This document shows, one piece after another, positions 1-64,000 of a stretch of 64,000 nucleotides of DNA. This DNA comes from Firmicutes bacterium UBA5493 (GTDB lineage: Bacteria > Bacillota > Limnochordia > Darwinibacteriales > Darwinibacteriaceae), in NCBI GenBank assembly GCA_002424045.1, contig DIPH01000015.1:70550-134549 (forward strand), in the 5' to 3' direction. The notes under the pieces were generated by a model, which ran no database searches, was not told the DNA's origin, and saw nothing but the letters and a program-made list of their open reading frames with translations. The position numbers and the translations under genes were made by a program. How positions within the stretch are numbered: the stretch's first letter is position 1; each line of letters opens with the position of its first letter.

Positions 1-133
1 TCAATAGAGTGGTTTTCCCTGCACCATTTGCACCCAAAACAGAGACTACATCACCTTGCTTTACTTCCAAGCTTACCTTTTTCAGGGCCGGAATATCACC
101 GTACGAAACAGATAGATTCGTGATCTTTAACAC
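1..133 (-). CDS. livF: Branched-chain amino acid ABC transporter ATP-binding protein LivF, N-terminal part only (gene continues beyond window start)
   Basis: Reverse-complement of 1-133 translates to V/MLKITNLSVSYGDIPALKKVSLEVKQGDVVSVLGANGAGKTTLL (Walker A), typical LivF N-terminus. GTG start overlaps the livG stop. Not in ORF table because truncated. Confidence 0.7.
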   Translation of the reverse strand, partial: MLKITNLSVSYGDIPALKKVSLEVKQGDVVSVLGANGAGKTTLL

Positions 134-900
134 TCGGCTTCCTCCTTCCCTAAATAGGCCTCGATAACTCGTGGATCCGATTCACAGTCACAGAACGGTC
201 CTTCAGTCAATTTCTGGCCATAATTCAAGACAACACAATGATCAACAACCGCTTCTACTAATTCCATGGTGTGTTCCACGAGCAGAATCGTGATCCCCTG
301 TTGCTTCACGTTTAAAATGATATCTTGTAAAAAGTTGAACTCCTCACGGTTCATTCCTGCAGCTGGCTCATCCAAGAGCAATAAAGACGGCTCCAAGGCA
401 AGAGCGCGTGCGATCTCCAAACTACGACGGTAGCCATAGGGCAAGCTATTTCCCATCTGATGGTAGTGTTGTTTACCTAAGCCTACAATCTCCAACAATT
501 CCTTCGCCCGAGCCTCTTCTCTAGCGTTGGCCATCTTGAGTTTGGGTGTAGAAAACACTGCATCCCAGATTTTCGCTCCAAAACTGGCATGCCGAGCTAC
601 AAGCACTGTTTCTAGAACACTTAGACGTTCAAACAAACGAATGGTCTGGAAGGTACGGGCAATTCCTGCTCTAGCGATCTTGTGTTTGTCAAAATTCGTG
701 ATGTCCTGACCATTAAAGATCACCCTACCGCTTGTTGCTTTGTGAACGCCGGAGACGACATTGATGAATGTTGTTTTTCCGGAACCATTTGGCCCGATTA
801 ACCCTGTGATGGAGCCCTTTTCGATGTTAATGTCTAGGTCTGAGTTAGCGGTAACGCCGCCAAAAGATTTTGTCAATCCCTTAGTTTCCAAAATGTTCAT
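127..900 (-). CDS. livG: Branched-chain amino acid ABC transporter ATP-binding protein LivG
   Basis: 257 aa. Walker A GPNGSGKTT, ABC signature, LivG-type C-terminal extension. Confidence 0.9.
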   Translation of the reverse strand: MNILETKGLTKSFGGVTANSDLDINIEKGSITGLIGPNGSGKTTFINVVSGVHKATSGRVIFNGQDITNFDKHKIARAGIARTFQTIRLFERLSVLETVLVARHASFGAKIWDAVFSTPKLKMANAREEARAKELLEIVGLGKQHYHQMGNSLPYGYRRSLEIARALALEPSLLLLDEPAAGMNREEFNFLQDIILNVKQQGITILLVEHTMELVEAVVDHCVVLNYGQKLTEGPFCDCESDPRVIEAYLGKEEAEC

Positions 901-1868
901 TCGCTACTACCACCTTTTACATCGTCTCGCTCACCAAAGATCTTGTTGAATCCTTTTTCAAATAAAGGAGCCAGACCATCAGGCATAAACACCACGATCA
1001 TCAGGATGATGAAGGTAGCTGCCATCATGTAGTAGGTCTCCCAGCCAGGGAAGCGGAACAACTCTGGCAAGAATGTTACAATTGGTGCACCAATGATACC
1101 ACCCAGCAAGTGTCTCAAACCACCTGTTACAGCCATCCCAACGAATTTTGTGGATTCTGCAAAAACGAAACTTTCTGGGCTAATGAACCCTGAGAGATGG
1201 GCATAAAAAGCCCCTGCCAATCCTGCAAATCCTGCAGAAATACCAAAAGCAAGAAGCTTGAAATTTCGAGTGTTGATCCCACTACATTCGGCGGCCAATT
1301 CGTCATCACGCATAGCCATGAAAGCTCTGCCGATGAAGCTGTTGGTAATTCTCTTGATGAAGAGATACAAAAGGGCAATTGTAGCTACCAAGAGATAGTA
1401 GTAGTGGGTATTGTTAAATTTGATCCCAAAGAGCTTTAACCCGGGAATACCGAATACACCCAAAGGACCATTTGTCAAGCTCTGCCAGTTAACAATGATG
1501 ACCCACACGATGTGTCCAAAGGCAATGGTGGTCAGTGAGAGAAAGAACCCACTTAATTTAAATGATGGAACACTCAAAAACACGCTAAATATAACACACA
1601 TGAGGATCGCAGCAAGAAAACCAAGACCGATTGGGAAGCCCAATTTCAACACCGTCAACGATGTAGTATAGGCGCCAATTCCGTAGAATGCCGCGTGCCC
1701 TAAAGAAATCTGCCCTGCAAATCCCACCTGCGTAACCAAGCCCATGGCAATGATGGCGTGGATCAAGCTGCGGTTCATAATATAAACTTTGTAGGAGTCA
1801 CCGATTACTAGCGGATATAACACAACTAGTAAAGCGATGATCAAAAAGCCAATTTTTCTCCTTTGCAT
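897..1868 (-). CDS. livM: Branched-chain amino acid ABC transporter permease LivM
   Basis: 323 aa polytopic membrane protein with LivM-like motifs; 4-nt overlap with livG. Confidence 0.85.
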   Translation of the reverse strand: MQRRKIGFLIIALLVVLYPLVIGDSYKVYIMNRSLIHAIIAMGLVTQVGFAGQISLGHAAFYGIGAYTTSLTVLKLGFPIGLGFLAAILMCVIFSVFLSVPSFKLSGFFLSLTTIAFGHIVWVIIVNWQSLTNGPLGVFGIPGLKLFGIKFNNTHYYYLLVATIALLYLFIKRITNSFIGRAFMAMRDDELAAECSGINTRNFKLLAFGISAGFAGLAGAFYAHLSGFISPESFVFAESTKFVGMAVTGGLRHLLGGIIGAPIVTFLPELFRFPGWETYYMMAATFIILMIVVFMPDGLAPLFEKGFNKIFGERDDVKGGSSE

Positions 1869-1887
1869 AACATTGTCCCCCCCAAAC

Positions 1888-2769
1888 CTACATTTTCTTG
1901 AAAAGCCCTTGCGGTCTAGCGATTAGGAAAAATACCAGCAACACAAAGGTAATGACATCCCGATAGGAAGAAGAAATATAAAAGACGGAGAAGTTCTCTG
2001 TCAGACCGATCAAGAGGCCGCCAACAAGCGCACCAAATGGGTTAGTGAGTCCGCCAATTACCGCAGAAGCAAAACCTTTAATTCCGATAATTCCCCCACC
2101 TAGCTCTACAGAGACAAAGTAGATGGGTGCTAGCAAAATACCCGCAATGGCCGTTACGCCAGTACTCATCGCAAAAGAAAGGGCCGTCATTTTTTCAACG
2201 CCGATTCCCATCAAAGAAGCCGTGTCCTTGTTTTGCGCTGTTGCTCTAAGGGCTTTACCAGTAAGAGTTCTCTTAAAGAAGTAGTTCAGACCGATAACTA
2301 GGGCAACAGTGAATCCAAGCACCCAGAGCGAATGATGCTGGATGGTGATACCGCCTATCCGCAACGGATTCATGGGACTACCAAAGATATTCGGGAAAGG
2401 ATAAGGAACCCCACCCCAAAGAACAATCGTTAGATTCAAAAGGAAAATGTTCAGCATCATGGTGGCGACAATGAACTCAAGTCGACCACCTTTTCTACCC
2501 ATAATCTGTCTGTAAACAACTCCCCTCAGAATAAGGATGCCATATAGGGCAACCAGTGCAACTGCTAGGACAAAGGCAATGACGATTGGGAGGTTCCACA
2601 TAACATGAAAGGTGTAAAAGAAATAAGCTCCTAACATTGCGGACGAAATGTGAGCAAAATTGATTAACCCCGTTGTCTGCCAAAAAAGACATACCCCAAT
2701 GCCAATAACCCCATAGAGCAGTCCCATAGCCATACCTGAGATAGAGTTTTGCAACACCATCTGTAACAT
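1888..2769 (-). CDS. livH: Branched-chain amino acid ABC transporter permease LivH
   Basis: 293 aa hydrophobic permease, LivH-like, in liv operon order. Confidence 0.85.
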   Translation of the reverse strand: MLQMVLQNSISGMAMGLLYGVIGIGVCLFWQTTGLINFAHISSAMLGAYFFYTFHVMWNLPIVIAFVLAVALVALYGILILRGVVYRQIMGRKGGRLEFIVATMMLNIFLLNLTIVLWGGVPYPFPNIFGSPMNPLRIGGITIQHHSLWVLGFTVALVIGLNYFFKRTLTGKALRATAQNKDTASLMGIGVEKMTALSFAMSTGVTAIAGILLAPIYFVSVELGGGIIGIKGFASAVIGGLTNPFGALVGGLLIGLTENFSVFYISSSYRDVITFVLLVFFLIARPQGLFKKM

Positions 2770-2849
2770 TTTACCACCTCGTAGCGTTCTATGACTTTTC
2801 GGGCCGTAATGAGGAGGAGACCCTCAGGGGGATCTCCTCCCTACTTTCC

Positions 2850-3974
2850 TTAGTACTTCTCGATAATTTTCCAGCCGTCGCCTTGGAATTCAGAAATGAG
2901 ACTGAACCTGGAAAGATTGTGTTTTTCGTCAGTTACGAGCTCGCCTTGTAAGCCAACAAATCCAGAGAAATTCTCTAGTTCTTCACGCATAGCTTGTTTG
3001 TCGAATCCTACCCGTTCGATAACCTCTTTGATTACATAGACGCCATCATAATAGGCTTGACCCGGGTCACTTGGTAAGCGGCCATAACGTGCTTGGTACT
3101 TCTCTACGAATTCTTGAACCACTGGGTTGGTATCTTCTGGTGTGAAGCTTTGAACAGCAATGACGCCAGTAGCAGCTTCTGGTGCTAAGTCAGTAAATGC
3201 TGGTACGCCCCAAGCAGTAAAGCCTACAACAGGAACATTAACGCCCATTTGGCGCAGTTGACGCACAAATACTGCGGCTTCGGATTCGTGGGTGAGACCC
3301 ATGATGGAGTCTACGCCAGCACGTACCATATTGAGGATCTGTCCAGTAGCATCCTTGTCGCCTTCGCGCATTTGCTCAACGGCAACTGGCTCAATGCCAT
3401 ACTCAGCAAATTTGTGGATAATAACGTCGCGAGCACTGGTGCAATAGTCTGTTGTTCCGTAGATAATACCAGGCTTCTTGGAGCCCAATACGTTGACTGC
3501 ATATTCAGCTTGATTCTCTACTCTAACTCTATCATCAGCTCTTAGACGGAATAGCCATGGATTGGCAAGGTTGTCGTAGCCAAGTGATGGAGAAGTAGCA
3601 CCGACCATCATCAATGTTTCGTTTTCTTGGGCAACTTGGTGTACGGCCAAAACAGAACTACTCATGTTTGGTCCAAACACTACGTCTACCTTATCATTTT
3701 CGATGACCCTTTTTACAACGTTGATGGCAGTGGCTGGAGAGGCCTCGTCGTCATAAACGACGACTTCAATCTTCTTGCCCTCAATGCCGCCTTCTGCATT
3801 GATCTCATCAACAGCTAACATAAAAGCTTCTTGGATATAATCGCCAAGAATAGAACCTGATCCAGTAAAGGGAGCAACCAAACCAAATTTAATAGTCTGA
3901 GCACCTACCACACTACCTGCCAATAATGTTACCATGAGAACCATTAGTGGAATAACCTTTAGATTTCTACGCAT
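2850..3974 (-). CDS. livK: Leu/Ile/Val-binding periplasmic substrate-binding protein (LivK/LivJ family)
   Basis: Type-I periplasmic binding fold sequence. Start trimmed to MRRNLKV, which has an AAAGGGG ribosome-binding site. Signal peptide ends ...VVGA|QT with no lipobox cysteine. Confidence 0.85.
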   Translation of the reverse strand: MRRNLKVIPLMVLMVTLLAGSVVGAQTIKFGLVAPFTGSGSILGDYIQEAFMLAVDEINAEGGIEGKKIEVVVYDDEASPATAINVVKRVIENDKVDVVFGPNMSSSVLAVHQVAQENETLMMVGATSPSLGYDNLANPWLFRLRADDRVRVENQAEYAVNVLGSKKPGIIYGTTDYCTSARDVIIHKFAEYGIEPVAVEQMREGDKDATGQILNMVRAGVDSIMGLTHESEAAVFVRQLRQMGVNVPVVGFTAWGVPAFTDLAPEAATGVIAVQSFTPEDTNPVVQEFVEKYQARYGRLPSDPGQAYYDGVYVIKEVIERVGFDKQAMREELENFSGFVGLQGELVTDEKHNLSRFSLISEFQGDGWKIIEKY

Positions 3975-4202
3975 CCTTTTACCCCTTTCGTTTTTCACCT
4001 CTAGACAAACCAACGTAAGTTCGCTACGTACACCTCCTTTCATCCGAGGTTTTACTTCTTCATGCTTCCACATATTAGGCAATTTCCTTACGCCTACTTT
4101 CGATTTATAAAACTTATTTCAACAAAACCAGACGTTATCCTTTGTTTAAAACGACAATTGAAGTGGTAATTCGTTGTTAATTTCTACAAAGGGGGGCACA
4201 AA

Positions 4203-4236
4203 AAACCACCTTAGGAACAAGGTGGTTTGTGCCTGA
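4203..4236 (-). terminator. Rho-independent terminator (hairpin ACCACCTT-N6-AAGGTGGT plus U-tract on minus strand)
   Basis: Perfect 8-bp stem followed by TTTTTT on the minus strand, about 250 nt downstream of uxaC. Confidence 0.5.
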
Positions 4237-4400
4237 AATTTTGTCGATAATGTAGTAGTGTCACCTGCAGGAAAATCAACGAGAACTCAAAAGCCGTAAA
4301 CAAAATCACCATTCGCCTAAAAGGCCATCCATCCCAACCCATTTCATCACCCTCACTGGTTATGTCGATCTCTCATGAGCATTTTTCCCTTTTTTGACGC

Positions 4401-4422
4401 GAAAAACCCCCTTTTTGGGGGG
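4401..4422 (-). terminator. Rho-independent terminator downstream of uxaC
   Basis: CCCCC-TTTTT-GGGGGG hairpin followed by U-tract on minus strand, 64 nt after the uxaC stop. Confidence 0.6.
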
Positions 4423-4485
4423 TTGGGGTTATTGCCAGGGCATTGAACCGAAAGCTCGTCGTCTCGCATCACGAAGTAAACAGTG

Positions 4486-5892
4486 CTACAACTCCACATC
4501 AAAATAATCCCGAGCATTGTTAAAACAGATATCTCTGACCATGCGTCCCATCAATTCCAAATCGTTGGGGGCCTCCCCAGTCTCCACCCAAGCGCCGAGT
4601 AAGTCACAGAGGATTCTGCGGAAATATTCGTGACGGGTGTAGGAGAGGAAGCTTCGGGAGTCCGTCAGCATGCCCACAAACCGGCTAAGCAAACCGATGT
4701 TAGCTAGAGCTACCATTTGACGAATCATCCCGTCTTTTTGATCGTTGAACCACCAACCCGAACCAAGCTGCATCTTGCCAGGAATCCCTCCACCCTGGAA
4801 AGAGCCTGCAATCGTGGCTAAAAGATCATTGTCGATTGGATTAAGAGAATACAAAATGGTCTTGGGCACGTGATTCGTCTCGTCAAGTTTGGACAAAAAG
4901 GCAACGAGAGCTCGACCATAAACTCGATCATCCATGGAGTCAAACCCGGTATCAGGCCCTAAGAGTCTGTGCATACGAGCACTGTTGTTTCTGATTGCAG
5001 AAAGGTGGAGTTGCATAACCCAGCCTCGTTCAGCATATTCCCTTCCTAAGAAAAGCAAGACTTGTGTCTTAAACATCTCCGTTTCTTCCTGGGTAAGCAT
5101 TTCTCTGCGTAAGGCTTTTTGCAGGGCAGAAGTCGCGTCCTCATCGGTTCCTTCCCCGTAAACAATGGGATCCAAACCATGATCGGATAGGCGACATCCC
5201 ATGCTATGGAAGAATTCAATCCTCTGCTTCAGTGCTTCCTTGAAGTCTGCGAATGTTCGAACCTCCCCACCAACGATTGCTTCAAGCTTCGTGACCCAAT
5301 CAACGAACCCAGGTTGATCAAGGTTAAAGCTCTTATCGGGTCGGAACGCGGGATACACCTTTACCGCAAAATCATTGTCCTCAGCCAAGGCTTGGTGGTA
5401 TCTTAGAGAATGGGCGGGGTCATCAGTTGTACACAGTCCCTTGACATTGGACCTTTCGATCAATGCTCTAGCCCTGAACTCTTCTTTCTGTAACAGACGA
5501 TTACACTCTTCCCAGATCTCCTCCGCCGTTTCTGGCGAGAGAAGTGCATCGATATCGAAGTACCTTCGCAATTCCAAATGAGTCCAATGATAGAGGGGGT
5601 TACCAATACATGCTGGCATCGTCTGGGCCCACTTCATAAACTTGTCTTTATCGCTGGCCTCACCAGTTATGTATTTCTCGTCGACTCCATTGGCCCTCAT
5701 GGCACGCCACTTATAATGGTCGCCGGCCAACCAAATCTCGGTTATATTTCTATACCTCTTGTTCTCAGCGATCTCCTTGGGGTTCAAATGACAGTGATAG
5801 TCAAAAATAGGCATGTCTTTCGCGTATTCATGATAGAGTCTTTCTGCTGTTGGGTTCGTTAATAAAAAGTTCTCATCCATAAACGATTTCAT
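4486..5892 (-). CDS. uxaC: Glucuronate isomerase (uronate isomerase)
   Basis: Start trimmed to MKSFMDENFLLTN (GGAGGGAG ribosome-binding site). Conserved UxaC N-terminus FLL..P.A..LYH...K..PI.DYHCHL. Confidence 0.9.
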   Translation of the reverse strand: MKSFMDENFLLTNPTAERLYHEYAKDMPIFDYHCHLNPKEIAENKRYRNITEIWLAGDHYKWRAMRANGVDEKYITGEASDKDKFMKWAQTMPACIGNPLYHWTHLELRRYFDIDALLSPETAEEIWEECNRLLQKEEFRARALIERSNVKGLCTTDDPAHSLRYHQALAEDNDFAVKVYPAFRPDKSFNLDQPGFVDWVTKLEAIVGGEVRTFADFKEALKQRIEFFHSMGCRLSDHGLDPIVYGEGTDEDATSALQKALRREMLTQEETEMFKTQVLLFLGREYAERGWVMQLHLSAIRNNSARMHRLLGPDTGFDSMDDRVYGRALVAFLSKLDETNHVPKTILYSLNPIDNDLLATIAGSFQGGGIPGKMQLGSGWWFNDQKDGMIRQMVALANIGLLSRFVGMLTDSRSFLSYTRHEYFRRILCDLLGAWVETGEAPNDLELMGRMVRDICFNNARDYFDVEL

Positions 5893-5983
5893 GCGTTTCT
5901 CCCTCCATATTGGATTTACCTGAGTGTCTGGCTCTACCAAAAAACCCGTACTCCCCATCACAAGGAGTACGGGTTGTGTCTAT

Positions 5984-7435
5984 TTAGGCATTATAGGTAG
6001 ATGCCGCGGTGCTTCCCCCTTGACCGGTCCAGTTCGTGTGGAAAAACTCTCCACGTGGTTTGTCTATCCGTTCGTAGGTATGGGCGCCAAAGTAATCCCT
6101 CTGGGCCTGCAGTAGATTTGCTGGAAGCCGGGAGTTGCGATAGCCGTCATAATAGCTGAGGGCTGCGCTAAAGGCCGGTACTGGAATGCCATGGAGCATG
6201 GCTGTGGCACACACTTTTCTCCAGCTCTCCTGGGCCTGGGTAATCTTCTCCTTGAAGATGGGATCCAAGAGCAAATTAGCGAGTTCTGGGTTTTGATCGA
6301 AAGCTTTTTTGATATCACCCAAGAAAGCCGAGCGAATAATACATCCTCCCCGCCACATGAGTGCGATGCCGCCGTAGTTTAGATCCCAACCATGACTCTC
6401 TGCTGCTGCACGCATCAAGGCATACCCTTGCGCGTAGGAGACAATCTTGGAGGCATAGAGAGCTTGCCTGACATCTTCGATAAAGGCCTTCTTGTCGCCT
6501 GTAAAGCTCGGTTTCGGACCTTCGAGAACCTTGGAAGCCGCCACCCTTTCTTCCTTGAGGGCAGACAGAAAGCGTGAGTAAACTGCTTCCCCGATTAAGG
6601 TTAGGGGAACACCTTCATCTAGAGACGAAATGGCTGTCCATTTTCCTGTTCCCTTTTGCCCAGCCGTGTCTAGAATTTTCTCCACCAAAGGCGAACCATC
6701 TTCATCTTTATAGGCTAGAATGTCCGCGGTAATCTCGATGAGGTAACTATCCAGGTCCCCTTGATTCCAGTCGCTAAAGATCTCATGCATCTCATCAGGT
6801 GTCATCCCTAAGAGATCCTTTAAGAGATGGTAGGCTTCACAGATGAGCTGCATATCGCCGTACTCGATACCGTTATGCACCATCTTGACAAAGTGTCCGG
6901 CACCATCCTGCCCCACCCACTCAGCGCAGGGACTACCATCTTCCACCTTCGCAGCTACTGCTTGGAAGATGGGCTTAATATGGGACCAGGCTTCAGGTGA
7001 GCCGCCTGGCATGAGACTTGGTCCAAGAAGAGCGCCTTCTTCACCGCCAGATACTCCCGTTCCCACGTAGAGCAAGCCTTTTTCCTCCACATACTTCGTC
7101 CGGCGAATGGTATCGGGGAAGTGCGAATTGCCTCCATCGATGATGATATCGCCTGCTTCGAGGAGAGGAATCAGCTGCTCAATCAGATTGTCTACGGGCT
7201 TTCCTGCCTTAACCATGAGCATCACTTTACGAGGGGTCTTCAGGCTCTGCACCAGTTCTTCCAAAGAATGTGCCCCAATGATATTTTTGCCTTTCGCTCT
7301 TCCCTCTACGAAGGACGTTACTTTTTCCACTGTGCGATTATAAACTGCAACGGAAAAGCCTTTGCTTTCCATGTTCATAACCAAGTTCTCGCCCATTACT
7401 GCCAAACCGACTAAACCGATATCTGCTTTTGACAT
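5984..7435 (-). CDS. gnd: 6-phosphogluconate dehydrogenase, decarboxylating
   Basis: 483 aa with [17 protein letters not shown]-binding Rossmann motif and typical Gnd/GntZ core and C-terminal tail. Confidence 0.9.
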
Positions 7436-7459
7436 ACTTCATACACCCCTTATTTTTCG

Positions 7460-8539
7460 CTATCTCTGCACCCTCGCATTACCTTCCCAAATACTCCATA
7501 CCTGCTGTTCATCGGCAGGTTGGGCATAGTCGGTCAAGAACGTAGTAGCCATGGCACCAGTGGCCCAGGCAAATTGAACCCATTTTTCCGAATCCCAGCC
7601 CCGTAAAATGCCATACAGCAGACCGCCTACAAAACCATCGCCCCCGCCAATGCGGTCCAATACAGTAATGGGACGGGGCTCAACCACATGCCACTTGTCC
7701 TCAGCTAACAAGATGGCTCCCCACAAATGGGAGTTTACGCTGACAACTTCACGCAGGGTATTGGCAAAAACAGAGGTGTTGGGAAACTGTTCTTTGACTC
7801 TTCCAATCATGTCCTTAAAGCCATGGATCTGTTCATTAATGTCTTGGCCGCCAGCTTCAGGGCCTTTGATGCCCAGACAGAGTTGATAGTCTTCTTCGTT
7901 GCCGATCAAAACATCGCTTAAGCTTGCGATTTCGGTAAAGATGTCCCGTAGTTCCTCTTCCCTATTCTCCCAGAATGTTGCCCGATAGTTTAAGTCAAAG
8001 GAAACTAGCGTTCCGTGCTTCTTAGCAGAGCGGGCCAACTCCAGACAAAAGGTACTGGTTTCAGGGGATAATGCGGCAATTAGACCCGAAAGGTGCATAA
8101 TCTGTACACCTTCTTCGCCAAAAATCCGCTCCATGTCAAAGTCCGCTACATTCAGTGTGCGACCTACTTCTCCTGCCCTATCATTTTGCACTCTAGGACC
8201 GCGTGTACCGTATCCGCTGTCTGCAATGTTGAATTGATGGCGATAACCCCATGGTCCGCCCTGAGGTACTTCAGGACCCTCATAGGTCATGTGCCTGCTG
8301 GCTAAGTTGTTCTTGATAAACTGGGCAATGGGACTGCCCTTTACAAAGGCAGTTAGCACCTTAACCGGTAAACCAAGATACGAAGAAATGCTGGCTACGT
8401 TCGTTTCTGCGCTGGTGACCTGCATTTGAAACATATCACTAGAATGCACAGGCTGTCCGTTCATTGGCGTAATGCGCACTCCCATGCTCGTGGGAACCAG
8501 CAAAGAATAAGTAAAATCCTTTCGCAATTGTAGACTCAT
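7460..8539 (-). CDS. PfkB-family sugar kinase, 2-dehydro-3-deoxygluconokinase (KdgK)-like
   Basis: 359 aa. KdgK-like N-terminus (LLVPTSMGVRITP), AETNVA motif, PfkB signature DRIGGGDGFVGG. True substrate (KDG versus gluconate-like) is unknown. Confidence 0.7.
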   Translation of the reverse strand: MSLQLRKDFTYSLLVPTSMGVRITPMNGQPVHSSDMFQMQVTSAETNVASISSYLGLPVKVLTAFVKGSPIAQFIKNNLASRHMTYEGPEVPQGGPWGYRHQFNIADSGYGTRGPRVQNDRAGEVGRTLNVADFDMERIFGEEGVQIMHLSGLIAALSPETSTFCLELARSAKKHGTLVSFDLNYRATFWENREEELRDIFTEIASLSDVLIGNEEDYQLCLGIKGPEAGGQDINEQIHGFKDMIGRVKEQFPNTSVFANTLREVVSVNSHLWGAILLAEDKWHVVEPRPITVLDRIGGGDGFVGGLLYGILRGWDSEKWVQFAWATGAMATTFLTDYAQPADEQQVWSIWEGNARVQR

Positions 8540-8557
8540 TGGAATGTCCTCCTGTTC

Positions 8558-10096
8558 TTATTGTTTTATGCCAAGGGCTTTCAAATGGCGATTCATATGG
8601 CAGACGAGAAACTGCTCATACCGGCCCTCATGTTTTTTTAACACTTCGTAGATACCCTCTTTGAGCTTGGGATCTTGCAGCATGAACCCATAGGTGATGT
8701 GCAAGAGTTGGCGAGCATCATCTTGGTCAAGGAGTCCAGGTAGTTCCTGATCCTCGAGAGTATCAATTTCAGGGACTTTCGCGAGATCCATGCTCACGTG
8801 GTAATACTTGCGAGCGGCTTTAAGAGAGTCCAGAGCTTTTTGATGGAGTGCCCTATAAAGACAAGGATCTACATGTGCGATCACCCTCACGGCCTCCAGC
8901 CAATTGGTTCCGGCAGTTTTTACATGATACCCTGTAGCCCTTGCGTATTTACCGATAATGGGGAAGACGCTGAATTTATCGCTTCCAGAATGGATACTGA
9001 GTTTATATCCGAAGTGACTGGAAATGTCCGCGTGAACTGCAAACTCTTGCTCAAATTGTTCTAGATCGCCCATATAGTCAATGCCTTTCTCGAAGTGACC
9101 GTAAAAGCGCGGAGCAACGCTACAGACCTTGATACCCCTTTTTTTCAGCTCATTAGCGACAAAGAAGTGATCCTGGGGGGTTGTGGGTGTAGCCACTTCA
9201 TCGATACTGATCTCAAAGTCTATGGGCCGATCGAGTTTTGTAATTACTTGTTCATAGACCTTTTCCATGAAGTCCAGAGCTTGATGGTAGGTTAATGCCA
9301 TCCGTTGGTAATGCTCTGGATCCATATAAATGGTTGCACCATTTTGGAGCTCATAGCGTTGATCACAATAGAGTTCTTCAAATTCTTTTCGTTTTGCCTT
9401 TGGAAGCTGGTTATACTGGCTTAGAACCTCAGCCTCTGTTAGGTCTAGGATTTCATCATTGATGTGTTCCGAACAATCCAAAGTAATCATGCTGAATCCT
9501 AGCTCCAAAGCCATTAGAATATCTTCTATCTTTTTAAGATGGTCACCGTCTGCGCCATATCCTCCTTGATACCCTTCTTGGAAGACAGCCCAAGTAGCCG
9601 CATCAAGGACGTCTACATAGGTGCGGTTTGTTAGTTCCAATTCTCGCATAGATTGCTGGGCCAAAACCGGGCGCACTGGAGTGTCACGAATGGCCTTAAG
9701 ATGTCCGGGACTTGCAAGACCTAGACGATCTCCGAGCCCCATGGAAATCCCACTGGTGCCTAAAGCCTGAGGTGCAGTCCAAGTCAAAAGGGAACGTAAA
9801 ACCTTTGCATTCTTGCCATTTAAGGCAACCTGTTTCACCATAAAAACACCTACGTTAGAAACCTCGCCTTCGAATTGGTCAGTCCCCTCCCGATCTGAGA
9901 CAACGACCACTCGCCTTTCTCGAGCTTCCTTAACCATGAACAGAAGCTTATCATAGGCGAGTTGTAATGAGTCGGGGAAGACATCGCCCGATTCTTCTTC
10001 TAAGCGTTGTTTCAAGTCTTCAAGAGTCTCGGCTTGTTTCACCGTTTCGCGCCAACTTGTCACAACCATTCCTCCTCGTAGTGGTCTAAACTTCAC
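8558..10096 (-). CDS. Putative tagaturonate/fructuronate epimerase (UxaE-family-like) protein
   Basis: 512 aa with His/Asp/Glu-rich segments (SIHSGSDKFS). Operon context with uxaC/kdgK matches the Thermotoga-type uxaE arrangement. Assignment is by resemblance and context only. Confidence 0.4.
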   Translation of the reverse strand: MKFRPLRGGMVVTSWRETVKQAETLEDLKQRLEEESGDVFPDSLQLAYDKLLFMVKEARERRVVVVSDREGTDQFEGEVSNVGVFMVKQVALNGKNAKVLRSLLTWTAPQALGTSGISMGLGDRLGLASPGHLKAIRDTPVRPVLAQQSMRELELTNRTYVDVLDAATWAVFQEGYQGGYGADGDHLKKIEDILMALELGFSMITLDCSEHINDEILDLTEAEVLSQYNQLPKAKRKEFEELYCDQRYELQNGATIYMDPEHYQRMALTYHQALDFMEKVYEQVITKLDRPIDFEISIDEVATPTTPQDHFFVANELKKRGIKVCSVAPRFYGHFEKGIDYMGDLEQFEQEFAVHADISSHFGYKLSIHSGSDKFSVFPIIGKYARATGYHVKTAGTNWLEAVRVIAHVDPCLYRALHQKALDSLKAARKYYHVSMDLAKVPEIDTLEDQELPGLLDQDDARQLLHITYGFMLQDPKLKEGIYEVLKKHEGRYEQFLVCHMNRHLKALGIKQ

Positions 10097-10109
10097 CGGG
10101 CCTTCCCAG

Positions 10110-10865
10110 CTAGAGAATTAACGAAGCCGAGTCTCGATCAAGATACAAAGTGACATCCGCGTGAGTTCGAAGGATCGATGCAGGGCACTTCGTGCTGATG
10201 GGCCCTTTCAGGGCATCATGCACAGCCTGGGCTTTTCGCCCATCAGGAACAACCGAAATAATCTTCTTACATCTCAAGATGGCTGGGACAGTGAGGGTCA
10301 GTGCCTCTTCAGGAACGTCCTCTAAAGCTTTGAACCAGCCCTCTCCCAATTGTTGCCGTCTGCAAGCATCATCTAACTGCACCACTTTTACCAGAAACTC
10401 ATCTTCAAAATCGGCCACCGGGGGATCGTTGAACGCAATATGACCATTTTCACCGATTCCGATAAAACCGAGCTTAATAGGGTTGGCTTCAATAAGTTGA
10501 GCATAACGCTCACATTCCCCTTCTACGTCTGCGGCGTCACCTTGGATGTACTCTACTTTATTGGGGCGGAACACCTTCTCGATGCGTTCTCTAATCCATA
10601 GCCTGAAACTTGCAGGATGCTCCGGGGACATCCCCTTATATTCGTCTAGATGGAAAGCTATAACCCTGCTCCAATCAATAGTCTGTGTCTTAAGACCATC
10701 CATAAAGGTAAACTGTGATGCCCCCGTCGAAAACAACAGATTTACCATGGGTTCCTGCACACTCTGCAAGTATGAGCTGGTGTCCTCTGCTGCAGCACGC
10801 CCCAACTCCTGCGCATTTTCGTACACTTTGACCTTAATGTTATTGAACTGCATTTCCCTAATCAT
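10110..10865 (-). CDS. Glucosamine-6-phosphate deaminase / 6-phosphogluconolactonase family protein (NagB-like)
   Basis: 251 aa with LFSTGAS, IGIGENGHIAFNDP motifs of the NagB/Pgl family. Ribosome-binding site AAGGAGG 9 nt upstream. Confidence 0.75.
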   Translation of the reverse strand: MIREMQFNNIKVKVYENAQELGRAAAEDTSSYLQSVQEPMVNLLFSTGASQFTFMDGLKTQTIDWSRVIAFHLDEYKGMSPEHPASFRLWIRERIEKVFRPNKVEYIQGDAADVEGECERYAQLIEANPIKLGFIGIGENGHIAFNDPPVADFEDEFLVKVVQLDDACRRQQLGEGWFKALEDVPEEALTLTVPAILRCKKIISVVPDGRKAQAVHDALKGPISTKCPASILRTHADVTLYLDRDSASLIL

Positions 10866-10869
10866 TGAG

Positions 10870-12153
10870 CTAAGCCTCCTTGTTACCTTTGGGGAAGTCC
10901 TTTTCCAAAGCCCAAAGACCTAGAGCTGGATTACTAATGTAAAAGACTTCTTCTCCGTTAACGATATTACGGCCTTCCTTGAGCTGGTCTAGCCTATACT
11001 GGCTGACAGCTTGGGCATAGGGCACGTAGTTGTAATTGACTCCTCGAATCTCCTCTTCCGTCAAATGCTCCACCGCATAGGTGATTTTGAAGCGGTTTTC
11101 CGAGGAACCATGAATTAAATGTGCTGCCACCGACAGATTCTTCCCCAGTTCCTCACTGGTTTTCACAAAGTCTAGAATCTCACGACTGGTCTTATAACCG
11201 AAAGCGCGAATCAAACGATCAATCTCTGGATCTTCGCCAAACATACGAACACCAGGAGCCAAAATGACCAACTCACCATCATCTGCAATGGCCATTCTTG
11301 TGCGATACACGGACTTATTGCCCAGCCAGGTGCTCCTAAATTCGTTGGGATCCAAGTAGACGACAACTTTCTTGAGAGGTTCAGAGAGCAAGTCCAAATT
11401 GCATACTTGACTCTTAGCTACAGCCTGGCTAAACGCCTCGCGCTCCTTGCCCAAGAATAAGCCCTGCAGTGCAGTGGCTTCGTCCCTTGTTTCAGTTACG
11501 GTAAGAACATAAGCCAAGGGCAAATCATGCAGGAAATGCTCTTCTGCATAATCAAACACCTTACGAACGGGGGAATAATCCCGACCCATCATTTTCTCCA
11601 TGCCGTAAACTGCTCCGAGAAAATGGGACTTGTCAATAATATCTTTACCACCGCACCCTACCACGATGTTCTTGGTGTAATTGGCCATCCCCACTACCTC
11701 ATGTGGTACGACTTGACCGATGGACAAGATGAGATCATACTGGCCTTCGAGAATTTCACTGTTGATATCCACAACAATGGAATAATCCACGAGGCCTTCA
11801 GAGACTTCCTTTACAAAACCGCCTGGCACAACGCCCACCGTTTTAACATCGGTGCGCCAGTTATGGTCTAGGTACACCTCAGGCGGTACATCTGCCCCAA
11901 AAATCCGCTGTTTTTCCTCCAAGGTCATGGGTACATGGGTTCCCAAGGCCGGCAAAATTCTTACCTCTGCAGGCTGCAACAAGTGGTGCAACATACTCGT
12001 GATTGGTCCGGCCATGCTATGTGCCCTGGTGCCGTCTGGAGGGATTAGCAACACTTTATCTAGGGGCTTTTCGTATGCACCCAGCCATGTGGCCAACTCC
12101 TTTTGGACGGTCTCTAAATCGATGGGACCGTCTGCCAAGAAACGACTTTCCAT
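10870..12153 (-). CDS. LarA-family (nickel-pincer-nucleotide-dependent) alpha-hydroxyacid racemase/epimerase homolog
   Basis: 427 aa with LLIPPDGTRAHS (D-x-TR motif), ALGTHVPMTLEEK (LarA ALGTHRPMT motif), VVPHE..G and conserved Lys region. Consistent with DUF2088/LarA N- and C-domains. Confidence 0.65.
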   Translation of the reverse strand: MESRFLADGPIDLETVQKELATWLGAYEKPLDKVLLIPPDGTRAHSMAGPITSMLHHLLQPAEVRILPALGTHVPMTLEEKQRIFGADVPPEVYLDHNWRTDVKTVGVVPGGFVKEVSEGLVDYSIVVDINSEILEGQYDLILSIGQVVPHEVVGMANYTKNIVVGCGGKDIIDKSHFLGAVYGMEKMMGRDYSPVRKVFDYAEEHFLHDLPLAYVLTVTETRDEATALQGLFLGKEREAFSQAVAKSQVCNLDLLSEPLKKVVVYLDPNEFRSTWLGNKSVYRTRMAIADDGELVILAPGVRMFGEDPEIDRLIRAFGYKTSREILDFVKTSEELGKNLSVAAHLIHGSSENRFKITYAVEHLTEEEIRGVNYNYVPYAQAVSQYRLDQLKEGRNIVNGEEVFYISNPALGLWALEKDFPKGNKEA

Positions 12154-12174
12154 ACCTTACACCACCCTCTATTT

Positions 12175-12987
12175 CTATACTCCCGAAAACGCTGCAAATC
12201 CGCCATCCACAGGTACAACGATTCCGGTGACAAATCGGCTTGCATCCGATACGAGCCAAATAGCGGTACCCACTAGGTCAGAAGGTTCTCCAAAGCGGCC
12301 CATGGGTGTGTGCTCTAAGATTGTACGGCCCCGAGCTGTTAAATCACCTGTTTTCTCCTCGGTTAGCAAGAAGCGATTCTGCTTGGTCAAGAAGAAGCCT
12401 GGTGCCATTGCATTCACCCTTATATTTGCGGAATAGTGTTTGTTTAGATGGACCGCCAGCCACTGGGTGAAATTGCTTACTGCTGCTTTAGCACCGCCAT
12501 AACCTACAACATTGGTCAATGGCCGTATGGCTGCCATGGAGGAGATATTCAGAATCACTCCCTCTTTTTTCTCTGCGAGGATTTCGCCGAAAACTTGCGA
12601 AGGAAGCAAGGTGCCCATGAAGTTGAGTCGCACAACGTTATCCAGATCCTGTTCGGGTAAATCAAAAAAGGACAAATTCGGGCTTGTGGTTGCGGATGGG
12701 CTATTGCCCCCGACCCCATTCACCAGAATATCGATGGTACCATACTTGGCTAGAATCTCTTCCCGAGCTTGCAGGAGACTTTCCCGATCTAAAGCATCGA
12801 ATGGAATACTGACGGCGTCCCCCCTCGCTTCCTTAATTTCCGCAACCAGTTCATCCGCGGGGTTACGATCCAATACCGCAATTTTGGCCCCGGCTTTGGC
12901 TAGGCCGCGGGATAGTTCACTCCCCAAAATACCTGCTCCACCCGTAATTGCCACAACTTTACCACTCAAATCAAATAATCCTTGCAT
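12175..12987 (-). CDS. SDR-family D-mannonate/fructuronate oxidoreductase (UxuB/YjmF-like)
   Basis: 270 aa with TGGAGILG Rossmann motif and YGGAKAA catalytic Y-x3-K. Resembles the Bacillus SDR-type UxuB. Confidence 0.7.
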   Translation of the reverse strand: MQGLFDLSGKVVAITGGAGILGSELSRGLAKAGAKIAVLDRNPADELVAEIKEARGDAVSIPFDALDRESLLQAREEILAKYGTIDILVNGVGGNSPSATTSPNLSFFDLPEQDLDNVVRLNFMGTLLPSQVFGEILAEKKEGVILNISSMAAIRPLTNVVGYGGAKAAVSNFTQWLAVHLNKHYSANIRVNAMAPGFFLTKQNRFLLTEEKTGDLTARGRTILEHTPMGRFGEPSDLVGTAIWLVSDASRFVTGIVVPVDGGFAAFSGV

Positions 12988-13058
12988 AGATGCCCCTCCT
13001 TGTTCTTGTGCTTTGTCGACATAGAAATTCTTTGAAGTTGTCCTGAAACAAGCTATTT

Positions 13059-13075
13059 AGTTGCGTGACGCAACT
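13059..13075. promoter_or_regulatory. Perfect palindrome AGTTGCGT-g-ACGCAACT, candidate operator upstream of the SDR-first sugar-acid operon
   Basis: 8-bp arms are perfect reverse complements around one central base. Lies between the ROK-gene terminator and the SDR start, about 70 nt upstream of the start codon. Confidence 0.45.
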
Positions 13076-13083
13076 TAGTCACC

Positions 13084-13109
13084 GAAAAAAGAGTGGTCTA
13101 GAACCACTT
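13084..13109 (-). terminator. Rho-independent terminator after ROK regulator gene
   Basis: AGTGGT-N6-ACCACT hairpin followed by U-tract on minus strand, immediately after the stop at 13114. Confidence 0.55.
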
Positions 13110-13113
13110 CAGC

Positions 13114-14349
13114 CTATACATGATCCCACCCATTGGATTTCGGTAGCTCAAAAATATCCTGCAATAGTAAGGTTGCCGCTCCAATTGTCACGGAGTCTTG
13201 CCCCAAACCCACTGGTTCTAACCTTAGGTGACTTTTTAGGGGCTGGAGCACCTGGATACCTACGGTTTCCCGAACCTTGGGTAATATATAATCCAGCACC
13301 GGAAACACATCTCCTCCGATTAAAACCTTCGCAGGATTGAGAATGTTTATGGTGTAGGACAGTGCCAAACCCAAGTGAGCGGCAACCTCTTCCCATAATC
13401 TAAGGGCTGCTGGGTCACGGGCAAACGTGGCCTGGCACAGCTTCTCGAAATTGAGCTGGTTGGGATCTCCTCCGGTAAATGCCATAAGGCTCTGGGCTTC
13501 ACCCTTCTTTAGCAGTTCCCTTCCGCGCTTCAATATCGCATCAATGGATGCAACCGTCTCTAAACAACCTAAATTACCACATTTGCAGCGGGGACCACCT
13601 GGAAGGACAGTAAGATGTCCGATTTCACCTGCACTATAATCCGTCCCAGGAAATAACCTACCGCCCAAGATCACACCTGATCCGATAGAAGAGCCAACTT
13701 TTACTACGAGGATATTTTCCACCGCTTGCCCATTACCAAACCACGATTCTCCAAGTGCCATGGCGTTGGCATTATTCTCCATGCGGACGGGTAAGTCATA
13801 CCTACTTTCAATGTTGACGGCCACCGGTTCATTACGCCACTCAATGGCCGGAGCGAAAACACTAAGACCTTGATGACTATTAACAATTCCATGCATAGCC
13901 ACGCCTATGCCCAAAACAGTAATTTCTCTCTCTTGGGCTCGCTCTAGCAACGAATCTATGACACCATAGACATCCGCCATCACAGCATCCCGGCTGGCAT
14001 CTCGGAGTGGTACTTCCATACGTTCTGTGATCTGGGCGTTAAAGTCGACCAAGACTCCTGCCACAAATGTTGATTCAATGGCGATTCCCACTACATGAAC
14101 GGCGCCGGCAACCAGACTTAACATCACGGGTCTACGACCAAGCCCACTGTCTCCTTCGCCACTCTCCTCCACGAATCCTTCTTCCAAAAGTGAAGCAACG
14201 ATACGAGTGATTGTGGACCGATGGAGTCCTGTCTGGCGCGCAATATCAGCCCGCGAGATTGATCCAGCCCGCATAATGTGACCTAGGACCAATCTGGGAC
14301 TAATCTCTTTTAAAATGGGGAGCTTCTCTCGAATATCCATAGCCATCAT
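13114..14349 (-). CDS. ROK-family transcriptional regulator (NagC/XylR-like) with N-terminal HTH
   Basis: 411 aa with N-terminal winged HTH and ROK sugar-kinase-like domain including the CxCGxxGC zinc motif (KCGNLGCLE). Confidence 0.85.
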   Translation of the reverse strand: MMAMDIREKLPILKEISPRLVLGHIMRAGSISRADIARQTGLHRSTITRIVASLLEEGFVEESGEGDSGLGRRPVMLSLVAGAVHVVGIAIESTFVAGVLVDFNAQITERMEVPLRDASRDAVMADVYGVIDSLLERAQEREITVLGIGVAMHGIVNSHQGLSVFAPAIEWRNEPVAVNIESRYDLPVRMENNANAMALGESWFGNGQAVENILVVKVGSSIGSGVILGGRLFPGTDYSAGEIGHLTVLPGGPRCKCGNLGCLETVASIDAILKRGRELLKKGEAQSLMAFTGGDPNQLNFEKLCQATFARDPAALRLWEEVAAHLGLALSYTINILNPAKVLIGGDVFPVLDYILPKVRETVGIQVLQPLKSHLRLEPVGLGQDSVTIGAATLLLQDIFELPKSNGWDHV

Positions 14350-14366
14350 TCCTGTTCCACAGGAGT

Positions 14367-15647
14367 CTACTTGATCATATGGTTGATAACAGTAACATCC
14401 GTCTTCTTCATGCCTTCAGAGGCAATGTTCCCGATTACACTGATGGTCTCCTCCACATTGGACTTGACAATACCGTCCCCATCCAAAAACTTCAGAGCGG
14501 TAAAGGACATGGTCAGCCCCATAATGGCTGCATCTACTGACGATGCAATTTTTGCTGCACACGACGGTTTGGCTCCATCACAAAGAATGCCCGAAACATT
14601 AGCTAATGTGTTTGTGATGGTATCGCAAACCTCTTCATAATCTCCTCCGAGCATGTAGGTGATGGCAGCACCTGAACCGCAGGCTGCACTTACCGCGCCA
14701 CAATAGGCCGAAAGGCGACCAATACCGGTTTTCTGATGAATGGCCACGAGGTTACTTACACACAGAGCCCTAAACAACTTTTCCTCAGACAATTCATAGT
14801 ATCTGGCATAGACGATAACGGGGATAGAGGCAGCAATGCCCTGGTTTCCGCTTCCAGAGTTGATCACAACAGGCAATTGGCAACCGTCCATGCGGGCATC
14901 GGAAGCGGCAGCAGCTGTAGCACGGGCAACATTCCCGACGGCATTTCCGAAGTTCTCCAGGAGGACCTTGCCCACACTAGCGCCGTAGTCCTCTGTTAAG
15001 CCTGCTTCTGCAATGGCGGTATTATGCTCAACCTGGGGCCTGAGAATGGGCTCAACATCCTCGAGTTTCACAGAATGAGCAAAGTCCAGAATATCTCTGA
15101 CATTCAAGAGCGAACGATCGGTAAGTGTTTCACCACCCTCGGCACTTACTCCTTTATCCAAGAGGATGTTGCCGTCCTTTTCGATCCGCACAAAGCTCGT
15201 GTGGGTATGCAAAATCTCAACTAAGGCGTGGCTTTGCTTCGACGTCCCCTCCACAATAAGATGGAGTTTAGCTGGAGTTTTATCCAAGAGTTCCACCACG
15301 CAGCACGAAGCATCAGCGATGCGCTCCTTCGTGTTTTCAATGTCTTTTTCCTTAACAGAACTTAGGACCGCCAAACCACGATCTGCTTCTCCACCGAAAA
15401 TGCCCAGCCATACCGCGGTCGCAATTCCTTTTAGACCGTTAGAGTGGGGAATGGTCACCGACTTGGTGTTTTTGATCAAGTTTCCACTCATCCTGACCTC
15501 AATTTTCTCAGGAACCTCACCTAGAACGTCCCGAAGCTTAGCACCGGCTAAAGCCAAACAAGCAGGCTCGGTGCAACCTACAGCAGGTACCAATTCTTCC
15601 TCCAAGATAGCAATATAATTCTCGTATTTCACCTTATCAATACACAT
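14367..15647 (-). CDS. UPF0597/YhaM(CyuA)-family serine-dehydratase-like Fe-S protein (L-cysteine desulfidase homolog)
   Basis: 426 aa with AVGCTEPACLALAGA, INSGSGNQGIAASIPVIV, LCDGAKPSCAAKIAS. These align closely with E. coli YhaM motifs. Confidence 0.7.
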   Translation of the reverse strand: MCIDKVKYENYIAILEEELVPAVGCTEPACLALAGAKLRDVLGEVPEKIEVRMSGNLIKNTKSVTIPHSNGLKGIATAVWLGIFGGEADRGLAVLSSVKEKDIENTKERIADASCCVVELLDKTPAKLHLIVEGTSKQSHALVEILHTHTSFVRIEKDGNILLDKGVSAEGGETLTDRSLLNVRDILDFAHSVKLEDVEPILRPQVEHNTAIAEAGLTEDYGASVGKVLLENFGNAVGNVARATAAAASDARMDGCQLPVVINSGSGNQGIAASIPVIVYARYYELSEEKLFRALCVSNLVAIHQKTGIGRLSAYCGAVSAACGSGAAITYMLGGDYEEVCDTITNTLANVSGILCDGAKPSCAAKIASSVDAAIMGLTMSFTALKFLDGDGIVKSNVEETISVIGNIASEGMKKTDVTVINHMIK

Positions 15648-15670
15648 ATGTCACCTCATCATAACCGAAA

Positions 15671-16528
15671 TTAACCTTTAACCGCACCGGCCACTTGACC
15701 GGATTTCTGATATGTCTGCATGACTAGGTAGAGAATAATACTGGGGACAATGACCAAGGTAGTGCCCGCCAGTACCACTTGCCATGGCGTCGATAATCCG
15801 TCGCTGACTGGGAGCATTGAAACCGAAACCATCAGCGTATACTTAGAACTATCGCGCAAATACAGAAGGGGCCAGAAGTAGTCGTTCCAACGGGCAATAA
15901 CCGTGATAGATGCCCAGGAGGCCAATGCTGGTTTGGCAATGGGCACAACAATTCTTCTATAGATGCCAAATTCACTGCATCCGTCAATACGAGCCGAATC
16001 AATGATGGCGTCGGGTATATCCAACATATATTGCCTCAAATAGAAAATACCAATGGCAGTGGCCATCCGCGGAATGATCAAGGACCATAGACTGTTAACC
16101 AAGCCTACTCTGCGCATGATCACAAACATGGGAACCGCACCAACTTCTGGCGAAATCATCATGGTAGCAATGACAAAATAGAAGAGAGCATTGCGCCCGG
16201 GAAAATCGAATTTAGCAAAGGCATATCCTGCCAGGGAACAGAAAAACAACGTGGTCACCGTCCCCACGATGGAGGTAAATGCACTGTTTAAGAGATTTGT
16301 CCAGATTGGAATGAGTTCAAAAAGCCGCTTGTAGTTGGCCAGTGTTGGACTTTGAATACGCAGGGCATTAAACCCAGTAATACTCTCTCCCACTTCTTTA
16401 AAGGAAATAATGGACATCCAGAGTACTGGGAAGAGACAAAAGGCAACAATAATGCACAGCAATCCATGGACAACAAGTTTACGAAGCACTTCCTTTGTCT
16501 TGTAGCTCATAACAAACCCCCCCGTCAC
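15671..16528 (-). CDS. Carbohydrate ABC transporter permease (CUT1 family, MalG-like)
   Basis: 285 aa with EAA-like loop (IDGCSEFGIYRRIVVPIAKPAL). GTG start overlaps the upstream stop (TAGTG); an alternative ATG lies 18 nt downstream. Confidence 0.85.
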   Translation of the reverse strand: MTGGFVMSYKTKEVLRKLVVHGLLCIIVAFCLFPVLWMSIISFKEVGESITGFNALRIQSPTLANYKRLFELIPIWTNLLNSAFTSIVGTVTTLFFCSLAGYAFAKFDFPGRNALFYFVIATMMISPEVGAVPMFVIMRRVGLVNSLWSLIIPRMATAIGIFYLRQYMLDIPDAIIDSARIDGCSEFGIYRRIVVPIAKPALASWASITVIARWNDYFWPLLYLRDSSKYTLMVSVSMLPVSDGLSTPWQVVLAGTTLVIVPSIILYLVMQTYQKSGQVAGAVKG

Positions 16529-17397
16529 TAGATTTCACCCGTCCTGCGTCGTACCATGAACTGAATGAGCGAAATACCAAGCAGAATTACAATCAACACT
16601 ACACCTAACGCAGAACCGTAACCCAATTTGAAGTTGGTGAAAGCGGACGTATACATCAGTTCAAACAACGATGTATTTGATGTTCCAGGCCCAGATAATA
16701 TGTGGGACTCATTGAAAAGTCGCCACGCGTCTACGGTGATGGTGATAAAGCAGAAGAACAGAATATTATTTAGCAGTGGCAGGGTGATACGGAGAAACTG
16801 TTGCCAGCCCGATGCTCCATCCACTGTAGCTGCTTCGTAATACTCATCGGAGATATTCAATAGACCAGATAGGATAATCATTGTGAACCAAGGCGTTAGG
16901 CGCCAGATAAACAAGATCACTACTGGAATCCAGGCATAGGCACTTGTGGTCAACCAGGGAATACGACTTCCTCCCAAGGACACAATGACCTCATTCACCA
17001 GGCCTGCATGTTCTTCAAACAACATTCGGAAAATTAACCCCATGGCCACCGAAGCACAGACATACGGAAGAAATGTGGACGTTTTGAAGAACTGTTTCGA
17101 GCGTAACACTTTGCTATTGAGCAAAACAGCGATGAGTAAAGACAATCCCATGATGCCAATGGCTCCCACGATCCAGTAGCGAAATGTATTCTGGATAGCA
17201 TTGGAAAACATGTAGTCATTCATCATGAGCTGGTAATTTCTCCACCCAATCCACCTCGGAGGCCTTAGCCCGTTCCATTCAGTAAAGCTGTAATACACAG
17301 TGGCAATGGTGGGAACAAGCTGAAATACCAGGAAGAGAATGAGATAAGGTGCGATGAATAGATAGGGATGGCGATGCTTTCTCAACGTCTCCCACAT
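16528..17397 (-). CDS. Carbohydrate ABC transporter permease (CUT1 family, MalF/UgpA-like)
   Basis: 289 aa polytopic protein with ABC permease signature. Confidence 0.85.
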   Translation of the reverse strand: MWETLRKHRHPYLFIAPYLILFLVFQLVPTIATVYYSFTEWNGLRPPRWIGWRNYQLMMNDYMFSNAIQNTFRYWIVGAIGIMGLSLLIAVLLNSKVLRSKQFFKTSTFLPYVCASVAMGLIFRMLFEEHAGLVNEVIVSLGGSRIPWLTTSAYAWIPVVILFIWRLTPWFTMIILSGLLNISDEYYEAATVDGASGWQQFLRITLPLLNNILFFCFITITVDAWRLFNESHILSGPGTSNTSLFELMYTSAFTNFKLGYGSALGVVLIVILLGISLIQFMVRRRTGEI

Positions 17398-17510
17398 GAA
17401 AATCCTCCTTTTCCGCTATTAACCGGCAACGCCCGGAAAACGGGCCTCACCTCGGGCGAGATGTCCTGGCGCACCCATTAGTACGGAGCGCGCCAGGGCC
17501 AGAGTACTCC

Positions 17511-18839
17511 TTAGGGCATCTCTGCCCGGCCAATACGGAGTTTGAGTTCTTTATCCATATTAGCAATTGCCTGTACCATTGTTTGCTCACCGGCCACATA
17601 TTTCTCAATCTCAGCACTGATGATGCCGTCAGCTTCATTGTCCTGTGGCGTTACTGTCATGTTAGGTGAAGGATTGAACAGACCATCAGCCTCGGCTTTT
17701 CGGAACGATTGACCGCCGTAGAAAGACGAGGGTTCTTGCCAGAATGGATCCGACAGCACTTCAAGGGAAACTGGGTTGGAGTAGGGACCATTCAGTCTGT
17801 CCATCTCGTTTACCCATGCGTTGCGCTCTTCAGTATTGGTCGAGAAGTCATACCACATATCCAAGAACAGATCCACGTAGGTGTCGTCTCCCTTGTTTAC
17901 TACGCAGAAGTACGTAGAAACAGGGGCACCGCCGGTGCCTACTTCTTCAAAGACAGGCGCACCCATCACTCGCCAATCACCAACAGTGGCTGTCAGGTTC
18001 CTGCGCAAGAATTCATCCCAGAATGCACCGATATAGAATGTAGCAATTTTGCCTTGATCCGTTGCTTCATAAAGTGGCGGCTGCATCATGGTTGTTCTGT
18101 AGAGAAGCCCCTCGCTGTGAAGCTGATCCAAGAATCCAAGGGCCAGCTTTGTACCTTCGTCTTCGCCGATGACCACATTCCCATTTTCATCCCAGATTCT
18201 AGCATTGGCTTGAGGCATCAAACCGCGACGACCCCAGTAACGCCAGGTATAGGTGGTGGGATCAATATAAGATAGATAGACTTCACCATTGCTGCGTTCT
18301 TTTAGGAGACGTCCTGCTTCAAGATATCCGTCAAAGGTGCCCATCATAGCGGGATCTACGTCATACTCTTCGAAAATCGCCGCATTGTAGAATAACACTT
18401 GGGGACGAACAGCGTCAGGCAGAGCCCAAACACGTCCATCAATGGTGGCATCGAGTACTGCACCGTCCACGAACTGATCTGCGATTGGTGTCCAATAATC
18501 AGTCATGTCTAACAGTAATCCAGCATCAACCAAGTTCATGATGCCTACTGCATCAAGCATAATCACATCTGGCATATCTTTGTAAGCGCCAGCGAGATTA
18601 TCCATGGCGATCTTCTGAACGCCAGCGTGCATGGTTTCGATCTGAACTGTCTCAACATCCACATTAGGAGCAAAGCGATGGATGGAAGGTTGGTAGAATA
18701 GTTCCCGGAAATGAGGTTGTCCAGTAGAGTAAATGAGAATCTTTCCATCTGGATAAGTGTCTTGAGCCATCACAGGAAAAACGCTCATAACCAACGAAAC
18801 GACGACAAGCAACACTAAGGACATTGATTTTCTGTACAT
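17511..18839 (-). CDS. Extracellular solute-binding protein, family 1 (sugar ABC transporter substrate-binding protein)
   Basis: 442 aa. Signal peptide cleaved ...PVMA|QD without lipobox. SBP_bac_1-like. Confidence 0.85.
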   Translation of the reverse strand: MYRKSMSLVLLVVVSLVMSVFPVMAQDTYPDGKILIYSTGQPHFRELFYQPSIHRFAPNVDVETVQIETMHAGVQKIAMDNLAGAYKDMPDVIMLDAVGIMNLVDAGLLLDMTDYWTPIADQFVDGAVLDATIDGRVWALPDAVRPQVLFYNAAIFEEYDVDPAMMGTFDGYLEAGRLLKERSNGEVYLSYIDPTTYTWRYWGRRGLMPQANARIWDENGNVVIGEDEGTKLALGFLDQLHSEGLLYRTTMMQPPLYEATDQGKIATFYIGAFWDEFLRRNLTATVGDWRVMGAPVFEEVGTGGAPVSTYFCVVNKGDDTYVDLFLDMWYDFSTNTEERNAWVNEMDRLNGPYSNPVSLEVLSDPFWQEPSSFYGGQSFRKAEADGLFNPSPNMTVTPQDNEADGIISAEIEKYVAGEQTMVQAIANMDKELKLRIGRAEMP

Positions 18840-18974
18840 TCTTGAGAGTCCTCCTTCTTCGATATCTTACTCAATAACAGTAGGATAAATCTTGTGCTCT
18901 CTAGCATTGATGAGCTCTTGAACAGCACCTCCAATCCCCTCCACATCATAAGACGCGACATAGTTGGCACAGAT

Positions 18975-19619
18975 TTAGCGCAAGGAATCAATGTCAACTT
19001 CCAATACTCGTTTGGCATAGGCTAAATCTCTGTTTTTGCATGCTTCAACGAACTCAAAATGGCGCGCACCTGAGGAGCGCTCCTTCATGAGAGGATTGTC
19101 GCGGTCATAGCCACTAAAGTGTTGGGTCGTAGCCCGAGTCAACTTACGTAATATCTGTTCCAAAAGCCCATAGAGAACCTGATTTTGGGCGTAAGAAGCC
19201 AGCTGCAGGTGGAAAGTCATGTTGCGTTTCCAGTTGTCCATGGGTGCCCCATGAATTTCAGCATCTTTGCGATTGGCATGGTTCAATCTTTCCAACTCGG
19301 CGATGACTTCATCGGTCAGCATGTGGAAGCTTCTTTCCAACATATAGATTTCTAAGGCCTGGCGTGCTTCGGCTAATTCCCTTATTTGCTTGGGAGTGAT
19401 CTGCACTACCATATAGCCCAGCCGCGGTATAGAACGCAAAATATCCTCATTACAAAGTTCAATGAGCGCTTCCCGAACCGGCGATTTGCTTACCCCGAAC
19501 TCGTGAACTAACCTGCTCTCCGTAATAATATCCTCCGAGCTGTATTTTCCGTTAATCACGTCGCTATACACTTGATCATAGACTTTTCTTGTTAATGGTT
19601 TTGAGTTTTGTAGTGCCAT
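18975..19619 (-). CDS. GntR-family transcriptional regulator (FadR/FCD C-terminal domain)
   Basis: 214 aa. N-terminal GntR winged HTH (LVHEFGVSKSPVREAL) plus FCD-like C-terminus. Confidence 0.85.
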   Translation of the reverse strand: MALQNSKPLTRKVYDQVYSDVINGKYSSEDIITESRLVHEFGVSKSPVREALIELCNEDILRSIPRLGYMVVQITPKQIRELAEARQALEIYMLERSFHMLTDEVIAELERLNHANRKDAEIHGAPMDNWKRNMTFHLQLASYAQNQVLYGLLEQILRKLTRATTQHFSGYDRDNPLMKERSSGARHFEFVEACKNRDLAYAKRVLEVDIDSLR

Positions 19620-19662
19620 TCCCCCACTCCCCTTCGCCTTGCATTATTGTCACAGACTCGTC

Positions 19663-20622
19663 TTAGAGATCACCCGCAGCATCCATCACTGCCCGGAGAT
19701 GCGAGACTTCAATGTTTTCCGGCAGAGTGCAATCGGCACCGATAATGAACCTCTCCCGGCCGACCTCAGCAACGATCTCAGCTGCCGTGCGGGCAATTTC
19801 CTCTGTGGGGCCATCAACGAGCACACCACTACGGTCGTCAAAGCCGCCCAAGAGCGTTTTTCCAGGAAACAATCTTCTTCCATCGGCTAATGTATAGTCA
19901 CTTTCGTGGATCGCCCAGTTGATCACGTCAGCGTTGATCGGAGAGTACATGGGTATGTTAGTACCGCCTTTACAGATATGCAGGATACTGATTGCACCTT
20001 GCTCATTGATATGATCAACCACTGCAGCATCTAAAGGCCTGACATACTTCTCAAACAAGCTTTGTTCGAAACGATGCGCTTCGCCACCTAGAGCGGCATA
20101 AAAAATCCCGTCAGCACCAGCTTCGACCAACTTGGTGCTGAGCTCACACAGCGTTTTTACCACGCTTTTTAACGCCGTGGCCACTGTCTCAGGGTCCTCC
20201 CTAAGATGCCTGCTCACTAAGTTATCTGGGTTTGCAAAATAGCCTGGTTCTTCCGTTGCATGATAAGCTGAAACAAGAACTCCATGTACCGTAGCGAACA
20301 ACGGTAGGTCCTGTGGCAACTCAGCACGAAGCATTCGAAACTCTGTGAGGTATTCTTCATATCCAGTGCGTTCCCATGGCAACGCCTTTAGATCCTTCCA
20401 ATCGGATATGTTAGAAATTGGTTTTTCCATGCGATAAAAATGCTCGTTCATGACTTTGAGTATATCTGGTTTAACCTTCTGGTAATAATCCAAATGGGCC
20501 TCTACTGCGGCACGGCCCGTCCAGTTATCGGAACTAAAATGATGCCAAAAGCCACACAGAACTCCGTCTATGCTTTCTCCACGAAGTGTCGCGTGCAGGC
20601 GTTCCCGTCGATCCACAATCAT
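19663..20622 (-). CDS. Uroporphyrinogen decarboxylase (URO-D)-like family protein of unknown function
   Basis: 319 aa with URO-D/MtaA-like TIM-barrel features. First gene of the operon with the GntR regulator and sugar ABC transporter; no haem-biosynthesis neighbours. Confidence 0.6.
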   Translation of the reverse strand: MIVDRRERLHATLRGESIDGVLCGFWHHFSSDNWTGRAAVEAHLDYYQKVKPDILKVMNEHFYRMEKPISNISDWKDLKALPWERTGYEEYLTEFRMLRAELPQDLPLFATVHGVLVSAYHATEEPGYFANPDNLVSRHLREDPETVATALKSVVKTLCELSTKLVEAGADGIFYAALGGEAHRFEQSLFEKYVRPLDAAVVDHINEQGAISILHICKGGTNIPMYSPINADVINWAIHESDYTLADGRRLFPGKTLLGGFDDRSGVLVDGPTEEIARTAAEIVAEVGRERFIIGADCTLPENIEVSHLRAVMDAAGDL

Positions 20623-20840
20623 TCTCCTTTTATAGCAAACGTTGCGTTTATTTAATATTATCAGTAGTAATATTACCCTAGTATTTAATAGAAGTCAACC
20701 CCATAAATGTACTTGTTATTGGACGAATTTTGGCATTTTAAACCGTTTTCGCGAAAATAAAGCTCGGAAGATATTATCACTAATCATATCAGCCTGGGTC
20801 CGATCACCCTAAACATTGCCTTACCTTCACCCGATCGTAA

Positions 20841-21947
20841 CTAGAGGTAGTGTGACGGAGGACGGCAACAAAGGAGTCTAAGAGGAGTCTGCTCCGCTTC
20901 TGTGGAGAGAGTGAACTCGCCTAAGATAGCTGGCCAAAACATGACATCCCCCTGATTGATGGTCCATCTTCGACCGCCTACCTCCATACTGCCTCGACCC
21001 TGTACGGCAATGGCAATGGTATAGGTTTCCATCTCTAGTTCTGTGCGCCCCCGCACCACAAATTCTGTTAGCCCAAAGTAGGGTTGATCAGGGTCTCCCA
21101 TCATGGTCTCGTAAACGCTAACCTGGGCCCCTTCGGACACTATCGGCACGAGTCTTCTTTTCGCCAAATTTCCCTCAGGAGAATCTCCCTGGTACTGGAA
21201 TAAGTCTAGGGCTCGTTCCCAGCCTAACCCTAAGTGGTTGGAGGAATGCTCGAGGGGGGCATCTTGACCATTCGCTTCAGCGTAGATTGTGAGATCCGAG
21301 GGCTCTTGGATCTCTAACATGAGTACGCCGGAACCAATAGCATGGGGGACACCCGCGTCCACCATGAAAATGTCCCCTGGTCTGACGTCAACTCGGTGCA
21401 TCATGGCAATGAGAGACTCTGTATCCCGATTCAGGAGTGCCTCTTTAAAGTCCAGAGCACGAACCCCCTCACGAAAACCCAAGAGAATATAAGGCGGAAC
21501 ACCATTGATGCTTCTGGTTTCAAGAATGTACCAGGCTTCAGCTTTGCCATGACGGCTACCGAATAAGGACAGGGCTTGTTGGCGCGATGGATGCACCTGA
21601 ACCCTCAGTCGTTCACAGGAGTCCAGTAATTTGGCCAAAAGGAAGGGATGCGCACCGAACACTTCCACATGTTTTTCCCCGAGCATCTCCCGTGGATATT
21701 GCTTGATTACATCATCTAACATGAGCTCACGATCACCAACGGACACAAGGCTCAAACCTTCGTTGGGATGCGTTTTCAGACGAGAAGCTGTTGTCGATCC
21801 GAGCCAATCCTCTGGTGCACAGCTATCTCGGGGATTAGGGTACCTTCGAAAGGCCTCCAAGAGTAGTCCTCCACGATAGGTACGAAGAACCCGGTTGGGC
21901 TTTAACACGAATGCTTGTTTCAATTGGTCTTGGGTCAAATGGAGCAA
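20841..21947 (-). CDS. manA: Mannose-6-phosphate isomerase, class I
   Basis: 368 aa. Type-I PMI zinc-binding motifs VQVHPS...AEAWYIL...HAIGSG. TTG start with AAAGGAG ribosome-binding site. Confidence 0.8.
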   Translation of the reverse strand: MLHLTQDQLKQAFVLKPNRVLRTYRGGLLLEAFRRYPNPRDSCAPEDWLGSTTASRLKTHPNEGLSLVSVGDRELMLDDVIKQYPREMLGEKHVEVFGAHPFLLAKLLDSCERLRVQVHPSRQQALSLFGSRHGKAEAWYILETRSINGVPPYILLGFREGVRALDFKEALLNRDTESLIAMMHRVDVRPGDIFMVDAGVPHAIGSGVLMLEIQEPSDLTIYAEANGQDAPLEHSSNHLGLGWERALDLFQYQGDSPEGNLAKRRLVPIVSEGAQVSVYETMMGDPDQPYFGLTEFVVRGRTELEMETYTIAIAVQGRGSMEVGGRRWTINQGDVMFWPAILGEFTLSTEAEQTPLRLLCCRPPSHYL

Positions 21948-22543
21948 GATACCTTCTCCTTTCTTTCTGAAATTTCGATTTTACTATATCATAAGATCGG
22001 CTTCTTCTTATCAAATGAATAGAAAAAACAAAGGAGCTCGTTCCCCCAAGCTCCTCTGCTCCTTTTCTTTCCTGCCTAGAACCCTATGCCACGTTTAGGG
22101 TCTATCCTCAGTATTTTGACGTGGCCAAGTTCGGCAATGTTTACCTTTCTCCACTGGCGCTAAAAACGCTTCCCTCCAACTGGGGACCCCCCATCCACTA
22201 CCCAGCTGGGCATCGAGCAACTCTCTCCCTCCCCTACTTCGATTTTTTAGTTTGATTGCACGAGCAACCCTGGAGGTCTATTTGAGTGAATTGTACACCA
22301 TCCTTTCTGATTTGTCAATTAATTATGAATCCAGTTCGAGAATTTTCCGCTATCTGAAGCCCATGACTCTGACGCGCTTCATACGACTGGCGAAAAAGAA
22401 ATGCAACAAGCGTTGGAGCTGCACATAATTTTGAATTGGCCCCACCTGTATCCAAAAAACCTCTTCAAACCTTCCTGGGCTAGAAGGGAAAAGACCTTGT
22501 CTCCCGAAAATACTTATGGACATAGGAATGTGGAGTTGTTAAG

Positions 22544-23503
22544 ATGATCCTCACTGTGACTGTAAATCCCGCATTAGACAAGAACTATAGTATCCCCGGA
22601 TTCGCCCTGACGGGCATTCACCGGGTGGAAAGCATGTCTATAGTGCCTGCTGGTAAGGGCCTAAATGTCTCAAGGGTGCTAAAAACACTGGGAGTACCAA
22701 CTGTGGCCACTGGTATCTTGGGAGGGTTTACCGGAAAGCAGATCGAAACCGCTCTAAAGCAGTTGGGTGTGGAAAACGATTTTGTGCAGATTCGAGCCGA
22801 ATCTCGCTCCAATTCCCTAGTCATAGATCGCCACCACTCCATTCACACCGAAATCAAAGAACCAGGTCCGGCCATCCCTAAAGACGCCTGGAAACGCCTA
22901 GAGAAGAAAATCATGCAGATCGCTCCTACCTGTAGCTGGGTGGTTTTTGCCGGCAGTCCGCCCCCGGGTGCCCCTTCCACCCTCTATTATGAGTTGATCC
23001 AAAAAACGCAGACCGCAGGAGTGAAGGTGGCCCTCGATACGAGAGGCCCGTGGTTGAAGGAAGGAATCAAGGCGTGTCCCGATCTGATTAAGCCCAATTG
23101 GGAAGAGTTCCAAGAATTAGTGGGTCCCTGCTATTCAACAGTGCAAGCCTTGGAAAAAGCAGGACGAATCGTGGAAGAAGAGGGAGTGGGGATTGTCGTA
23201 GTCTCTATGGGCGCCAAAGGCGCATTGGCAGTTGATAGACAGCATTCCTATCTTGTACAGCAGCTCCCCCCCATCAAAGTGGCAAGTCCAATAGGTAGCG
23301 GCGATACATTGGTCGCAGGTCTTTTAGCTAAGTTGCAGGATGGGTGGGATTTCGCGCCAGCCTTCCGCTTTAGTCTAGCGGCGGCTTCTTCAAACGCAAG
23401 TCACTTTGGTGCAGGCGTAATTGACCTTGACCAAACTGCCGCGTTAGAGCACGAGATCGCGGTAGAACAAATCCAACATAGGAGGAACTCTCATGTTCGT
23501 TGA
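22544..23503 (+). CDS. PfkB-family hexose-phosphate kinase (1-phosphofructokinase/tagatose-6-phosphate kinase family)
   Basis: 319 aa with LTVTVNPALD N-terminus typical of FruK/LacC, GKGLNVSRVL, C-terminal GSGDT motif. Confidence 0.75.
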   Translation: MILTVTVNPALDKNYSIPGFALTGIHRVESMSIVPAGKGLNVSRVLKTLGVPTVATGILGGFTGKQIETALKQLGVENDFVQIRAESRSNSLVIDRHHSIHTEIKEPGPAIPKDAWKRLEKKIMQIAPTCSWVVFAGSPPPGAPSTLYYELIQKTQTAGVKVALDTRGPWLKEGIKACPDLIKPNWEEFQELVGPCYSTVQALEKAGRIVEEEGVGIVVVSMGAKGALAVDRQHSYLVQQLPPIKVASPIGSGDTLVAGLLAKLQDGWDFAPAFRFSLAAASSNASHFGAGVIDLDQTAALEHEIAVEQIQHRRNSHVR

Positions 23504-24068
23504 ATTGATGGAGAAAACTCGGAGTTTTAGGCGGTTCCAACAAGATCCAGCCCCGAGCATGGATGATCTAAAGAGTCTTATTGATATTGCCAGGCTGACT
23601 CCATCTGCCGGTAACAGACAACCTTTGAAGTTTATCTTGGTTCAAGATAAGCAAGCACTTCCTGAGGTGTTCTCAACGTTGAGATGGGCCGGTTACTTAC
23701 AGGATTGGACAGGTCCTGCCCTCAGTGAGCAACCCACCGCCTATATCGTTATCCTCAGCGATCCAGAAAAGTCGAAGAATCCCGGTATTGACATTGGCCT
23801 AGCAGCCCAGAGTATTGTCTTAGGCGCACAGGAACTGGGGTTTGGTGCTTGTCTCCTGGCAGCTATTGATAGGTCCCGTCTCCGGGAAGTGCTGGACATT
23901 CCCAAACACCTAGAGATTGAACTGGTTGTAGCTCTAGGCACACCAGGTGAAGAGGTTATGTTGACTACGGTTGGTAGCGACGGGGATATCCGCTATTGGA
24001 GAGATGACAAAGGCGTTCATTACGTTCCGAAGCGTTCCCGGGACGACCTGATCGAAAAGACCCTTTAG
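23493..24068 (+). CDS. Nitroreductase family protein
   Basis: 191 aa. RSFRRFQ...PSAGNRQP motif of the NADH-oxidase/nitroreductase fold. Overlaps the upstream kinase by 11 nt. Confidence 0.8.
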   Translation: MFVELMEKTRSFRRFQQDPAPSMDDLKSLIDIARLTPSAGNRQPLKFILVQDKQALPEVFSTLRWAGYLQDWTGPALSEQPTAYIVILSDPEKSKNPGIDIGLAAQSIVLGAQELGFGACLLAAIDRSRLREVLDIPKHLEIELVVALGTPGEEVMLTTVGSDGDIRYWRDDKGVHYVPKRSRDDLIEKTL

Positions 24069-24074
24069 TCCATG

Positions 24075-24506
24075 CTAAAGGGTCAATTGTACCGGAGTTG
24101 TGTTTGCTAGATTGTCACTCACCGGGCAGCGGCTCTCCACCGTTTTCAGCCAGGCGTCTAGTTGCTCCTTACTTGCATTAGAATCGGGTATGACCTTCAC
24201 GCGAATTTCTTGAAAGCCTGCCCGGTTCGTGGTAGATTCTCCGAGGAACTTGGCTGGATCCAATTCTCCTGCAAGCTCAAAGGTGATACCTTTAAGCTCA
24301 AAGGCCATTTCCTTCGCTACCACATGCCCCACAACGTTCAAGCACCCGGCTAGGGCCCCCAAGACATACTCTACTGGAGTTGGTCCGGTGTCTGTACCAC
24401 CCAGATTTCGTGGTTCGTCAATGATCATTTCGAAATTGCGCGCCCTTACCACGGTCTTGGTGGGGTTTTTACTATGGGCCCCCACCGTAAACGTCGCCAT
24501 AGCCAT
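24075..24506 (-). CDS. OsmC/Ohr-family peroxiredoxin-like protein
   Basis: Start trimmed to MAMATFTV (ribosome-binding site GGAAGGGAGAG). OsmC-like fold motifs GPTPVEYVLGALAGC, ESRCPVSD. Confidence 0.75.
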   Translation of the reverse strand: MAMATFTVGAHSKNPTKTVVRARNFEMIIDEPRNLGGTDTGPTPVEYVLGALAGCLNVVGHVVAKEMAFELKGITFELAGELDPAKFLGESTTNRAGFQEIRVKVIPDSNASKEQLDAWLKTVESRCPVSDNLANTTPVQLTL

Positions 24507-24556
24507 GACAACTCTCCCTTCCTCACTCGATCCTAGACTGCCCCAAACCCGCGGAT

Positions 24557-25600
24557 TTATTCGCCAGTGTCTAGGATTACATCGCTTTTGCGGGGAATGT
24601 CTAGAACGGAAAAGTAGAGTTCTTCTAGGGGAATCCATTCGTTGACGAAGCGTTCCAACATAGCCGGGCCACTGCGCTTCAGTAATCGTTCTTTCTGCAC
24701 CTCTGGGCTCACAGTCAAAAAGACCTTCAGATCATAGCTCTCCACGAAAGTAGGGTGATGGCTGTAGCAGCCTTCCACAACCGTTAGGCGATGTGATTTG
24801 ATGGTAGGTGATATGATAAAGTTATTCTGCTGGCAATTGTAAACCCGGTAGTGAAAAGGGTTGCCACCCTTGAGCTTAGGTATGACCTCAAGTTGAAAAC
24901 GTTCATAATCTATATTACCCCCAGGTTCCCCAAGGCGACTGACCGTACGCTGCTCAGGTCTGAGAAAAAAGTCGTCCATGGCGATAACTGGGCAGCCATA
25001 GACATCCTGAAGGAGCTGGCCAAGGGAGCTCTTTCCTGAACTGCTCCGCCCGTCAATGGCAACTACACTTGTAGACCCTTGGTTTGCCACGAGCTGCTCA
25101 ATGCGCTCAAAAATTGGGAAATAGAGTGCAAAAACACGTCTTACCACCCGATAACTAGGGGAGTAATGCTCCCTATAGCGCGGGCTGTGGCTCATGGGTG
25201 GATACCCCGCCTCTTTATACTCTTCCAGAAACGAATCTACATCTGCCGGGGGATAAAACTCCCTTAAAATGGACAACTTCGCCTCAAATTCTTCCCTATT
25301 CCCCCGCTCCTGGGCCGCAGTCAAGACGAAAAACCGGTTCACGGTCTGAAGAGAAAGGGCATGGCCTAAGGCTTTGAGATTTAGGCGAACAAGTCCGTTA
25401 CCAATGTCCTCAAAAAGCTCACCCGGGGTGTAGGTAAGCCCCTTTACTTCTTCCGTAAGGCGCGCTAAACTGACTTCCTCATCGTTGATGAAATGACCAC
25501 TGCCAAATTCATTTTGATAGATGAGCTTGGCTAAATCTCGGGGGGTGAGTTGGGGGTAACGTTCTAGGTGCTCACATAAAAGCCTCTTCAGCTCTTTCAC
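24557..25600 (-). CDS. Uridine kinase / P-loop nucleoside kinase family protein with ~170-aa N-terminal domain of unknown function
   Basis: Walker A AIDGRSSSGKSSL, D-x-F, and Udk-like YDLKVFLTVSPEVQKERLLKR in the C-terminal half. The N-terminal half matches nothing I recognise. Confidence 0.6.
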   Translation of the reverse strand: MKELKRLLCEHLERYPQLTPRDLAKLIYQNEFGSGHFINDEEVSLARLTEEVKGLTYTPGELFEDIGNGLVRLNLKALGHALSLQTVNRFFVLTAAQERGNREEFEAKLSILREFYPPADVDSFLEEYKEAGYPPMSHSPRYREHYSPSYRVVRRVFALYFPIFERIEQLVANQGSTSVVAIDGRSSSGKSSLGQLLQDVYGCPVIAMDDFFLRPEQRTVSRLGEPGGNIDYERFQLEVIPKLKGGNPFHYRVYNCQQNNFIISPTIKSHRLTVVEGCYSHHPTFVESYDLKVFLTVSPEVQKERLLKRSGPAMLERFVNEWIPLEELYFSVLDIPRKSDVILDTGE

Positions 25601-25620
25601 AGATGGCCCACCTCTCTTCT

Positions 25621-26202
25621 TTAAGCAATCACCAGTTTGATGATCTGATTTAGATTCTTGTGCACAGCTTCAACGACACTGGGGCAGAATTGGGTTCCAC
25701 TTTTTTCAGCCAGAAAATCCAGGCTTGTATCTAGACTCAAAGCCCGACGGTATGGACGATCTTGAGTCATGGCATCCACCACATCAGCCACGCTGGCAAT
25801 CTGCGTCAAAAAGCTAGGCCTTACACCCTTACTACTCTCAGGATAGCCGCCTTGTCCATCAAACCACAGATGGTGGTGGAGGATAATCTCCCGCACTCGC
25901 TCATCAAGGACGCTCTTTTTCACATACTCCCAACCACTGACGGGGTGCTGCTGAATGGCTTTCCAATCCTCCACAGAGAGGGGCTCTTCCTTCAGTAGTA
26001 TAGCCCTGGGAATATGTTTTTTTCCCACATCATGAAGTAGAGAACCCAGCGAAAGCGTGTTGAGTTCAGCCGAACTCAAGCCCAAGTTCTCACCAAGGAC
26101 CAGGGAAAGCCTCTGCACACGTTGGCTATGCCGCAGAGTGGCGGGGTCTAGTCCAACCAAAGCGCTTGCTCGAGCCCAGGTTGTCCGCAATTTATTGTTC
26201 AT
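25621..26202 (-). CDS. HD-GYP domain protein (putative c-di-GMP phosphodiesterase), stand-alone
   Basis: HD motif LHDVGK, HHHLWFDGQGGYPE (GYP motif). Start trimmed to MNNKLRT. Confidence 0.7.
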   Translation of the reverse strand: MNNKLRTTWARASALVGLDPATLRHSQRVQRLSLVLGENLGLSSAELNTLSLGSLLHDVGKKHIPRAILLKEEPLSVEDWKAIQQHPVSGWEYVKKSVLDERVREIILHHHLWFDGQGGYPESSKGVRPSFLTQIASVADVVDAMTQDRPYRRALSLDTSLDFLAEKSGTQFCPSVVEAVHKNLNQIIKLVIA

Positions 26203-26417
26203 CCTAAACAACAATCCTTCCTTGGAACGCAACTACTTCATTATCGACAATTTCTCTTGCTTAGTCCAGCCCTTTTTTGACTTTTCCTTGTTTCTTGGAT
26301 TTTTCGGTTCTCTAGCGTCCCGCGACTCAGACTTGAGACGGACCAAGAAACAGACTAGAGGCGAATTGCCCATTTCTCTCTATCTTGTTATACTATAGAA
26401 AAAGGGAGGTTATGATC

Positions 26418-26852
26418 ATGGAACCCAAACATCTCGGCGCCTTAGCGTTGATTCTCTTTGGCGGGTACTTCCTTGCCAACAATCTCGGCATTCTCCCGAG
26501 CTCAAATGTTTTCTGGCCCGTAGTTCTTATCGTTCTCGGATTGGTAGCGCTCTATCAGAATAGCTCTAGACCTAAGAAAACGGTCACTGACGATGGCGAA
26601 GTTATCTTCGAAATAGACGGAAACTCGGCACCCATAAAGGCCCTCGTTGCCATACCCACAATTCTTGTCGTTGTAATTGTTAGTTTAGTGATCCTTGGGG
26701 TCTTGGGCCCATTTTTCATCCTGTCCTTGGCCTTTATCCCCATTGTATTGTTCTTGAAACTTGGTTGGGCTTTTTTTCGACTACTTGTGCCAATTCTCTT
26801 TGGGGCGGCACCCCTCTTGTTACTCCTTGGACTCTTGATGCTGATTTTCTAG
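26418..26852 (+). CDS. Small integral membrane protein (LiaF-N/DUF-type, 4 TM) of unknown function
   Basis: About 144 aa, almost entirely hydrophobic helices. AGGGAGG ribosome-binding site 8 nt upstream of ATG at 26418. Confidence 0.55.
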   Translation: MEPKHLGALALILFGGYFLANNLGILPSSNVFWPVVLIVLGLVALYQNSSRPKKTVTDDGEVIFEIDGNSAPIKALVAIPTILVVVIVSLVILGVLGPFFILSLAFIPIVLFLKLGWAFFRLLVPILFGAAPLLLLLGLLMLIF

Positions 26853-26953
26853 CTCCGACGCTCCATATTTCCCAAAAGGAAAACCCCGCACAAGCGAGGT
26901 TTTCTCTTTCTTAAAGGACCAATCATTATCTTGATAGATCGTTCGAGATGACT

Positions 26954-28021
26954 CTAAGGTTCGACTTCCATGACCCATCCAAACGGATCCTTCAATCTTC
27001 CGTTTTGGATTCCTGTCATGGTGTCGTAGAGTCTTTGACTGATTTCCCCTGTTTTTCCTCCGCCAATTTCGATGGTCTTGTCTGCCCAACCCAGTTTACC
27101 GATGGGGCTAATCACCGCTGCCGTACCACAGCCAAAGGCTTCAATCAGGCGGCCGTCTGCATGGGCTTGGAAAATCTCTTCAACGCCTAAGCGCCTCTCT
27201 ACTGTAGGAATATCCCAGGATTTCAGGAGCTGTAATACGGAGTTACGGGTGATTCCAGGCAAAACACTGTCGCCCAGATCTGGCGTAATGAGCTCTCCAT
27301 CTATATTGAAGAAGACGTTCATGGCTCCCACTTCTTCTACATACTTGCGCTCTAGTCCATCCAGCCACAACACCTGCGAGTAGCCCTGGGCCTGGGCGTT
27401 CTTCTGTGCTAAGAGGCTCCCGGCATAGTTCCCAGCTGCCTTCGCATAGCCGGTACCGCCGCGCACAGCACGCACATAATGTGGTTCAACCCAGATGCTT
27501 ACGGGATTTAGACCCTCTGCGTAGTACGCTCCCACTGGAGACAAGATGATGACAAATTTGTAGGTACGGGAGGCCCGAACGCCCAAAACATTATCGGCGC
27601 CAATAACAAAGGGCCTGAGATAAAGGGCTGTACCCGGTGTTCTAGGAATCCAATCCTGGTCCAGGGCAACCAGCTTTTTAATGGCCTCTAAAGCGAACTC
27701 TTCGTCAAATTGCGGTATGGACATTCGCTGGTTGCTGCGGTTGAGGCGGGCCATGTTCTGCTCAGGTCTAAAGAGAAGAATCTTACCCTCGGGACTTCTA
27801 TACGCCTTCATACCCTCAAAGACCGCTTGGCCGTAGTGCATCACTGCACAAGCCGGGTCCATATCGAAGGGCCCATAAGGTACAATACGGGCGTCATGCC
27901 ACCCTTGACCCTCTGTGTAGTCCATGATGAACATGTGGTCAGTAAAAAAGCGCCCAAAACCCAGGTTGCTTTCATCTGGTTTGGCTTTCGGGGTTGTAGT
28001 CTTCACCAGAGAAATCTTCAC
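26954..28021 (-). CDS. ilvE: Branched-chain amino acid aminotransferase
   Basis: 355 aa, fold-type IV PLP enzyme of the 356-aa Bacillus YbgE/YwaA type (GFGRFFTDHMF...EGMKAYR...). Confidence 0.9.
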   Translation of the reverse strand: MKISLVKTTTPKAKPDESNLGFGRFFTDHMFIMDYTEGQGWHDARIVPYGPFDMDPACAVMHYGQAVFEGMKAYRSPEGKILLFRPEQNMARLNRSNQRMSIPQFDEEFALEAIKKLVALDQDWIPRTPGTALYLRPFVIGADNVLGVRASRTYKFVIILSPVGAYYAEGLNPVSIWVEPHYVRAVRGGTGYAKAAGNYAGSLLAQKNAQAQGYSQVLWLDGLERKYVEEVGAMNVFFNIDGELITPDLGDSVLPGITRNSVLQLLKSWDIPTVERRLGVEEIFQAHADGRLIEAFGCGTAAVISPIGKLGWADKTIEIGGGKTGEISQRLYDTMTGIQNGRLKDPFGWVMEVEP

Positions 28022-28300
28022 GATGTAACACTCCCTTTATTTCTACTTTATGTATGTACTTCATGTTTTTATCGCCGATTCCTGCTTCCTGTTCCGGGGA
28101 TCATTTCCCGAGAACTGCGATGCACTGCTGTTTTGCGTTGTCTTGGCTAATGCCGTTCACGAATGTTTGGGTTTTCATCCCCAAAGATTTCGTTTTTCCT
28201 AAAAAATACTCGAGAAAATTTTACTGAATATTAACCCCGCCCCAGCTATTGATCCTTGCCTCTGACTTCTATAAAATGAGACTGAAAGGAGTCTACGCCC

Positions 28301-28996
28301 ATGCAACTTGTGTTCAAAGGCAAGACCAAAGATGTTTTTGTGTTAGATGATGGCAAGTATGTGTTGAAGTTCAAGGATGATGTGACCGGTGAGGATGGCG
28401 TCTTTGATCCGGGGGCCAATAAAGTGGGATTAGCTATGGAAGGTGCCGGTGAGGCCGCTCTACAGCTGAGTAAGTTCTTCTTTGAGATGCTACATAAAAA
28501 GGGAATCCCCACCCATTACATTGCAGCGGATCTAGAGGAAAAGACGATGACTGTTCAGCCAGCCAATCCCTTTGGTGAAGGTCTAGAAGTCATTTGCCGT
28601 TACCGAGCGGTGGGAAGTTTCTATCGGCGCTATGGCAAGTATGTGAAAAATGGCGATCCCCTTAATGCCTTTGTAGAATTCACCCTCAAAGATGATGCTA
28701 GAGAAGACCCGCCCATCACAGAAGATGCCCTGGTTATGCTGGGGATTCTATCGAAAGAAGAATACAAAACCCTGTGTCAGCTCACGCGCGAAATCGCAAA
28801 TGTAGTGAAAGACCAATTGGCCCAAAGAGATATGGATTTGTATGACATAAAATTTGAGTTTGGCCGGGTTGGCCACGACCATCATATTGCACTCATAGAC
28901 GAGATCTCCGGAGGCAATATGCGTGCCTATAAAGATGGTGCCCAGGTTCAGCCACTGGAGTTAACCAAATTAATGCTGGAAGACAAATCGTCATAG
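28301..28996 (+). CDS. purC: Phosphoribosylaminoimidazole-succinocarboxamide (SAICAR) synthase
   Basis: 231 aa. GKTKDVF, KFKDDVTGEDG, KGIPTHYI, IKFEFG, LIDEIS align with E. coli/B. subtilis PurC motifs. Confidence 0.8.
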   Translation: MQLVFKGKTKDVFVLDDGKYVLKFKDDVTGEDGVFDPGANKVGLAMEGAGEAALQLSKFFFEMLHKKGIPTHYIAADLEEKTMTVQPANPFGEGLEVICRYRAVGSFYRRYGKYVKNGDPLNAFVEFTLKDDAREDPPITEDALVMLGILSKEEYKTLCQLTREIANVVKDQLAQRDMDLYDIKFEFGRVGHDHHIALIDEISGGNMRAYKDGAQVQPLELTKLMLEDKSS

Positions 28997-29802
28997 CAAC
29001 CCAAGAGGCGCATCGCTCCAGCTTCTTGCTGGATTTGGTATAAAGCTCTATGTGTTTTTGGGCTAGCGGGATTTGCCGAAAACTCGACGCAAACACTTGA
29101 ATCCCGTAGGGATTGAACTTGTACCATGCTAAGCCCCAAGTCCCCTAGGATATTGATGATAAGGGGAAGGGTCTCCACAGTCTTGATCTGAATCAAGAAA
29201 CGTACACTTTGGACATCTGAAGGCAAGATAAGTTTTGAGCCAACTGCGAAATATCGTCGATTAAGGGGTAGGCACGCTTGAACGTAGAGAGCGTGCTTTT
29301 CGAGTAGAAAAACCAACTCTTCCGTAAAGGGTAAGAGGGCATAGTCTATAGACCCTTCTGCCACTTGGCGGCAGGCACTACCGGCGTCATCCGTTTGCAC
29401 CAACGCCGCCTCTGGGTAGAGGGCCGCTACAACCTGTGTGTCATCCCGCCCTAGGCCTGGGAGCAAAGCCAAGGTCCTCACCTGACCCTGGGGTTCCTTA
29501 GCGTGCTGCAAGACTTGTACTAGGACCAAGCCCGAATCCATTAGACGTTCGTATTGTCTCTCCCTAGAAAGACGCATTAGGGTACGTGCAAAAACGCTGG
29601 CGTAAGGTCTAAACTCCGGCGGTGTATTGGCCTCAGCTTCCCTAACCACCCTTTCCTCCTGCTCAGGGATGAAGACCTTACCCTCTGTCTTTCCCTTATG
29701 CTCTGCTACCTGGTCAACAATCATCATCCTTTTCAGGAACTGTTCTAGAAGCCCTTGATCAATGATGGACAGTTCCTGACGGAGTCTCTCAAGCTCTCCC
29801 AT
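28948..29802 (-). CDS. Chorismate mutase (AroQ-type) fused to a divergent prephenate-dehydratase/ACT-like region
   Basis: N-terminal LERLRQELSIIDQGLLEQFLKRMMIVDQV is a classic AroQ chorismate mutase helix. Remainder is PheA-like in length and order but canonical PDT motifs are degenerate. Start trimmed to MGELERL. Confidence 0.5.
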   Translation of the reverse strand: MGELERLRQELSIIDQGLLEQFLKRMMIVDQVAEHKGKTEGKVFIPEQEERVVREAEANTPPEFRPYASVFARTLMRLSRERQYERLMDSGLVLVQVLQHAKEPQGQVRTLALLPGLGRDDTQVVAALYPEAALVQTDDAGSACRQVAEGSIDYALLPFTEELVFLLEKHALYVQACLPLNRRYFAVGSKLILPSDVQSVRFLIQIKTVETLPLIINILGDLGLSMVQVQSLRDSSVCVEFSANPASPKTHRALYQIQQEAGAMRLLGCYDDLSSSINLVNSSG

Positions 29803-30919
29803 GTGATTTCCCTCCCCAGCCCTGCACTCCAAAGGCCACCAGCATCAAGTCCATGATGGCTATGGCTGCCGCCGCTTCCACTGCAACTACTGCACGAGGT
29901 ACAATGGCTGGATCGTGACGCCCAGCGACGGTAATCGTCTCGCTAAGCATGGTCTCCAAATTCACACTACGCTGAGGAAGGGCTATGGACGGCGTGGGCT
30001 TAATACCCACCTGAAATACCAGGGGCATAGCATTTGTAATACCTCCGTTGATTCCACCCTCATGATTGGTGGCAGTGCGCACCTGGTCTTCTGCACTTAT
30101 GTACAAAGGATCGTTATTCTCCGACCCCCTGCGCCTGCAGGCGGCAAAACCATCACCAAATGACACGCCTTTCACTGCTGGAATACCGTAGAGAAGTGAC
30201 GCCAAGCGAGACTCAACCCCACCAAAAATGGGATCTCCCAGGCCCGCCGGTAGGCCCAAGACGATGCACTGCACCACGCCACCAAGGGAGTCGCCCTGGA
30301 GGCGCACTCTTTCTACCAGTTCTACCATCTCTTCCTTTTTGCCATCATCCAGAACAGGAAGGTCTTTAGCCGCCAGGGTCTGGAGTTCCTCTATATTGGG
30401 ATTGGCTATATCCAAAGTGATATCAGAAACACCACCCAACTCCGCTATACGGGCAAAAATCTCGACACTTCGCCGCTTCAGCATCTGCTTACAGATAGCC
30501 CCAGCCGCGCACAGGGGAGCTGTGAGCCTTCCAGAAAAGTGTCCGCCTCCCCTAGGGTCCGCAGCTCCATCAAAACGCACAGTCCCCGTATAGTCCGCGT
30601 GGCTTGGCCGTGGTAGCTTCAACCTTTCATCATAGTCTTGAGAGCGCGCGTCCCTGTTTTCTATGACGATACAGAGGGGTGTACCCGTTGTCTGTCCCTG
30701 ATACACCCCTGAGAGAATAGTAAAGGCATCCCCTTCCGTCCTTGCTGTGGACCATGGTGTACGTCCTGGTGCACGCCTAGCCACAAAGTCTTGCATGGCT
30801 TCAAGGTCGAGCCTTTCGCCAGCAGGCACACCATCCACCACAACCCCCACTGCAGGTCCATGCGATTCTCCAAATAGGGTAATGTTTAGTTGTTCACCCC
30901 AGCTTGATGCCATGGACAT
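29789..30919 (-). CDS. aroC: Chorismate synthase
   Basis: 376 aa. GESHGPAVGVVVDGVP, RPSHADYT, GRHDP motifs. Confidence 0.9.
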   Translation of the reverse strand: MSMASSWGEQLNITLFGESHGPAVGVVVDGVPAGERLDLEAMQDFVARRAPGRTPWSTARTEGDAFTILSGVYQGQTTGTPLCIVIENRDARSQDYDERLKLPRPSHADYTGTVRFDGAADPRGGGHFSGRLTAPLCAAGAICKQMLKRRSVEIFARIAELGGVSDITLDIANPNIEELQTLAAKDLPVLDDGKKEEMVELVERVRLQGDSLGGVVQCIVLGLPAGLGDPIFGGVESRLASLLYGIPAVKGVSFGDGFAACRRRGSENNDPLYISAEDQVRTATNHEGGINGGITNAMPLVFQVGIKPTPSIALPQRSVNLETMLSETITVAGRHDPAIVPRAVVAVEAAAAIAIMDLMLVAFGVQGWGGKSHGRA

Positions 30920-30925
30920 CCTCCT

Positions 30926-32287
30926 TTATTGATTCCACCCGAAGGCAGTCATTATCGTGTCCACAATCTGAGCAACCTCTCCATGGCCACAGACCTTTAG
31001 ATCAGCTACAGCTTCATACAATGGTTGGCGCCGTTCAAACAACTTGCGAGTTTCCTTTACGCCTCCTTTGAGCATAGGTCGATTCGAATCGCCCCCTATG
31101 CGCTGTAAGGCCACCTCAAGGGACACGTCGAGATAAATGACCAAAGCCCCAGCCCCATGAACTGCCTCTAGAATACCCTCCTGGAGCAGTGTTCCGCCAC
31201 CTGTGGCCACGACCATCGACCCTGGACAGAGGAGCTGGTCCAGGAAAATCCGCCTCTCGAAGCTACGAAAGGTTTCTTCTCCTCGGGAGGCAAAAATCTC
31301 GGTTATGCTTTGTCCAGTTTCTTGCACGATGCGATCGTCCAAATCTACAAAGTCCAACGACATGGCTGTAGCTAAAGTCTTCCCAACATGGGTCTTTCCA
31401 CTACCCATAAAACCTGTAAGCACAAGCTTAATTGGACTATTACGGAGTACTTCCTCTGCTAGTTCTCGTCGCACCTCGTCAAGTTCATCCTTGCATGAAT
31501 CAAAGTTCACCTGGGGGTTCCAGATCTTCTGGGATGCCAGTGCCTGTTCAAAGAGCATTTGCAGGCCCCCCTTGGCCCAGAGTCCCCTGGACTTTGCCTG
31601 CAACACAAGGCGAGTTGCGCTCGGATTATATACCGTATCAAAGACAACCTGCGCCGCCTCAAGCTGTCTCTCTGTTACTGGAATACCGCCTACATGGGGC
31701 CACATCCCCACAGGTGTTCCATTCAACACGACCTCACAGTCCAAATTTCTTCCCTCATCACCCCAAACAGCATGGATGGTATGGTAATCTCTTTCCTTAA
31801 CCTCACCCACCAACGTCTCTGCCCGATGAGAGTTTCTAACTTGGATCAGGATCTCCGTAGCGCCAGCACGAACCGCTTCCATAGTCAGTACCCGAGCGAC
31901 ACCACCTGCTCCCAAAACACAAACTCTGCGCCCATGCATGGGCACCCTGCAGGCAGCAAAGGCCTCTCCGTCAGTGTTATGTCCTGTGCGCCCATGCACA
32001 GTGTTGACGGCACCATAGAGAGAAGCAGAAGGTCCCAGCTTGTCTACATAGGGTATTACAGATTCTTTATAAGGAATGGTACAGTTAAGCCCATCGAGTG
32101 CATCAAGAAGCTTAGGTAGCCTTGTGGGCAGAGATTTTGGTTCTAGCTCATAGAGTTGATACTCTCCTCGCAGACCTGCCACCTCCATAATGCGCTCATG
32201 GATGAAAGGTGAGAGACTATGCCCTAAGGGATATCCAATCAGGCCAAAACGGCGGAAAGGACCCTTCGTTTGTAAAATGTTCTTCAC
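30926..32287 (-). CDS. Bifunctional shikimate dehydrogenase (AroE) / shikimate kinase (AroK) fusion protein
   Basis: N-terminal GLIGYPLGHSLSP, NCTIPYK, GAGG Rossmann (AroE). C-terminal about 170 aa with Walker A GFMGSGKT and shikimate kinase lid (AroK). GTG start with GGGAGG ribosome-binding site. Confidence 0.8.
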   Translation of the reverse strand: MKNILQTKGPFRRFGLIGYPLGHSLSPFIHERIMEVAGLRGEYQLYELEPKSLPTRLPKLLDALDGLNCTIPYKESVIPYVDKLGPSASLYGAVNTVHGRTGHNTDGEAFAACRVPMHGRRVCVLGAGGVARVLTMEAVRAGATEILIQVRNSHRAETLVGEVKERDYHTIHAVWGDEGRNLDCEVVLNGTPVGMWPHVGGIPVTERQLEAAQVVFDTVYNPSATRLVLQAKSRGLWAKGGLQMLFEQALASQKIWNPQVNFDSCKDELDEVRRELAEEVLRNSPIKLVLTGFMGSGKTHVGKTLATAMSLDFVDLDDRIVQETGQSITEIFASRGEETFRSFERRIFLDQLLCPGSMVVATGGGTLLQEGILEAVHGAGALVIYLDVSLEVALQRIGGDSNRPMLKGGVKETRKLFERRQPLYEAVADLKVCGHGEVAQIVDTIMTAFGWNQ

Positions 32288-32374
32288 CAGCCATCGCCTC
32301 CCGTACCACCTACTGTCACATTTACTTCAGTTTATCCACGATAAATCCTGCATCATGCGTTGAGCTTGAATGCC

Positions 32375-32405
32375 CAGACAGAAAAACAAGGGCAGCAGCC
32401 CTTGT
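32375..32405 (-). terminator. Rho-independent terminator after pepF
   Basis: ACAAGGGC-N4-GCCCTTGT hairpin plus U-tract on minus strand, directly after the stop at 32408. Confidence 0.6.
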
Positions 32406-32407
32406 TT

Positions 32408-34189
32408 CTATTTTTGCGCTAGTTGTAAGAATTCTTCCACATCATCAGTAGCCAGTTTTACTGCTGCCTCCCAGAAATCCGGCTTGGTGAGATCCACCCC
32501 TAGGTGTTTCTTGGCCAGATCTTCCACGGTCATCCTGGCAGTATCTGCCAGTAGGCGTGCGTAGCTCTGGGCAAAACCCCGCCCCTCTGCTCTGGCTCTG
32601 GCGTAAACTCCCGCACTAAAGAGATAACCAAAGGTATAAGGGAAGTTGTAAAACGGTACGCCAGTTGAGTAAAAGTGTAGCTTGGATGCCCAGAAATGCG
32701 GATGGTAGACCTTTAGGCTCCCCAAGAAGGCATCCTTCTGGGCCTCCGTCATGAACTCGCTCAACTGGGCTGAGCTCACTAGACCCTTCTTTCGTGCATC
32801 GTAAAAACGGGTTTCAAAGAGGAAACGAGAGTGAATGTCCATAAAGAAGGAAACACTACGTCCGATCTTGTCCTCTAAAATGCCCAATTTCTCTTCTGGA
32901 CTGGTAGCCGCCCCTATGGCTCCATCCACCACCAGAAGCTCTCCAAAAGTGGATGCCGTTTCGGCCACGTTCATGGCGTAACGCCGCAGAAACAGGGGAG
33001 CATCCTTTAGAACATAACCATGGTAGGCGTGACCAAGCTCATGAGCAAGGGTGCCTAGGCTATCAAGGGTACCAGAGTAGGTCATGAAAACCCGGGATTC
33101 TTTGCTCAAAGGCAATGAGGTGCAAAAAGCTCCAGGACGCTTTCCTGCCCGGTTTTCCGCTTCAACCCAGCGTTTGTCTAGGGCTTTCTGGGTGAAATCA
33201 GCTATTTCGGGGCTAAACTTGCGAAATTGATCAACGACAAAGGTCTGTGCTTCGGCAAAAGGAATCTCCTTGCCCGCATCCCCCACAGGGGCCCGCAGAT
33301 CGTACCAGGCAACTTGGTCCAGACCCAAAAGCTCTGCTTTACGTTCCAAGAATTTTACTAAATGAGCTTTCCCCCCTTGCACAGCCGTCCACATCGCGTC
33401 CAATGTGGCCCGTTCCATGCGATTTCTTTGTAGGGGTTCTGAGAGCACATCATCCCAGCCGCGGTTTTTGTAAAGATTAATTCTAAAGCCCGCAAGATGG
33501 TTTAAGGTGCTAGCAAAAAGCTCGGCCTTTTCAGCCCAGGCCCTTTCGTATTTCTGGAAAACCTCTTCGCGGACTTTGGGGTCTGGGTTGGAAAGCAAAT
33601 TGGCCGCCTGCCCCATGGATAGTGTCTGAGGCCTTCCGTCTAGCTCCATATCGATAGACATCTCGCCAACAATGGTGTAATAAAGGTGGGACCAAGCATG
33701 ATAACCATCCACCTCCAAGTCGGTCACTAAGGCTTCTAACTCTGGAGACATCTTTGTCTTGGCCACATTGCGTCTTTCATTCAGGGAAAAATGGAGTTCC
33801 TTAAGCTCTTCATCGTCCAGAAATGACTGCCAATTCTTTTCAGGAATGCTCACAAAAATGTGATCGATGGCGGTAAAAACCCCGGCCAAAGATGCACTGA
33901 TTTGGCCCAGATCCCCCTGCAGCAGCTTCGCTTTGTCATCCCTTACATTCTGTGCCATGAGACAGCCCACAAAGGCACTGCACTGTCCCAGATTCATCTG
34001 CACGTCCTGCATATCATGGACAAGTGTTTTCAACTGCTCCACATCCAGATCGGCGGTGAGCGCTTCAACTTGCTCTCTTAGAGCCGATATCTTGGTACGC
34101 ACCGTCTCTATATGTTTCTGGAGCTCCTGTGAAGAACTTCCCCCCGGAAAGATGCTTTCCAAATCCCATGTTTGTTCTACGTTACTCAT
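32408..34189 (-). CDS. pepF: Oligoendopeptidase F (M3B family metallopeptidase)
   Basis: 593 aa with HEXXH zinc motif (AHELGHAYH) in M3B context. Confidence 0.85.
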   Translation of the reverse strand: MSNVEQTWDLESIFPGGSSSQELQKHIETVRTKISALREQVEALTADLDVEQLKTLVHDMQDVQMNLGQCSAFVGCLMAQNVRDDKAKLLQGDLGQISASLAGVFTAIDHIFVSIPEKNWQSFLDDEELKELHFSLNERRNVAKTKMSPELEALVTDLEVDGYHAWSHLYYTIVGEMSIDMELDGRPQTLSMGQAANLLSNPDPKVREEVFQKYERAWAEKAELFASTLNHLAGFRINLYKNRGWDDVLSEPLQRNRMERATLDAMWTAVQGGKAHLVKFLERKAELLGLDQVAWYDLRAPVGDAGKEIPFAEAQTFVVDQFRKFSPEIADFTQKALDKRWVEAENRAGKRPGAFCTSLPLSKESRVFMTYSGTLDSLGTLAHELGHAYHGYVLKDAPLFLRRYAMNVAETASTFGELLVVDGAIGAATSPEEKLGILEDKIGRSVSFFMDIHSRFLFETRFYDARKKGLVSSAQLSEFMTEAQKDAFLGSLKVYHPHFWASKLHFYSTGVPFYNFPYTFGYLFSAGVYARARAEGRGFAQSYARLLADTARMTVEDLAKKHLGVDLTKPDFWEAAVKLATDDVEEFLQLAQK

Positions 34190-34206
34190 ATACTACCTCC
34201 TCCTCT

Positions 34207-34662
34207 CTATAAGGCCGATGGTTTGGCCAACTGAATGCTATGCTTTTCTACCGTCATGGCCATCCTATCTATTTGTTTTCCAATTCTGCCCAGACGATCG
34301 TGGAGAAGATTGTACCCATCAAAGAGGGCTCCATCGTTCTCTTCCATTGCATTTTCCAGCCTGACAATGTCCTGTCGGAGACTTGTTTCAACTCGGGAAA
34401 TCTCCTGACCGAGACTTGTTTCAACTCGGGAAATCTCCTGACCGAGACTTCTTTCAACTCGGGAAATCTCCTGACCTAGGCGGGAAATCTCCTGACCTAG
34501 GCCTAAGACCTCCTGACCGAGATGTGCTTCAACACGGCCCAGGTCTTCACGCAAACCGGTTTCCATCTGATTCATCCGGGCCTCTACCCGCTCAACATTC
34601 GTCTTAACCTGTGTGATATCGTCAGCGATTGTCTTCAGAATATCCATGATTTGATCTTGCAT
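34207..34662 (-). CDS. Coiled-coil protein with 11-residue (hendecad) tandem repeats, unknown function
   Basis: Start trimmed to MQDQIMD (ribosome-binding site GGAAGGAG). Contains repeated SLGQEISRVE(T/R) units encoded by the 33-bp DNA repeat. Confidence 0.55.
   Translation of the reverse strand: MQDQIMDILKTIADDITQVKTNVERVEARMNQMETGLREDLGRVEAHLGQEVLGLGQEISRLGQEISRVERSLGQEISRVETSLGQEISRVETSLRQDIVRLENAMEENDGALFDGYNLLHDRLGRIGKQIDRMAMTVEKHSIQLAKPSAL
34378..34523. repeat. 33-bp tandem DNA repeat (3 near-identical full copies plus 2 partial copies) inside the coiled-coil gene
   Basis: gagacttgtttcaactcgggaaatctcctgacc repeated at 34378, 34411 and 34444 (one mismatch), then truncated copies to about 34523. 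Confidence 0.9.
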
Positions 34663-34724
34663 GATACATACTCCTTCCACAGCGATCCCTGGAATTTCAG
34701 TATACCATGAAAGAGCCATAAGCC

Positions 34725-36107
34725 TCAATCGACTAAGCGAAAACGTGCCGTGAAGTGGCGCAAAATAGGAGGTTCATATTCGAAGGCGATTCCCTTAATT
34801 TCATCTCTCTGAGCGTAGACTTTAGCGATGGAATCTGCAATATAACGCATATGGTTATCTGTGTACACCCTCCTAGGAATGGTTAAGCGCAGAAGCTCGA
34901 GCTCCGACAAACCATCTTCTCCCGTATCAGGGTCACGTCCATAAAGGAGCGAACCAATCTCCACCGCCCGAATACCGCTTTCTACATACAAAGACACAGC
35001 AAAGGCATGGGCAGGATATTGCGTTTTTGGCATGTGGGGTAAGATTTTACCCACGTCCACAAATACAGCATGACCGCCTATTGGCGATTGCACCGGAATA
35101 CCAGCATCCTGCAAGCGTTTACCCAAAAGCCCTACCTGGGAAATGCGCTGGGTCAAATAATCTTCTTCTACGACTTCTTCGAGGCCTATGGCCAAAGCTT
35201 CCATGTCCCGACCGGCCAGGCCCCCATAGGTTGGAAAGCCTTCAAGTGGAACCACCATGGCTTGGCAACGTTGAAAAAGATTTATGTCTTCCCGTACAGC
35301 CAAGACGCCGCCAATATTCACTAAGCCATCCTTCTTGGCGCTCATGGTGAATGCATCGCAATAGGAGAACTGTTCCCGGACGATTTCACGAATACTCTTA
35401 TTGGCATACCCGTCTTCCCGTTCCTTAATGAAATAGGCATTTTCCGCAAAGCGCGCACTGTCCATAACAACTGGAATGTCATATTTCTTCGCCATGGCAT
35501 AGGTTGCCCTAATGTTCGCCATGGAAATCGGCTGACCACCTACACTGTTGCAGGTCACAGTAGTCACAATGGCTGCAATGGAGTCTCGGCCTTTTTCCTG
35601 AATGAACCTCTCCATTGCCTCTAGATCAAAGTTTCCTTTAAAGGGATGCTCCTTGGCTGTATCTAAGGCCTCCGCGGTGATAAAGTTCACCGCTCTTCCA
35701 CGGGCCATCTCAATATGGGCTTTCGTTGTATCAAAGTGCATATTGCCTAAGACATACTGTCCATCCCGTCTAATAAGGAGGGGGAATAAAACCTGCTCAG
35801 CTCCACGCCCTTGATGTGTAGGCATGACGTAGATATGGCCACTGAGGTTTTGAACTGTCTCTTCAAGGTGGTAAAAGTTGCGGCTACCTGCGTAGGATTC
35901 GTCCCCAAGCATCAATCCAGCCCACTGCCTATCACTCATGGCGCCTGTACCACTATCGGTGAGTAAATCGATATAGACTTCATCACTGCGTAATAAAAAC
36001 GGGTTGTAACCCGCCTTTTCTATACACCTTTGGCGTTCTTCCCGAGGTAAGAGCCTGATGGGTTCCACCATCTTAATTTTGTACGGTTCTGGTTGATAGG
36101 ATGTCAT
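34725..36107 (-). CDS. Tryptophanase / tyrosine phenol-lyase family beta-eliminating lyase
   Basis: Start trimmed to [17 protein letters not shown] (ribosome-binding site GAAGGGGAG). PLP-lysine context SMSAKKD and TnaA/Tpl-wide conservation. Confidence 0.85.
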
Positions 36108-36204
36108 GTAAACTCCCCTTCGCATTTTTTTGACGTTCTCTTTACGTATTACTATTAGATTCCTCCGCCCGATTCCCCTTCACAAGTTAGCAAAGATTTC
36201 CGTC

Positions 36205-36233
36205 AAGTTAAAAGGGGCCTTCTAGGGCCCCTT
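36205..36233 (-). terminator. Rho-independent terminator after the Arc-like gene
   Basis: AAGGGGCC-N6-GGCCCCTT perfect hairpin plus U-tract on minus strand, 5 nt after the stop at 36238. Confidence 0.65.
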
Positions 36234-36237
36234 GTGG

Positions 36238-36438
36238 TCATCGATCACTGTCTGCTTGATTTCTGCCAGCACCGGTATGATCCGGTATATACTTGCCGGT
36301 CTTCTTTCTTTGCCGGACACATTCTGTGAGCAAAAACTCAATTTGTCCGTTTACAGATCGAAAATCATCCTCAGCCCAGGCGGCAATCTCCTCATAAAGT
36401 CTCACAGACAAGCGAAGTGGGACTTGCTTCTTGGCCAT
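36238..36438 (-). CDS. Arc/MetJ-type ribbon-helix-helix DNA-binding protein
   Basis: 66 aa. PLRLSVRLYEEIAAWAEDDFRSVNGQIEFLL parallels Arc repressor FNLRWPREVLDLVRKVAEENGRSVNSEIYQRV. Start 2 nt after the SPFH stop. Confidence 0.7.
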   Translation of the reverse strand: MAKKQVPLRLSVRLYEEIAAWAEDDFRSVNGQIEFLLTECVRQRKKTGKYIPDHTGAGRNQADSDR

Positions 36439-36440
36439 CT

Positions 36441-37463
36441 TTAATACAAACTTCCACTATTCACAATAGGCTGGGCGTCTCTATTCCCGCACAAGATGAC
36501 AAGGAGATTCGATACCATGGCCGCCCTACGCTCTTCGTCAAGCTGTACAACGTCGTTTTCACTAAGACTATCAAGAGCCATCTGGACCATGCCCACAGCC
36601 CCATCAACAATCATCTTCCTGGCATCAATGATGGCGCTGGCCTGTTGTCTCTGAAGCATCACCGCGGCAATTTCGGGTGCATAAGCGAGATGTGTGATGC
36701 GAGCTTCAATGATCTCGAGACCTGCGTTCTCCACTTTAGATTGAATCGTCTCCCGAATACGATCCGCTACAACGGCGCTCGAACCCCTCAGACTACCGTC
36801 ATCGGGCAGACCGTCACCGGTGGTGTCCACTCCTGGAGCCACATCATAGGGATAAATGCGGACGATATCCCTTAAGGCACTGTCACATTGCAGCGACAGA
36901 TATTCCTTATAATTGTCTACATTGAAGACTGCCTGCGCCGTATCAATAACCCTCCACATTACGGCTATACCGATCTCTACAGGATTGCCCAAAGCATCGT
37001 TGACCTTCTGTTTGGAATTGCTAAGCGTCATAACCTTCAGGGAGATCTTCTTATTTACCACATTAACCTGCCCCGTGCTTCCCTGACCTGAAAGGATCAC
37101 CTTGGAACCTGCATTGGTATCCACATCCCCGCTTTGGCCCAAACGCGTCTTCGCTGCTGGGTTAACGGCCGACGAGAAAGGATGGACATAGAAGAACCCA
37201 GGTTCTTTCAATGTACCAGTGTAATTTCCGAACAAGGTAAGGACGAGCGCCTCCTGGGGCTTGATGACTTTTAGTCCGAAAAAGGGGATAACCCCCACGA
37301 AAAGTCCAATAATCCCGACAACCAGGGGTAAGGCACCTATACTCAATCCATCGTCTAGCAAGAAGCCTCCCAAAATAACGAGCCCGATCATCCCAAGATA
37401 CAGCAACGAAAACAAAATTAACATGGGCAACCCCGGTTTGGCCTTTAGAATCTTCTCCTCCAT
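36441..37463 (-). CDS. SPFH/band-7 (stomatin/prohibitin-like) membrane protein
   Basis: Two N-terminal TM helices then SPFH domain. Start trimmed to MEEKILK (ribosome-binding site GAGGAGGAA). Confidence 0.8.
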   Translation of the reverse strand: MEEKILKAKPGLPMLILFSLLYLGMIGLVILGGFLLDDGLSIGALPLVVGIIGLFVGVIPFFGLKVIKPQEALVLTLFGNYTGTLKEPGFFYVHPFSSAVNPAAKTRLGQSGDVDTNAGSKVILSGQGSTGQVNVVNKKISLKVMTLSNSKQKVNDALGNPVEIGIAVMWRVIDTAQAVFNVDNYKEYLSLQCDSALRDIVRIYPYDVAPGVDTTGDGLPDDGSLRGSSAVVADRIRETIQSKVENAGLEIIEARITHLAYAPEIAAVMLQRQQASAIIDARKMIVDGAVGMVQMALDSLSENDVVQLDEERRAAMVSNLLVILCGNRDAQPIVNSGSLY

Positions 37464-37487
37464 ACACAATTCCTCCTCACATATATT

Positions 37488-37508
37488 TTGATATTATTAT
37501 GATATCAA
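37488..37508. promoter_or_regulatory. Inverted repeat TTGATAT-N7-ATATCAA in divergent promoter region (candidate operator)
   Basis: Perfect 7-bp arms. Lies between the SPFH start (37463) and the ABC exporter start (37638). Confidence 0.4.
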
Positions 37509-37637
37509 ACCGATATGGGAAATGCAAGCAAAATTAGGAAAAAATGGTTCCCAAACAAGAGGGCGCTTGATTAAAGAAAAAAACGGTGCTATAGTGAATA
37601 AGTGCACATTCTGTAAACCGAAAGGAGGCATCGTAGC

Positions 37638-39419
37638 ATGAAATCCGTACGTATATTATGGAAGTACATGGCCAACAATCGACTATTATATCTTGGAGCC
37701 ATCCTCTCGGTAGGTTTGGCAAGTCTAGCCGCTATCTCCGCACCTTTGGTGATTCGCATCACCATAGATAATGTCATTGGAGATGAACCACTAGTAGCAC
37801 CTCTCTTGGTACGTAGCTTTGTGGAAAACATCGGTCAAGCACTTTGGGTCCCTGGTATAGTGTTGATTGTTATCACCACGTTCCGGGGACTTTTTCTATT
37901 TCTTAGGGGCAGACTGTCTGCCCAGGCTAGTGAGAACATCGCCAAGAACATTCGGGATCGCATCTACAACCACATCCAGAACCTCCCCTATAAATATCAT
38001 AAGGAGGTCGACAGCGGAGATATCATGCAACGATGTACCTCAGACGTGGACACGATTCGCAGATTCTTGGGTGTGCAACTCGTTGAAATGGGTAATGCGC
38101 TATTCATGGTGTTTCTTATCATCAGCATCATGCTCAGTGCTGATCTTCGCATGACATTGCTCTCCATGATCGCAATACCCATTATCTTCACTTTTGCCAT
38201 CGTCTTCTTCATTAAGGTGAAAAGGGCGTTCAGGGAGGCTGACGAAGCGGAGGCTGAACTCACCACAGTACTCCAGGAGAACCTGACCGGGATCCGCGTG
38301 GTGCGAGCCTTTGCCAATCAAGAGTATGAGATCACACGATTTGATGCCAAGAACCAAGTCAACCGCGACAAGCTCTACCGCCTGATTTGGCTTTTGGCCT
38401 GCTATTGGTCTGCCAGTGACTTCCTGGCCTTTCTCCAAATTGGCTTGGTGTTAGTCTCGGGCGCATATTTTGCTGCCCGGGGAGAGATCACCATGGGCAC
38501 CATGGCACTTTTCAGTACCTACATTGGTATGCTGGTCTGGCCCGTTCGTCAGCTTGGACGAGTTCTAACTGACATGGGTAAAGCGCTGGTGGCGGCGGAA
38601 AGACTGCAGGAAGTCTTCGATGAACCGAAGGAAAACCTCCTTGAAAATTTCCAACAGCCTCCTATTACTGGCGAAATAGTCTTCGATAACGTTTCCTTTG
38701 GCTATGAGCCCAATCAGCCGGTGCTGAAGAATTTGAGCTTCACTGTCAAGTCGGGCCAAACAGTGGCTCTCTTGGGACACACTGGTTCTGGTAAGAGTTC
38801 CCTCGTCCATCTCTTGGCCCGCCTTTATGACTACGAAGAAGGGTCCATTACAATGGATGGCATAGAGCTCAAGACCATTGACAAGAAGTGGATGCGCAAA
38901 AATGTTGCTGTAGTTTCCCAAGAGCCCTTCTTGTTTGCCAAGACCATTCGAGAGAACATCACCCTGGCAAGCGGCGATGTGTCCGACGAGGAGCTGTATG
39001 GCATCTGCCAAGAGGCGGCAATTCATGATGTAATCCTAAGTTTCGATCAGGGTTATGAAACCCTAGTGGGTGAACGGGGCGTCTCCGTTTCAGGAGGTCA
39101 AAGGCAGAGAATTGCCATCGCCCGTGCCCTTATTACCCACAGTCCCATTGTGATTTTTGACGATTCTCTAAGTGCGGTAGATACAGAAACAGACGTAGCT
39201 ATTCGTAACGCTCTGGGGAGGCGTTCCAATAGGGCCACCACCTTTTTAATCTCCCACAGAGTCACGAGTCTCTCTGGGGCAGATCTCATCTTGGTTCTGG
39301 ACCACGGAACGATCGTACAGCGAGGTACCCATGAAGAGCTGATGGCCAACGATGGACCGTACGCCCGCATTTGGGAAATACAGAATACACTTGAAGCCGA
39401 GATAACGAAAGCGAGGTGA
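37638..39419 (+). CDS. ABC transporter ATP-binding/permease protein (type-I exporter half-transporter, subunit 1)
   Basis: 593 aa. 6-TM domain plus nucleotide-binding domain with Walker A GHTGSGKS, signature LSGGQRQR, Walker B IVIFDDSLSAVD. Confidence 0.9.
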   Translation: MKSVRILWKYMANNRLLYLGAILSVGLASLAAISAPLVIRITIDNVIGDEPLVAPLLVRSFVENIGQALWVPGIVLIVITTFRGLFLFLRGRLSAQASENIAKNIRDRIYNHIQNLPYKYHKEVDSGDIMQRCTSDVDTIRRFLGVQLVEMGNALFMVFLIISIMLSADLRMTLLSMIAIPIIFTFAIVFFIKVKRAFREADEAEAELTTVLQENLTGIRVVRAFANQEYEITRFDAKNQVNRDKLYRLIWLLACYWSASDFLAFLQIGLVLVSGAYFAARGEITMGTMALFSTYIGMLVWPVRQLGRVLTDMGKALVAAERLQEVFDEPKENLLENFQQPPITGEIVFDNVSFGYEPNQPVLKNLSFTVKSGQTVALLGHTGSGKSSLVHLLARLYDYEEGSITMDGIELKTIDKKWMRKNVAVVSQEPFLFAKTIRENITLASGDVSDEELYGICQEAAIHDVILSFDQGYETLVGERGVSVSGGQRQRIAIARALITHSPIVIFDDSLSAVDTETDVAIRNALGRRSNRATTFLISHRVTSLSGADLILVLDHGTIVQRGTHEELMANDGPYARIWEIQNTLEAEITKAR

Positions 39420-39423
39420 TCCC

Positions 39424-41199
39424 ATGCAACACACACTTGCGCAGGAAGAAATCCACGAAGAGAAGATTGATGTCAAGCTGTGGGCTCAAATCCTGCAGTT
39501 GGCCAAACCCTACAAGCGCTACATTATCTATGCCATGCTGGGAACGGTGGCCATGGCGGGGGGCGACGCCCTCTTTCCCTACATGACGAAAGTAGCCATC
39601 GACCGCTTTGTGGTCCCGCAAACAGTGGAGGGTATCGGCTGGTTTGCTGTGGCCTTTGTTGCCTTAGTTCTAGTGCAAAGTCTCAATGTCTATATCTTCA
39701 TCAATATGGCTGGAAAAGTAGAATCAGGCATCACCTATACGATCCGCCAAGTTGGTTTTGAACACTTACACAAACTCTCCTTTTCATTCTATGACAAAAG
39801 GGCGGCAGGATGGCTCTTGGCCCGCCTTACCAGTGATGTAAACCGTCTGGGAGAGATTGTCTCCTGGAGTCTAATTGACCTTCTGTGGGGCGGAGTGGCC
39901 ATGATTTTTTATTCCATCGTGATGTTCAGTATGAATTGGCGCCTCGCCCTTCTGACAGTGTGCGTGATACCCGTTCTAGCGGTAGTTAGTGTCTACTTTC
40001 AAAAACAGATCTTAAGAGCCTATCGTAAGGTCCGCAGAGTGAACTCTCAGATCACAGGTGCTTTTAGTGAAGGAATTATGGGAGCCACAACCACCAAGAT
40101 TCTAAGCCGCGAAGAGGAAAACTTGAAGGAATTTCAGTCCCTTACTTCTGGGCTACGAGCCTCGAGCATACGGGCGGCCACCTGTTCTGCCCTCTATCTC
40201 CCCATCGTTTTGATGCTTGGCAGCATAGGCACCAGTCTGACGCTCTGGGCCGGGGGGAGTGGCGTGATTGCCGGGACCATTACCTACGGAGTATTGGTGG
40301 CCTTTGTCTCCTACACCATCCAGTTCTTTGAACCTGTGAGGGAAATTGCTCGGATCTTTGCGGAACTCCAAATGGCCCACGCCGCCGCGGAGAGAGTGAT
40401 GGGACTGCTCAACACCGAGCCTGAAATTCAGGATCGCCCAGGATTAAGTGATAAGTGTCCCCATCTGCAAGGTGCGGTGGAATTTGAGAACGTCAGCTTT
40501 GCTTATAACCCCTTAGAACCCGTCTTGGAAGACTTTAATCTCAAGGTCAAACCAGGGCAAACGGTAGCCTTGGTAGGCGAAACAGGCTCAGGGAAGAGCA
40601 CCATTGTCAATTTGGCCTGCCGGTTCTATGAACCTACAAAAGGCCGAGTGCTTATCGATGGAGTGGACTATCGCGACAGACCCCTTTCCTGGTTGCAGAG
40701 GAATTTAGGCTATGTTCTGCAGAGTCCCCACCTCTTTTCAGGAAATATCCGAGAGAACATCCGCTATGGAAATTTAAAGGCCAGCGATGCGGAGGTGGAA
40801 CAGGCCGCGAGGCTTGTGAATGCCCATGACTTCATTGTTAACTTACCCCAAGGTTACGATTCGGAAGTCGGTGAAGGGGGAGGCCTTTTGTCCACCGGGC
40901 AGAAGCAGTTGATTTCCTTTGCCAGGGCTGTCCTGGCTGACCCTAAGATTTTCGTACTCGATGAGGCCACCTCGTCCATCGATACGGAGACCGAAATGTT
41001 GATTCAAGACGCTATCAAGACCGTTCTAGAAGGACGGACCAGTTTTATCATCGCCCATCGCCTTTCCACCGTGCGCTCCGCGGATGTGATCCTCGTTATT
41101 CGAGATGGAAAAGTGCAGGAAAAAGGCAACCATACTGAACTCATGGCTGCCAAAGGATACTATTACCGCCTCTATACCAATCAATTTCTCGAAGGCTAG
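39424..41199 (+). CDS. ABC transporter ATP-binding/permease protein (type-I exporter half-transporter, subunit 2)
   Basis: 591 aa. Walker A GETGSGKS, signature LSTGQKQL, Walker B IFVLDEATSSID. Likely heterodimer partner of the upstream gene. Confidence 0.9.
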   Translation: MQHTLAQEEIHEEKIDVKLWAQILQLAKPYKRYIIYAMLGTVAMAGGDALFPYMTKVAIDRFVVPQTVEGIGWFAVAFVALVLVQSLNVYIFINMAGKVESGITYTIRQVGFEHLHKLSFSFYDKRAAGWLLARLTSDVNRLGEIVSWSLIDLLWGGVAMIFYSIVMFSMNWRLALLTVCVIPVLAVVSVYFQKQILRAYRKVRRVNSQITGAFSEGIMGATTTKILSREEENLKEFQSLTSGLRASSIRAATCSALYLPIVLMLGSIGTSLTLWAGGSGVIAGTITYGVLVAFVSYTIQFFEPVREIARIFAELQMAHAAAERVMGLLNTEPEIQDRPGLSDKCPHLQGAVEFENVSFAYNPLEPVLEDFNLKVKPGQTVALVGETGSGKSTIVNLACRFYEPTKGRVLIDGVDYRDRPLSWLQRNLGYVLQSPHLFSGNIRENIRYGNLKASDAEVEQAARLVNAHDFIVNLPQGYDSEVGEGGGLLSTGQKQLISFARAVLADPKIFVLDEATSSIDTETEMLIQDAIKTVLEGRTSFIIAHRLSTVRSADVILVIRDGKVQEKGNHTELMAAKGYYYRLYTNQFLEG

Positions 41200-41224
41200 G
41201 CCTCCTTAAGGAGGCCTTTTTTCT
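41196..41224. terminator. Bidirectional rho-independent terminator
   Basis: GGCCTCCTT-aa-GGAGGCC hairpin flanked by T/A tracts between convergent genes. Confidence 0.6.
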
Positions 41225-42575
41225 AAGGGATGAGCTCCTGTAGCTCTCGATAGTAGCCTTCCGTTTCTTCAACAGTCTTGGCATTGAAAAACACATAAAG
41301 GTCAGATAGTTGAATTGCAATATAGGGTGGGCTATTTTTATATACGTAGAGTTTACTCTGACCGAAGCCAGTCACGATAAAATTGCCGAGGGAATACTGT
41401 GCAGTCTCCGCGCCATTCATCCTTGTACTACGGGGTAACTCGTTCATCAAAGAGATGTTTTCAACATCCCCTGTAGAGAAAGCAAACCCGTAAAGAGGCG
41501 CCTTTACAATAACCTGACTATCTGTAATCTCCAGAGTATATTGGGCGGTATCGAGGCCGACGAAGAGAAAAAGCACTCCCAAGACCAATAAGCTAACTGC
41601 CGTGATAATCCCATAGTAGAGCAGTTTCCCCTTTTTTGATCCAATGTTAAACGTCTGACCGTAACCTACGCGTTTTTCCACGAGAATCCTCCGATCATGG
41701 GGATTGTTGTAGACCCCACCACGCCAATAGTCGTCCTCATCCACGATCAAAATAGAGTCGGCGCTATTCAAGATGCGATTCTGGCTCCGTCGAATGTGAG
41801 CTGCCATCATGACAACGGACCCGAGAGTTACGAGAGAGATCAAAGCCGCTACAGCACCTTGGCTACCTGTTTCCGAATAACGCAAGAATAGAGCAGAAAA
41901 AAGAAGAAGTAAGCTGTGCACGTTAGCTAATGCGACCCAGCACAGTGTCCACCCTCGAATCGAAAGGCGCGTTATGGCCAGATTAACCTCGGTGTCATCA
42001 CTATAGGCCCGAGCTCGTTCACGTGCTGAAAGCACCCAAAGAAGGTAAAAAAGGAGGGTTTCTCCACAGGCTAAAGCGCCAAAAAAAATGTTGTCCCGAG
42101 AACCCCCCCACACCAAAAGGCCCACTGCTGCCAAGACAGGAGGTAAGAACCACAGCCTGGGAACGGGCATTTTCTCCTTTTCCCGAGAGACAATAAGGTC
42201 AACGCTTACAGTGTTGGTAGCTCCCATGTACCACCCTTCCTGGGCCTTAAGGTCCCTAAGACTTTGGGAATAGGAGCCCAGTATCATATTTCCTCCCAAC
42301 AGGAGAAGACCAAGCCATAGGGTTAAAAGGAGGAAGACTAGGCTAGCCTCCCTAGGTAAGGCGATCAATATCCCCCCCACTAGAGCCGCAAAGAAGAGGA
42401 GCAAGTTCGCCCTCTTATACCTGCTAACGATGTCACGAACTCGAAGATCGCCCTGGACCTCCCTGGGTATGGTTACGCCCAGAATTACATTTTTCTTCGC
42501 AGTTGCTGCCGACTGGAAACTAACAAAAAAGGAAACGGCAATGATTAATAGCGTTGAAGCTAAGAAAAAGGTCAT
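41223..42575 (-). CDS. Polytopic membrane protein of unknown function with C-terminal soluble beta-rich domain
   Basis: 450 aa with multiple TM helices. Start/stop overlaps the upstream GntR gene. Confidence 0.5.
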   Translation of the reverse strand: MTFFLASTLLIIAVSFFVSFQSAATAKKNVILGVTIPREVQGDLRVRDIVSRYKRANLLLFFAALVGGILIALPREASLVFLLLTLWLGLLLLGGNMILGSYSQSLRDLKAQEGWYMGATNTVSVDLIVSREKEKMPVPRLWFLPPVLAAVGLLVWGGSRDNIFFGALACGETLLFYLLWVLSARERARAYSDDTEVNLAITRLSIRGWTLCWVALANVHSLLLLFSALFLRYSETGSQGAVAALISLVTLGSVVMMAAHIRRSQNRILNSADSILIVDEDDYWRGGVYNNPHDRRILVEKRVGYGQTFNIGSKKGKLLYYGIITAVSLLVLGVLFLFVGLDTAQYTLEITDSQVIVKAPLYGFAFSTGDVENISLMNELPRSTRMNGAETAQYSLGNFIVTGFGQSKLYVYKNSPPYIAIQLSDLYVFFNAKTVEETEGYYRELQELIP

Positions 42576-42961
42576 CAGATTTTTTCCCCCTGATCTAGAT
42601 TCTCACAGAGCTGTTCACATGTTTTCATAAACTCGTCCTTGCCCATACCTCGGGCTAAGCCTTCCGCAATTGAGAGGGCTAGTTGCTTCTGCCAATGGCC
42701 GGGAAAATGAGGCTCTGCATCAGCAGAAACCCTAACCTTAGCTCCCTGACGGCGGTCGATTTCAATGAACCCCTGATCTTTCAAGAGCGTATAAGCCTTA
42801 TTGACCGTCATTGCATTTATCCCCAGGTCCTCGGCCAATTGTCGGACACTAGGCAAGCCCTCCCCCGCTTGTAGGCTCCCAGAGGCAATACCCAAGACGA
42901 TGGCATTTCGCAGCTGAAGATAGATGGGCTCTTCCCCAGTCATGTCTAGTGTGATGAGCAT
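42575..42961 (-). CDS. GntR-family transcriptional regulator, YtrA subfamily (short C-terminal domain)
   Basis: 128 aa. GntR wHTH LPSVRQLAEDLGINAMTVNKAY with a short two-helix C-terminus typical of YtrA. Confidence 0.8.
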   Translation of the reverse strand: MLITLDMTGEEPIYLQLRNAIVLGIASGSLQAGEGLPSVRQLAEDLGINAMTVNKAYTLLKDQGFIEIDRRQGAKVRVSADAEPHFPGHWQKQLALSIAEGLARGMGKDEFMKTCEQLCENLDQGEKI

Positions 42962-42976
42962 AGAATCCCTCCCTTT

Positions 42977-43013
42977 GTCTTACCTGTATTACTAACTATA
43001 ATACAAGTAAGAC
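42977..43013. promoter_or_regulatory. 15-bp imperfect inverted repeat GTCTTACCTGTATTA-N7-TAATACAAGTAAGAC spanning a TATAAT box (candidate YtrA-type operator)
   Basis: 14 of 15 positions complementary. Lies 16 nt upstream of the GntR start, in the divergent region with the cupin gene. Confidence 0.45.
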
Positions 43014-43126
43014 AGAAATGCAAGGAAAACCACCAATCCTTTCATACCTCCATTAGCAGGTTTTTTCGCTAAACCAGCGAAGTTTCAAAGACAAACGTGG
43101 TGTAAAGATGGGAATGGAGGATAACG

Positions 43127-43477
43127 ATGATTCGAAAAAGCAAAGAAATCAAAACTGATGTCTATGAGAAGCGTTTTGGCGGTGAGGGAACCGTCACCAT
43201 GCGGCAATTGCTAAATGGACCCGAGGAGATGTACAAAAAGGGACGCCTTTTTGCCCATGGCATTCTTGAGGTAGGATCTTCTCTGGGCTATCATGTCCAT
43301 GAAAACGAGTCGGAGACCTTTTACATCCTGCGGGGCACAGCTGAGTATGATGATAATGGAACGAAGGTGACTGTGCACCCTGGCGATGTCACCTTTACGG
43401 CAGCCGGTGAAGGCCATGGTCTGAAAAATATCGGCCAAGAGCCCCTAGAGTACATTGCGCTCATCCTGTACAAATGA
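43127..43477 (+). CDS. Cupin domain protein
   Basis: 116 aa with cupin motifs G(X)5HXH...(HVHENE) and G(X)5PXG...H. Confidence 0.75.
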   Translation: MIRKSKEIKTDVYEKRFGGEGTVTMRQLLNGPEEMYKKGRLFAHGILEVGSSLGYHVHENESETFYILRGTAEYDDNGTKVTVHPGDVTFTAAGEGHGLKNIGQEPLEYIALILYK

Positions 43478-43487
43478 CCCAATTTCC

Positions 43488-43516
43488 TTGACTACCATTT
43501 CTGGCTAAGCTATAAT
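43488..43516 (+). promoter_or_regulatory. Sigma-70-type promoter (TTGACT-17 nt-TATAAT)
   Basis: Consensus -35 and -10 hexamers with 17-nt spacer, about 20 nt upstream of the FMN riboswitch. Confidence 0.7.
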
Positions 43517-43535
43517 GAATGTGAAAATTGCATAC

Positions 43536-43735
<200 letters not shown>

Positions 43736-43791
43736 GTGGACGTTTATTTTGTGTGTGAAGGTTTCGATGTTCAATTGGAAGGAGTCAAATT

Positions 43792-45063
43792 ATGTTCAAG
43801 AAATCAAAGCTGTCTGTTGTCGTGTTCACGATCGTCACAGGGTTCTTGTTCGCAATGGCCGGCGCCAAAGCGAATGTCACTACCATCAATTACTGGCATT
43901 ACCTCAGTGGAGATAATGCTGCGATCCATGAACAGATGGTGCAGGAGTTTAATGCCCAACATCCCCACATCCAAGTTGAAATGCTCTACACTGGGAACCA
44001 GTTTGTAGCGAGAGACAAACTTCTAGCTTCAGTGGCGGGAAGCGTGACCCCCGATGTGGCCTTAGTGGACCAGTTTTGGCCCCCCCTCATGGTTTCCAGC
44101 GGAGCGCTGGTGCCTCTACGGGATTTTGTAGACCCCGAAGAGTATTTGCAGGACTATAGCCAGGTTTCCAGAGACACTGTAACAGTCCATGGAGAAGCTT
44201 GGACAGTTCCCTTTTCCTTAAGCAACCAGATCCTTCTTTACAATAAAGATAAGTTCAGAGAAGTGGGTCTGGATCCAGAAAAGCCTCCCACAACATGGGA
44301 TGAATTGGTGGAGTACGCCAAAGTTCTTACACGGGACATTGACGGTGACGGACGCATAGATGAATGGGGTGTAAACTTCACAACTAGAGCGAATCTAGGC
44401 TCCATGTATGCTTTTGTAACTTTCTTGTGGCAAGCGGGAGGCGAGCTGTACAGCGAAGACTACAGTGAAGCAACCTTCGACGACGCTACAGCCCGAGACA
44501 CGGTGCAGTTTTGGATTGATCTTGCACATAAGCACCAAGTGCTCTCCCTCTCTCCGCCAGCTGATGGATTTGAGATTGGCCGCATTGCGATGCAGTATTC
44601 AAGCACATCATCCATCGCTGCCACCAAGAACAAAGTGGACTTTGATTTAGGGGTAGCGGCACTACCAGGGAAGAAGAACACAGTTACAGGCGTAGGTGGC
44701 AGCAGTTTGGCCATTTTCAAGACAACGTCTGAGAAACAAGCAGCAGCCTGGGAATTTGTGAATTGGATGTCCAGTGCTGAAAACAATCTGAAGTGGAGTA
44801 TGGCCACGGGGTACATTCCCCTGAGGCTTTCAGTGCGAAAGTCCGCCACCTACCAGCAATACCTGGCAGATGAGCCCCATATGCAAATCGTACTTGAGCA
44901 GTCAGATTACGCAAGGGCCAGACCAAATACTGTAAGCTATGCAGACCTATCCCGCATTTTAGGTGTGGCAGTGGAGGAAGCACTCTACGGCAACACCAAT
45001 CCAGAACCGATTCTCAATCATGCCGTTAGAGAAGCAAACACCTATATTCAAGCCCTGGACTAA
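43792..45063 (+). CDS. Extracellular solute-binding protein, family 1 (CUT1-type ABC substrate-binding protein), orphan
   Basis: 423 aa. Signal peptide ...AMAGAKA|NV without lipobox. SBP_bac_1-like. Ribosome-binding site GGAAGGAG. No permease or ATPase genes adjacent. Confidence 0.85.
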   Translation: MFKKSKLSVVVFTIVTGFLFAMAGAKANVTTINYWHYLSGDNAAIHEQMVQEFNAQHPHIQVEMLYTGNQFVARDKLLASVAGSVTPDVALVDQFWPPLMVSSGALVPLRDFVDPEEYLQDYSQVSRDTVTVHGEAWTVPFSLSNQILLYNKDKFREVGLDPEKPPTTWDELVEYAKVLTRDIDGDGRIDEWGVNFTTRANLGSMYAFVTFLWQAGGELYSEDYSEATFDDATARDTVQFWIDLAHKHQVLSLSPPADGFEIGRIAMQYSSTSSIAATKNKVDFDLGVAALPGKKNTVTGVGGSSLAIFKTTSEKQAAAWEFVNWMSSAENNLKWSMATGYIPLRLSVRKSATYQQYLADEPHMQIVLEQSDYARARPNTVSYADLSRILGVAVEEALYGNTNPEPILNHAVREANTYIQALD

Positions 45064-45089
45064 ACGTCTTGAACTCAGGTCCGAGAGAT

Positions 45090-45125
45090 TGGAAAAGGCT
45101 CAGGTTACACCTGAGCCTTTTCGCT
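45090..45125. terminator. Bidirectional terminator hairpin between convergent SBP and MFS genes
   Basis: AAAGGCTCAGGT-taca-CCTGAGCCTTT perfect stem overlapping the MFS stop codon. Confidence 0.55.
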
Positions 45126-46268
45126 TTGCTGCTTTTCCGGGTTGTATCTCACGTAGAGAAGCAATCCAAGTGCGTTTGCTGCAGCCACGGCCAGCCAGAA
45201 TAGAGCATAAGAATGAGCCGCCAGCCAGGACAGACCGATGGAACCCAGGACAATACCCAAATCGAAGGCATTACTAAAAAAGGCTAGGTCATTAGAGGCA
45301 TCGATGGCATTGATACTGTATCCTGGCACCATAGCCATGAGTACCGTATTCACAAAACCAAAACCCACTCCGCATAAGACAGCGGACAAAATCAAGATCA
45401 CCGCTCCATTTAATATGGTCAAGAACAAGAGACCAGCGATGAGCAGACAAAAGCCTGGGACAATCATGGCGCTACGCCCAAAGCGATCTGAAAGATAGCC
45501 AGAAACAGCTCCACTTAAGGTATATGTGAGGGCAAATAAACCAAAAAATAAGCTGGGATTCTCGATTCCCACTGCTCTCGCGTGGAGTGCAAACATGGAG
45601 GAAATGGCTCCCATAACAGAGGCCGACAGAAACATGCTTCCAGATAATACCAGGAGATTGTGGTTTTTCCAGGGCGGATGGGGTTGGTACGCTCGGCCCA
45701 TACCAGGGCTAAGACCTCCGGTTTTGCCCCCAATGGCAAAACCGAGAACCATGGCCACGCCCACAATCACAGTCGCCCCCCAAAAGAGGGTGGAATAGCT
45801 AAAGCTCTCAGCCAAAAAGCTCCCTAACAAAGGACCAACCATCATGCCCAAACCGATGGTGGCTGCAAAGATCCCAAAGAACAAACCTCTGTTATGCGAT
45901 CTCGTGTTATCCGACAGCATACCCTGCGCCCCAACCACAAAGCCAGCAAGTCCAACGCTTTGGAGCAGACGAACCAAGGCCAAGAAACCAAAGCCGAAAA
46001 AGGGTTGGTATAAGAATAAGACAAAGGTAGCAATGACCAAGCCGATCCGTAAGACCAAGAGGCTTGAATGGCGGGTGGCCATCTTTCCAAAAAAGGCCTT
46101 AGAGACAATCGCTCCAAGGGACAGAAGACCCACAATCACTCCAACCACCACTTCACTACCGCCAAGTCCAATGATGTACAGAGGCAAAGTGGGTACAAAC
46201 ATCTGATTCATGGTGTGATACAAGAAGGTGATCAACAATACGAGAATTGTATCTTTGTGTTTTGCCAT
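45105..46268 (-). CDS. MFS transporter
   Basis: 387 aa, 12 predicted TM helices, MFS motif region G..SDRFGR. Confidence 0.85.
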   Translation of the reverse strand: MAKHKDTILVLLITFLYHTMNQMFVPTLPLYIIGLGGSEVVVGVIVGLLSLGAIVSKAFFGKMATRHSSLLVLRIGLVIATFVLFLYQPFFGFGFLALVRLLQSVGLAGFVVGAQGMLSDNTRSHNRGLFFGIFAATIGLGMMVGPLLGSFLAESFSYSTLFWGATVIVGVAMVLGFAIGGKTGGLSPGMGRAYQPHPPWKNHNLLVLSGSMFLSASVMGAISSMFALHARAVGIENPSLFFGLFALTYTLSGAVSGYLSDRFGRSAMIVPGFCLLIAGLLFLTILNGAVILILSAVLCGVGFGFVNTVLMAMVPGYSINAIDASNDLAFFSNAFDLGIVLGSIGLSWLAAHSYALFWLAVAAANALGLLLYVRYNPEKQQSEKAQV

Positions 46269-46286
46269 CGAGACTCTCCACCCATT

Positions 46287-46919
46287 CTACAAGACAAAGA
46301 GAAAAATCATCAAAAAGTGTAGTACTGTCCCTAAGCCGACGAAAATATGGAAAATCTCATGAAAACCAAATCGTTTGGGGACGAAATTAAAAATCTTAGT
46401 GGCATAGATAATCGCGCCAATGGTGTAGGCTGCACCACCTGCCACCATGAGAATGAGGGCGGGTTTCGCCAAAGATTGTAGAAGTTGGCGAAAGGGGATG
46501 ATGGCCATCCAACCTAAAGCCAAGTAGAATCCCGCGGTAACAGCCCGTGGTAAGCCTACCAACCAGATCTTGAGGACAGCACCTACCGCGGCAAGACCCC
46601 AAATAACGCCTAACATGATCCAGCGCCACAGACCTTCCAGACCATAGTATAATATAGGTGTATAGGTACCTGCAATCAACATATAGATGGAGATATGGTC
46701 CAACTTACGCAGGAGCAACTCCTTCTTGGGCGTTGTACGCACCCAATGATAAAGTGTACTGGCCCCATAGAGCATGATGATACTCAGGCCAAAAATCAAG
46801 GCCACAGTCACTCCAGGTACCGTTCCCCAGGCTCTCCAAACAAGAAGCCCTAAACCTGCTAGACCAGCGAGGAACATGGCAAAATGGGTAAGGGCATTCA
46901 CTGGTTCTTTAATCTTCAC
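46287..46919 (-). CDS. Hemolysin III / PAQR family membrane protein
   Basis: HlyIII motifs NALTHF...LYGASTLYH...HIFV. GTG start chosen 8 nt after AGGAGGTG ribosome-binding site; the ORF-table start lies further upstream. Confidence 0.75.
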   Translation of the reverse strand: MKIKEPVNALTHFAMFLAGLAGLGLLVWRAWGTVPGVTVALIFGLSIIMLYGASTLYHWVRTTPKKELLLRKLDHISIYMLIAGTYTPILYYGLEGLWRWIMLGVIWGLAAVGAVLKIWLVGLPRAVTAGFYLALGWMAIIPFRQLLQSLAKPALILMVAGGAAYTIGAIIYATKIFNFVPKRFGFHEIFHIFVGLGTVLHFLMIFLFVL

Positions 46920-47049
46920 GATGGACTCACCTCCTCGACTATTCTTCCCTTCCAGCGAGAAAACTCCTGCTTTGTTCGGTTCAAAGAAGGACAAATATCG
47001 CCGGCTTAGAATATTGATCGTAAGTAGCTACAAAAAGGAGCTGTGTCCC

Positions 47050-47913
47050 ATGGGTGATTTGACCCTAATTTTGTGGGCGCAAGAATTTGTCAGCCCTGCC
47101 TTAACCGCTTTTTTTGCCGCCATTACGTCCCTTGGTTCTCTGGAGTTTTATATGCTAACCATTCCAGTTATTTATTGGATGGTCGACAAACACTTTGGTT
47201 TCCGCTTCTCCATTTTCTTTATCTTTTCGGCGTACATTAATTCGGGGGCAAAGCACATCTTTGTGACCGAGCGTCCCCCTCGCGAGCTTCGCCTCGTAAG
47301 TCAAGAAGGTTATGCCTTCCCCAGTGGACACGCGCAGGGTAGCACAGCCTTTTGGGGTTTTCTTGCCCTCAAGCTAAAAACCCCCCTAGCCTGGGCTGGG
47401 GCTGTGGCCATGATTCTTTTGGTGAGTTTTTCACGGATCTACTTGGGGGTACACTGGCCCATTGATATTCTTGGCGGATTAACCATAGGTGTTCTCCTAC
47501 TCTTAGCCTACTCTCCAATGGCTAAGGTGGACCTAGAAAGAATCTCCCTCAGAACTTGGATGCTGGGCTCCGTTCTCAGTGCTACTATTCTCTACCTTCT
47601 ACATCCTACGGGTGATGGGCCTATGACTGTGGGTTTTCTACTTGGGGCTCTCCTTGGCTATCGTTTAGAACTCCGCTATGTGAAGTTCCAGGAGGATGCC
47701 ACCCTTGTGCAAAATGTCGTGAAACTAATCCTGGGCTTAGCTGCGCTGTTCGCATTGCGGATTGTCCTTAAGCCACTTGTCAGCTGGCTGCCTGGGGGAA
47801 TCGATTACGTGGTCCGTTATGGATTCTTGGGACTCTGGGCTAGTCTGGGTGCCCCCTTTGCCTTTACAAGACTGGGTTTGTTTAAAAGAACAGATGTTGT
47901 AGAAACGCTCTAA
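47050..47913 (+). CDS. PAP2-family phosphatase (phosphatidic acid phosphatase type 2 / undecaprenyl-diphosphatase-like)
   Basis: PAP2 motifs KxxxxxxRP (TERPPRE), PSGH (FPSGHA), SRxxxxxHxxxD (SRIYLGVHWPID). Start trimmed to MGDLTLIL with AAAGGAG ribosome-binding site. Confidence 0.8.
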   Translation: MGDLTLILWAQEFVSPALTAFFAAITSLGSLEFYMLTIPVIYWMVDKHFGFRFSIFFIFSAYINSGAKHIFVTERPPRELRLVSQEGYAFPSGHAQGSTAFWGFLALKLKTPLAWAGAVAMILLVSFSRIYLGVHWPIDILGGLTIGVLLLLAYSPMAKVDLERISLRTWMLGSVLSATILYLLHPTGDGPMTVGFLLGALLGYRLELRYVKFQEDATLVQNVVKLILGLAALFALRIVLKPLVSWLPGGIDYVVRYGFLGLWASLGAPFAFTRLGLFKRTDVVETL

Positions 47914-47924
47914 CAAGAAAGTGA

Positions 47925-49097
47925 GTGATTTTTATCTTGAAGCGCTACTATTCGGACCCATGGTTACGAAACCTCGACACCAAGATACTCTCCCAGCACC
48001 AAGAAGATGACCGCCATTTGGTTGTCCTGGAAGAGACAATTTTCTATCCCACAGGGGGCGGTCAGCCCCATGATCTAGGCTCCGTCAACGGAGTATCCCT
48101 CATCGATGTTTTCGAAAAGGATGGGGTCGTTTTCCACGCCCTAGAACACCCGCTACAAGGAGATGACGCTTCCTGCGTTCTCGATTGGCCCCGACGCCTA
48201 GACCATATGCAGCAACATAGCGGGCAGCATCTTCTTTCCGCCGTCTTCCATGACGACTATGGCTATCGCACGGAGAGCTTTCATCTCGGGGAAGAATACT
48301 GCAGCATCGATATATCTACGCCTTCCTTATCCAACGAGGACCAAATTGCCGTAGAAACCAAGGTCAACACCGTGGTTTTCTCCAATCTACCCCTCCTCAC
48401 GTATACGCTCAGTCCCGGAGAACGAGGAAAGGTCCCTCTCCGCAAGATTCCAAACCTTGACGCTGATCTACGTATTGTGGAGATCCAAGGACTTGATTAT
48501 TCGCCCTGTTCAGGAACGCATGTAAGTAGCACAAGTCAGATTGGTCTTGTAAAAATCATCAAGAGCGAAAAGTACAAGGGCATGACCCGGGTGTACTTCC
48601 TTTGCGGAGACCGTGCGTTACGGGACTATGGACGTAAACAAGAAGTCTGTCACAATTTGGGTAGCCTCTTGTCCGTTCCAGAAGAGGCACTACATGAGCG
48701 CATGGCCCTGGAATTAGAACGCAAACAGGAGCTGGAGAAGAAAATTCTGGAACTTACAAATGAGCTCATGGATTTGAGAGCGCAAAGCATTGTCGCCCAA
48801 GGCGCAAGTCCTTTTTATCTGGAGTCCCCCAATGCAACCATAGAAGAAGCGCGGCAGCTGGCCCATTCCGTGTTGAATTTAGCGACAGGAACAGTGATCA
48901 TCCGCTTAGGCGAGCGACTGGTCTTAGCGCATAATCAAGCCGATACGTTGCACCTAGGGCAGCTAATCAAGGAGAAAGCCGGGCCCCTAGGAGGTCGGGG
49001 TGGCGGAAATGCAACAGGAGCCCAAGTATATTTCCCCGATCGAGCTGGACTCAGGGAATTTTTGAGCGCCCTTAAGATAGACCTAGAAAGTGACTAA
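47925..49097 (+). CDS. Alanyl-tRNA editing protein AlaX-L (AlaRS editing domain plus DHHA1)
   Basis: YYSDPWL N-terminus, HSGQHLL (HxxxH) and CSGTH zinc motifs, C-terminal GGRGGG DHHA1. Confidence 0.8.
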   Translation: MIFILKRYYSDPWLRNLDTKILSQHQEDDRHLVVLEETIFYPTGGGQPHDLGSVNGVSLIDVFEKDGVVFHALEHPLQGDDASCVLDWPRRLDHMQQHSGQHLLSAVFHDDYGYRTESFHLGEEYCSIDISTPSLSNEDQIAVETKVNTVVFSNLPLLTYTLSPGERGKVPLRKIPNLDADLRIVEIQGLDYSPCSGTHVSSTSQIGLVKIIKSEKYKGMTRVYFLCGDRALRDYGRKQEVCHNLGSLLSVPEEALHERMALELERKQELEKKILELTNELMDLRAQSIVAQGASPFYLESPNATIEEARQLAHSVLNLATGTVIIRLGERLVLAHNQADTLHLGQLIKEKAGPLGGRGGGNATGAQVYFPDRAGLREFLSALKIDLESD

Positions 49098-49266
49098 CAT
49101 CCCCAACTACCTTTTCGCGTTTGTCGCATCATTTCGCGGGTGACTGCAGAAATGTAAAAAAAATCAGAGAAGGAGCGTAATTTAGTATTTTCGAAGTAGG
49201 GAAACAGATACATTACGTAGAATTATCCTAATTAACACAGGCATAACTCAGGAGGAGTTTGGCGTA

Positions 49267-50598
49267 ATGTCGATTTCGGAAGTACTGCTGTGTCTCTTTC
49301 TCATCGGATTACAAATTTTTGTTAGCCTGCGCTTACTTGGTCGTAAGACTGTGTGGTGGAAAGTGATATCCTTTACCCTTTTACAGACATCCTCTATCGT
49401 GCTATTCACCTACATCATTCCTAGTCCAGCACCACAGTTTCTTGCCATCTCCGTCACACATTTCGTGTATTTCATGTGGGTCTTCAATGTAGACCTCTTC
49501 CCAGACGCTCTGGCCTGTTATCTCACCCCCCTTGCCTGTGGTGCCGTGGGGGAACTTCTGTTCGTACGATTATTTCAGACCTATCTCAATGAGCTTCACC
49601 TGCCGAACCTATCGGCAAGAACATTCGGTCCGTCCTTTAGTCTAGAGGCCTATATACCCATTCTGCTCTTAGCCCCTTATTTTCTCATCAGGGATCATAT
49701 GGCTAGCAAGAGTGACGATGATCGTCGGCGGCCTGCAAAGCTAGGTAGCGTTGACTGGCTCATAGTATGTGCAGCCATCGCCATCTGTTGTTACCTCCGA
49801 AGCCCAGTTGCAGACGTCAGTTCAGGCACGGGGGCCCTTTTTGGCAACCTATTTCTTGGAGGTTGTCTTTTTACGTTACCCCTTGCCCTCATCGCAGTAC
49901 ATCAATACATAACCAAGGAGATACAGACGGGCAAGTCTCTGCAGTATCATGCAAAACAGCATGCAGTCCAAAAGTCAGCCATCAAGACCCTACGAGAAGA
50001 ACGCCATGAATTCATCAATGAGCTAACCCTCATATCAACATATCTTCAAATGGGGAAGATAAAAGAGGCCATGACCTGCATTGATTATAGTTCGGCCAAA
50101 CTGGCCGATCGCAACAACTATGCAACCTTACCCCAAGATGCCTGGCTCACTGTCTTAGAGTTAAAGCAGACAGAGGCCAGGCATCGGCAAATCGATTTTC
50201 AAGTGGATGTGCAAGCTGATGCCCCCTACTGTTTCACAGAACAGCGTCTGCTTCCCAAACTAATCATCAACCTGGTGGATAACGCCTTTAACGCCGTTTC
50301 CATGCGCTCCAACCCCCGAGTTACGTTGACCTGGTCTTTTGGCCCTACAGGAGAACGCATCCTCACGGTGACCAATAATGGACCAGAAATCTCGCCCTGG
50401 GACGGCAAAATGATGTTTCGCGGAGGGGTAACCACGAAAAATGATTCTTCCGGTAACCATGGCTGGGGTTTAGTGATCTGCCGGGACATAGCCCGTGAAC
50501 TAGAGGGCTCCCTAACTTATAATAGCTCTCCAGAGGAGACCTCCTTTATTCTGACCCTGCCCCCCGTAAAGGCCAACGAGGAACGAGTTGCTACTTAG
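49267..50598 (+). CDS. AgrC-like (HPK10 family) membrane sensor histidine kinase, orphan
   Basis: About 6 N-terminal TM helices. H-box EERHEFINELTLISTYL resembles the AgrC/ComD R-H-D-Y-x-N-x-L pattern. C-terminal GHKL ATPase (LVDNAFNA, GWGLVICRDIA). No response regulator adjacent. Confidence 0.7.
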   Translation: MSISEVLLCLFLIGLQIFVSLRLLGRKTVWWKVISFTLLQTSSIVLFTYIIPSPAPQFLAISVTHFVYFMWVFNVDLFPDALACYLTPLACGAVGELLFVRLFQTYLNELHLPNLSARTFGPSFSLEAYIPILLLAPYFLIRDHMASKSDDDRRRPAKLGSVDWLIVCAAIAICCYLRSPVADVSSGTGALFGNLFLGGCLFTLPLALIAVHQYITKEIQTGKSLQYHAKQHAVQKSAIKTLREERHEFINELTLISTYLQMGKIKEAMTCIDYSSAKLADRNNYATLPQDAWLTVLELKQTEARHRQIDFQVDVQADAPYCFTEQRLLPKLIINLVDNAFNAVSMRSNPRVTLTWSFGPTGERILTVTNNGPEISPWDGKMMFRGGVTTKNDSSGNHGWGLVICRDIARELEGSLTYNSSPEETSFILTLPPVKANEERVAT

Positions 50599-51256
50599 GA
50601 AGGTAGGGAACAACCTGGTCTGTACCTTTGCAAATCATCCCAGGAGGGATGCTGCCCCGGATAGATGTGAGGGGATAGACTATGGAGCCCCTACCCACGA
50701 GAGTGCCGGGGTTTAAAACCGCATTACAGCCAACTTCTACCTGATCACCAAGGATCGCACCAAACTTCCTCAGTCCCGTCTCTAGGACTTCTTGCTCCAG
50801 CCTTACCTTGACATTTTCCTTCGTGGACTTAAAGTTGGAGATGATGGCACCAGCACCTAGATGCGCGCTTTGTCCTAAGATCGAGTCACCTACGTAATTA
50901 AAGTGGGGTAGTTGCACGCGAGAAAAAAGGATCGCCTGCTTTACCTCACTAGAATTTCCCAAAACCACTCCATCACCAGCCAGAACATTACCTCGTACGA
51001 AGGCACCCGGCCTGATATCGCAGTCTTCTCCAAATAGGGCTGGACCATAGAAATGGGCAGTATCAGCCACTTTGGTTCGGGCTCCCACCCAAACCCCCTG
51101 CGTAATCTGCCTAAATTTTCCAGGATCTTTTTGCACCAATTCATCAATGAGATCCTCGATCATACACAATACATCCCAGGGGTATTGCGCCCGAGCAAAG
51201 GCTTCCGGGCAAGGACAACCTTCAAAGCTGAAAAACTCACTTATCTTCAGCAACAT
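50591..51256 (-). CDS. Hexapeptide-repeat (left-handed beta-helix) acyltransferase-like protein
   Basis: 221 aa with repeated [LIV]-G-x-x-x-x hexapeptides (VLAGDGVVLGNSSEV..., GDSILGQSAHLGAGAII...). Resembles the GlmU C-terminal LbH domain. Confidence 0.65.
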   Translation of the reverse strand: MLLKISEFFSFEGCPCPEAFARAQYPWDVLCMIEDLIDELVQKDPGKFRQITQGVWVGARTKVADTAHFYGPALFGEDCDIRPGAFVRGNVLAGDGVVLGNSSEVKQAILFSRVQLPHFNYVGDSILGQSAHLGAGAIISNFKSTKENVKVRLEQEVLETGLRKFGAILGDQVEVGCNAVLNPGTLVGRGSIVYPLTSIRGSIPPGMICKGTDQVVPYLPK

Positions 51257-51268
51257 TTCTACCTCCCC

Positions 51269-52090
51269 CTACTCCACTTGTCTTCGGATAAACAAAGAAG
51301 CGATCCATACTCCGCAGGCAAACAGACCCAAACAGAGCACTAACTCAAAAGCAGTTCGGGGCCACCCAGGAAACGAAGCCCACAGAGATCCCAACATGAG
51401 GCCTATGATGGCATAAGAAACATGCCCGTACGTCCGTTTGAAAAGCCAGTTCATGGCCTTGGAAACCACGACAATGGCAGGAAGGAAACCCAAAGCCACT
51501 GGAATTAGAACGGTTAAATCGAGTTGCACCACCGCCCTAAGAAGTTCTTCATAAAAACCAAAGGCAATCAGCAGAAACGATGCACTAAGCCCTGGGATAA
51601 CCAAACCTATCCCTAAAACACTCCCTTTCAACGCTGCGCTTAGCACTCCTGAAGTCAAGGTAGACCCTTCCCCAGCAATTCTAGGCAGACCGGTTACCAT
51701 AATCAGTGTGAGTAAACCAACCAGAAGACTTACTAGAAAAGAGAGGCGAAACCCCTTGGCATTGGCCAACTTCACCATGGAAGGAATGCTGGCGATAACC
51801 AGTCCGAAGAAAAAGTATAAAGTGGCCATGGGATGCTGCGCAAATAGGTACTCTAAAATTCTGGCCAGAAAGAGAAGGCACACGGCTGCCCCCATACCAA
51901 GGGGGGCCAAGAACTTGATGTTTTCACGCCAATTCGCAAAGGGCTTGGCAATGGCGGCAATAATGGGTGCATAGAGTCCCAAAACCATGGCTAAAACACC
52001 TCCGCTCACCCCTGGAACCACCATGCCGAAACCAATCACAAAGCCACTCGCAAGCCGATACCAAAAGCTCTGCTCCTTAACCACGCTCAC
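51269..52090 (-). CDS. DUF368-family polytopic membrane protein
   Basis: 273 aa with internal duplication VPGVSGGVLAMVLGLY / IPGLSASFLLIAFGFY. Confidence 0.55.
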   Translation of the reverse strand: MSVVKEQSFWYRLASGFVIGFGMVVPGVSGGVLAMVLGLYAPIIAAIAKPFANWRENIKFLAPLGMGAAVCLLFLARILEYLFAQHPMATLYFFFGLVIASIPSMVKLANAKGFRLSFLVSLLVGLLTLIMVTGLPRIAGEGSTLTSGVLSAALKGSVLGIGLVIPGLSASFLLIAFGFYEELLRAVVQLDLTVLIPVALGFLPAIVVVSKAMNWLFKRTYGHVSYAIIGLMLGSLWASFPGWPRTAFELVLCLGLFACGVWIASLFIRRQVE

Positions 52091-52814
52091 GGACTCCTTT
52101 CAAACCGTCCCGGTTTTTGATTAGGATTCGACGTTGGCCAATTTGCTCGATGAAACCGAGTTCTTGAAATGATGTTAGTTTTCGGCTTAGAGTCTCGCCA
52201 GTCATACCTATCTGCGAGGCCCAGTCTCTCTTGCTCATCTCCAGCTCAATCTCTACATCACCCATGCTCAAATCTAAGAGCGCCTGGGCCAAGCGCCTCT
52301 CTACCGAATGCAGGCTAATGTCCTCGAGAAGCCGTTCGGCCGTTTCCAAACGCTTGCTGAGCTCCTCTAAAATCCTAAAGGCTATACTGGGGTATTTGCC
52401 CATCAACTCTTTTAGAGCGTCGCCGTCAATAACACACATACTACTTTCTTCTAAGGCCTCGGCATAATCGCCCATGGGAGAATGATTGAACAGGGTTAGT
52501 TCGCCCAAAAAATCGCCAGAACGTAGTATACGAATCACCTGCTCTTTGCCTGTATCACTCAGACGATAGATCTTGACTCGCCCAGAGTGGATGACAAATA
52601 GGCTATCTACTTCATCATCCATGGCATAAATCTCTTCTCCTTTTTGAACGACCACTCGACGCGTAATCTGGGCCACCTCCAACATCTCTTCCTCGGTGAG
52701 ACTGTGAAAGATCGGAACAAGAGTTATGCAATTCGACTCCTCATCGTACTCGCAATGGCACTTCATGGGCATCACCTCCCCTTTAAGCATATGTGCGCTA
52801 TAAAAACAATTCAC
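52077..52814 (-). CDS. Crp/Fnr-family transcriptional regulator with N-terminal cysteine cluster
   Basis: cNMP-binding beta-roll (RILRSGDFLGELTLF) plus C-terminal HTH (RDWASQIGMTGETLSRKL). N-terminal C-x-C-x7-C (KCHCEYDEESNC). Start position uncertain. Confidence 0.75.
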   Translation of the reverse strand: MNCFYSAHMLKGEVMPMKCHCEYDEESNCITLVPIFHSLTEEEMLEVAQITRRVVVQKGEEIYAMDDEVDSLFVIHSGRVKIYRLSDTGKEQVIRILRSGDFLGELTLFNHSPMGDYAEALEESSMCVIDGDALKELMGKYPSIAFRILEELSKRLETAERLLEDISLHSVERRLAQALLDLSMGDVEIELEMSKRDWASQIGMTGETLSRKLTSFQELGFIEQIGQRRILIKNRDGLKGVRERG

Positions 52815-52947
52815 CTTTCTCCCCTAGATTCCTGCAGTGAGGGTTACCGAGTTCGCAAGCCTATTTTATTCTACCCCACCTGCATCCAGACCACATCTAG
52901 GATCAAGAATCCCCACGGGAAACTGGGTGCCAGTGGGGACTTTCCGT

Positions 52948-53298
52948 CTACTTGCCAAAGTTTAGAGGATAAACGTTGCCAATAGGAACAGAGAACATAA
53001 AGCCTACGCTAGGATGATCCACGTCACCGAGGACATCCTTCACAGCCTCTACTGTCCGTTCAACTAATTGCTCACTGTCTACAACAGTGAAGATCGTCTT
53101 GTTATAGGGCCGAGCCCCTTCCATGAAGGTCTTCAGGGAACCGAATAAAGGAAAGTCCCTTCCTCTACTACTCACTAGGGCGCTGGCCATCCCTTGGCTG
53201 TCCAAAATCGTAGCTCCCTGCACTCCCACATCTACGAATCGAGCCAGGATTTCATCTAGATAATCTGTTTCATTCAAAACCAGGAACAAAGCATACAT
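52948..53298 (-). CDS. PII-like small signalling protein (DarA/PstA-DUF970- or DUF190-like fold)
   Basis: 116 aa after trimming to MYALFLVL (ribosome-binding site AAAGGAGG, 8-nt spacer). beta-alpha-beta pattern and T-loop-like GS-rich segment parallel B. subtilis DarA. Confidence 0.5.
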   Translation of the reverse strand: MYALFLVLNETDYLDEILARFVDVGVQGATILDSQGMASALVSSRGRDFPLFGSLKTFMEGARPYNKTIFTVVDSEQLVERTVEAVKDVLGDVDHPSVGFMFSVPIGNVYPLNFGK

Positions 53299-53320
53299 AC
53301 TGTCGGCCTCCTTTGATAGT

Positions 53321-54508
53321 CTACCTAATCGTTGACCCCATACCACGGATCTCTCCAGCTTTTTGGATGGCCATTTTGGCAATGTTGGTACCAACAATTT
53401 CGTAGAGCAAGACACTGACCACAATTATAGCAATAACATCCATGCTTATATCCGGCTGATGTTGCAGTACTAGAATCGCTAGCGCGATAGACAATCCGCC
53501 TTGGGGCAGCAGTGCTACGCCCAAGTGTTTTTGCACAGCGGGTTCGGCCTTCACAGCCTTCGAACCGAGCCATGCGCCAAAGATCTTCCCAAAAGCCCTT
53601 GCCAGAAGGTATCCTAGACCTAAGAGAGCGGCCTGGAGAAGAACCCTCAGATCGAAACGGGCACCGGCCAGTGTAAAGAAGAGCAAGTAAATAGGTGGTG
53701 TAAAGTGATTCAGACTAAAGAAGATCCGATTGGAGTTTTGGGTGAGATTTACCAGGACTGCGCCCATCATAATATTGGTCAACAGAGGAGATAAGGTCAA
53801 CACCTTAGCGACAGCGGTAGAAGCCAGGATCATAGCTATCGTAGTCACTAAAAGCTCGTCACTGTCCCCCGCCTTCTGCCCAAAGAATGTCAAGGCTAAT
53901 CCGAAGACGGCTCCCAGCGCCAAGCTGCCAAAAATCTCTATGACGGGTCTGCCCACTGTCTGCCACACACTTACCTCTGCTCCTAGTGCCACCACGCGGG
54001 TGATCGATATGGCGATCCCAAAGAGCAGGACCCCCAACACTCCATCCAGCGCTATGACTGGCAAGAGCGTTCTCGTGACAGGGCCATCAGCGCGATACTG
54101 CCTCATCACCATGATCGTCGCTGCAGGGGCTGTGGCCGCGGCAATGGATGCCATCACCAAACTGAAGGCAAAATCCTGTTTGAATAGGAAATACATGGTT
54201 GCGAAGACAACGAGGATGGTCCCAAAAACTTCCGAAAAAGTGATGACCACAAAGGATTTTCCAAGTTTCTTCATGTCCCTCACCACAAATTCGCTCCCGA
54301 TCTTGAAAGCCACGATAGCCACTGCAATCTCGGCAATGATGCCTAAGGAAGAAAGATCTTGGCTAGAAAGGAGTTTTAGGCATGAAGGACCTAGAATGAT
54401 ACCGGCGATTACAAAGCCAAAGACATTGGACAACTTGAGGGTCTTCGCTAATCTGCCTGCTAAGCATCCAACCAGAACAACAATTGCGAGTTTGAGTAAC
54501 ATGTCCAT
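53321..54508 (-). CDS. Cation:proton antiporter (CPA1/CPA2-type Na+/H+ or K+/H+ exchanger), no RCK domain
   Basis: About 395 aa, 11-12 TM helices with Na_H_Exchanger-like GPSCLKLL..., ALDGVLGVLLFG motifs. Start trimmed to MDMLLKL (ribosome-binding site AAGGGGGTG). Confidence 0.8.
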   Translation of the reverse strand: MDMLLKLAIVVLVGCLAGRLAKTLKLSNVFGFVIAGIILGPSCLKLLSSQDLSSLGIIAEIAVAIVAFKIGSEFVVRDMKKLGKSFVVITFSEVFGTILVVFATMYFLFKQDFAFSLVMASIAAATAPAATIMVMRQYRADGPVTRTLLPVIALDGVLGVLLFGIAISITRVVALGAEVSVWQTVGRPVIEIFGSLALGAVFGLALTFFGQKAGDSDELLVTTIAMILASTAVAKVLTLSPLLTNIMMGAVLVNLTQNSNRIFFSLNHFTPPIYLLFFTLAGARFDLRVLLQAALLGLGYLLARAFGKIFGAWLGSKAVKAEPAVQKHLGVALLPQGGLSIALAILVLQHQPDISMDVIAIIVVSVLLYEIVGTNIAKMAIQKAGEIRGMGSTIR

Positions 54509-54811
54509 GCACGACACCCCCTTAGACCCAAATATAGCATATTCAGTCTACCCTGTCAAAAAAACTACATGGTTGCCAGACGTCACGAAATGCCTTCTTA
54601 GAAGGGCTTACAGCTTCATGATCACCGATTTTCCCATAGCGGGCATCATTGTAAAGCTGTGTTAAGGCCTTGATGGCTTTCAGGTCAACCTGTTGTCAAC
54701 AACCTTATGATAGTTCCCCCTTTTTTCACGAATCCCTTTAAAGAATCGAAGAGGTAAATTCACTCTAGATGGCGAACTTGATTTGTTGCATCGAAATTCT
54801 GGAGGGACATT

Positions 54812-55603
54812 ATGGACAAGCTAAAAAAGATTAAAACATTTCTTTTAGACCTAGACGGAACCTTTTACCTAGGAGATCAACTCTATCCCTGGTCTCTACC
54901 CTTTGTACACGCCTGTGAGCGGCTGAATAAGCGCTTTATTTTTGTAACCAACAACTCCTCCCAAAACGGAAATCACTATGTAGAGAAACTCCGCAAAATG
55001 GGAGTGACCATCACAGACGAGCAAGTGTTTACTGCGGGTCAAGCCACCATTTTCTATCTCAAAAGATATAACTACCCTAAAAAGATCTACCTAGTGGGCA
55101 CCCCCGCACTTGAAGAAGAATTTAGTGCAGCAGGCTTTATACTCACAAAAAAAGACCCAGAAGCCGTTGTTCTAGGCTTTGACCTTACCCTTACCTATGA
55201 AAAGCTTGAGCGGGCTTGCTTCTTCATTCGTCAGGGCCTACCGTTCATCGCTACACATCCCGACCTTAACTGCCCCACTCTGGAAGGACCGATTCCTGAT
55301 TGCGGCTCTATGATTGCCTTAATCACTGCATCTACAGGAGTCCAGCCCAAAATAATCGGGAAACCCTATCCGGAGATGATCGAAGCCCTACGGGCAAGGT
55401 ATGGCCTTGAAGACCCCAGTACAGTGGCCATGGTAGGGGATCGGCTTTACACCGATATTGCCATGGGAAACGCCGCCGGTATTACCAGCATCCTCGTACT
55501 CAGTGGTGAAACCCAGCTGGAGGATGTGGACAAAACAGATACGGAGACTCGACCTGACGTGATTCTAGAAAATCTCGGTGAGATAGTTAAAGCATATCTC
55601 TAG
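54812..55603 (+). CDS. HAD-superfamily hydrolase, subfamily IIA (NagD/YutF-like sugar-phosphate phosphatase)
   Basis: 263 aa with DLDGT motif I, cap IIA, GDRLYTDI motif IV. Confidence 0.85.
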   Translation: MDKLKKIKTFLLDLDGTFYLGDQLYPWSLPFVHACERLNKRFIFVTNNSSQNGNHYVEKLRKMGVTITDEQVFTAGQATIFYLKRYNYPKKIYLVGTPALEEEFSAAGFILTKKDPEAVVLGFDLTLTYEKLERACFFIRQGLPFIATHPDLNCPTLEGPIPDCGSMIALITASTGVQPKIIGKPYPEMIEALRARYGLEDPSTVAMVGDRLYTDIAMGNAAGITSILVLSGETQLEDVDKTDTETRPDVILENLGEIVKAYL

Positions 55604-56450
55604 GTTCATCTGGGTGCAAGATGTCGCTCTGCAATTCCACGAGGGACTGCCGTAAGTTCTTGAGGCTGGCTTCGGTGCCAAAGTGTGCCTCCTCAAGGCC
55701 TTTAAACTCTAGGGAAATCCAGCCCTCATACCCCTTTGCCTTGAGGACTTGAAAGAGCTTTTTCAGGGGAACCAGACCTAAACCTATCACGCAGCCAACA
55801 TAACCACCGTTCTGTGGTTCTTCGTCTTGATGGGCCAGCCGCACATCAACCGCTCGAACGTGGGCAATATGATCCTTAAGGCGTTCTAAAGCCACTTCTG
55901 GATCCTCACCGGCTACAAGGCTATTGGCCATATTAAAGCCTACCTTCACCTGGGGATTGTCAATTTGTTTTAGAAGCCCAGCCATATGATGGCTCTGAAA
56001 CTCGGCACTCTCTGGGTTTTCTATGGCCAGCATTAAGTCCCTGCCTTGTAAGGCGGGCAAAACCATGTCCACAAGCTCTAAGATTAATGTTTCCACATCT
56101 TTGGCGCTAACAGTGGGATCAAATGCCTCACCGACGATCTGAACATACTCGGCGCCAAGAAATTCAGCGACGGCAAGCTCTGCCTTGATTTTCTCCAACG
56201 CTTTCTCATGTTCTTGCCATCGTAGAGGTTCCATACGATGATGAATGTCGTAACAGGACACCTTAAGGCCCGTCTCCGTCAGTATCTCCTTAATCTCGGT
56301 GCAATTTACATCGGCACCTTGGAGATAAATGTCATCCAGTTCTACACCGTCAACGGCTAGACTGGCTGCATATTTCAAAAAGCCAATGATACTCATTTCT
56401 CCCTGCAAGAGTGCTTCATGTACACTCCGCATACTTATGGCAACCTGCAC
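55587..56450 (-). CDS. Sugar phosphate isomerase/epimerase, xylose-isomerase-like TIM-barrel family
   Basis: 287 aa with AP-endonuclease-2/XI-like TIM barrel features (IENPE, ISLEF). Confidence 0.7.
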   Translation of the reverse strand: MQVAISMRSVHEALLQGEMSIIGFLKYAASLAVDGVELDDIYLQGADVNCTEIKEILTETGLKVSCYDIHHRMEPLRWQEHEKALEKIKAELAVAEFLGAEYVQIVGEAFDPTVSAKDVETLILELVDMVLPALQGRDLMLAIENPESAEFQSHHMAGLLKQIDNPQVKVGFNMANSLVAGEDPEVALERLKDHIAHVRAVDVRLAHQDEEPQNGGYVGCVIGLGLVPLKKLFQVLKAKGYEGWISLEFKGLEEAHFGTEASLKNLRQSLVELQSDILHPDEPRDML

Positions 56451-56549
56451 CGCGCTCAGTCCCTTCTTAGATTATCTATTTCTGGTTACTATTTTATTCA
56501 CCGGCTGAGGCGCTTTCTCCTTGCCCTATGGCACAATTAAATCAAGGGG

Positions 56550-58499
56550 GTGACCTATTTGAGTTTTAACGCTAAGGAACTTCTGGGACCAAAAGGCCTT
56601 TTGGCCAGAACACTCGCTAGCTATGAGTATCGTCCAGAACAGCTCCAAATGTCCAACCACGTATACCAGGCACTCCAAAACGAGGTCCACGGAGTGATCG
56701 AAGCAGGTACAGGTGTAGGAAAGAGTCTAGCCTATCTCTTACCCCTGATTTATCATACGGTGGAAGAAAAAAAACTGGCCGTCGTGGCCACCCATACCAT
56801 CACCCTCCAAGAGCAGCTCTTTCAGAAGGACATTCCCTTCTTACAGAAGGTCTTACCCTTAGAATTTAAGGCGGAAGTATTTAAAGGTCGGAGCAATTAC
56901 CTTTGCCTACGCCGCTGGAACGAACTGATTCAAGGGCGCGGCAATCACCTGGGCTTAGTGGATAATCTCGAGCTACTCAACCGCTGGGTGAACGAAACCT
57001 CCACAGGTGATTATAGCGAGGCTCCCTTAACCATACCCTGGGAATTATGGTCTGAAATTCGTTGCGAAAAGGAGAGCTGCCCTGAGGAGCTGTGCTCCTA
57101 CTTTACCAAGTGCTTTTACTGGAACTTGCGCCACCGCCTTGGAAAAGCCCACCTGATTATCACCAATCAAGCTATGCTCCTCGCGGATGCCCGGGCAGAA
57201 GGCCGTGTTCTCCCGGCCTGTGAAGGGGTTGTTATTGATGAAGCCCACAACTTAGAGGAGGTGGCAACGAGTGCCTATAGCCATGAGCTCAAGCGAGCAG
57301 ATTTTTTGGCGTATTACCGTACCGGAACGCAGTTACAGGCTGTGCTCCGCGATATTGTACCGGAATACATCATTCAAGATCTCCACCTCATCCTAGACGA
57401 ACTCATTAAAGAGGCTGGTCAGTACTTTTCCCAAATGCAACCTTTTATCACGGGCTTCACTGTTCCCTTAACAGATCAAAACCGGCCACACTTCACCCAG
57501 ACGAGTCTACCTAAGCATCTCAAAGACGTCAACGATGTCCTCAAAGAGTGTAACTTCGACGAAGAAAGTGAGATCTCAGGATTAGTAGAACAGTTTGCCG
57601 CCTTTACAGAACGACTGTTAACATCCCTCGATCTCGTCTTACTTGGCAACGATACAAGCTATGCCTACTGGGCAGAAATGCAAAATGGGGAGCCCTGTTT
57701 GGTGGCTGCCCCCATTGAAGTTGGTGCGTTTTTGCAGAAGACCTTATTTAGCCAGACCCCTTCAGTCATTCTTACCTCCGCCACCCTAAGCACCAATCAA
57801 TCGTTCGATTACATTCAAAGCCAGTTAGGCCTTTCGGAGGCAACCGGGTTGATTCTAGGTTCACCTTTTGCCTATGACAAGCAGGCCATCCTATGCGTTC
57901 CCCAGGAAGCCAAACACCCTAACCATCCCCGCTATACTCACTATGTAGCGTACCTAATCTTGCGGACATTAGCCCTCACCCAAGGCGGTGTTTTGGCACT
58001 GTTCACCAGCTACAGCCTTATGGACGAAGTGGCCGATACGATCTATCCCAAACTGGACGAAGTGGGCTACACCCTCTTTAAACAAGGGGATGGGCCTCGC
58101 CTAGGACTCATTCAGGATTTCCAGGATGAGCCCCGTTCTCTTCTTTTCGGAACCAATAGTTTCTGGGAAGGCATTGACCTCCCAGGAGAAGCGCTGCGGG
58201 CGGTCATCATCACTCGCCTGCCCTTTACTTCGCCAGACCGTCCAGTCACCCGTGCCCGTCTTCAAGCTATCGAAGACGCCGGAGGCAATCCGTTCCGAGA
58301 CTACAGTGTCCCTCAGGCCATTTTGCGCCTAAAACAAGGTTTTGGGCGACTAATCCGCACCAAGACAGACGTAGGCGGCGTTGTTATCCTCGATGAGCGC
58401 ATCCTCACCGCTAGGTATGGTGCTGACTTTTTGGCTTCCCTACCCCCGGCCCGCTTCACCCGGGACTTAGATGAGCTCCGCCTCTTGTTTGGAGACTAA
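56550..58499 (+). CDS. dinG: ATP-dependent DNA helicase, DinG/Rad3 (XPD-like) family with Fe-S cluster domain, no exonuclease domain
   Basis: Walker A GTGVGKS, DEAH box (IDEAHNLEE), four-Cys Fe-S insertion (CEKESCPEELCSYFTKC), C-terminal helicase motifs. Confidence 0.8.
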   Translation: MTYLSFNAKELLGPKGLLARTLASYEYRPEQLQMSNHVYQALQNEVHGVIEAGTGVGKSLAYLLPLIYHTVEEKKLAVVATHTITLQEQLFQKDIPFLQKVLPLEFKAEVFKGRSNYLCLRRWNELIQGRGNHLGLVDNLELLNRWVNETSTGDYSEAPLTIPWELWSEIRCEKESCPEELCSYFTKCFYWNLRHRLGKAHLIITNQAMLLADARAEGRVLPACEGVVIDEAHNLEEVATSAYSHELKRADFLAYYRTGTQLQAVLRDIVPEYIIQDLHLILDELIKEAGQYFSQMQPFITGFTVPLTDQNRPHFTQTSLPKHLKDVNDVLKECNFDEESEISGLVEQFAAFTERLLTSLDLVLLGNDTSYAYWAEMQNGEPCLVAAPIEVGAFLQKTLFSQTPSVILTSATLSTNQSFDYIQSQLGLSEATGLILGSPFAYDKQAILCVPQEAKHPNHPRYTHYVAYLILRTLALTQGGVLALFTSYSLMDEVADTIYPKLDEVGYTLFKQGDGPRLGLIQDFQDEPRSLLFGTNSFWEGIDLPGEALRAVIITRLPFTSPDRPVTRARLQAIEDAGGNPFRDYSVPQAILRLKQGFGRLIRTKTDVGGVVILDERILTARYGADFLASLPPARFTRDLDELRLLFGD

Positions 58500-58886
58500 C
58501 TCAACATCGTAGAGAGGTCCGTTTTTTATCACCCGGACCTGCTGCACCTCATCGCCTAAGACGATCTCGGTGGGACGCATTTTACGAGTCACTTGATACA
58601 AGGTCGATCGAATGGTGGACTCGTTCACATCATCCCTTGTCTGTCCGAACTCTTGTACAACAGCCCTGGCCGAAACACCTTCAGGGCTGTCCTTAGCTAA
58701 GGAGTGAAGGACTTCCACGATTTGACTTGTTAAAGATGGTCCCCTTCCCCTCCTATTCCCGGTGTCCTTCAATAAACCGTCCAGTTTGCGCAGGTCCACT
58801 TCCTTGCTGGCCAAACTCATCTGCAGTTCCTGAATTTCTCCCTGTAAGATCTCTCGAGCCTGCCTAAGCTGTTCCCGATAACTCAT
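58467..58886 (-). CDS. Hypothetical protein with N-terminal coiled coil and C-terminal winged-helix-like region
   Basis: 139 aa. Last gene of a minus-strand operon; its 3' end overlaps the dinG 3' end by 33 nt (convergent). Confidence 0.4.
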   Translation of the reverse strand: MSYREQLRQAREILQGEIQELQMSLASKEVDLRKLDGLLKDTGNRRGRGPSLTSQIVEVLHSLAKDSPEGVSARAVVQEFGQTRDDVNESTIRSTLYQVTRKMRPTEIVLGDEVQQVRVIKNGPLYDVELVSKQEAELI

Positions 58887-58910
58887 CTGTATCCCCCTTT
58901 GGTAACCGTC

Positions 58911-59936
58911 CTACTCCTTAGTATGATCAGCTTCCTCGGGTAATATTACTTTGCTTGCCCATTTCATTGCCATAGAGGCAAAAATAGTGCCCCCTAATAA
59001 GATGGGGATATAAAAGACAACAGCCCGCCACAGGACAATAAAGGTGCCGAGCAGATCGGGGGTTAAGACACTGTCCAGAACCACCCAGGCAATTCCCTCA
59101 GAAACACCTGCTCCCCCAGGAATTGGCGAAAATATGGGGGCCACACCAAAGAGAACAGCGATGGCATAACGAAGCCAGGGGCTATAGACGCCAAAACCTG
59201 TCAGCAACATAAAACTGCCCGCATAGTAGACCACATAGTATGAAAAGGCCACTGCATAACAAGCTAGAAAATGACCTCTCCTTTGACCTAGAATGAAGTG
59301 AATGGTCGAGCGAAACTCCTCAAACCACACCACTGGGCGAGATTCTCCCTTTTTTCGAACGATCCACTGGAAAAACCGCTTGCTTCGCACGATCAAGACC
59401 AACAAAGTAATCAAGACGGCAATATACAAAACGGCACCGATGCGCACCGCGTCAAAATACCTAGCCAAATCTGGGGGAATGTTGATTAGGTTGGAAAAGA
59501 CGACGAGGCCAAGGCTGGCCAGACTGAGTTGGCCCGCCAATCCTCCAGCTAGCACAATAGCAGTTGCGGTAGAACCTTTAAGGCCGCGCCTATAGAGAAA
59601 ATAGATGATCAGAGCTCCGCCTCCCCCTGCAAAAGGGGTAACTAGCGTCAAGAAATTTGCCGCTCCCAGCGTGATGGCCAGTTGCCACCAGGGAACAGAA
59701 TGTCCCACTGCCCTAGCGAGCATTCCAATGCGCTGCCCATCCACAAGCCAAGCGGCTAACACAAAGAAAAGGGCCCCAAAAAAATAGATGAGAGGATATT
59801 CCCCGAGACCCTCTAGTACACTGGCGGGGTTTGCCATCCTCCATACTACGACCACTAAAGCTAACATACTTACCATAAATGTTAGGGCGATTCCCTTCCA
59901 GGGAATACGCCACGAAAACTTCTCCGGTTTGTCCAT
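58911..59936 (-). CDS. UPF0104 / lysylphosphatidylglycerol-synthase-TM-like (flippase-like) membrane protein
   Basis: 341 aa, about 8 TM helices, flippase-like domain features including PIPGGAGVSE. Confidence 0.65.
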   Translation of the reverse strand: MDKPEKFSWRIPWKGIALTFMVSMLALVVVVWRMANPASVLEGLGEYPLIYFFGALFFVLAAWLVDGQRIGMLARAVGHSVPWWQLAITLGAANFLTLVTPFAGGGGALIIYFLYRRGLKGSTATAIVLAGGLAGQLSLASLGLVVFSNLINIPPDLARYFDAVRIGAVLYIAVLITLLVLIVRSKRFFQWIVRKKGESRPVVWFEEFRSTIHFILGQRRGHFLACYAVAFSYYVVYYAGSFMLLTGFGVYSPWLRYAIAVLFGVAPIFSPIPGGAGVSEGIAWVVLDSVLTPDLLGTFIVLWRAVVFYIPILLGGTIFASMAMKWASKVILPEEADHTKE

Positions 59937-59940
59937 GTTC

Positions 59941-61410
59941 CTAATACCTCAGCTGTTCAGAATGAGTAATCAATTGTGCCTCTGAATAGTATTTGCCTAA
60001 GATGCCCAAATAATCGCATCCCGCTTCGGCCATACCCTTAGCTCCCCACTGACTCATTCCTAAATTATGACCATTTCCGCCGCCATAGATGGTGACCGAT
60101 TCAAGTCGCCCCCCTGCGTCCCTTGTTTGTTCAACAAAGAAAAGCGCACTCGGCAACAAGGTTTGGGGACCCAGGTTGTCGTTTATTCTCGTTAAACCAG
60201 GAGGTCTCAAAGCACGCCTGATGTTCAGTTCGCCTTCGATGCATTCTTCCCCTCCTGTACCAGCTACAATAAGACTGGTAACCCTGCCCCGCTCATCCCT
60301 TGTCTCCACCTGTAAACCGGAAATCTCACCGAGCTCGAAAAGACTCGCCAACTCTATCTTGGTAAATGTACACCTCCAGCGGAACCAGGGCGAATTACCC
60401 TCAAGATCCAGGCCTGAAGTGTCTTTCCAGGTGCCTAGATCTGTGAGGATGGTTCCAGGGGATGTGGAGTAGAAATACGTAGAATTAATGGTACCATCAG
60501 ATTGAGCTAAAATCTGACCAGCCGTCTCATTAATGGCCCGTGTCGTGCTCGCTGCTTCGGGCTGGTTATTGTATACCTGAGAACTTGTGCTATCAGCCAC
60601 ATGAAAGCCTAAATGGCCCTGGCGAGAGTATATTGCCTGAGCAACGGCATAGGTTCTTGCAGCCACTGCCTGGGCCTTAAGCGCTTCTAAAGGCCAGTTG
60701 ATAGGCATCTCGCTTGGAACCACCTGATAAAGATACTCCTCTAGACTCACCTCGTTAATCACTAGAAAGCGATTATCATCGGCAACGGTGAGCTCAAAAC
60801 GACCCCTATAGCGAGGAAAAAATCTCGAACCAGTACCACGTTTAAAGGAGTTGATCTGAATGAGCCCTTCTGGGTCAGACCAGATGTGTAAGCGTTGATC
60901 AAATTCCCAGATGCTTCCTCGCCCATCGTAAACATGTAGCTTGCCGTTTTTCACAAAGACTACTGCTTCGTCACCCACATCTACTTGAAACCCACGTCCT
61001 GTGCCCTTTTCTTCCACATAGAGCCTGGAGGTGGGACTAAGAATTAGCTCTTTATGTTCAATCGTTCCGAATTGATCCGTACTAATGGCTACGCGCATGG
61101 TGCGAATATAAAGGGGATCGTAGACGTCAAAACGTACAACCTCTCCCTGTAAAATACTGGCTACCACCTGTTCAAAACCTACCTTTACAGCTTCAAAGGG
61201 CATGCTATGAACCTGGTCCTCCCAGTGCTGGAAGACTTCTACACCCTCACTGATGGGCAGGAAGCCATGGTGTTCAAACTCCACCCACGTTTGGGAAATG
61301 CGCAAAATCTTGTCGGCAGGCAGTTCCAAAAGAGCCTCATAGCTACTGGCCGGGTTAGCCTTGACGACAAGCACAAACAACACAGAAAAGAAAACCGCAA
61401 GTCGCCTCAT
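59941..61410 (-). CDS. SpoIID/LytB-domain protein (peptidoglycan lytic transglycosylase-like), secreted
   Basis: 489 aa with signal peptide. C-terminal SpoIID/LytB motif GGGNGHNLGMSQWGAKGMA. Confidence 0.8.
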   Translation of the reverse strand: MRRLAVFFSVLFVLVVKANPASSYEALLELPADKILRISQTWVEFEHHGFLPISEGVEVFQHWEDQVHSMPFEAVKVGFEQVVASILQGEVVRFDVYDPLYIRTMRVAISTDQFGTIEHKELILSPTSRLYVEEKGTGRGFQVDVGDEAVVFVKNGKLHVYDGRGSIWEFDQRLHIWSDPEGLIQINSFKRGTGSRFFPRYRGRFELTVADDNRFLVINEVSLEEYLYQVVPSEMPINWPLEALKAQAVAARTYAVAQAIYSRQGHLGFHVADSTSSQVYNNQPEAASTTRAINETAGQILAQSDGTINSTYFYSTSPGTILTDLGTWKDTSGLDLEGNSPWFRWRCTFTKIELASLFELGEISGLQVETRDERGRVTSLIVAGTGGEECIEGELNIRRALRPPGLTRINDNLGPQTLLPSALFFVEQTRDAGGRLESVTIYGGGNGHNLGMSQWGAKGMAEAGCDYLGILGKYYSEAQLITHSEQLRY

Positions 61411-62609
61411 AGCACACTAGACTCCTTAAGCCTGGCATGCTCCTCCTGCACGGCTTTAAACAGCAGCGGATCGGTCAGAATATCGGCGACAGTGTAAGCC
61501 AAAGCCTCGGCAGCTGTGATAGATGCCTGCAGCCCCTCTTGACTCACGCTTGCCTTTGCGAACTCCGGTGTATGGGAGACCAACCCATCACCGATACTCA
61601 AATAGGGGTGAATGGCTGGAACCACCCGAGATACATTGCCCATATCGGAGGATCCTCTCCCCTCGGCAAACTCCTCGATATTTATGACGTTAAGCCTTTG
61701 AAGATTGGCTCCGAAAGCTAGTGCCAGGGAGTGGTTGGGCACCATGTTATCGGTCCCTAACTCAAATTCATTCCACTCCACCTGCGTCCCTGTGATCATA
61801 GCCGCCCCCTGAGCCACGTTTAATACCTTCGCCGTGATGCCACTAAGCACCTCCCTCCTAGGAGCGCGAATATAGAAGCGTGCTACAGCCCGTGCCGGTA
61901 CAACATTGGCTGCTGTTCCGCCTTGGGAAATGATTCCATGAATACGCACGCCATCGGGGAGATGTTCTCTCAAGGCGTTAACTCCGTTGAAGAGGGCGAT
62001 GACCCCGTCTAGGGCATTAATGCCTTCTTCAGGACAATCCGCGGCATGGGCGGCCTTTCCGATAAACTCAAATTCATAAGCATCCAGTGCATTACTGGTA
62101 GCCATTAACAAGTTTTGGGAGGAGGGATGAAACATCATGGCCGCATCCACTTGATCAAAGAGGCCCGCTCTTACCAAGACAACCTTGCCGCTTCCCGTCT
62201 CTTCAGCCGGTGTCCCAAAAACGGTGATGGTTCCCCCTAACTTCCCCACGAAGGGTGCCAACCCCAGAGCGGCACCTACACTCGCCACACCGATCAAATT
62301 ATGACCGCAGGCATGCCCCAGCTCTGGCAAAGCATCATATTCGCAGAGCAAGGCTATATTGGGCCGACCCTGACCGAGCGTTCCACAAAAAGCCGTGTCT
62401 AGCCCGGCTATGCCCAGGGTGACCTCAAATCCCGCCTCTTGCAAAGCGCTCGTCAGGAGGTTAGCGGCCCTAACTTCTTCAAAACCTAATTCTGGATTCT
62501 CTCCAATCGTCAACGCCAACTGTTCCAACGTGGCTCGATTAGCATTGATCTCTGCACTAATCTGTGCCTTCCAATTCACACAATCACCTCTAATGTCTAA
62601 CGCGCCCAT
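61407..62609 (-). CDS. M20-family amidohydrolase (AbgA/AbgB/hippurate-hydrolase-like)
   Basis: 400 aa with M20D metal-binding motifs HACGHN, TPAEE, dimerisation domain. Confidence 0.8.
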   Translation of the reverse strand: MGALDIRGDCVNWKAQISAEINANRATLEQLALTIGENPELGFEEVRAANLLTSALQEAGFEVTLGIAGLDTAFCGTLGQGRPNIALLCEYDALPELGHACGHNLIGVASVGAALGLAPFVGKLGGTITVFGTPAEETGSGKVVLVRAGLFDQVDAAMMFHPSSQNLLMATSNALDAYEFEFIGKAAHAADCPEEGINALDGVIALFNGVNALREHLPDGVRIHGIISQGGTAANVVPARAVARFYIRAPRREVLSGITAKVLNVAQGAAMITGTQVEWNEFELGTDNMVPNHSLALAFGANLQRLNVINIEEFAEGRGSSDMGNVSRVVPAIHPYLSIGDGLVSHTPEFAKASVSQEGLQASITAAEALAYTVADILTDPLLFKAVQEEHARLKESSVL

Positions 62610-62998
62610 CTTCGATGTTCTTTAAACATACACTTGTCTTGTACAAAGACAAGACCTCTCTCAGCTGCAAGAAGCTCCGCCTCGGGGCTAGTAATTCCCT
62701 CCTGTAGCCAAATGGCCTTGATGTCATCACGTGCGAGGACATCTTCAACGACAGGTAGAACCTCAGCAGATGGCCTAAATATCACAACCATATCTACGGT
62801 TCCTTCTACCTCGCTTGCCTTATGGTACACTTTTTCTCCAAGAAGCTCCTCGCCTCCAAAGGGATTGACAGGGTAGATCTTATAACCATGGTGCTGAAGA
62901 TACCGTGGAACACTGTGTGCTGCTTTGACGGGATCTTTGCTGAGCCCAACCACCGCTATATTTTTAAGTTCTAACGCCTTTTCCACTGCAGTTTTCAT
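62597..62998 (-). CDS. CoA-binding domain protein (YccU-like)
   Basis: Start trimmed to MKTAVEKALELKNIAVVGLS (ribosome-binding site AAAGGAG). CoA_binding_2 Rossmann-like. Confidence 0.7.
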   Translation of the reverse strand: MKTAVEKALELKNIAVVGLSKDPVKAAHSVPRYLQHHGYKIYPVNPFGGEELLGEKVYHKASEVEGTVDMVVIFRPSAEVLPVVEDVLARDDIKAIWLQEGITSPEAELLAAERGLVFVQDKCMFKEHRRWAR

Positions 62999-63075
62999 GG
63001 CCTTCTCCTTTCTATGTCCCCCCAAGAATCAAATATGATATAATAGACCCAATGCTATTTAAAGGAGCCCGATCG

Positions 63076-63924
63076 TTGTCTAAAACTTGCCTGATCCTTG
63101 ACTGTTTTTCTTTAGTATACCGTTCTTTTTTCGGATTACCAACAACTATTAAGAGGCAAGATGGGCAAGCCATCAATGCCGTCCTTGGCTTTTACAATAC
63201 CGTTACGGGACTCATGGAACAGTTCCGTCCAGATTACTTATTTGTGGCGTCGGATCATCCGAGCCCCACCTTTCGCCATGGGCTTTACCCTGACTATAAA
63301 GGTCAAAGGCCCCCCATGCCAGAAGAATTGAAGAGTCAAATCCCCCTCATCGAGGATATCGTACACTGTCTAGGAGCTCCCCTCGTGAAGCTCGAAGGAT
63401 ACGAAGCCGATGATGTCATCGGCACCATCTCTAAGCACGCGCCCAGTGATACCCATTGCTTCATCGTCACCACCGATCATGATGCCCTGCAACTCGTTTC
63501 TGATAATGTGACGGTGATCTCGCCTAACAGTAAAGCAAACAAAGTTTTCACGCCCGAGCTCGTGACCCATGAAATGGGAGTGCCTCCCGAACGCGTTCCC
63601 GATCTTAAGGCTCTTATGGGCGATGCCAGCGATAACATCCCCGGGATTCCCCTGGTGGGGCCGAAGACGGCCAAGCGTTGGCTTGGCATCTATGATTCCC
63701 TAGACGGCGTGATCGAAAACGCACACCTTTTGCCGGGAAAGGCAGGAAGGAACCTGATGGAGGGCAAACAAGATGCCCTTCTCTACAGGCACCTGGCAAC
63801 CATTGAGCAGAACGTGCCGACCTTCTGTTGCTGGAGGGCAGGGCGTCTGGCCTTTGATGAAAGGCAAGTCCGCCAGACCCTTGATTTCATAGGAATCAGA
63901 GCTTCCATCCCTCAAGTTTGTTAG
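63076..63924 (+). CDS. 5'-3' exonuclease / flap endonuclease (DNA Pol I N-terminal-domain-like)
   Basis: TTG start 8 nt after AAAGGAG. LILDCFSLVYRSFF N-terminus typical of FEN/ExoIX. EADDVIGT acidic cluster, H3TH region (MGDASDNIPGIP). Confidence 0.8.
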   Translation: MSKTCLILDCFSLVYRSFFGLPTTIKRQDGQAINAVLGFYNTVTGLMEQFRPDYLFVASDHPSPTFRHGLYPDYKGQRPPMPEELKSQIPLIEDIVHCLGAPLVKLEGYEADDVIGTISKHAPSDTHCFIVTTDHDALQLVSDNVTVISPNSKANKVFTPELVTHEMGVPPERVPDLKALMGDASDNIPGIPLVGPKTAKRWLGIYDSLDGVIENAHLLPGKAGRNLMEGKQDALLYRHLATIEQNVPTFCCWRAGRLAFDERQVRQTLDFIGIRASIPQVC

Positions 63925-64000
63925 CGGAGTCTGACTAAGTCTTCAATGGAAGATACAATCACTAATTGCAGTTGTGCTCGCGGCTTTTTAGCTTCCTCTA

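Follow-up and report, generated by a model that had tools for sequence, protein, structure and literature searches.

A minus-strand gene cluster with a group-18 LarA homologue and 6-phosphogluconate dehydrogenase: a probable bypass of KDG by which hexuronates enter the pentose-phosphate pathway

In a window of 64,000 nucleotides (the whole stretch of DNA that was analysed), a cluster of seven minus-strand genes probably encodes the enzymes that lead hexuronates into the pentose-phosphate pathway while avoiding KDG; on this route the hexonate would be epimerised before it is phosphorylated. An earlier note had claimed these seven genes; all of them were found at the coordinates it gave, and its family assignments hold in profile searches. 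The genes and the adjoining control features are as follows.

13114..14349, minus strand: ROK-family transcriptional regulator, NagC/Mlc-like (Pfam ROK 190 bits; N-terminal winged HTH)
13092..13108, minus strand: terminator-like hairpin with T-run at the end of the ROK gene (hairpin search)
13059..13075, no strand: operator-like perfect palindrome AGTTGCGTGACGCAACT, 8-1-8 (palindrome search)
12175-12987, minus strand: SDR-type D-mannonate oxidoreductase / fructuronate reductase, UxaD-like (NF006132/PRK08277 'D-mannonate oxidoreductase' 359 bits, cut-off 281)
10870-12153, minus strand: LarA homologue of group 18, LarAH18 (NF052594 'NPN_18_hexonate' 608 bits, cut-off 500)
10110-10865, minus strand: NagB-family protein, GlcN6P-deaminase-like (all NCBIfam scores under cut-offs)
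8558-10096, minus strand: UxaE, tagaturonate/fructuronate 3-epimerase (PF16257 626 bits, full length)
7460-8539, minus strand: PfkB-family kinase 'PfkB-A', putative hexonate kinase (PfkB Pfam match; no equivalog model passed)
5984-7435, minus strand: Gnd, decarboxylating NADP-dependent 6-phosphogluconate dehydrogenase (TIGR00873 784 bits, cut-off 427)
5943..5975, minus strand: strong terminator-like hairpin, 15-bp stem with T-run, between gnd and uxaC (hairpin search)
4486-5961 as longest ORF, likely 4486..5891, minus strand: UxaC, uronate isomerase (PF02614 734 bits; NF002794 667 bits, cut-off 387)
4407..4421, minus strand: terminator-like hairpin with T-run at the cluster end (hairpin search)

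The genes are tightly packed, with gaps of 21, 4, 13, 18 and 24 nt between successive genes. The PF02614 match of UxaC begins at ORF residue 24, and gene callers place the start of UxaE ∼33 nt later, giving a protein of 501 aa. The SDR protein carries Y163-x3-K167, a match to the classical catalytic Tyr-x3-Lys motif of this family, and mannonate oxidoreductase activity is on record for the SDR protein UxaD of Thermotoga maritima (PMC5673643). The earlier note had also reported that UxuA/UxaA and KDPG aldolase are lacking in the window; this was borne out by a Pfam scan of every ORF of 90 aa or longer (56 in total), which detected neither these enzymes nor LarBCE, and by tblastn of the window with UxuA, Eda, LarB, LarC, GntK and FGGY queries from related loci, which gave no match.

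From these genes we infer the enzymatic activities, and the order of the epimerase and kinase, as follows. UxaC would yield fructuronate from glucuronate and tagaturonate from galacturonate, and UxaE would turn tagaturonate into fructuronate, thus providing the entry point of galacturonate carbon. The SDR enzyme would reduce fructuronate with NAD(P)H to D-mannonate, LarAH18 would invert C2 to give D-gluconate with a nickel-pincer cofactor that LarBCE, encoded in another part of the genome, would have to make, PfkB-A would phosphorylate gluconate at C6 to 6-phosphogluconate, and Gnd would decarboxylate this oxidatively to ribulose-5-P, CO2 and NADPH. Because the NAD(P)H spent by the reductase would be regained at Gnd, the conversion of uronate to pentose phosphate would be redox-neutral, which fits a fermenting anaerobe. 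This flow, already sketched in the earlier note, gives the best fit to the gene set and to the conservation across 80 loci, and it agrees with published work. As a route it is not new, since the proposal dates from 2012 and the validation of parts of it from 2020–2024; what is new relative to the Thermotoga route is the different epimerase subgroup and the uncharacterised PfkB kinase.

We propose, from alignment, that LarAH18 is a nickel-pincer-nucleotide-dependent, GntE-like hexonate 2-epimerase that would interconvert mannonate and gluconate. Every catalytic, cofactor-binding and group-18 signature residue is retained, the group-18 matches being D40, R43, H73, H151, E152, V153, K161, H177, W276, L277, N279, K280, S341, A343, A344, L346, I347, H348 and S350. 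Among PDB entries 4NAR matches best, and its sequence agrees with that of TM0442/GntE2 in the Desguin dataset. LarAH group 18 has been labelled "putative hexonate epimerase", the epimerase activity of GntE was demonstrated in 2020 (PMC7583248), and Phytophthora LarAH15 was shown in 2024 to be a narrow-spectrum mannonate/gluconate 2-epimerase (PMC11770544). The cloning primer of the latter encodes MATLLFAEG, matching the group-18 protein PITG_09435, and from this primer, and because the P. infestans protein is assigned to group 18, we infer that the assayed enzyme is a group-18 orthologue.

The neighbourhood of LarAH18 was compared across 80 related loci. These represent some eight phyla, namely Bacillota, Bacteroidota, Planctomycetota, Spirochaetota, Acidobacteriota, Gammaproteobacteria, Verrucomicrobiota/Lentisphaerae and Mycoplasmatota. 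Gnd was the commonest partner (51 loci; among the 49 loci with full flanks, 35), followed by SDR (46), PfkB (35), UxaC (32) and UxaE (25); UxuA was near in only three loci (L025, L032 and L040) and Eda in only seven. Genes for LarC and LarB come after LarAH18 in L032 and L040. The context agrees with that reported for group 18 by Desguin 2020, namely SDR 36%, Gnd 32%, ribokinase-family kinase 16% and UxaC 12% (PMC7583248). As Gnd accompanies LarAH18 more constantly than any other partner does and UxuA is rarely near, reverse use of the epimerase (gluconate to mannonate), which the earlier note had offered as an alternative, is disfavoured.

The kinase adjoining LarAH18 is PfkB-A in ∼29 loci, PfkB-B in 5, a P-loop GntK in 9 (three representative P-loop kinases pass TIGR01313) and an FGGY kinase in 3; it is swapped across loci by non-orthologous replacement. 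Orthologues of PfkB-A, 62–94% identical, are present in 29 loci, and gnd directly follows in 23 of them. The loci L026, L033, L056 and L085 contain, besides PfkB-A, a distinct KdgK-Eda pair, and PfkB-A is 28–30% identical to the KdgK that adjoins Eda there; on the KdgK-type kinase model it scores 166 bits, compared with 513 bits for a true KdgK paralogue. By these comparisons PfkB-A is distinct from KdgK and belongs to a separate orthogroup. Its GGGD anion-hole motif is present, and NDR121 and NYR186 align with R105 and R167 of T. thermophilus KdgK, which we take to be the KDG carboxylate-binding arginines. Judged from its sequence and partners, PfkB-A would most likely be a gluconate 6-kinase (D-gluconate + ATP to 6-phosphogluconate); the alternative step would be D-mannonate to 6-phosphomannonate. 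PfkB-A also stands alone, far from LarAH18, in L087, L090 and L091, hence its substrate is not necessarily tied to the uronate pathway.

The order of the LarAH18 and PfkB-A steps is not firm, because in Lactobacillus suebicus extracts the kinase comes before the epimerase. If this order applied here, PfkB-A would act as D-mannonate 6-kinase, with LarAH18 as the 6-phosphomannonate/6-phosphogluconate 2-epimerase feeding Gnd, a reading that we consider rather unlikely. Both activities were shown in those extracts, with genes not assigned (Valk 2020, PMC6978723), and no later paper naming the genes was found in the literature searched. Moreover, the published KM of GntE for free mannonate is high (9–120 mM), a point against epimerisation first, phosphorylated substrates were apparently outside the published assays, and PfkB-A forms an orthogroup of its own, highly conserved and carrying no gluconokinase annotation. 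On the other hand, the presumed group-18 orthologue from Phytophthora acts on free mannonate with a kcat/KM of ∼1.2e4 M-1 s-1 (PMC11770544), and the kinase usually adjoins gnd and not the epimerase. The active-site signature of LarAH18 is invariant across adjacent kinase types, being the same beside bona fide P-loop gluconokinases as beside PfkB-A, and in an alignment of PfkB-A-linked and GntK-linked LarAH18 no column separates the two. The position of LarA I362 is Ser in group 18 versus Arg in groups 19 and 20, thus group 18 offers no obvious additional phosphate-binding residue. A second departure from the epimerise-first model would assign KdgK function to the PfkB kinase within the canonical isomerase (Ashwell) pathway, with uxuA and kdgA beyond the window and with LarAH18 and Gnd serving separate gluconate metabolism or the conversion of imported gluconate to mannonate. 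The nearest solved structure to the kinase is indeed T. maritima KdgK (2afb, 115 bits), its homologues are publicly annotated as 2-dehydro-3-deoxygluconokinase, and UxuA does adjoin LarAH18 in the three loci named above. Yet this reading is very unlikely given the low identity and model score of PfkB-A relative to Eda-adjoining KdgK paralogues, the rarity of UxuA among the 80 loci, the steady neighbour being gnd and not eda, and a window in which no gluconate permease signature lies beside the operon.

The label NagB/6-phosphogluconolactonase in the earlier note was right as to the NagB family; the protein resembles GlcN6P deaminases and not 6-phosphogluconolactonase, its best PDB match being B. 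subtilis NagB (2bkv, 121 bits). A role as a pathway component common to related operons was not supported, as its gene is present in none of the 80 related LarAH18 loci, including relatives with 83–90% identical LarAH18. It occurs in L105 and in the lineage of the window itself. Between larAH18 and uxaE it is retained stably, on 19 contigs of the lineage and also in a relative that is 82% identical. We regard the gene as accessory and not as a core step, an insertion specific to this lineage. An SDH_alpha-like neighbour is also conserved and, like the NagB-like gene, has no place in the pathway model. The NagB-like clade has no equivalent of NagB Arg172, presumably the phosphate-binding residue, and carries E148D. 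It is very unlikely, though it would extend and not replace the main model, that the NagB-like protein is functional on a substrate combining amino sugars and uronates, such as an oligosaccharide that resembles a glycosaminoglycan or contains amino-uronates and is taken up by the upstream ABC system; there it would deaminate an amino-sugar phosphate or convert a 2-amino-uronate to a keto-uronate for UxaE. This would be consistent with the stable retention of the gene, with the residue changes of its clade, with the NagC-like ROK regulator and CUT1-type ABC transporter upstream, and with a different cluster, lacking LarAH and Gnd, in which a 76%-identical homologue is located two genes away from a UxaE homologue of 69% identity. 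Its absence from all 80 loci argues against it, as do a 65%-identical homologue within an ordinary nagB/nagA-like/ROK operon and the lack of any glycoside hydrolase or polysaccharide lyase beside the operon.

A conserved palindrome ahead of the SDR gene is the probable site at which expression of the operon is controlled. The palindromic operator claimed in the earlier note proved to be a perfect 8-1-8 palindrome located 72–88 nt before the start codon of the SDR gene, immediately downstream of the hairpin that closes the adjacent ROK gene; when the arms are lengthened to 12 nt, 10 of 12 positions match, and it is single in the window even at 3 mismatches. It recurs at the same position in L001, L002 (as 12-1-12) and L105, with a degenerate copy in L081, and the hairpin ending the ROK gene is kept in L001 and L002 despite sequence changes. 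The ROK gene adjoins the cluster upstream and is kept upstream of the SDR gene in L001, L002, L006, L007 and L105; its product has HTH matches at residues 20–63 and scores 238 bits on the NagC model, under its cut-off. This regulator is a candidate repressor of the operon and would most likely act at the palindrome, both the pairing and the inducer being presumptive. The claim of a single operon needs a correction at its far end: the hairpin between gnd and uxaC may be a partial terminator or processing site, and uxaC probably starts at ATG 5891, with a GGAGGG ribosome-binding site, rather than at GTG 5961 of the longest ORF; thus uxaC is possibly partly insulated from the other genes.

The UxaR-regulated 'epimerase pathway' operon of T. 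maritima (aldH-pelB-gnd-uxaR-uxaE-uxaD-gntE-gntK; Rodionova 2012; PMC3750489), of which gnd-uxaE-uxaD-gntE-gntK was described as required for galacturonate catabolism (PMC3750489), likewise brings together UxaE, the SDR UxaD, the LarA-family GntE, a hexonate kinase and Gnd, and likewise connects hexuronates with the pentose-phosphate pathway while dispensing with UxuA and KdgA. Its epimerase belongs to LarAH group 20, whereas the one here is of group 18 and ∼25–30% identical to TM0442 (alignment read by eye); its regulator is the GntR-type UxaR, compared with a ROK protein and a different palindrome here, and the present cluster has uxaC inside it and an extra NagB-like gene. The kinases differ as well, since gntK (TM0443) is, as we assume, an FGGY kinase and the one here is of the PfkB family. 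The hybrid isomerase-phosphoketolase pathway of L. suebicus (Valk 2020, PMC6978723) similarly runs through UxaC, UxaE and UxuB to mannonate, 6-phosphogluconate and Gnd, is redox-neutral and bypasses UxuA, KdgK and KdgA. There, however, a mannonate kinase, suspected to be a GntK homologue, precedes a 6-phosphomannonate 2-epimerase, whereas in the present cluster, whose kinase is of PfkB type, the evidence speaks for epimerisation as the earlier step. LarAH group 18, to which the Phytophthora nicotianae 'LarAH15' GntE presumably belongs, is the LarA subgroup of the present protein and has an identical 19-residue signature (PMC7583248, PMC11770544); the Phytophthora enzyme epimerises mannonate/gluconate, and no 6-phosphorylated substrates were seen among those assayed (PMC11770544).

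KdgK-type PfkB kinases (T. maritima TM0067/2afb and T. thermophilus 1v19) have the same fold family as PfkB-A, with R105 and R167 corresponding to R121 and R186 and with the ATP and anion-hole motif GGGD conserved; PfkB-A differs in its identity of only ∼28–30%, in an Asn at the position of T. thermophilus KdgK Tyr103, and in forming an orthogroup apart, found alongside true KdgK and with gnd, not eda, as genomic partner. With the E. coli Ashwell pathway (UxaC-UxuB/UxaB-UxuA/UxaA-KdgK-KdgA) the cluster shares the upper half, i.e. uronate isomerase and the step from fructuronate to mannonate, whereas the lower half here would consist of epimerase, kinase and Gnd in a window that has neither dehydratase nor KDPG aldolase, and the end product would be ribulose-5-P and CO2 instead of pyruvate and glyceraldehyde-3-P.

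Seven open reading frames (ORFs) lie on the minus strand from 4486 to 12987 of the window, with a regulator gene directly upstream. They are listed below with their profile scores.

Features of the operon and its upstream regulator
4486-5961 (longest ORF), minus strand, UxaC; NF002794 667 bits, cut-off 387
5943-5975, minus strand, very strong terminator-like hairpin (15-bp stem and T-run) between gnd and uxaC
5984-7435, minus strand, Gnd, decarboxylating 6-phosphogluconate dehydrogenase; TIGR00873 784 bits, cut-off 427
7460-8539, minus strand, PfkB kinase (PfkB-A); passes no equivalog model
8558-10096, minus strand, UxaE; PF16257 626 bits
10110-10865, minus strand, NagB/Pgl-family protein; under every cut-off
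10870-12153, minus strand, LarA homologue (LarAH18); matches NF052594 ('nickel-dependent putative hexonate epimerase') over its full length with 608.5 bits, cut-off 500
12175-12987, minus strand, SDR 'D-mannonate oxidoreductase'; PRK08277 359 bits, cut-off 281
13114-14349, minus strand, ROK-family regulator gene, directly upstream of the operon and ending in a terminator-like hairpin

The intergenic gaps are 21, 4, 13, 18, 24 and 92 nt once the start of uxaC is corrected: the long ORF from GTG 5961 overlaps the 5943-5975 hairpin inside an array that otherwise looks like a single operon, and the true start is probably ATG 5891, which has a GGAGGG ribosome-binding site, rather than the GTG. Both domains of Gnd (NAD_binding_2 and 6PGD) were found by profile search. 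The earlier note had described these genes as one operon behind a palindromic operator, in a window that encodes neither the UxuA/UxaA dehydratase nor KDPG aldolase, and ORF calls, profile searches, the palindrome and the window-wide absences bore out all of its factual points. In a profile scan of all 56 window ORFs there was no UxuA/UxaA, KDPG aldolase, LarB, LarC or LarE, and tblastn of the window with UxuA, KDPG aldolase and Lar queries from related loci gave no match, so that the ORF scan and the six-frame search agree on the absence of UxuA/UxaA and KDPG aldolase from the 64 kb.

The operator-like element is a perfect 8-1-8 palindrome, AGTTGCGTGACGCAACT, at 13059-13075, past the hairpin of the ROK gene, and it occurs only once in the window. 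Its position is kept in the closest relatives, in one of which (locus L002) it takes a 12-1-12 form, and the element claimed before the operon is thus both present and conserved. A degenerate copy, TTAATTGCGCTATGCAACTAAA, was seen at 6820-6850 of the related locus L081, upstream of the SDR gene and with no ROK gene adjoining; hence the regulator of this site need not be the neighbouring ROK protein.

To place the LarA homologue we read its signature residues from a HMMER alignment to PDB 4NAR, using the positions given in PMC7583248; the 4NAR chain matches the TM0442/GntE2 sequence of the dataset of Desguin et al. 2020, and model NF052594 represents group 18 as that study defined it within the LarA superfamily. 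The window protein has D40, R43, H73, H151, E152, V153, K161 and H177, and further W276, L277, N279, K280, S341, A343, A344, L346, I347, H348 and S350. The two catalytic histidines and the conserved residues that bind the cofactor are among them, and every one agrees with the group-18 rows of the dataset, with the pocket signature E-V / W-L-x-N-K / S-x-A-A-x-L-I-H-x-S. LarA residues H108, H174, D72, R75, K184, H200 and K298 correspond to window H73, H151, D40, R43, K161, H177 and K280, and over 72 aligned family members these catalytic and nickel-pincer-binding positions are near-invariant, the sole exception being one R75C. The sequence evidence for membership of group 18 is decisive. Moreover, LarC and LarB genes come after LarAH18 in two related loci (L032 and L040), which fits a nickel-pincer enzyme.

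Groups 19 and 20 were assayed as D-gluconate 2-epimerases, and group 18 was labelled 'putative hexonate epimerase' without assay, with a gene context of SDR 36%, Gnd 32%, ribokinase-family kinase 16%, UxaC 12% and KduI 12% (PMC7583248, Table S1). A member of group 18 appears to have been assayed since. Phytophthora nicotianae LarAH15 is a narrow-spectrum mannonate/gluconate epimerase with a KM of 9.4 mM and a kcat of 111 s-1 (PMC11770544, 2024); its cloning primer encodes M-A-T-L-L-F-A-E-G, which matches '...MTLLFAEGSKTAELS...' of P. infestans PITG_09435, a protein that Desguin et al. placed in group 18 (PMC7583248). From this match between the primer-encoded N-terminus and the P. infestans entry, we infer that LarAH15 is a group-18 orthologue, active on unphosphorylated acids. 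By analogy with LarAH15, GntE1 and GntE2, the window LarAH18 is a putative D-mannonate/D-gluconate 2-epimerase.

With one genome scanned per species, we obtained 103 relatives and retained 80 loci (numbered from L001). The closest are Bacillota metagenome-assembled genomes from anaerobic digesters, L001 (90%) and L002 (83%), and the others come from Bacteroidota, Planctomycetota, Spirochaetota, Acidobacteriota, Gammaproteobacteria, Verrucomicrobiota/Lentisphaerae and Mycoplasmatota. Neighbours were called in the 80 loci by tblastn with the window proteins, which gave Gnd in 51 loci, SDR in 46, PfkB in 35, UxaC in 32, UxaE in 25 and the NagB-like protein in none; when only the 49 loci that extend 5 kb or more to either side are taken, the figures are 35 for Gnd, 34 for SDR, 24 for PfkB, 25 for UxaC and 22 for UxaE. 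UxuA lies near LarAH18 in only 3 of the 80, and KDPG aldolase in 7. We also observed that in four Bacteroidales/Rhodothermaceae loci (L022, L025, L034 and L035) a Pfam PFK protein and a HAD-family hydrolase precede LarAH18, and that in L022, L034 and L035, and also in L024, L026 and L033, a PdxB-like D-2-hydroxyacid dehydrogenase follows it in place of PfkB-A; this arrangement may be a further solution to phosphorylation, or a different branch of the pathway.

The kinase beside LarAH18 varies among the loci by non-orthologous replacement: 29 loci have an orthologue of PfkB-A (62-94% identical to the window kinase) and 5 have a member of a second PfkB subgroup (33-37% identical); a P-loop gluconokinase is found in 9, of which three representatives reach 143-154 bits on TIGR01313 (cut-off 114), and an FGGY kinase in 3. 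The window kinase passes no gluconokinase model, and tblastn queries with GntK and FGGY kinases had no match in the window. As a check for the KDG kinase of the canonical pathway, we compared PfkB-A with the separate PfkB that adjoins KDPG aldolase in four loci (L026, L033, L056 and L085), where PfkB-A itself adjoins LarAH18 or Gnd. The two are only 28-30% identical, and a KdgK-type kinase model gives 513 bits for the true KdgK paralogue and 166 bits for PfkB-A. Because of this separate Eda-side kinase and the difference in score, PfkB-A is by sequence and context probably not KdgK, though KdgK-like in fold. In 23 of its 29 loci gnd directly follows it on the same strand. Its GGGD motif is kept, as are the counterparts of the Thermus thermophilus KdgK arginines R105 and R167, which hold the sugar-acid carboxylate in that enzyme; their retention suits a hexonate substrate.

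PfkB-A belongs to a large family, with more than 8000 database matches at E < 1e-30, the best 120 of which are all at least 78% identical; the best matches span Bacillota, Bacteroidota and Planctomycetota, and homologues are annotated merely as 'sugar kinase' or 'KDG kinase'. It is more conserved (~80%) than the LarAH18 (~50-57%) and SDR (~48-56%) encoded beside it. Five context look-ups gave two LarAH18-Gnd contexts, one of them a minimal operon SDH_alpha-SDR-LarAH18-PfkB-Gnd in a relative syntenic with the window, and three stand-alone genes (L087, L090 and L091) that have no LarAH18 or Gnd within 8 kb. Literature searches for a PfkB-type gluconokinase, and for LarA together with glucuronate and 6-phosphogluconate, returned nothing relevant beyond the papers already cited. 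What is new here is the prediction that a widespread, KdgK-annotated PfkB family would act as a gluconate (or mannonate) kinase feeding Gnd.

We think it likely that the operon runs from uronate through 6-phosphogluconate to ribulose-5-P. The route that the earlier note had drawn, through fructuronate, mannonate and gluconate, is supported in this respect, but it is not new: such a pathway was already proposed in 2012, and for that reason no concept is changed. As to the order of the epimerase and kinase steps, the operon would epimerise and then phosphorylate, as in the Thermotoga model. This order is the likelier one, because the Phytophthora enzyme that we take as a group-18 orthologue works on free mannonate, because curated P-loop gluconokinases are frequent partners of LarAH18, because the nature of the adjoining kinase makes no difference to the 19 signature positions, which do not vary, and because the kinase mostly stands directly before gnd. 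We also looked for alignment columns that separate PfkB-A-linked from GntK-linked LarAH18, and there were none.

The reverse order, in which the hexonate is phosphorylated before it is epimerised, is chemically possible as well, and extracts of Lactobacillus suebicus worked in this way, as shown without assigned genes (PMC6978723). In its favour are the high KM values of the assayed enzymes for free mannonate, and among the substrates assayed in the published work we saw no phosphorylated ones. If the reading in which group 18 acts on phosphates were true, a very widespread PfkB family would constitute a new hexonate kinase, and group 18 would be a phospho-hexonate epimerase; we regard this combination as unlikely. 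More likely is a weaker reading, in which PfkB-A would form a third class of gluconokinase, not homologous to the P-loop and FGGY enzymes.

The NagB-like gene is missing from all 80 related loci, L001 and L002 included, where uxaE comes directly after larAH18 with no such gene between them. In the window's own lineage 19 contigs have it in this position, as does one 82%-identical relative, and it is therefore a real, lineage-specific insertion. The earlier note had left 6-phosphogluconolactonase open as its family, and we reject that function, since it reaches only 52 bits on the pgl model (cut-off 124) and every one of its nearest structures is a GlcN6P deaminase; on the deaminase model TIGR00502 it scores 132 bits (cut-off 237). 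In Escherichia coli NagB, D72, H143 and E148 are catalytic, and R172 and K208 bind phosphate. The window protein retains counterparts of D72, H143 and K208, with Asp for E148 and Gly for R172. Its clade (10110-10865 of the window, L093-L098 and L105) has GIGENGHIAFNDPP, Asp at E148 and no equivalent of Arg172, and both changes are common to the whole clade, including a 65%-identical member in a nagB/nagA-like/ROK operon. Another member, 76% identical, belongs to an unrelated sugar cluster and is two genes away from a UxaE homologue of 69% identity. The clade is found close to UxaE homologues twice independently. We treat the protein as a putative accessory enzyme resembling amino-sugar-phosphate deaminases.

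Several neighbouring genes deserve mention. Upstream of the ROK gene, at 14367-15647 on the minus strand, is a 426-aa SDH_alpha/UPF0597-like protein (PF03313 209 bits, no NCBIfam family), the gene of which adjoins the SDR-LarAH18-PfkB-Gnd module in every close Bacillota relative (L001, L009, L081-L084 and L105) and in L009 directly precedes LarAH18. It is outside the proposed pathway, and could conceivably be an Fe-S dehydratase or deaminase whose substrate is a hydroxy- or amino-acid sugar. Further upstream, 15671-21947 (minus strand) encodes a CUT1-type ABC transporter consisting of a solute-binding protein and two permeases with no ATPase gene, together with a GntR/FCD regulator (18975-19619), a URO-D-like protein and a cupin/mannose-6-P-isomerase-like protein; the whole set recurs in L002 and part of it in L105, and the substrate of this transporter could define the true inducer of the operon. 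At 22544-24068 (plus strand) a 1-phosphofructokinase gene is followed by a nitroreductase gene, a pair kept beside the module in L001, L009 and L105 and unrelated to uronate catabolism; the former is the second PfkB gene of the window (22544-23503), which was considered as KdgK and rejected (TIGR03828 295 bits, cut-off 292). A single 453-aa ORF at 30926-32287 (minus strand) joins a shikimate dehydrogenase N-terminal domain to a shikimate kinase domain, within a chorismate-pathway cluster with chorismate synthase (29789-30919) and chorismate mutase (28948-29832).

The route would bring uronic acids of pectin and hemicellulose into the pentose phosphate pathway without net redox cost, which the classical KDG route cannot do; for this reason it is sought after in efforts to engineer the fermentation of wastes rich in pectin. 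A further new element is the breadth of the LarAH18-kinase-Gnd module, which is not confined to Thermotoga or Lactobacillus and extends over at least eight phyla, in bacteria from anaerobic digesters, the gut, soil and the sea. Hence models that score uronate catabolism by UxuA, KdgK and KdgA alone misjudge such organisms. The operon also provides cloneable candidates for two questions, namely the substrate of the KdgK-annotated PfkB kinase, and whether bacterial group-18 LarA proteins act on free or phosphorylated hexonates.

In contrast to the Ashwell pathway, the window has no UxuA/UxaA or KDPG aldolase. The closest known likeness is the Thermotoga maritima operon aldH-pelB-gnd-uxaR-uxaE-uxaD-gntE-gntK, which has been reported as necessary for galacturonate catabolism (PMC3750489), and in which UxaD is an SDR with mannonate oxidoreductase activity (PMC5673643); T. 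maritima GntE2 is a demonstrated epimerase (PMC7583248). In the window, too, UxaE, an SDR-type fructuronate reductase, a LarA-type epimerase and Gnd are encoded together. However, the window operon uses a different LarA subgroup, has a PfkB kinase instead of a recognised gluconokinase (FGGY or P-loop GntK), and is accompanied by a ROK regulator and another palindrome rather than the GntR-family UxaR with its 17-nt operator; moreover, it holds uxaC within the operon and an extra NagB-like gene. Thus the window operon follows the Thermotoga logic with other parts, and is not a new kind of pathway.

Follow-up and report, generated by a model that had tools for sequence, protein, structure and literature searches.

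A LarA homolog of group 18, a probable NPN-dependent D-mannonate/D-gluconate 2-epimerase, in a conserved hexuronate operon

Within the LarA superfamily, groups 20 and 19 of LarA homologs (LarAH) are proven D-gluconate 2-epimerases, and their members GntE2 and GntE1 epimerise D-mannonate with the nickel-pincer cofactor (NPN) (PMC7583248). Group 18, which carries the label "G2E3 / putative hexonate epimerase" in the supplement of Desguin et al. 2020, corresponds to the curated family NF052594, named "nickel-dependent putative hexonate epimerase" (PMC7583248). Frequent neighbours of group-18 genes encode an SDR (36%), 6-phosphogluconate dehydrogenase (32%), a ribokinase-family kinase (16%) and glucuronate isomerase (12%), and frequent proximity to LarE and LarB was recorded for group 19, not for group 18 (PMC7583248). 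Regarding the catalytic machinery, in LarA H108 and H174 form the catalytic histidine pair, K184 tethers NPN, H200 ligates nickel, and D72, R75 and K298 hold the cofactor and the substrate. A 2024 JBC study (PMC11770544) used four positions, occupied by E, V, A and H, to recognise GntE enzymes; it also assigned LarAH15 of Phytophthora nicotianae to the GntEs, with a narrow substrate spectrum, a KM of 9.4 mM for D-mannonate and a kcat of 111 per second. For GntEs as a whole, reported KM values for D-mannonate lie at 9–120 mM, high enough to leave room for another physiological substrate. In the literature on the family (PMC7583248, PMC11770544), we found no assayed bacterial group-18 enzyme.

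The protein studied here is encoded within a stretch of DNA of 64 kb, hereafter the window, by an open reading frame at positions 10870–12153 of the minus strand, which starts with an ATG preceded at a distance of 8 nt by the RBS-like sequence AGAGGGTGG and comprises 427 aa. The LarA hallmarks listed in the initial annotation were all present, namely D-x-TR (P38-P-D40-G-T42-R43), ALGTHVPMT (A69-L-G-T-H73-V-P-M-T77) and PH...K (P150-H151-E-V...K161), and they were invariant in 33 family members; H177 and K280 were found in addition. Pfam assigned a Lar_N domain to the protein. Rather than placing it in a DUF2088-like family devoid of catalytic residues, the profile search returned a match to NF052594 of 608.5 bits (E = 4.8e-183), above the equivalog cut-off of 500 bits, and the second-best LarA-family model reached only 51 bits.

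At the sequence level, identity to three published group-18 proteins amounted to 52, 50 and 43%, with the value of 52% corresponding to ACP_2683 of A. capsulatum, and identity to proteins of groups 19 and 20 was 26–28%. Furthermore, the LarA homolog carries the group-18 signature D R H H E V K H ... W L N K S A A L I H S, in which 19 of the 20 published positions agreed with ACP_2683, while the ninth (V) could not be mapped. The published elements of this signature comprise the loop E-V, W-L-x-N-K of helix 11 and S-x-A-A-x-L-I-H-x-S of helix 14, all of them found in the protein, which departs from groups 19 and 20 at N279, L346, I347 and the H348-G-S-S motif. An identical sequence is deposited in GenBank as HBN95201.1, "MAG TPA: D-mannonate epimerase [Firmicutes bacterium]", and the identical protein together with the same operon was present in two MAGs (GCA_003504695.1 and GCA_002424175.1) and in several metagenomes. 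The idea that the protein might represent a new specificity was consequently abandoned, given that group 18 had already been listed (PMC7583248) and curated as NF052594 and that the identical protein had already been named. The protein falls within the GntE branch of the LarA superfamily, and both its curation and its annotation predate this analysis.

With regard to catalytic competence, D40, R43, H73, H151, K161, H177 and K280 were invariant in an alignment of 33 relatives that are 56–88% identical. These residues have D72, R75, H108, H174, K184, H200 and K298 as their counterparts in LarA, and in the alignment with GntE2 (numbering as in PMC7583248) D40, R43, H151, K161, H177 and K280 corresponded to D38, R41, H154, K164, H180 and K287. 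A careful inspection of the alignment for lost NPN-tethering lysine or histidine residues revealed none, as K161 and H177 are both kept. At the four GntE-defining positions, the LarA homolog has E152, V153, A344 and H345. The structural model proposed at the outset was built with AlphaFold2 (pLDDT 91.4, pTM 0.89), and its best match in the PDB, obtained with Foldseek, was GntE2 (4NAR; E = 3e-27, TM 0.77), with LarA, Mar2 and the I. pallida racemase next in rank. No structure from outside the LarA family occurred among the first 19 PDB matches (E values from 3e-27 to 2e-11). The protein thus has the two-domain fold of LarA along with the NPN-binding and catalytic residues that characterise the LarA superfamily.

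The genomic surroundings initially described, with the gene located between a NagB-like gene and an SDR gene, were corroborated by profile matches. The SDR gene (12175–12987, minus strand) encodes an SDR-type fructuronate reductase / D-mannonate oxidoreductase (NF006132, 358.7 bits; cut-off, 281), whose product, D-mannonate, would be the substrate for the LarA homolog. The NagB-like protein (10110–10865, minus strand; Pfam Glucosamine_iso) belongs to the glucosamine-6-P deaminase / 6-P-gluconolactonase superfamily; NagB models gave 137 bits, far under their cut-offs, and its nearest PDB entry was B. subtilis NagB (2BKV, E = 7.7e-34). This gene was present in none of the 80 related loci described below, yet it was found on all contigs of the same species. 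Further along the minus strand are the genes for UxaE, a tagaturonate/fructuronate epimerase (8558–10096; Pfam UxaE, 626 bits), whose start is placed approximately 9 codons later by gene callers on public contigs, resulting in 501–503 aa, for a PfkB-family, KdgK-like sugar-acid kinase (7460–8539; Pfam PfkB), whose nearest PDB entry was the T. maritima KDG kinase 2AFB (E = 5.6e-32), and for Gnd, the NADP-dependent decarboxylating 6-phosphogluconate dehydrogenase at the exit of the module (5984–7435; TIGR00873, 784 bits). Since the kinase is KdgK-like and not a known gluconate kinase, its substrate was assigned from context only, and this context suggests that within the module it acts as the 6-kinase for gluconate (or mannonate).

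The genes for the SDR, the LarA homolog, the NagB-like protein, UxaE, the PfkB kinase and Gnd follow one another at distances of 4–24 nt, and the block that they form is flanked by two terminator-like hairpins recognised in the sequence. One of them (13092–13108, minus strand) lies 3′ of a gene for a ROK-family regulator and indicates where the SDR-LarAH-...-gnd transcription unit begins, and the other (5943–5975, minus strand; 15-bp stem followed by a T-run) is found directly 3′ of gnd. Next comes uxaC (4486–5961, minus strand; Pfam UxaC, 734 bits; NF002794, 667 bits), which encodes the glucuronate/galacturonate isomerase at the entry of the pathway. The hairpin 3′ of gnd overlaps the start of the long uxaC open reading frame, public gene calls give a protein of 468 aa, and the true start is probably near 5892. 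Between the hairpin at 13092–13108 and the SDR gene, we identified a perfect 7-3-7 palindrome, AGTTGCG-TCA-CGCAACT (13059–13075), as a candidate operator; it occurs once in the window, against a chance expectation of 0.11 matches at up to 3 mismatches.

The ROK-family regulator (13114–14349, minus strand; Pfam ROK and HTH) has an N-terminal HTH of the NagC/Mlc-like type, with a match to the NagC model of 238 bits, below its cut-off. The genes of an ABC sugar transporter (15671–18839, minus strand), composed of a solute-binding protein (Pfam SBP_bac_1) and two permeases (two BPD_transp_1 matches), form the upstream part of the same gene string as the LarA homolog. A GntR/FCD-family regulator (18975–19619, minus strand; Pfam GntR and FCD) belongs to the same family as UxaR of T. 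maritima, which was described in PMC3750489.

In order to place this arrangement in a wider context, neighbouring genes were clustered without prior labels in 80 loci, with one genome per species. The species of the window itself was not part of this sample, and its best relative therein had 72% identity. The loci derived from Clostridia, Ignavibacteria, Bacteroidales, Planctomycetota, Elusimicrobiota, Spirochaetes and Acidobacteriota, along with one Asgard MAG. Gnd was the most conserved neighbour of the LarA-homolog family (55 of the 80 loci), followed by the SDR (32/80), which was frequently encoded immediately upstream of the LarA homolog, the PfkB kinase (28/80), UxaE (15/80) and UxaC (13/80), and UxaE>SDR>PfkB>LarAH>Gnd was a frequent co-directional array. 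The PfkB orthologs shared a median identity of 68%, and they co-occurred with Gnd in 27 of 28 loci and with KDPG aldolase in 5 of 28, and the PfkB kinase was missing from most loci that had an FGGY kinase. All four published types of group-18 neighbours are represented in the operon of the window, which is therefore typical for group 18 and not the unusual context it had been taken for. A reading of the PfkB kinase as a plain KdgK of the classical pathway was set aside as the main interpretation on the basis of these co-occurrences (KDPG aldolase in 5/28 vs. Gnd in 27/28), and it is also countered by the fact that neither UxuA nor Eda was found in the window.

The second distinctive trait that had been attributed to the locus was its lack of visible cofactor-maturation genes. 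The absence of larB, larC and larE from the 64 kb was borne out, since Pfam scans of the 56 non-overlapping open reading frames of at least 90 aa in the window detected none of them, and tblastn with LarB, LarC and LarE seeds from locus L065 (Saccharicrinis sp.) gave a best E value of 0.22 against the window. None was located within 10 kb past either window edge in the longer public contigs either (84 kb in total). As a distinguishing feature, however, this absence did not hold, because larB-larC-larE were found within 10 kb of the LarA homolog in only 1 of the 80 related loci. This result, with which the published neighbour table agrees, indicates that missing larBCE genes nearby are normal for group 18. 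The single exception was L065, whose LarA homolog (661 bits on NF052594) is encoded at most 7 kb from larB, larC and larE, and whose LarB, LarC and LarE exceed their respective NCBIfam cut-offs. A motif screen of 1119 neighbouring open reading frames, which employed regular expressions for FSGISGDM of LarC and the PP-loop SGGxDS, also retrieved L065 as the sole genuine locus, and the PP-loop matches in loci L034 and L050 were not LarE according to tblastn. The L065 arrangement is a direct link of group 18 to NPN at the family level. With regard to the organism itself, two further intact LarA paralogs were detected approximately 3–5 kb left of the window on the same contig, one LarAH10-like (512 bits) and one malate-racemase-like (350 bits), adjoining IlvD, an isopropylmalate-synthase-like gene and butyrate kinase. 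With three LarA-type enzymes encoded within 20 kb, it is very likely that the organism synthesises NPN.

The family assignment, the conserved residues, the fold and the recurrent gene context, all computed here, are consistent with the sugar-acid C2 epimerase that had been guessed for this protein, whose cofactor and catalytic residues are intact. We consider it likely that the LarA homolog is a group-18 C2 epimerase of the GntE type that depends on NPN and catalyses the D-mannonate/D-gluconate interconversion in a shunt from hexuronates to ribulose-5-phosphate, with the substrate and the sequence of phosphorylation and epimerisation being what we infer. In such a shunt, UxaC would convert glucuronate or galacturonate into fructuronate or tagaturonate, UxaE would turn tagaturonate into fructuronate where needed, and the SDR would reduce fructuronate to D-mannonate. 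The LarA homolog would then invert C2 to yield D-gluconate, which the PfkB kinase would phosphorylate to 6-phosphogluconate, and Gnd would release ribulose-5-phosphate, CO2 and NADPH. The route would be redox-neutral, as pointed out by Valk et al. for a route of this kind (PMC6978723), and would go around UxuA/KdgK/KdgA.

By analogy with LarA and GntE2, NPN would be tethered to K161, with its nickel ligated by H177. Either H73 or H151 would take the proton of the C2 hydroxyl as the hydride at C2 is transferred to C4 of the pyridinium ring, generating a bound 2-keto-gluconate intermediate, and the hydride would then be returned to the opposite face. D40, R43 and K280 are predicted to hold the cofactor and the carboxylate, and E152/V153 together with A344/H345 to shape the polyol pocket. 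The cofactor itself would be supplied by larB, larE and larC encoded elsewhere in the genome, where we infer their presence.

A different order of events was reported for Lactobacillus suebicus, in whose extracts a mannonate kinase is followed by a 6-phosphomannonate 2-epimerase, with no genes assigned (Valk et al., PMC6978723). Transferred to the present operon, the PfkB protein would act as a D-mannonate 6-kinase and the LarA homolog as a 6-phospho-D-mannonate/6-phospho-D-gluconate 2-epimerase. This would fit with the lack of direct conversion of mannonate to gluconate in those extracts (PMC6978723), with a module kinase that is KdgK-like and not a canonical GntK, with the common gene order PfkB>LarAH>Gnd, and with the millimolar KM of characterised GntEs for free mannonate; moreover, basic residues that are invariant in group 18 and absent from groups 19 and 20 (R100, R286, and R284 in place of K) could bind phosphate. 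Nevertheless, GntE2, GntE1 and LarAH15 all use unphosphorylated D-mannonate, the specificity residues of the LarA homolog are identical to those of proven GntEs, and LarAH15, apparently of the group-18 type, is narrow-spectrum and reaches its kcat of 111 per second. Overall, we regard phosphorylation ahead of epimerisation as unlikely. We are similarly doubtful that group-18 LarA homologs and KdgK-like PfkB kinases are the missing genes of the L. suebicus mannonate kinase/6-phosphomannonate 2-epimerase route, although, if this were true, 6-phospho-D-mannonate would be the first phosphorylated substrate of an NPN enzyme.

The preferred reading, D-mannonate/D-gluconate epimerisation, was also weighed against other sugar acids, such as D-altronate/D-allonate, L-idonate/L-gulonate or an aldarate, e.g., D-glucarate/D-mannarate. 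Both NCBIfam and Desguin et al. 2020 commit themselves only to a "hexonate", the authors who determined a KM of 120 mM for GntE1 (group 19) proposed uronic or aldaric acids as its true substrates (PMC7583248), and in some loci of the family the SDR and the PfkB kinase are replaced by a D-2-hydroxyacid dehydrogenase and an FGGY kinase. Such a substrate seems improbable for this operon, as the presence of Gnd in 55/80 loci determines that the downstream product is (6-phospho)gluconate, the SDR lies above the cut-off of a D-mannonate oxidoreductase model, and UxaE channels tagaturonate away from altronate. Still more remote is the idea of an inactive or cofactor-less relic in an organism devoid of larBCE. 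It could draw on the absence of these genes from the window and from 10 kb on either side, but this distance is the rule for group 18 (nearby in 1/80 loci), none of the seven catalytic and cofactor residues varies, the operon around the gene is tight and conserved, two further LarA paralogs are intact on the same contig, and LarA homologs were found together with the NPN pathway in a published genome survey. We therefore give it hardly any credence.

Regarding its wider implications, the family, the predicted reaction, the gene context and the annotation of the exact protein were already public. The value of the present analysis is confirmatory, in that 80 loci across many phyla show a very stable module of SDR, LarA homolog, PfkB kinase and Gnd. 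This result supports a redox-neutral shunt from hexuronates to the pentose-phosphate pathway as a widespread alternative to UxuA-KdgK-KdgA. The shunt, through which plant uronic acids would enter the pentose-phosphate pathway, is of interest for the engineering of pectin utilisation. Our literature search retrieved no paper that ties the nickel-pincer cofactor to galacturonate.

Among the systems described previously, GntE2 of Thermotoga maritima (TM0442, group 20; PDB 4NAR) is the best structural match of the LarA homolog (TM 0.77) and shares its catalytic and NPN residues, although both proteins are only 24–26% identical. They differ in the loop, which is E-V here and E-S in GntE2, and at N279 and H348, which correspond to G286 and N355, respectively. 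The T. maritima gnd-uxaRED-gntEK operon (PMC3750489) follows the same logic, with gnd, uxaE, an SDR reductase, an epimerase and a kinase; the partner kinase is PfkB/KdgK-like in the window, in contrast with gntK in T. maritima. As a side note, Valk et al. give the T. maritima gene as TM0042, whereas the dataset of Desguin et al. lists GntE2 as TM0442.

LarA of Lactiplantibacillus plantarum (5HUQ) has the same fold (TM 0.69) and the same D/R/H/H/K/H/K residues at approximately 15% identity. Its bulky hydrophobic residues F175, F176 and W358 are replaced by E, V and A in the LarA homolog, in keeping with a polyol substrate, and, unlike LarA, the homolog has no adjacent larBCE or nickel transporter operon.

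LarAH15, an eukaryotic protein, has the same E, V, A and H pocket residues as the LarA homolog and probably belongs to the same subgroup. Its cloning primer encodes M-A-T-L-L-F-A-E-G, which agrees with the beginning of the LarA domain in P. infestans PITG_09435 (MTLLFAEGSKTAEL), a protein listed in group 18 (PMC7583248). On the strength of eight residues and a shared genus, epimerisation of D-mannonate has thus very probably already been demonstrated for an enzyme of the group-18 type.

Finally, when compared with group 18 (NF052594) in general, the LarA homolog agrees in both residue signature and neighbours, i.e., the SDR, Gnd, the ribokinase-family kinase and UxaC. Nothing substantive differs, and the particularities of the present locus are the insertion of the NagB-like gene and a longer gene string that includes the ABC transporter and the ROK regulator.

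In the intergenic region between the terminator of the ROK regulator gene and the start of the SDR gene, a perfect palindrome, AGTTGCG-TCA-CGCAACT (13059-13075), was found. It occurs once in the window and, judged from its sequence, represents a putative operator of the operon encoding the LarA homolog. At the other end of the operon, 3' of gnd, a strong terminator-like hairpin with a 15-bp stem (5943-5975, minus strand) extends into the beginning of uxaC if its longest open reading frame is taken (4486-5961, minus strand; GTG start at 5961). Since public gene calls also place the uxaC start about 23 codons further downstream, uxaC probably constitutes a separate or attenuated unit.

The minus-strand gene string that includes the operon is headed by genes for a URO-D/MtaA-like protein (19663-20622, minus strand) and a class-I mannose-6-phosphate-isomerase-like cupin protein (20841-21947, minus strand), both scoring well below curated cut-offs. 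A gene for a 426-aa protein (14367-15647, minus strand) separates the ROK regulator gene from those of the sugar ABC permeases; the sole domain of this protein is serine-dehydratase-alpha (PF03313), no NCBIfam equivalog matched it, and the 80 related loci do not contain it.

The NagB-like gene (10110-10865, minus strand), inserted between the LarA homolog and uxaE, scored far below the NagB cut-offs. This insertion is restricted to the present lineage, being absent from all 80 related loci yet present in all same-species contigs. A GH20 hexosaminidase is encoded directly to the right of the window (L089:10870-12798, on a longer public contig), and therefore the substrate handled by this locus might combine uronate with hexosamine.

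To the left, two more LarA paralogs were located on the same contig, about 3-5 kb from window position 1 (L087:13202-15782, in a longer public contig): one malate-racemase-like (424 aa, 350 bits) and one LarAH10-like (426 aa, 512 bits, slightly below the cut-off of 540). The pair is flanked on one side by a dihydroxy-acid dehydratase gene (IlvD, 687 bits) and on the other by genes for an isopropylmalate-synthase-like protein and butyrate kinase, and a branched-chain amino-acid ABC transporter (127-4082) adjoins the cluster. This neighbourhood may be a cluster for 2-hydroxyacids/branched-chain acids in which both paralogs act as NPN racemases. Elsewhere in the window, an FMN riboswitch (43536-43660, plus strand, 121 bits) directly precedes the gene for an ABC-type solute-binding protein (43792-45063), which suggests that the latter is a riboflavin uptake component.

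With regard to the related loci, a variant order, D-2-hydroxyacid dehydrogenase, FGGY (GlpK-like) kinase, LarA homolog and Gnd, was observed in L026, L055 (from a Hermodarchaeota MAG), L058 and L078, where the dehydrogenase and FGGY kinase substitute for SDR and PfkB. The two kinase types are nearly mutually exclusive, with both occurring in one of eight.

Follow-up and report, generated by a model that had tools for sequence, protein, structure and literature searches.

Members of the CyuA family are among the enzymes that release H2S from cysteine in anoxic microbial communities, so what feeds them matters for the sulfur chemistry of the gut and of digesters. The DNA considered here, a 64-kb stretch from Firmicutes bacterium UBA5493 (the window), places a gene of this family among genes for carbohydrate import, and we asked what such an enzyme might be doing there. 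A reading made from the sequence alone (the sequence-only reading) had proposed that it deaminates glucosaminate to 2-keto-3-deoxygluconate (KDG).

The open reading frame encodes an ordinary-looking CyuA-family protein

The minus-strand open reading frame (ORF) from 14367 to 15647 is genuine, with an ATG start and a product of 426 aa. Residues 90 to 421 of this product match SDH_alpha (PF03313; E = 1.1e-61), and the closest solved structures are those of the Methanococcus maripaludis L-cysteine desulfidase (9he0 and 9fsl; E = 6e-25 over residues 12 to 410). Its alignment with E. coli CyuA (YhaM, b4470) runs the full length of the proteins, at 35% identity over 425 aa (E = 1e-64), and it carries the GCTEP, DARMxG, SGSGNQG, SAxCG and CDGAxxSCAxK motifs, so that both the family assignment and the motif-for-motif alignment with YhaM made in the sequence-only reading are borne out. 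It does not belong with the L-serine dehydratases SdaA, SdaB and TdcG, scoring 20 bits with TIGR00718 against a cut-off of 243, and a tblastn search with E. coli TdcG found no match within the window.

Roles for [4Fe-4S] ligands, catalytic residues and anion-site residues have been assigned in M. maripaludis CyuA (MmCyuA), in which Cys23 and Glu25 are essential for cysteine desulfidase activity, the mutants being inactive; serine dehydratases lack both residues (PMC12647591). All nine functional residues of MmCyuA are retained in the protein encoded here. The cluster ligands Cys287, Cys329 and Cys336 correspond to C316, C356 and C363 (kept in 56 of 57 relatives, the sole exception being a gap), the catalytic Cys23 and Glu25 of the GCTE motif correspond to C25 and E27 (57 of 57), and the anion (carboxylate) site formed by Arg223 and Asn239 with Lys339 corresponds to R252, N268 and K366 (56 or 57 of 57). 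The key residues are the same in the alignment with E. coli CyuA, and the comparison of active-site cysteines that had been suggested thus found all of them (C25, C316, C356 and C363) in place. The nearest characterised enzymes to this CyuA clade are ~30 to 35% identical to it.

The ORF therefore encodes an ordinary-looking member of the CyuA family of [4Fe-4S] L-cysteine desulfidases. Judged by its residues, it most likely performs the chemistry of its family, the α,β-elimination of L-cysteine or a very close β-substituted alanine to pyruvate, ammonium and sulfide.

The CyuA-like gene lies in a unit with a CUT1 importer

On the minus strand, the genes run in the order ManA-like, URO-D-like, GntR/FCD, SBP, permease 1, permease 2, CyuA-like and ROK (Table 1). 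The CyuA-like gene begins 23 bp after the two CUT1 permease genes and ends 17 bp before the ROK gene, and it is the penultimate gene of a unit that runs from the URO-D-like gene to the ROK gene. A terminator-like hairpin, found by pattern matching, likely marks the end of this unit, and a promoter match lies upstream of the URO-D-like gene; the evidence from both is weak, because the regional totals of such sites are not above shuffled expectation.

Table 1. Features of the transcription unit and its flanks (positions in the window)
Feature	Position	Strand	Evidence
Terminator-like hairpin and T-run immediately following the stop codon of ROK	13092..13108	-	Pattern match
ROK regulator, N-terminal winged HTH (NagC/Mlc-like)	13114..14349	-	PF00480 + HTH; NagC/Mlc models below cut-off
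CyuA/UPF0597-family [4Fe-4S] L-cysteine-desulfidase-type lyase	14367..15647	-	PF03313, 9he0/9fsl, E. coli CyuA, residues
CUT1 ABC permease 2 (MalG/UgpE-like)	15671..16528	-	PF00528
CUT1 ABC permease 1 (MalF/UgpA-like)	16528..17397	-	PF00528; conserved in cassette loci
CUT1 SBP, N-terminal signal/lipoprotein-like helix	17511..18839	-	PF01547/PF13416
GntR-family regulator, FCD effector domain	18975..19619	-	PF00392 + PF07729
URO-D/MtaA-like TIM-barrel protein, subtype 'b'	19663..20622	-	PF01208, E 6e-21
Sigma-70-like promoter match upstream of the URO-D-like gene	20670..20698	-	9/12 matches; weak
ManA-like cupin (class I mannose-6-phosphate isomerase-like, below cut-off)	20841..21947	-	TIGR00218, 84 bits vs 116

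The pairing of an SBP_bac_1 protein with MalF/MalG-type permeases identifies a CUT1 carbohydrate ABC importer. The unit contains no CUT1 ATPase gene, and CUT1 systems commonly have none in their own unit. The SBP belongs to a tight orthologue family, and a fold search with its AF2 model (pLDDT 91) returned generic oligosaccharide-binding SBPs only (nearest, 6q5g and 6h0h; ~20% identity) and no hint of a ligand. This gene order confirms the CUT1 permeases, SBP, ROK regulator and URO-D-like protein that the sequence-only reading had named as neighbours. Its remark that sulfur and cysteine genes are lacking holds across the 64-kb window, in which we found no such genes and no CyuP homologue.

Two genes of the region are lineage-specific accessories. 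The ManA-like cupin has same-position copies, 54 to 69% identical, only in loci L029 to L032 (L numbers denote loci compared in this work). In L009 and L030 the ROK gene follows the CyuA-like gene, in L031 it comes straight after permease 2, and the ROK protein encoded after the CyuA-like gene in L028, L029 and L032 is merely 28% identical to that of the window.

The unit is a version of a cassette that is widespread in anaerobes

We recovered 80 metagenome loci and found that orthologues of the SBP in Treponema, Sphaerochaeta-like, gut and digester contigs bring along the same gene set. In Treponema (L018) the same six families are present, with identities of 57% for the SBP, 63% for the permeases and 56% for the CyuA-like protein. 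The set also occurs in Sphaerochaeta-like L022 and L023, in gut contigs L024 to L026, where it is flanked by housekeeping genes, and in L028 and L029; permease 2 orthologues in cassette loci are 59 to 92% identical. Among independent lineages with full flanks, the URO-D-like gene was present in 21 of 21, the GntR/FCD gene in 16 and the CyuA-like gene in 11, the last group spanning Bacillota and Spirochaetota, and at least eight gene orders were seen, although these statistics are limited by contig redundancy and simple ORF calling.

The fixed core is thus an oligosaccharide-type CUT1 importer with one to three URO-D/MtaA-like proteins, usually accompanied by the GntR/FCD regulator, and the local unit is a version of this widespread anaerobe cassette, with the URO-D/MtaA-like protein as its constant enzyme. 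This recurrence of the URO-D-like, GntR, SBP, permease and CyuA-like set across phyla and in many orders bears out the view that the carbohydrate-type surroundings carry meaning. We found no description of the cassette in the searchable literature. It is conserved and apparently self-contained in human-gut Clostridia, Treponema, Sphaerochaeta-like organisms and digester Bacillota.

The CyuA-like gene is absent within 10 kb of about half of the cassettes, which implies that it is dispensable or encoded elsewhere. In two cassettes without it (L101 and L102), genes for SufS/CsdA-like class-V pyridoxal phosphate (PLP) enzymes directly adjoin the URO-D-like gene. Clustering of 1,000 ORFs from 86 loci and a Pfam census of 122 neighbours revealed no conserved seventh gene, as no candidate occurred in over 5 of the 50 non-redundant loci, and the accessory genes (M24 dipeptidase, AKR, GlpK, Fe-ADH, GNAT, ROK and cupin) point to no single substrate.

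An aerobic counterpart occurs in Aureimonas (L027), where the GntR/FCD and URO-D-like genes lie beside genes for 2-hydroxyacid dehydrogenases, a YjgF-family protein and an Opp-type ABC system; we found no clear replacement for CyuA at that locus.

The constant enzyme is a divergent relative of MtaA

The best NCBIfam matches of the URO-D-like protein, the sole enzyme present in every cassette, are to MtaA and CmuA, at 39 to 44 bits and thus below the cut-offs of 235 to 244. A single-sequence search of the PDB gave nothing useful, and MtaA and HemE were reached only by profile and fold searches. In the profile search, MtaA (4ay7) was the sole match, with the HxC motif aligned to its LHICG, and the best Foldseek matches of the AF2 model (pLDDT 91) were MtaA (4ay7/4ay8) and HemE, with a TM score of 0.79, at only ~15% identity to MtaA. 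H215-x-C217...C298 is invariant among 37 homologues. The protein thus has both the URO-D fold and the His-x-Cys...Cys signature of the MtaA/MtbA-type zinc methyltransferases, and this putative site, placed by alignment to MtaA with its third Cys outside the HMM alignment, is presumed to bind zinc. No corrinoid- or B12-binding protein and no activase was found in any cassette examined.

The constant enzyme of the cassette is accordingly URO-D/MtaA-like but deeply divergent; it has a presumed zinc-thiolate site and lacks a corrinoid partner. Identifying its substrate would give a function to its family, which comprises at least 700 protein clusters.

A possible route from an imported conjugate to cysteine

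Starting from the observed family membership, residue conservation and operon anatomy, and from the conservation and modularity of the cassette, we tentatively favour a reading that we regard as possible rather than probable and in which we infer the identity of the substrate, the order of the reactions and the binding of zinc. The transporter would import a carboxylate-bearing, glycoside-like conjugate; the URO-D-like enzyme, acting without a corrinoid partner, would free L-cysteine or a closely similar moiety, leaving a common sugar or polyol; and the CyuA-like enzyme would then degrade the amino-acid part, whether to dispose of it or to harvest it.

Cysteine is suggested as the link by three observations: the SufS/CsdA-like genes in the CyuA-less L101 and L102, the thiol-binding type of HxC...C motif that the URO-D-like protein shares with MtaA, and the occurrence of the same CyuA clade elsewhere beside Liv-type amino-acid ABC importers and an ATC-hydrolase-family gene (PF14196). 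Against this reading, we know of no established cysteine conjugate abundant enough for so widespread a cassette.

A more specific version, which we consider rather doubtful, is that a sulfur-containing glycoconjugate is degraded or salvaged by way of the cassette along a route not described before. Cysteine would be liberated through a new kind of cleavage by an MtaA/MetE-like zinc TIM-barrel enzyme that needs no corrinoid, and CyuA or a SufS-like enzyme would finish the process. Candidate substrates are S-glycosyl- or S-glyceryl-L-cysteine, a sugar-cysteine thiazolidine adduct and a bacillithiol- or mycothiol-like Cys-glycoside. If this version were true, it would mean a new activity in the URO-D superfamily and a new source of sulfur and carbon for gut and digester anaerobes. 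More generally, the substrate of the URO-D-like enzyme could reveal a new route in anaerobes from glycoconjugates to cysteine or sulfide.

The CyuA-like gene and the cassette are gained and lost separately

In a neighbor-joining tree, cassette-linked and unlinked CyuA-like proteins interleave, and their key residues are identical; we therefore rejected the existence of a cassette-specific CyuA subfamily. Orthologues 71 to 86% identical occur without any sugar transporter, and GntR/FCD and CyuA-like genes form pairs without a transporter in L003, L010 to L012 and L020. Among close relatives, L031 has kept the cassette and is missing the CyuA gene, and L009 has kept the CyuA-ROK pair and is missing the cassette. 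The two are modular.

This modularity would suit an arrangement in which a general cysteine desulfidase under GntR/FCD control sits beside an unrelated URO-D-like/CUT1 module, sharing its regulator with no metabolic hand-over. The transporter-less GntR-CyuA pairs, the lack of a cassette-specific clade, the separate comings and goings of the modules among close relatives and the CyuA-less cassettes of 10 of the 21 lineages and of L031 all agree with it. However, the CyuA-like family has about one member per genome, and finding it only a few genes away from the cassette in 11 of 21 independent lineages and in at least eight arrangements is far above chance. Moreover, the CyuA-like gene is usually co-directional with its neighbours across short gaps, like those seen here, and in two cassettes that lack it a SufS-like gene stands in its position. 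We consider mere adjacency unlikely.

Other ways of coupling the two enzymes

Quite unlikely, in our view, is that the CyuA-like enzyme acts first, cleaving an imported S- or O-substituted cysteine or serine (for example, glycosyl- or glyceryl-cysteine) to pyruvate and ammonium, plus a thiol or an alcohol for the Zn-type URO-D-like enzyme to process. The unique iron of the Fe-S cluster binds the β-substituent in the CyuA model (PMC12647591), the MtaA-type HxC...C is a thiol-binding site in known relatives, and genes that make up a suggestive but sparse "C3-polyol" lead (GlpK, GlpA-like, Fe-ADH, AKR and Dak) recur near cassettes or CyuA-like genes. But the URO-D-like enzyme is universal and CyuA is not, so that the first committed step should belong to the former; close CyuA-like orthologues sit in contexts with amino-acid importers only; and the active site is unaltered relative to those of E. 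coli and M. maripaludis CyuA.

We hold it to be very unlikely that the CyuA-like or SufS-like enzyme serves to make sulfide or persulfide, which the MtaA-like protein would then employ against the imported compound, either as nucleophile or as acceptor of a methyl group, as in the demethylation of an O-methylated sugar to methanethiol. To our knowledge, cleavage of an ether by a zinc thiolate alone would be chemically unprecedented, which counts against such a role, as do the 15% identity to MtaA and the fact that the cassettes have no corrinoid protein or reductive activase, which sets them apart from all MtaA-type systems known so far and from the mlp clusters (PMC10418091). In its favour, both alternative partners mobilise cysteine sulfur, the nearest relatives of the URO-D-like protein are methyl-thiol transferases, a dispensable CyuA would suit sulfide-rich habitats and, in vitro, other enzymes can receive sulfur from MmCyuA (PMC12647591).

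A separate hexuronate module lies downstream

Beyond the hairpin that follows the ROK gene, and separated by it from the cassette, lie genes (4486 to 12987) for UxaC, Gnd, a PfkB kinase, UxaE, a LarAH18 hexonate epimerase and an SDR UxuB-like mannonate oxidoreductase. Their predicted products form a self-consistent, separate module that would convert hexuronate via mannonate, gluconate and 6-phosphogluconate to Ru5P. A hexuronate route via mannonate to 6-phosphogluconate has been described (PMC6978723, PMC11770544), as has the LarA-family GntE (PMC7583248). Since this route has no need of KDG, the downstream kinase lends no support to KDG feeding.

The adjacent KDG-kinase pathway of the sequence-only reading proved inaccurate. 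The match between the kinase and E. coli KdgK extends over 73 aa only, at 33% identity; there is no homologue of KDPG aldolase (Eda), Edd or mannonate dehydratase (UxuA) in the window or in ~95 related loci (L015 to L109), nor of KdgK in those loci. NagB-like and manA-like genes are indeed nearby, but they fail as module partners: neither they nor the hexuronate module are conserved together with the cassette. The NagB-like gene is inserted into the hexuronate module in this genome only, and the LarAH18-kinase-Gnd module is conserved independently of the cassette.

An Fe-S ammonia-lyase acting on glucosaminate or mannosaminate and yielding KDG for a KdgK-like kinase would perform a formally analogous reaction, a sugar-acid substrate would fit the carbohydrate-type transporter and the ROK and FCD regulators, and the products of the AKR genes adjoining CyuA-like genes might conceivably act as oxidases of an amino sugar, but we find such a lyase highly improbable here, given that the kinase belongs to a self-conserved module, that the CyuA-specific catalytic Cys/Glu pair is kept, that the linked CyuA-like proteins form no separate clade and have close orthologues without a sugar transporter, that the URO-D-like protein, the sole constant enzyme, would be left without a role and that the glucosaminate lyases known so far are PLP enzymes (PMC9529869). 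With no linkage to a KDG kinase or KDPG aldolase and a downstream module that explains itself, we rejected this attractive but unsupported annotation and removed it.

Comparison with known systems

In E. coli, CyuA and CyuP constitute an inducible anaerobic L-cysteine desulfidase and a cysteine importer (PMC9040844). The unit described here resembles that system in its full-length family match, its motifs and the position of the enzyme gene beside an importer. It differs in that the importer is a CUT1 oligosaccharide-type ABC system rather than CyuP, the regulators are GntR/FCD and ROK proteins instead of CyuR, and an obligatory URO-D-like enzyme has been added. With M. maripaludis CyuA (9fsl/9he0) the protein shares the cluster cysteines, the catalytic Cys/Glu pair and the Arg/Asn/Lys anion site, whereas the non-conserved fourth ligand, Cys289, is replaced by Ala, as in the active C289A variant; MmCyuA has a proposed role in sulfur supply or assimilation and no transporter cassette (PMC12647591).

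The D-glucosaminate(-6-P) ammonia-lyases of the Salmonella Dga type likewise carry out, formally, an α,β-elimination on an α-amino, β-hydroxy acid, but they are PLP dependent and tied to a PTS and KDPG aldolase (PMC9529869), whereas the cassette has no linked PLP lyase or aldolase. The hexuronate route of the Thermotoga and Lactobacillus suebicus type accounts for the adjacent genes, outside the cassette, except that the kinase here is of the PfkB type, not an FGGY GntK (PMC6978723, PMC11770544).

The URO-D-like protein resembles MtaA/MtbA (4ay7) in its fold and its aligned His-x-Cys, and the cassette, like the bacterial type 1 mlp clusters, is a widespread uncharacterised MtaA-like system in anaerobes (PMC10418091). 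The mlp clusters of Kountz and Balskus are nevertheless a different, corrinoid-containing system (PMC10418091): the URO-D-like protein has only ~15% identity to MtaA, falls below the NCBIfam cut-offs, has no corrinoid protein or RACE activase and invariably accompanies a CUT1 importer.

Conservation of the CyuA active site

The product of the CyuA-like gene matched PF03313 (SDH_alpha) in Pfam with an E value of 1.1e-61 and scored 20 bits against TIGR00718, the model for the alpha component of Fe-S serine dehydratases, far under its cut-off of 243. Its alignment to E. coli CyuA/YhaM spanned the full length (35% identity, E = 1e-64), and its only solved relative in the PDB was MmCyuA, the L-cysteine desulfidase of M. 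maripaludis (9fsl and 9he0, E about 1e-24). In MmCyuA, the conserved cluster ligands are Cys287, Cys329, and Cys336, the catalytic Cys23 and Glu25 are essential and are missing in serine dehydratases, and Arg223/Asn239, plus Lys339, form an anion site (PMC12647591). The window's protein retains every one of these functional residues (C316, C356, C363, C25, E27, R252, N268, and K366), which are kept in 56 to 57 of 57 aligned relatives. Cys289 of MmCyuA is a fourth, nonconserved ligand, and the C289A variant is fully active (PMC12647591); the window's protein has alanine at this position, matching that variant. All sequence-level tests of membership agreed that the protein is a new member of the known CyuA/UPF0597 family, as the sequence-only reading had proposed, and the comparison of its active-site cysteines with those of CyuA bore this out. 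The window comes from the MAG of an uncultured member of the Bacillota; HBN95204.1 (426 aa), which belongs to the same 90%-identity protein cluster, carries the NCBI label "hypothetical protein."

A conserved cassette around the CyuA-like gene

The CyuA-like gene is separated from its two neighbors by gaps of 23 and 17 bp. Pattern matching, which is weak evidence, placed a promoter-like site upstream of the URO-D-like gene and a hairpin with a T-run immediately 3' of the ROK gene. The neighbors are sugar transport and regulatory genes and a URO-D-like gene, as first described, and no cysteine or sulfur genes were found in the 64-kb window. The remainder of the window is housekeeping in nature (a liv transporter, aromatic amino acid synthesis, peptidases, and sporulation genes). 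A second alpha,beta-eliminating enzyme, a Beta_elim_lyase of the tryptophanase/tyrosine phenol-lyase PLP type (E = 2e-84), is encoded ~19 kb away and is unrelated to the cassette.

Features of the window discussed in the text
Feature	Position	Strand	Remark
Hexuronate block	4486-12987	-	starts 126 bp after ROK
NagB/6-phosphogluconolactonase-superfamily gene	10110-10865	-	under all NagB cut-offs
Hairpin + T-run	13108-13092		pattern match
ROK protein	13114-14349	-	N-terminal HTH (regulator)
CyuA-like ORF	14367-15647	-	426 aa, ATG start
Permease	15671-16528	-	
Permease	16528-17397	-	
CUT1 solute-binding protein (SBP)	17511-18839	-	
GntR/FCD regulator	18975-19619	-	
URO-D-like gene	19663-20622	-	
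ManA-like cupin	20841-21947	-	
Beta_elim_lyase	34725-36125	-	

The closest orthologues, in nine genome loci from digester MAGs (L001 to L009; CyuA-likes 71 to 86% identical), have no adjoining transporter/URO-D block, so that a conserved context seemed unlikely at first; in some of them, the CyuA-like gene is followed by a liv transporter or by pieces of the hexuronate block. Treponema sp. HNW encodes a CyuA-like protein (56% identical) in the order URO-D/SBP/permease/permease/GntR-FCD/CyuA-like, with an SBP 57% and permeases 63% identical to those of the window. The SBP forms a tight orthologue family, and the same gene set was found in every SBP-derived context examined. Two Sphaerochaeta-like contigs (L022 and L023) carry the cassette with two URO-D paralogues, human-gut and other contigs (L024 to L026) have the six cassette genes between housekeeping genes, and L028 and L029 share the window's gene order, including ROK, with an additional ManA-like cupin in L029.

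A metagenome scan with the SBP alignment gave 80 further loci, on contigs that lack taxonomy and are in part redundant; loci were dereplicated at 90% SBP identity, and ORFs of the compared loci were called mechanically. ORF clustering placed the URO-D-like gene directly upstream of the SBP gene almost everywhere. Among 21 independent full-flank lineages (SBP <90% identical, at least 3.5 kb on each side), the URO-D-like gene was present in all 21, the GntR/FCD gene in 16, and the CyuA-like gene in 11, its absence being scored within about 10 kb of the cassette, such that a genome may hold CyuA elsewhere. The recurrence of the set in Treponema, Sphaerochaeta-like, and gut loci supports the earlier view of the carbohydrate-type context as meaningful.

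Modularity of the CyuA-like gene

Cassette-linked and unlinked CyuA-like proteins interleaved in a neighbor-joining tree rooted on E. coli CyuA and had the same functional residues; the cassette-linked protein is apparently not a special enzyme. Members of the same clade lie beside Liv-type amino acid ABC importers in L005, L008, L019, and L021 and with a lone GntR/FCD regulator in L010 to L012 and L020. L019 (Oscillospiraceae) and L021 (Anaerocolumna), with CyuA-likes about 55% identical, also have genes for Dak1/Dak2 dihydroxyacetone-kinase subunits and sigma-54 activators beside the CyuA-like gene, joined in L021 by two ATC_hydrolase-family (PF14196) genes. This setting looks like a second recurrent, uncharacterized CyuA context.

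Among the window's nearest relatives, the cassette and CyuA modules vary independently. Both are present in L030. L031 retains the cassette (its permease and ROK genes are 75 to 80% identical to the window at the DNA level), and about 175 bp of unrelated spacer (L031:7470-7645) replaces the 1.28-kb CyuA gene (window 14349-15671). L009 has CyuA-ROK without a transporter or URO-D-like gene, its gap at 9119-10001 being partly a masked N-run. These presence/absence differences between close relatives are clean, and the region from the divergent PfkB1 gene to ROK seems to be a hot spot for insertions and deletions. Across the cassette loci, the CyuA-like gene occupies at least 8 distinct positions and orientations relative to the cassette. 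The CyuA-like family is estimated to occur about once per genome, and at this frequency its linkage to the cassette would be far above chance. We consider it unlikely that the CyuA-like gene and the cassette are independent neighbors under a common regulator.

The URO-D-like enzyme and a tentative pathway

The URO-D-like protein is predicted to fold as a TIM barrel (pLDDT 91), with MtaA (4ay7/4ay8), the methylcobalamin:CoM methyltransferase, and HemE as its best structural matches (TM 0.79, 15% identity), followed by MetE. A PDB search with the family profile reached MtaA alone (E = 8e-4) and aligned the invariant LH(I/M)CK with LHICG of MtaA. All 37 homologues keep His215, Cys217, and Cys298, and numerous His, Trp, Tyr, Glu, and Asp residues are invariant as well. 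In MtaA and MtbA, the His-x-Cys...Cys motif is a zinc site to which the thiol substrate binds, and from the alignment we presume a zinc site at His215-x-Cys217...Cys298. The family has two subtypes, a and b, which share about 33% identity. Many cassettes have both (L022, L023, L028, L029, L032, L035, L036, L041, and L047), and a third, divergent copy occurs in L034, L038, and L044. Only b is present in the window, and only a in the Treponema and gut contigs. A URO-D-like gene (product 43% identical) also accompanies a GntR/FCD gene in the aerobic alphaproteobacterium Aureimonas fodinaquatilis (L027; VTWH01000002.1, 9200-11715), a locus without a CUT1 system or CyuA, near divergent 2-hydroxyacid dehydrogenases, a YjgF/RidA-family protein, an Opp-type ABC system, and KduI.

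The SBP fold resembles oligosaccharide-binding CUT1 proteins in general and so gives no clue to the ligand. Accessory genes near the cassette are few and diverse. A census of 122 neighbors from 50 nonredundant loci contained five GNAT acetyltransferases, four MsiK-like ATPases, three M24 PepQ-like dipeptidases (11 of the 86 clustered loci overall), and two GlpK genes; clustering or individual scans outside the census added an aldo/keto reductase (AKR) in three cassette loci and Fe-ADH, GlpA-like, ROK, and cupin genes. The AKR (PF00248, about 305 aa) follows the permeases in L034, L038, and L044 and is 50 to 52% identical to that of stand-alone CyuA-likes, where it lies about 30 bp 5' of the CyuA-like gene (L001 to L005; GntR-AKR-CyuA in L003); none was found anywhere in the 64-kb window. 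In L087 (2204-3733, 8065-10982), the URO-D/ABC core is flanked on one side by glpK, which scores 808 bits with the GlpK model, and on the other by genes for a GlpA-like DAO+BFD dehydrogenase and its Pyr_redox_2 partner. GlpK-family genes clustering with this copy lie near the URO-D-like gene in L088 and L073 to L083 and may hint at glycerol as one product of the cassette pathway.

Two cassettes without CyuA each have, directly beside the URO-D-like gene, a gene for a SufS/CsdA-like class-V PLP enzyme (L101:5392-6804 and L102:4655-6151); the two enzymes differ, with 27% identity between them. These genes may be nonorthologous replacements of CyuA, and they provide the clearest hint that the metabolite common to the cassette and the accessory enzyme is cysteine.

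Alongside the observed family assignments, gene anatomy, and conservation statistics, we infer a substrate and an order of steps. Our tentative preference is that the ORF encodes a Fe-S lyase of the CyuA type, with L-cysteine or a very close analogue as its substrate, which serves as an optional last step after commitment by the URO-D-like enzyme. The importer would take in a glycoside-like compound, probably with a carboxylate, as the FCD-type regulator suggests. The URO-D-like enzyme would perform the committed step and free a cysteine moiety, the presumed zinc site gripping its sulfur, and CyuA, or a SufS-like enzyme instead, would convert the freed cysteine. The sugar or polyol remainder would pass to central metabolism, a fate that would agree with the ROK, ManA-like, GlpK, AKR, and Fe-ADH genes seen occasionally. 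It is quite doubtful that CyuA, with its full set of desulfidase residues, is a direct beta-lyase of an S- or O-substituted amino acid, and improbable that CyuA or SufS, each found with the MtaA-like enzyme, is a source of sulfide for its reaction.

The neighboring hexuronate block

The block downstream of ROK encodes an SDR mannonate oxidoreductase-like protein, LarAH18 ("nickel-dependent putative hexonate epimerase"; 608 bits, above the cut-off), the NagB-like protein, UxaE, a PfkB kinase, Gnd, and UxaC, and it looks like a complete hexuronate module, which reads as a route from hexuronate through fructuronate, mannonate, and gluconate/6-phosphogluconate to ribulose-5-P. This route has been proposed for Thermotoga, and a variant form has been shown in L. 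suebicus (PMC6978723); LarA-family gluconate 2-epimerases have been described (PMC11770544, PMC7583248). The hexonate kinase is, unusually, of the PfkB and not the FGGY type, and it always lies between LarAH18 and Gnd in the relatives L001, L007, L009, L015, and L031. The NagB-like gene is inserted between LarAH18 and UxaE, which follow each other directly in L009 and L031, and its product could act in the hexonate route, as a lactonase or isomerase, instead of deaminating amino sugars.

The sequence-only reading had made the CyuA-like protein a glucosaminate lyase supplying KDG to a KdgK-like kinase in an adjoining pathway, which is very improbable because KDG takes no part in the route from hexuronate to 6-phosphogluconate, the block's kinase aligns with E. 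coli KdgK at just 33% over 73 residues, and the whole 64-kb window has no Eda, Edd, or UxuA homologues. The NagB-like and manA genes that it cited are indeed nearby, the former with the doubtful assignment just described. Its observation and its emphasis on context hold, and its pathway is not supported.

Comparison with known MtaA-type systems

Our literature searches found no published description of this CyuA-like/MtaA-like/CUT1 association. The novelty lies in the conserved link of a CyuA-like gene to a CUT1 importer and to an uncharacterized MtaA-like enzyme that has no corrinoid partner. No corrinoid protein or activase was found in any cassette, which makes the cassette distinct from all known MtaA-type systems and also sets it apart from the uncharacterized "mlp" clusters (PMC10418091).
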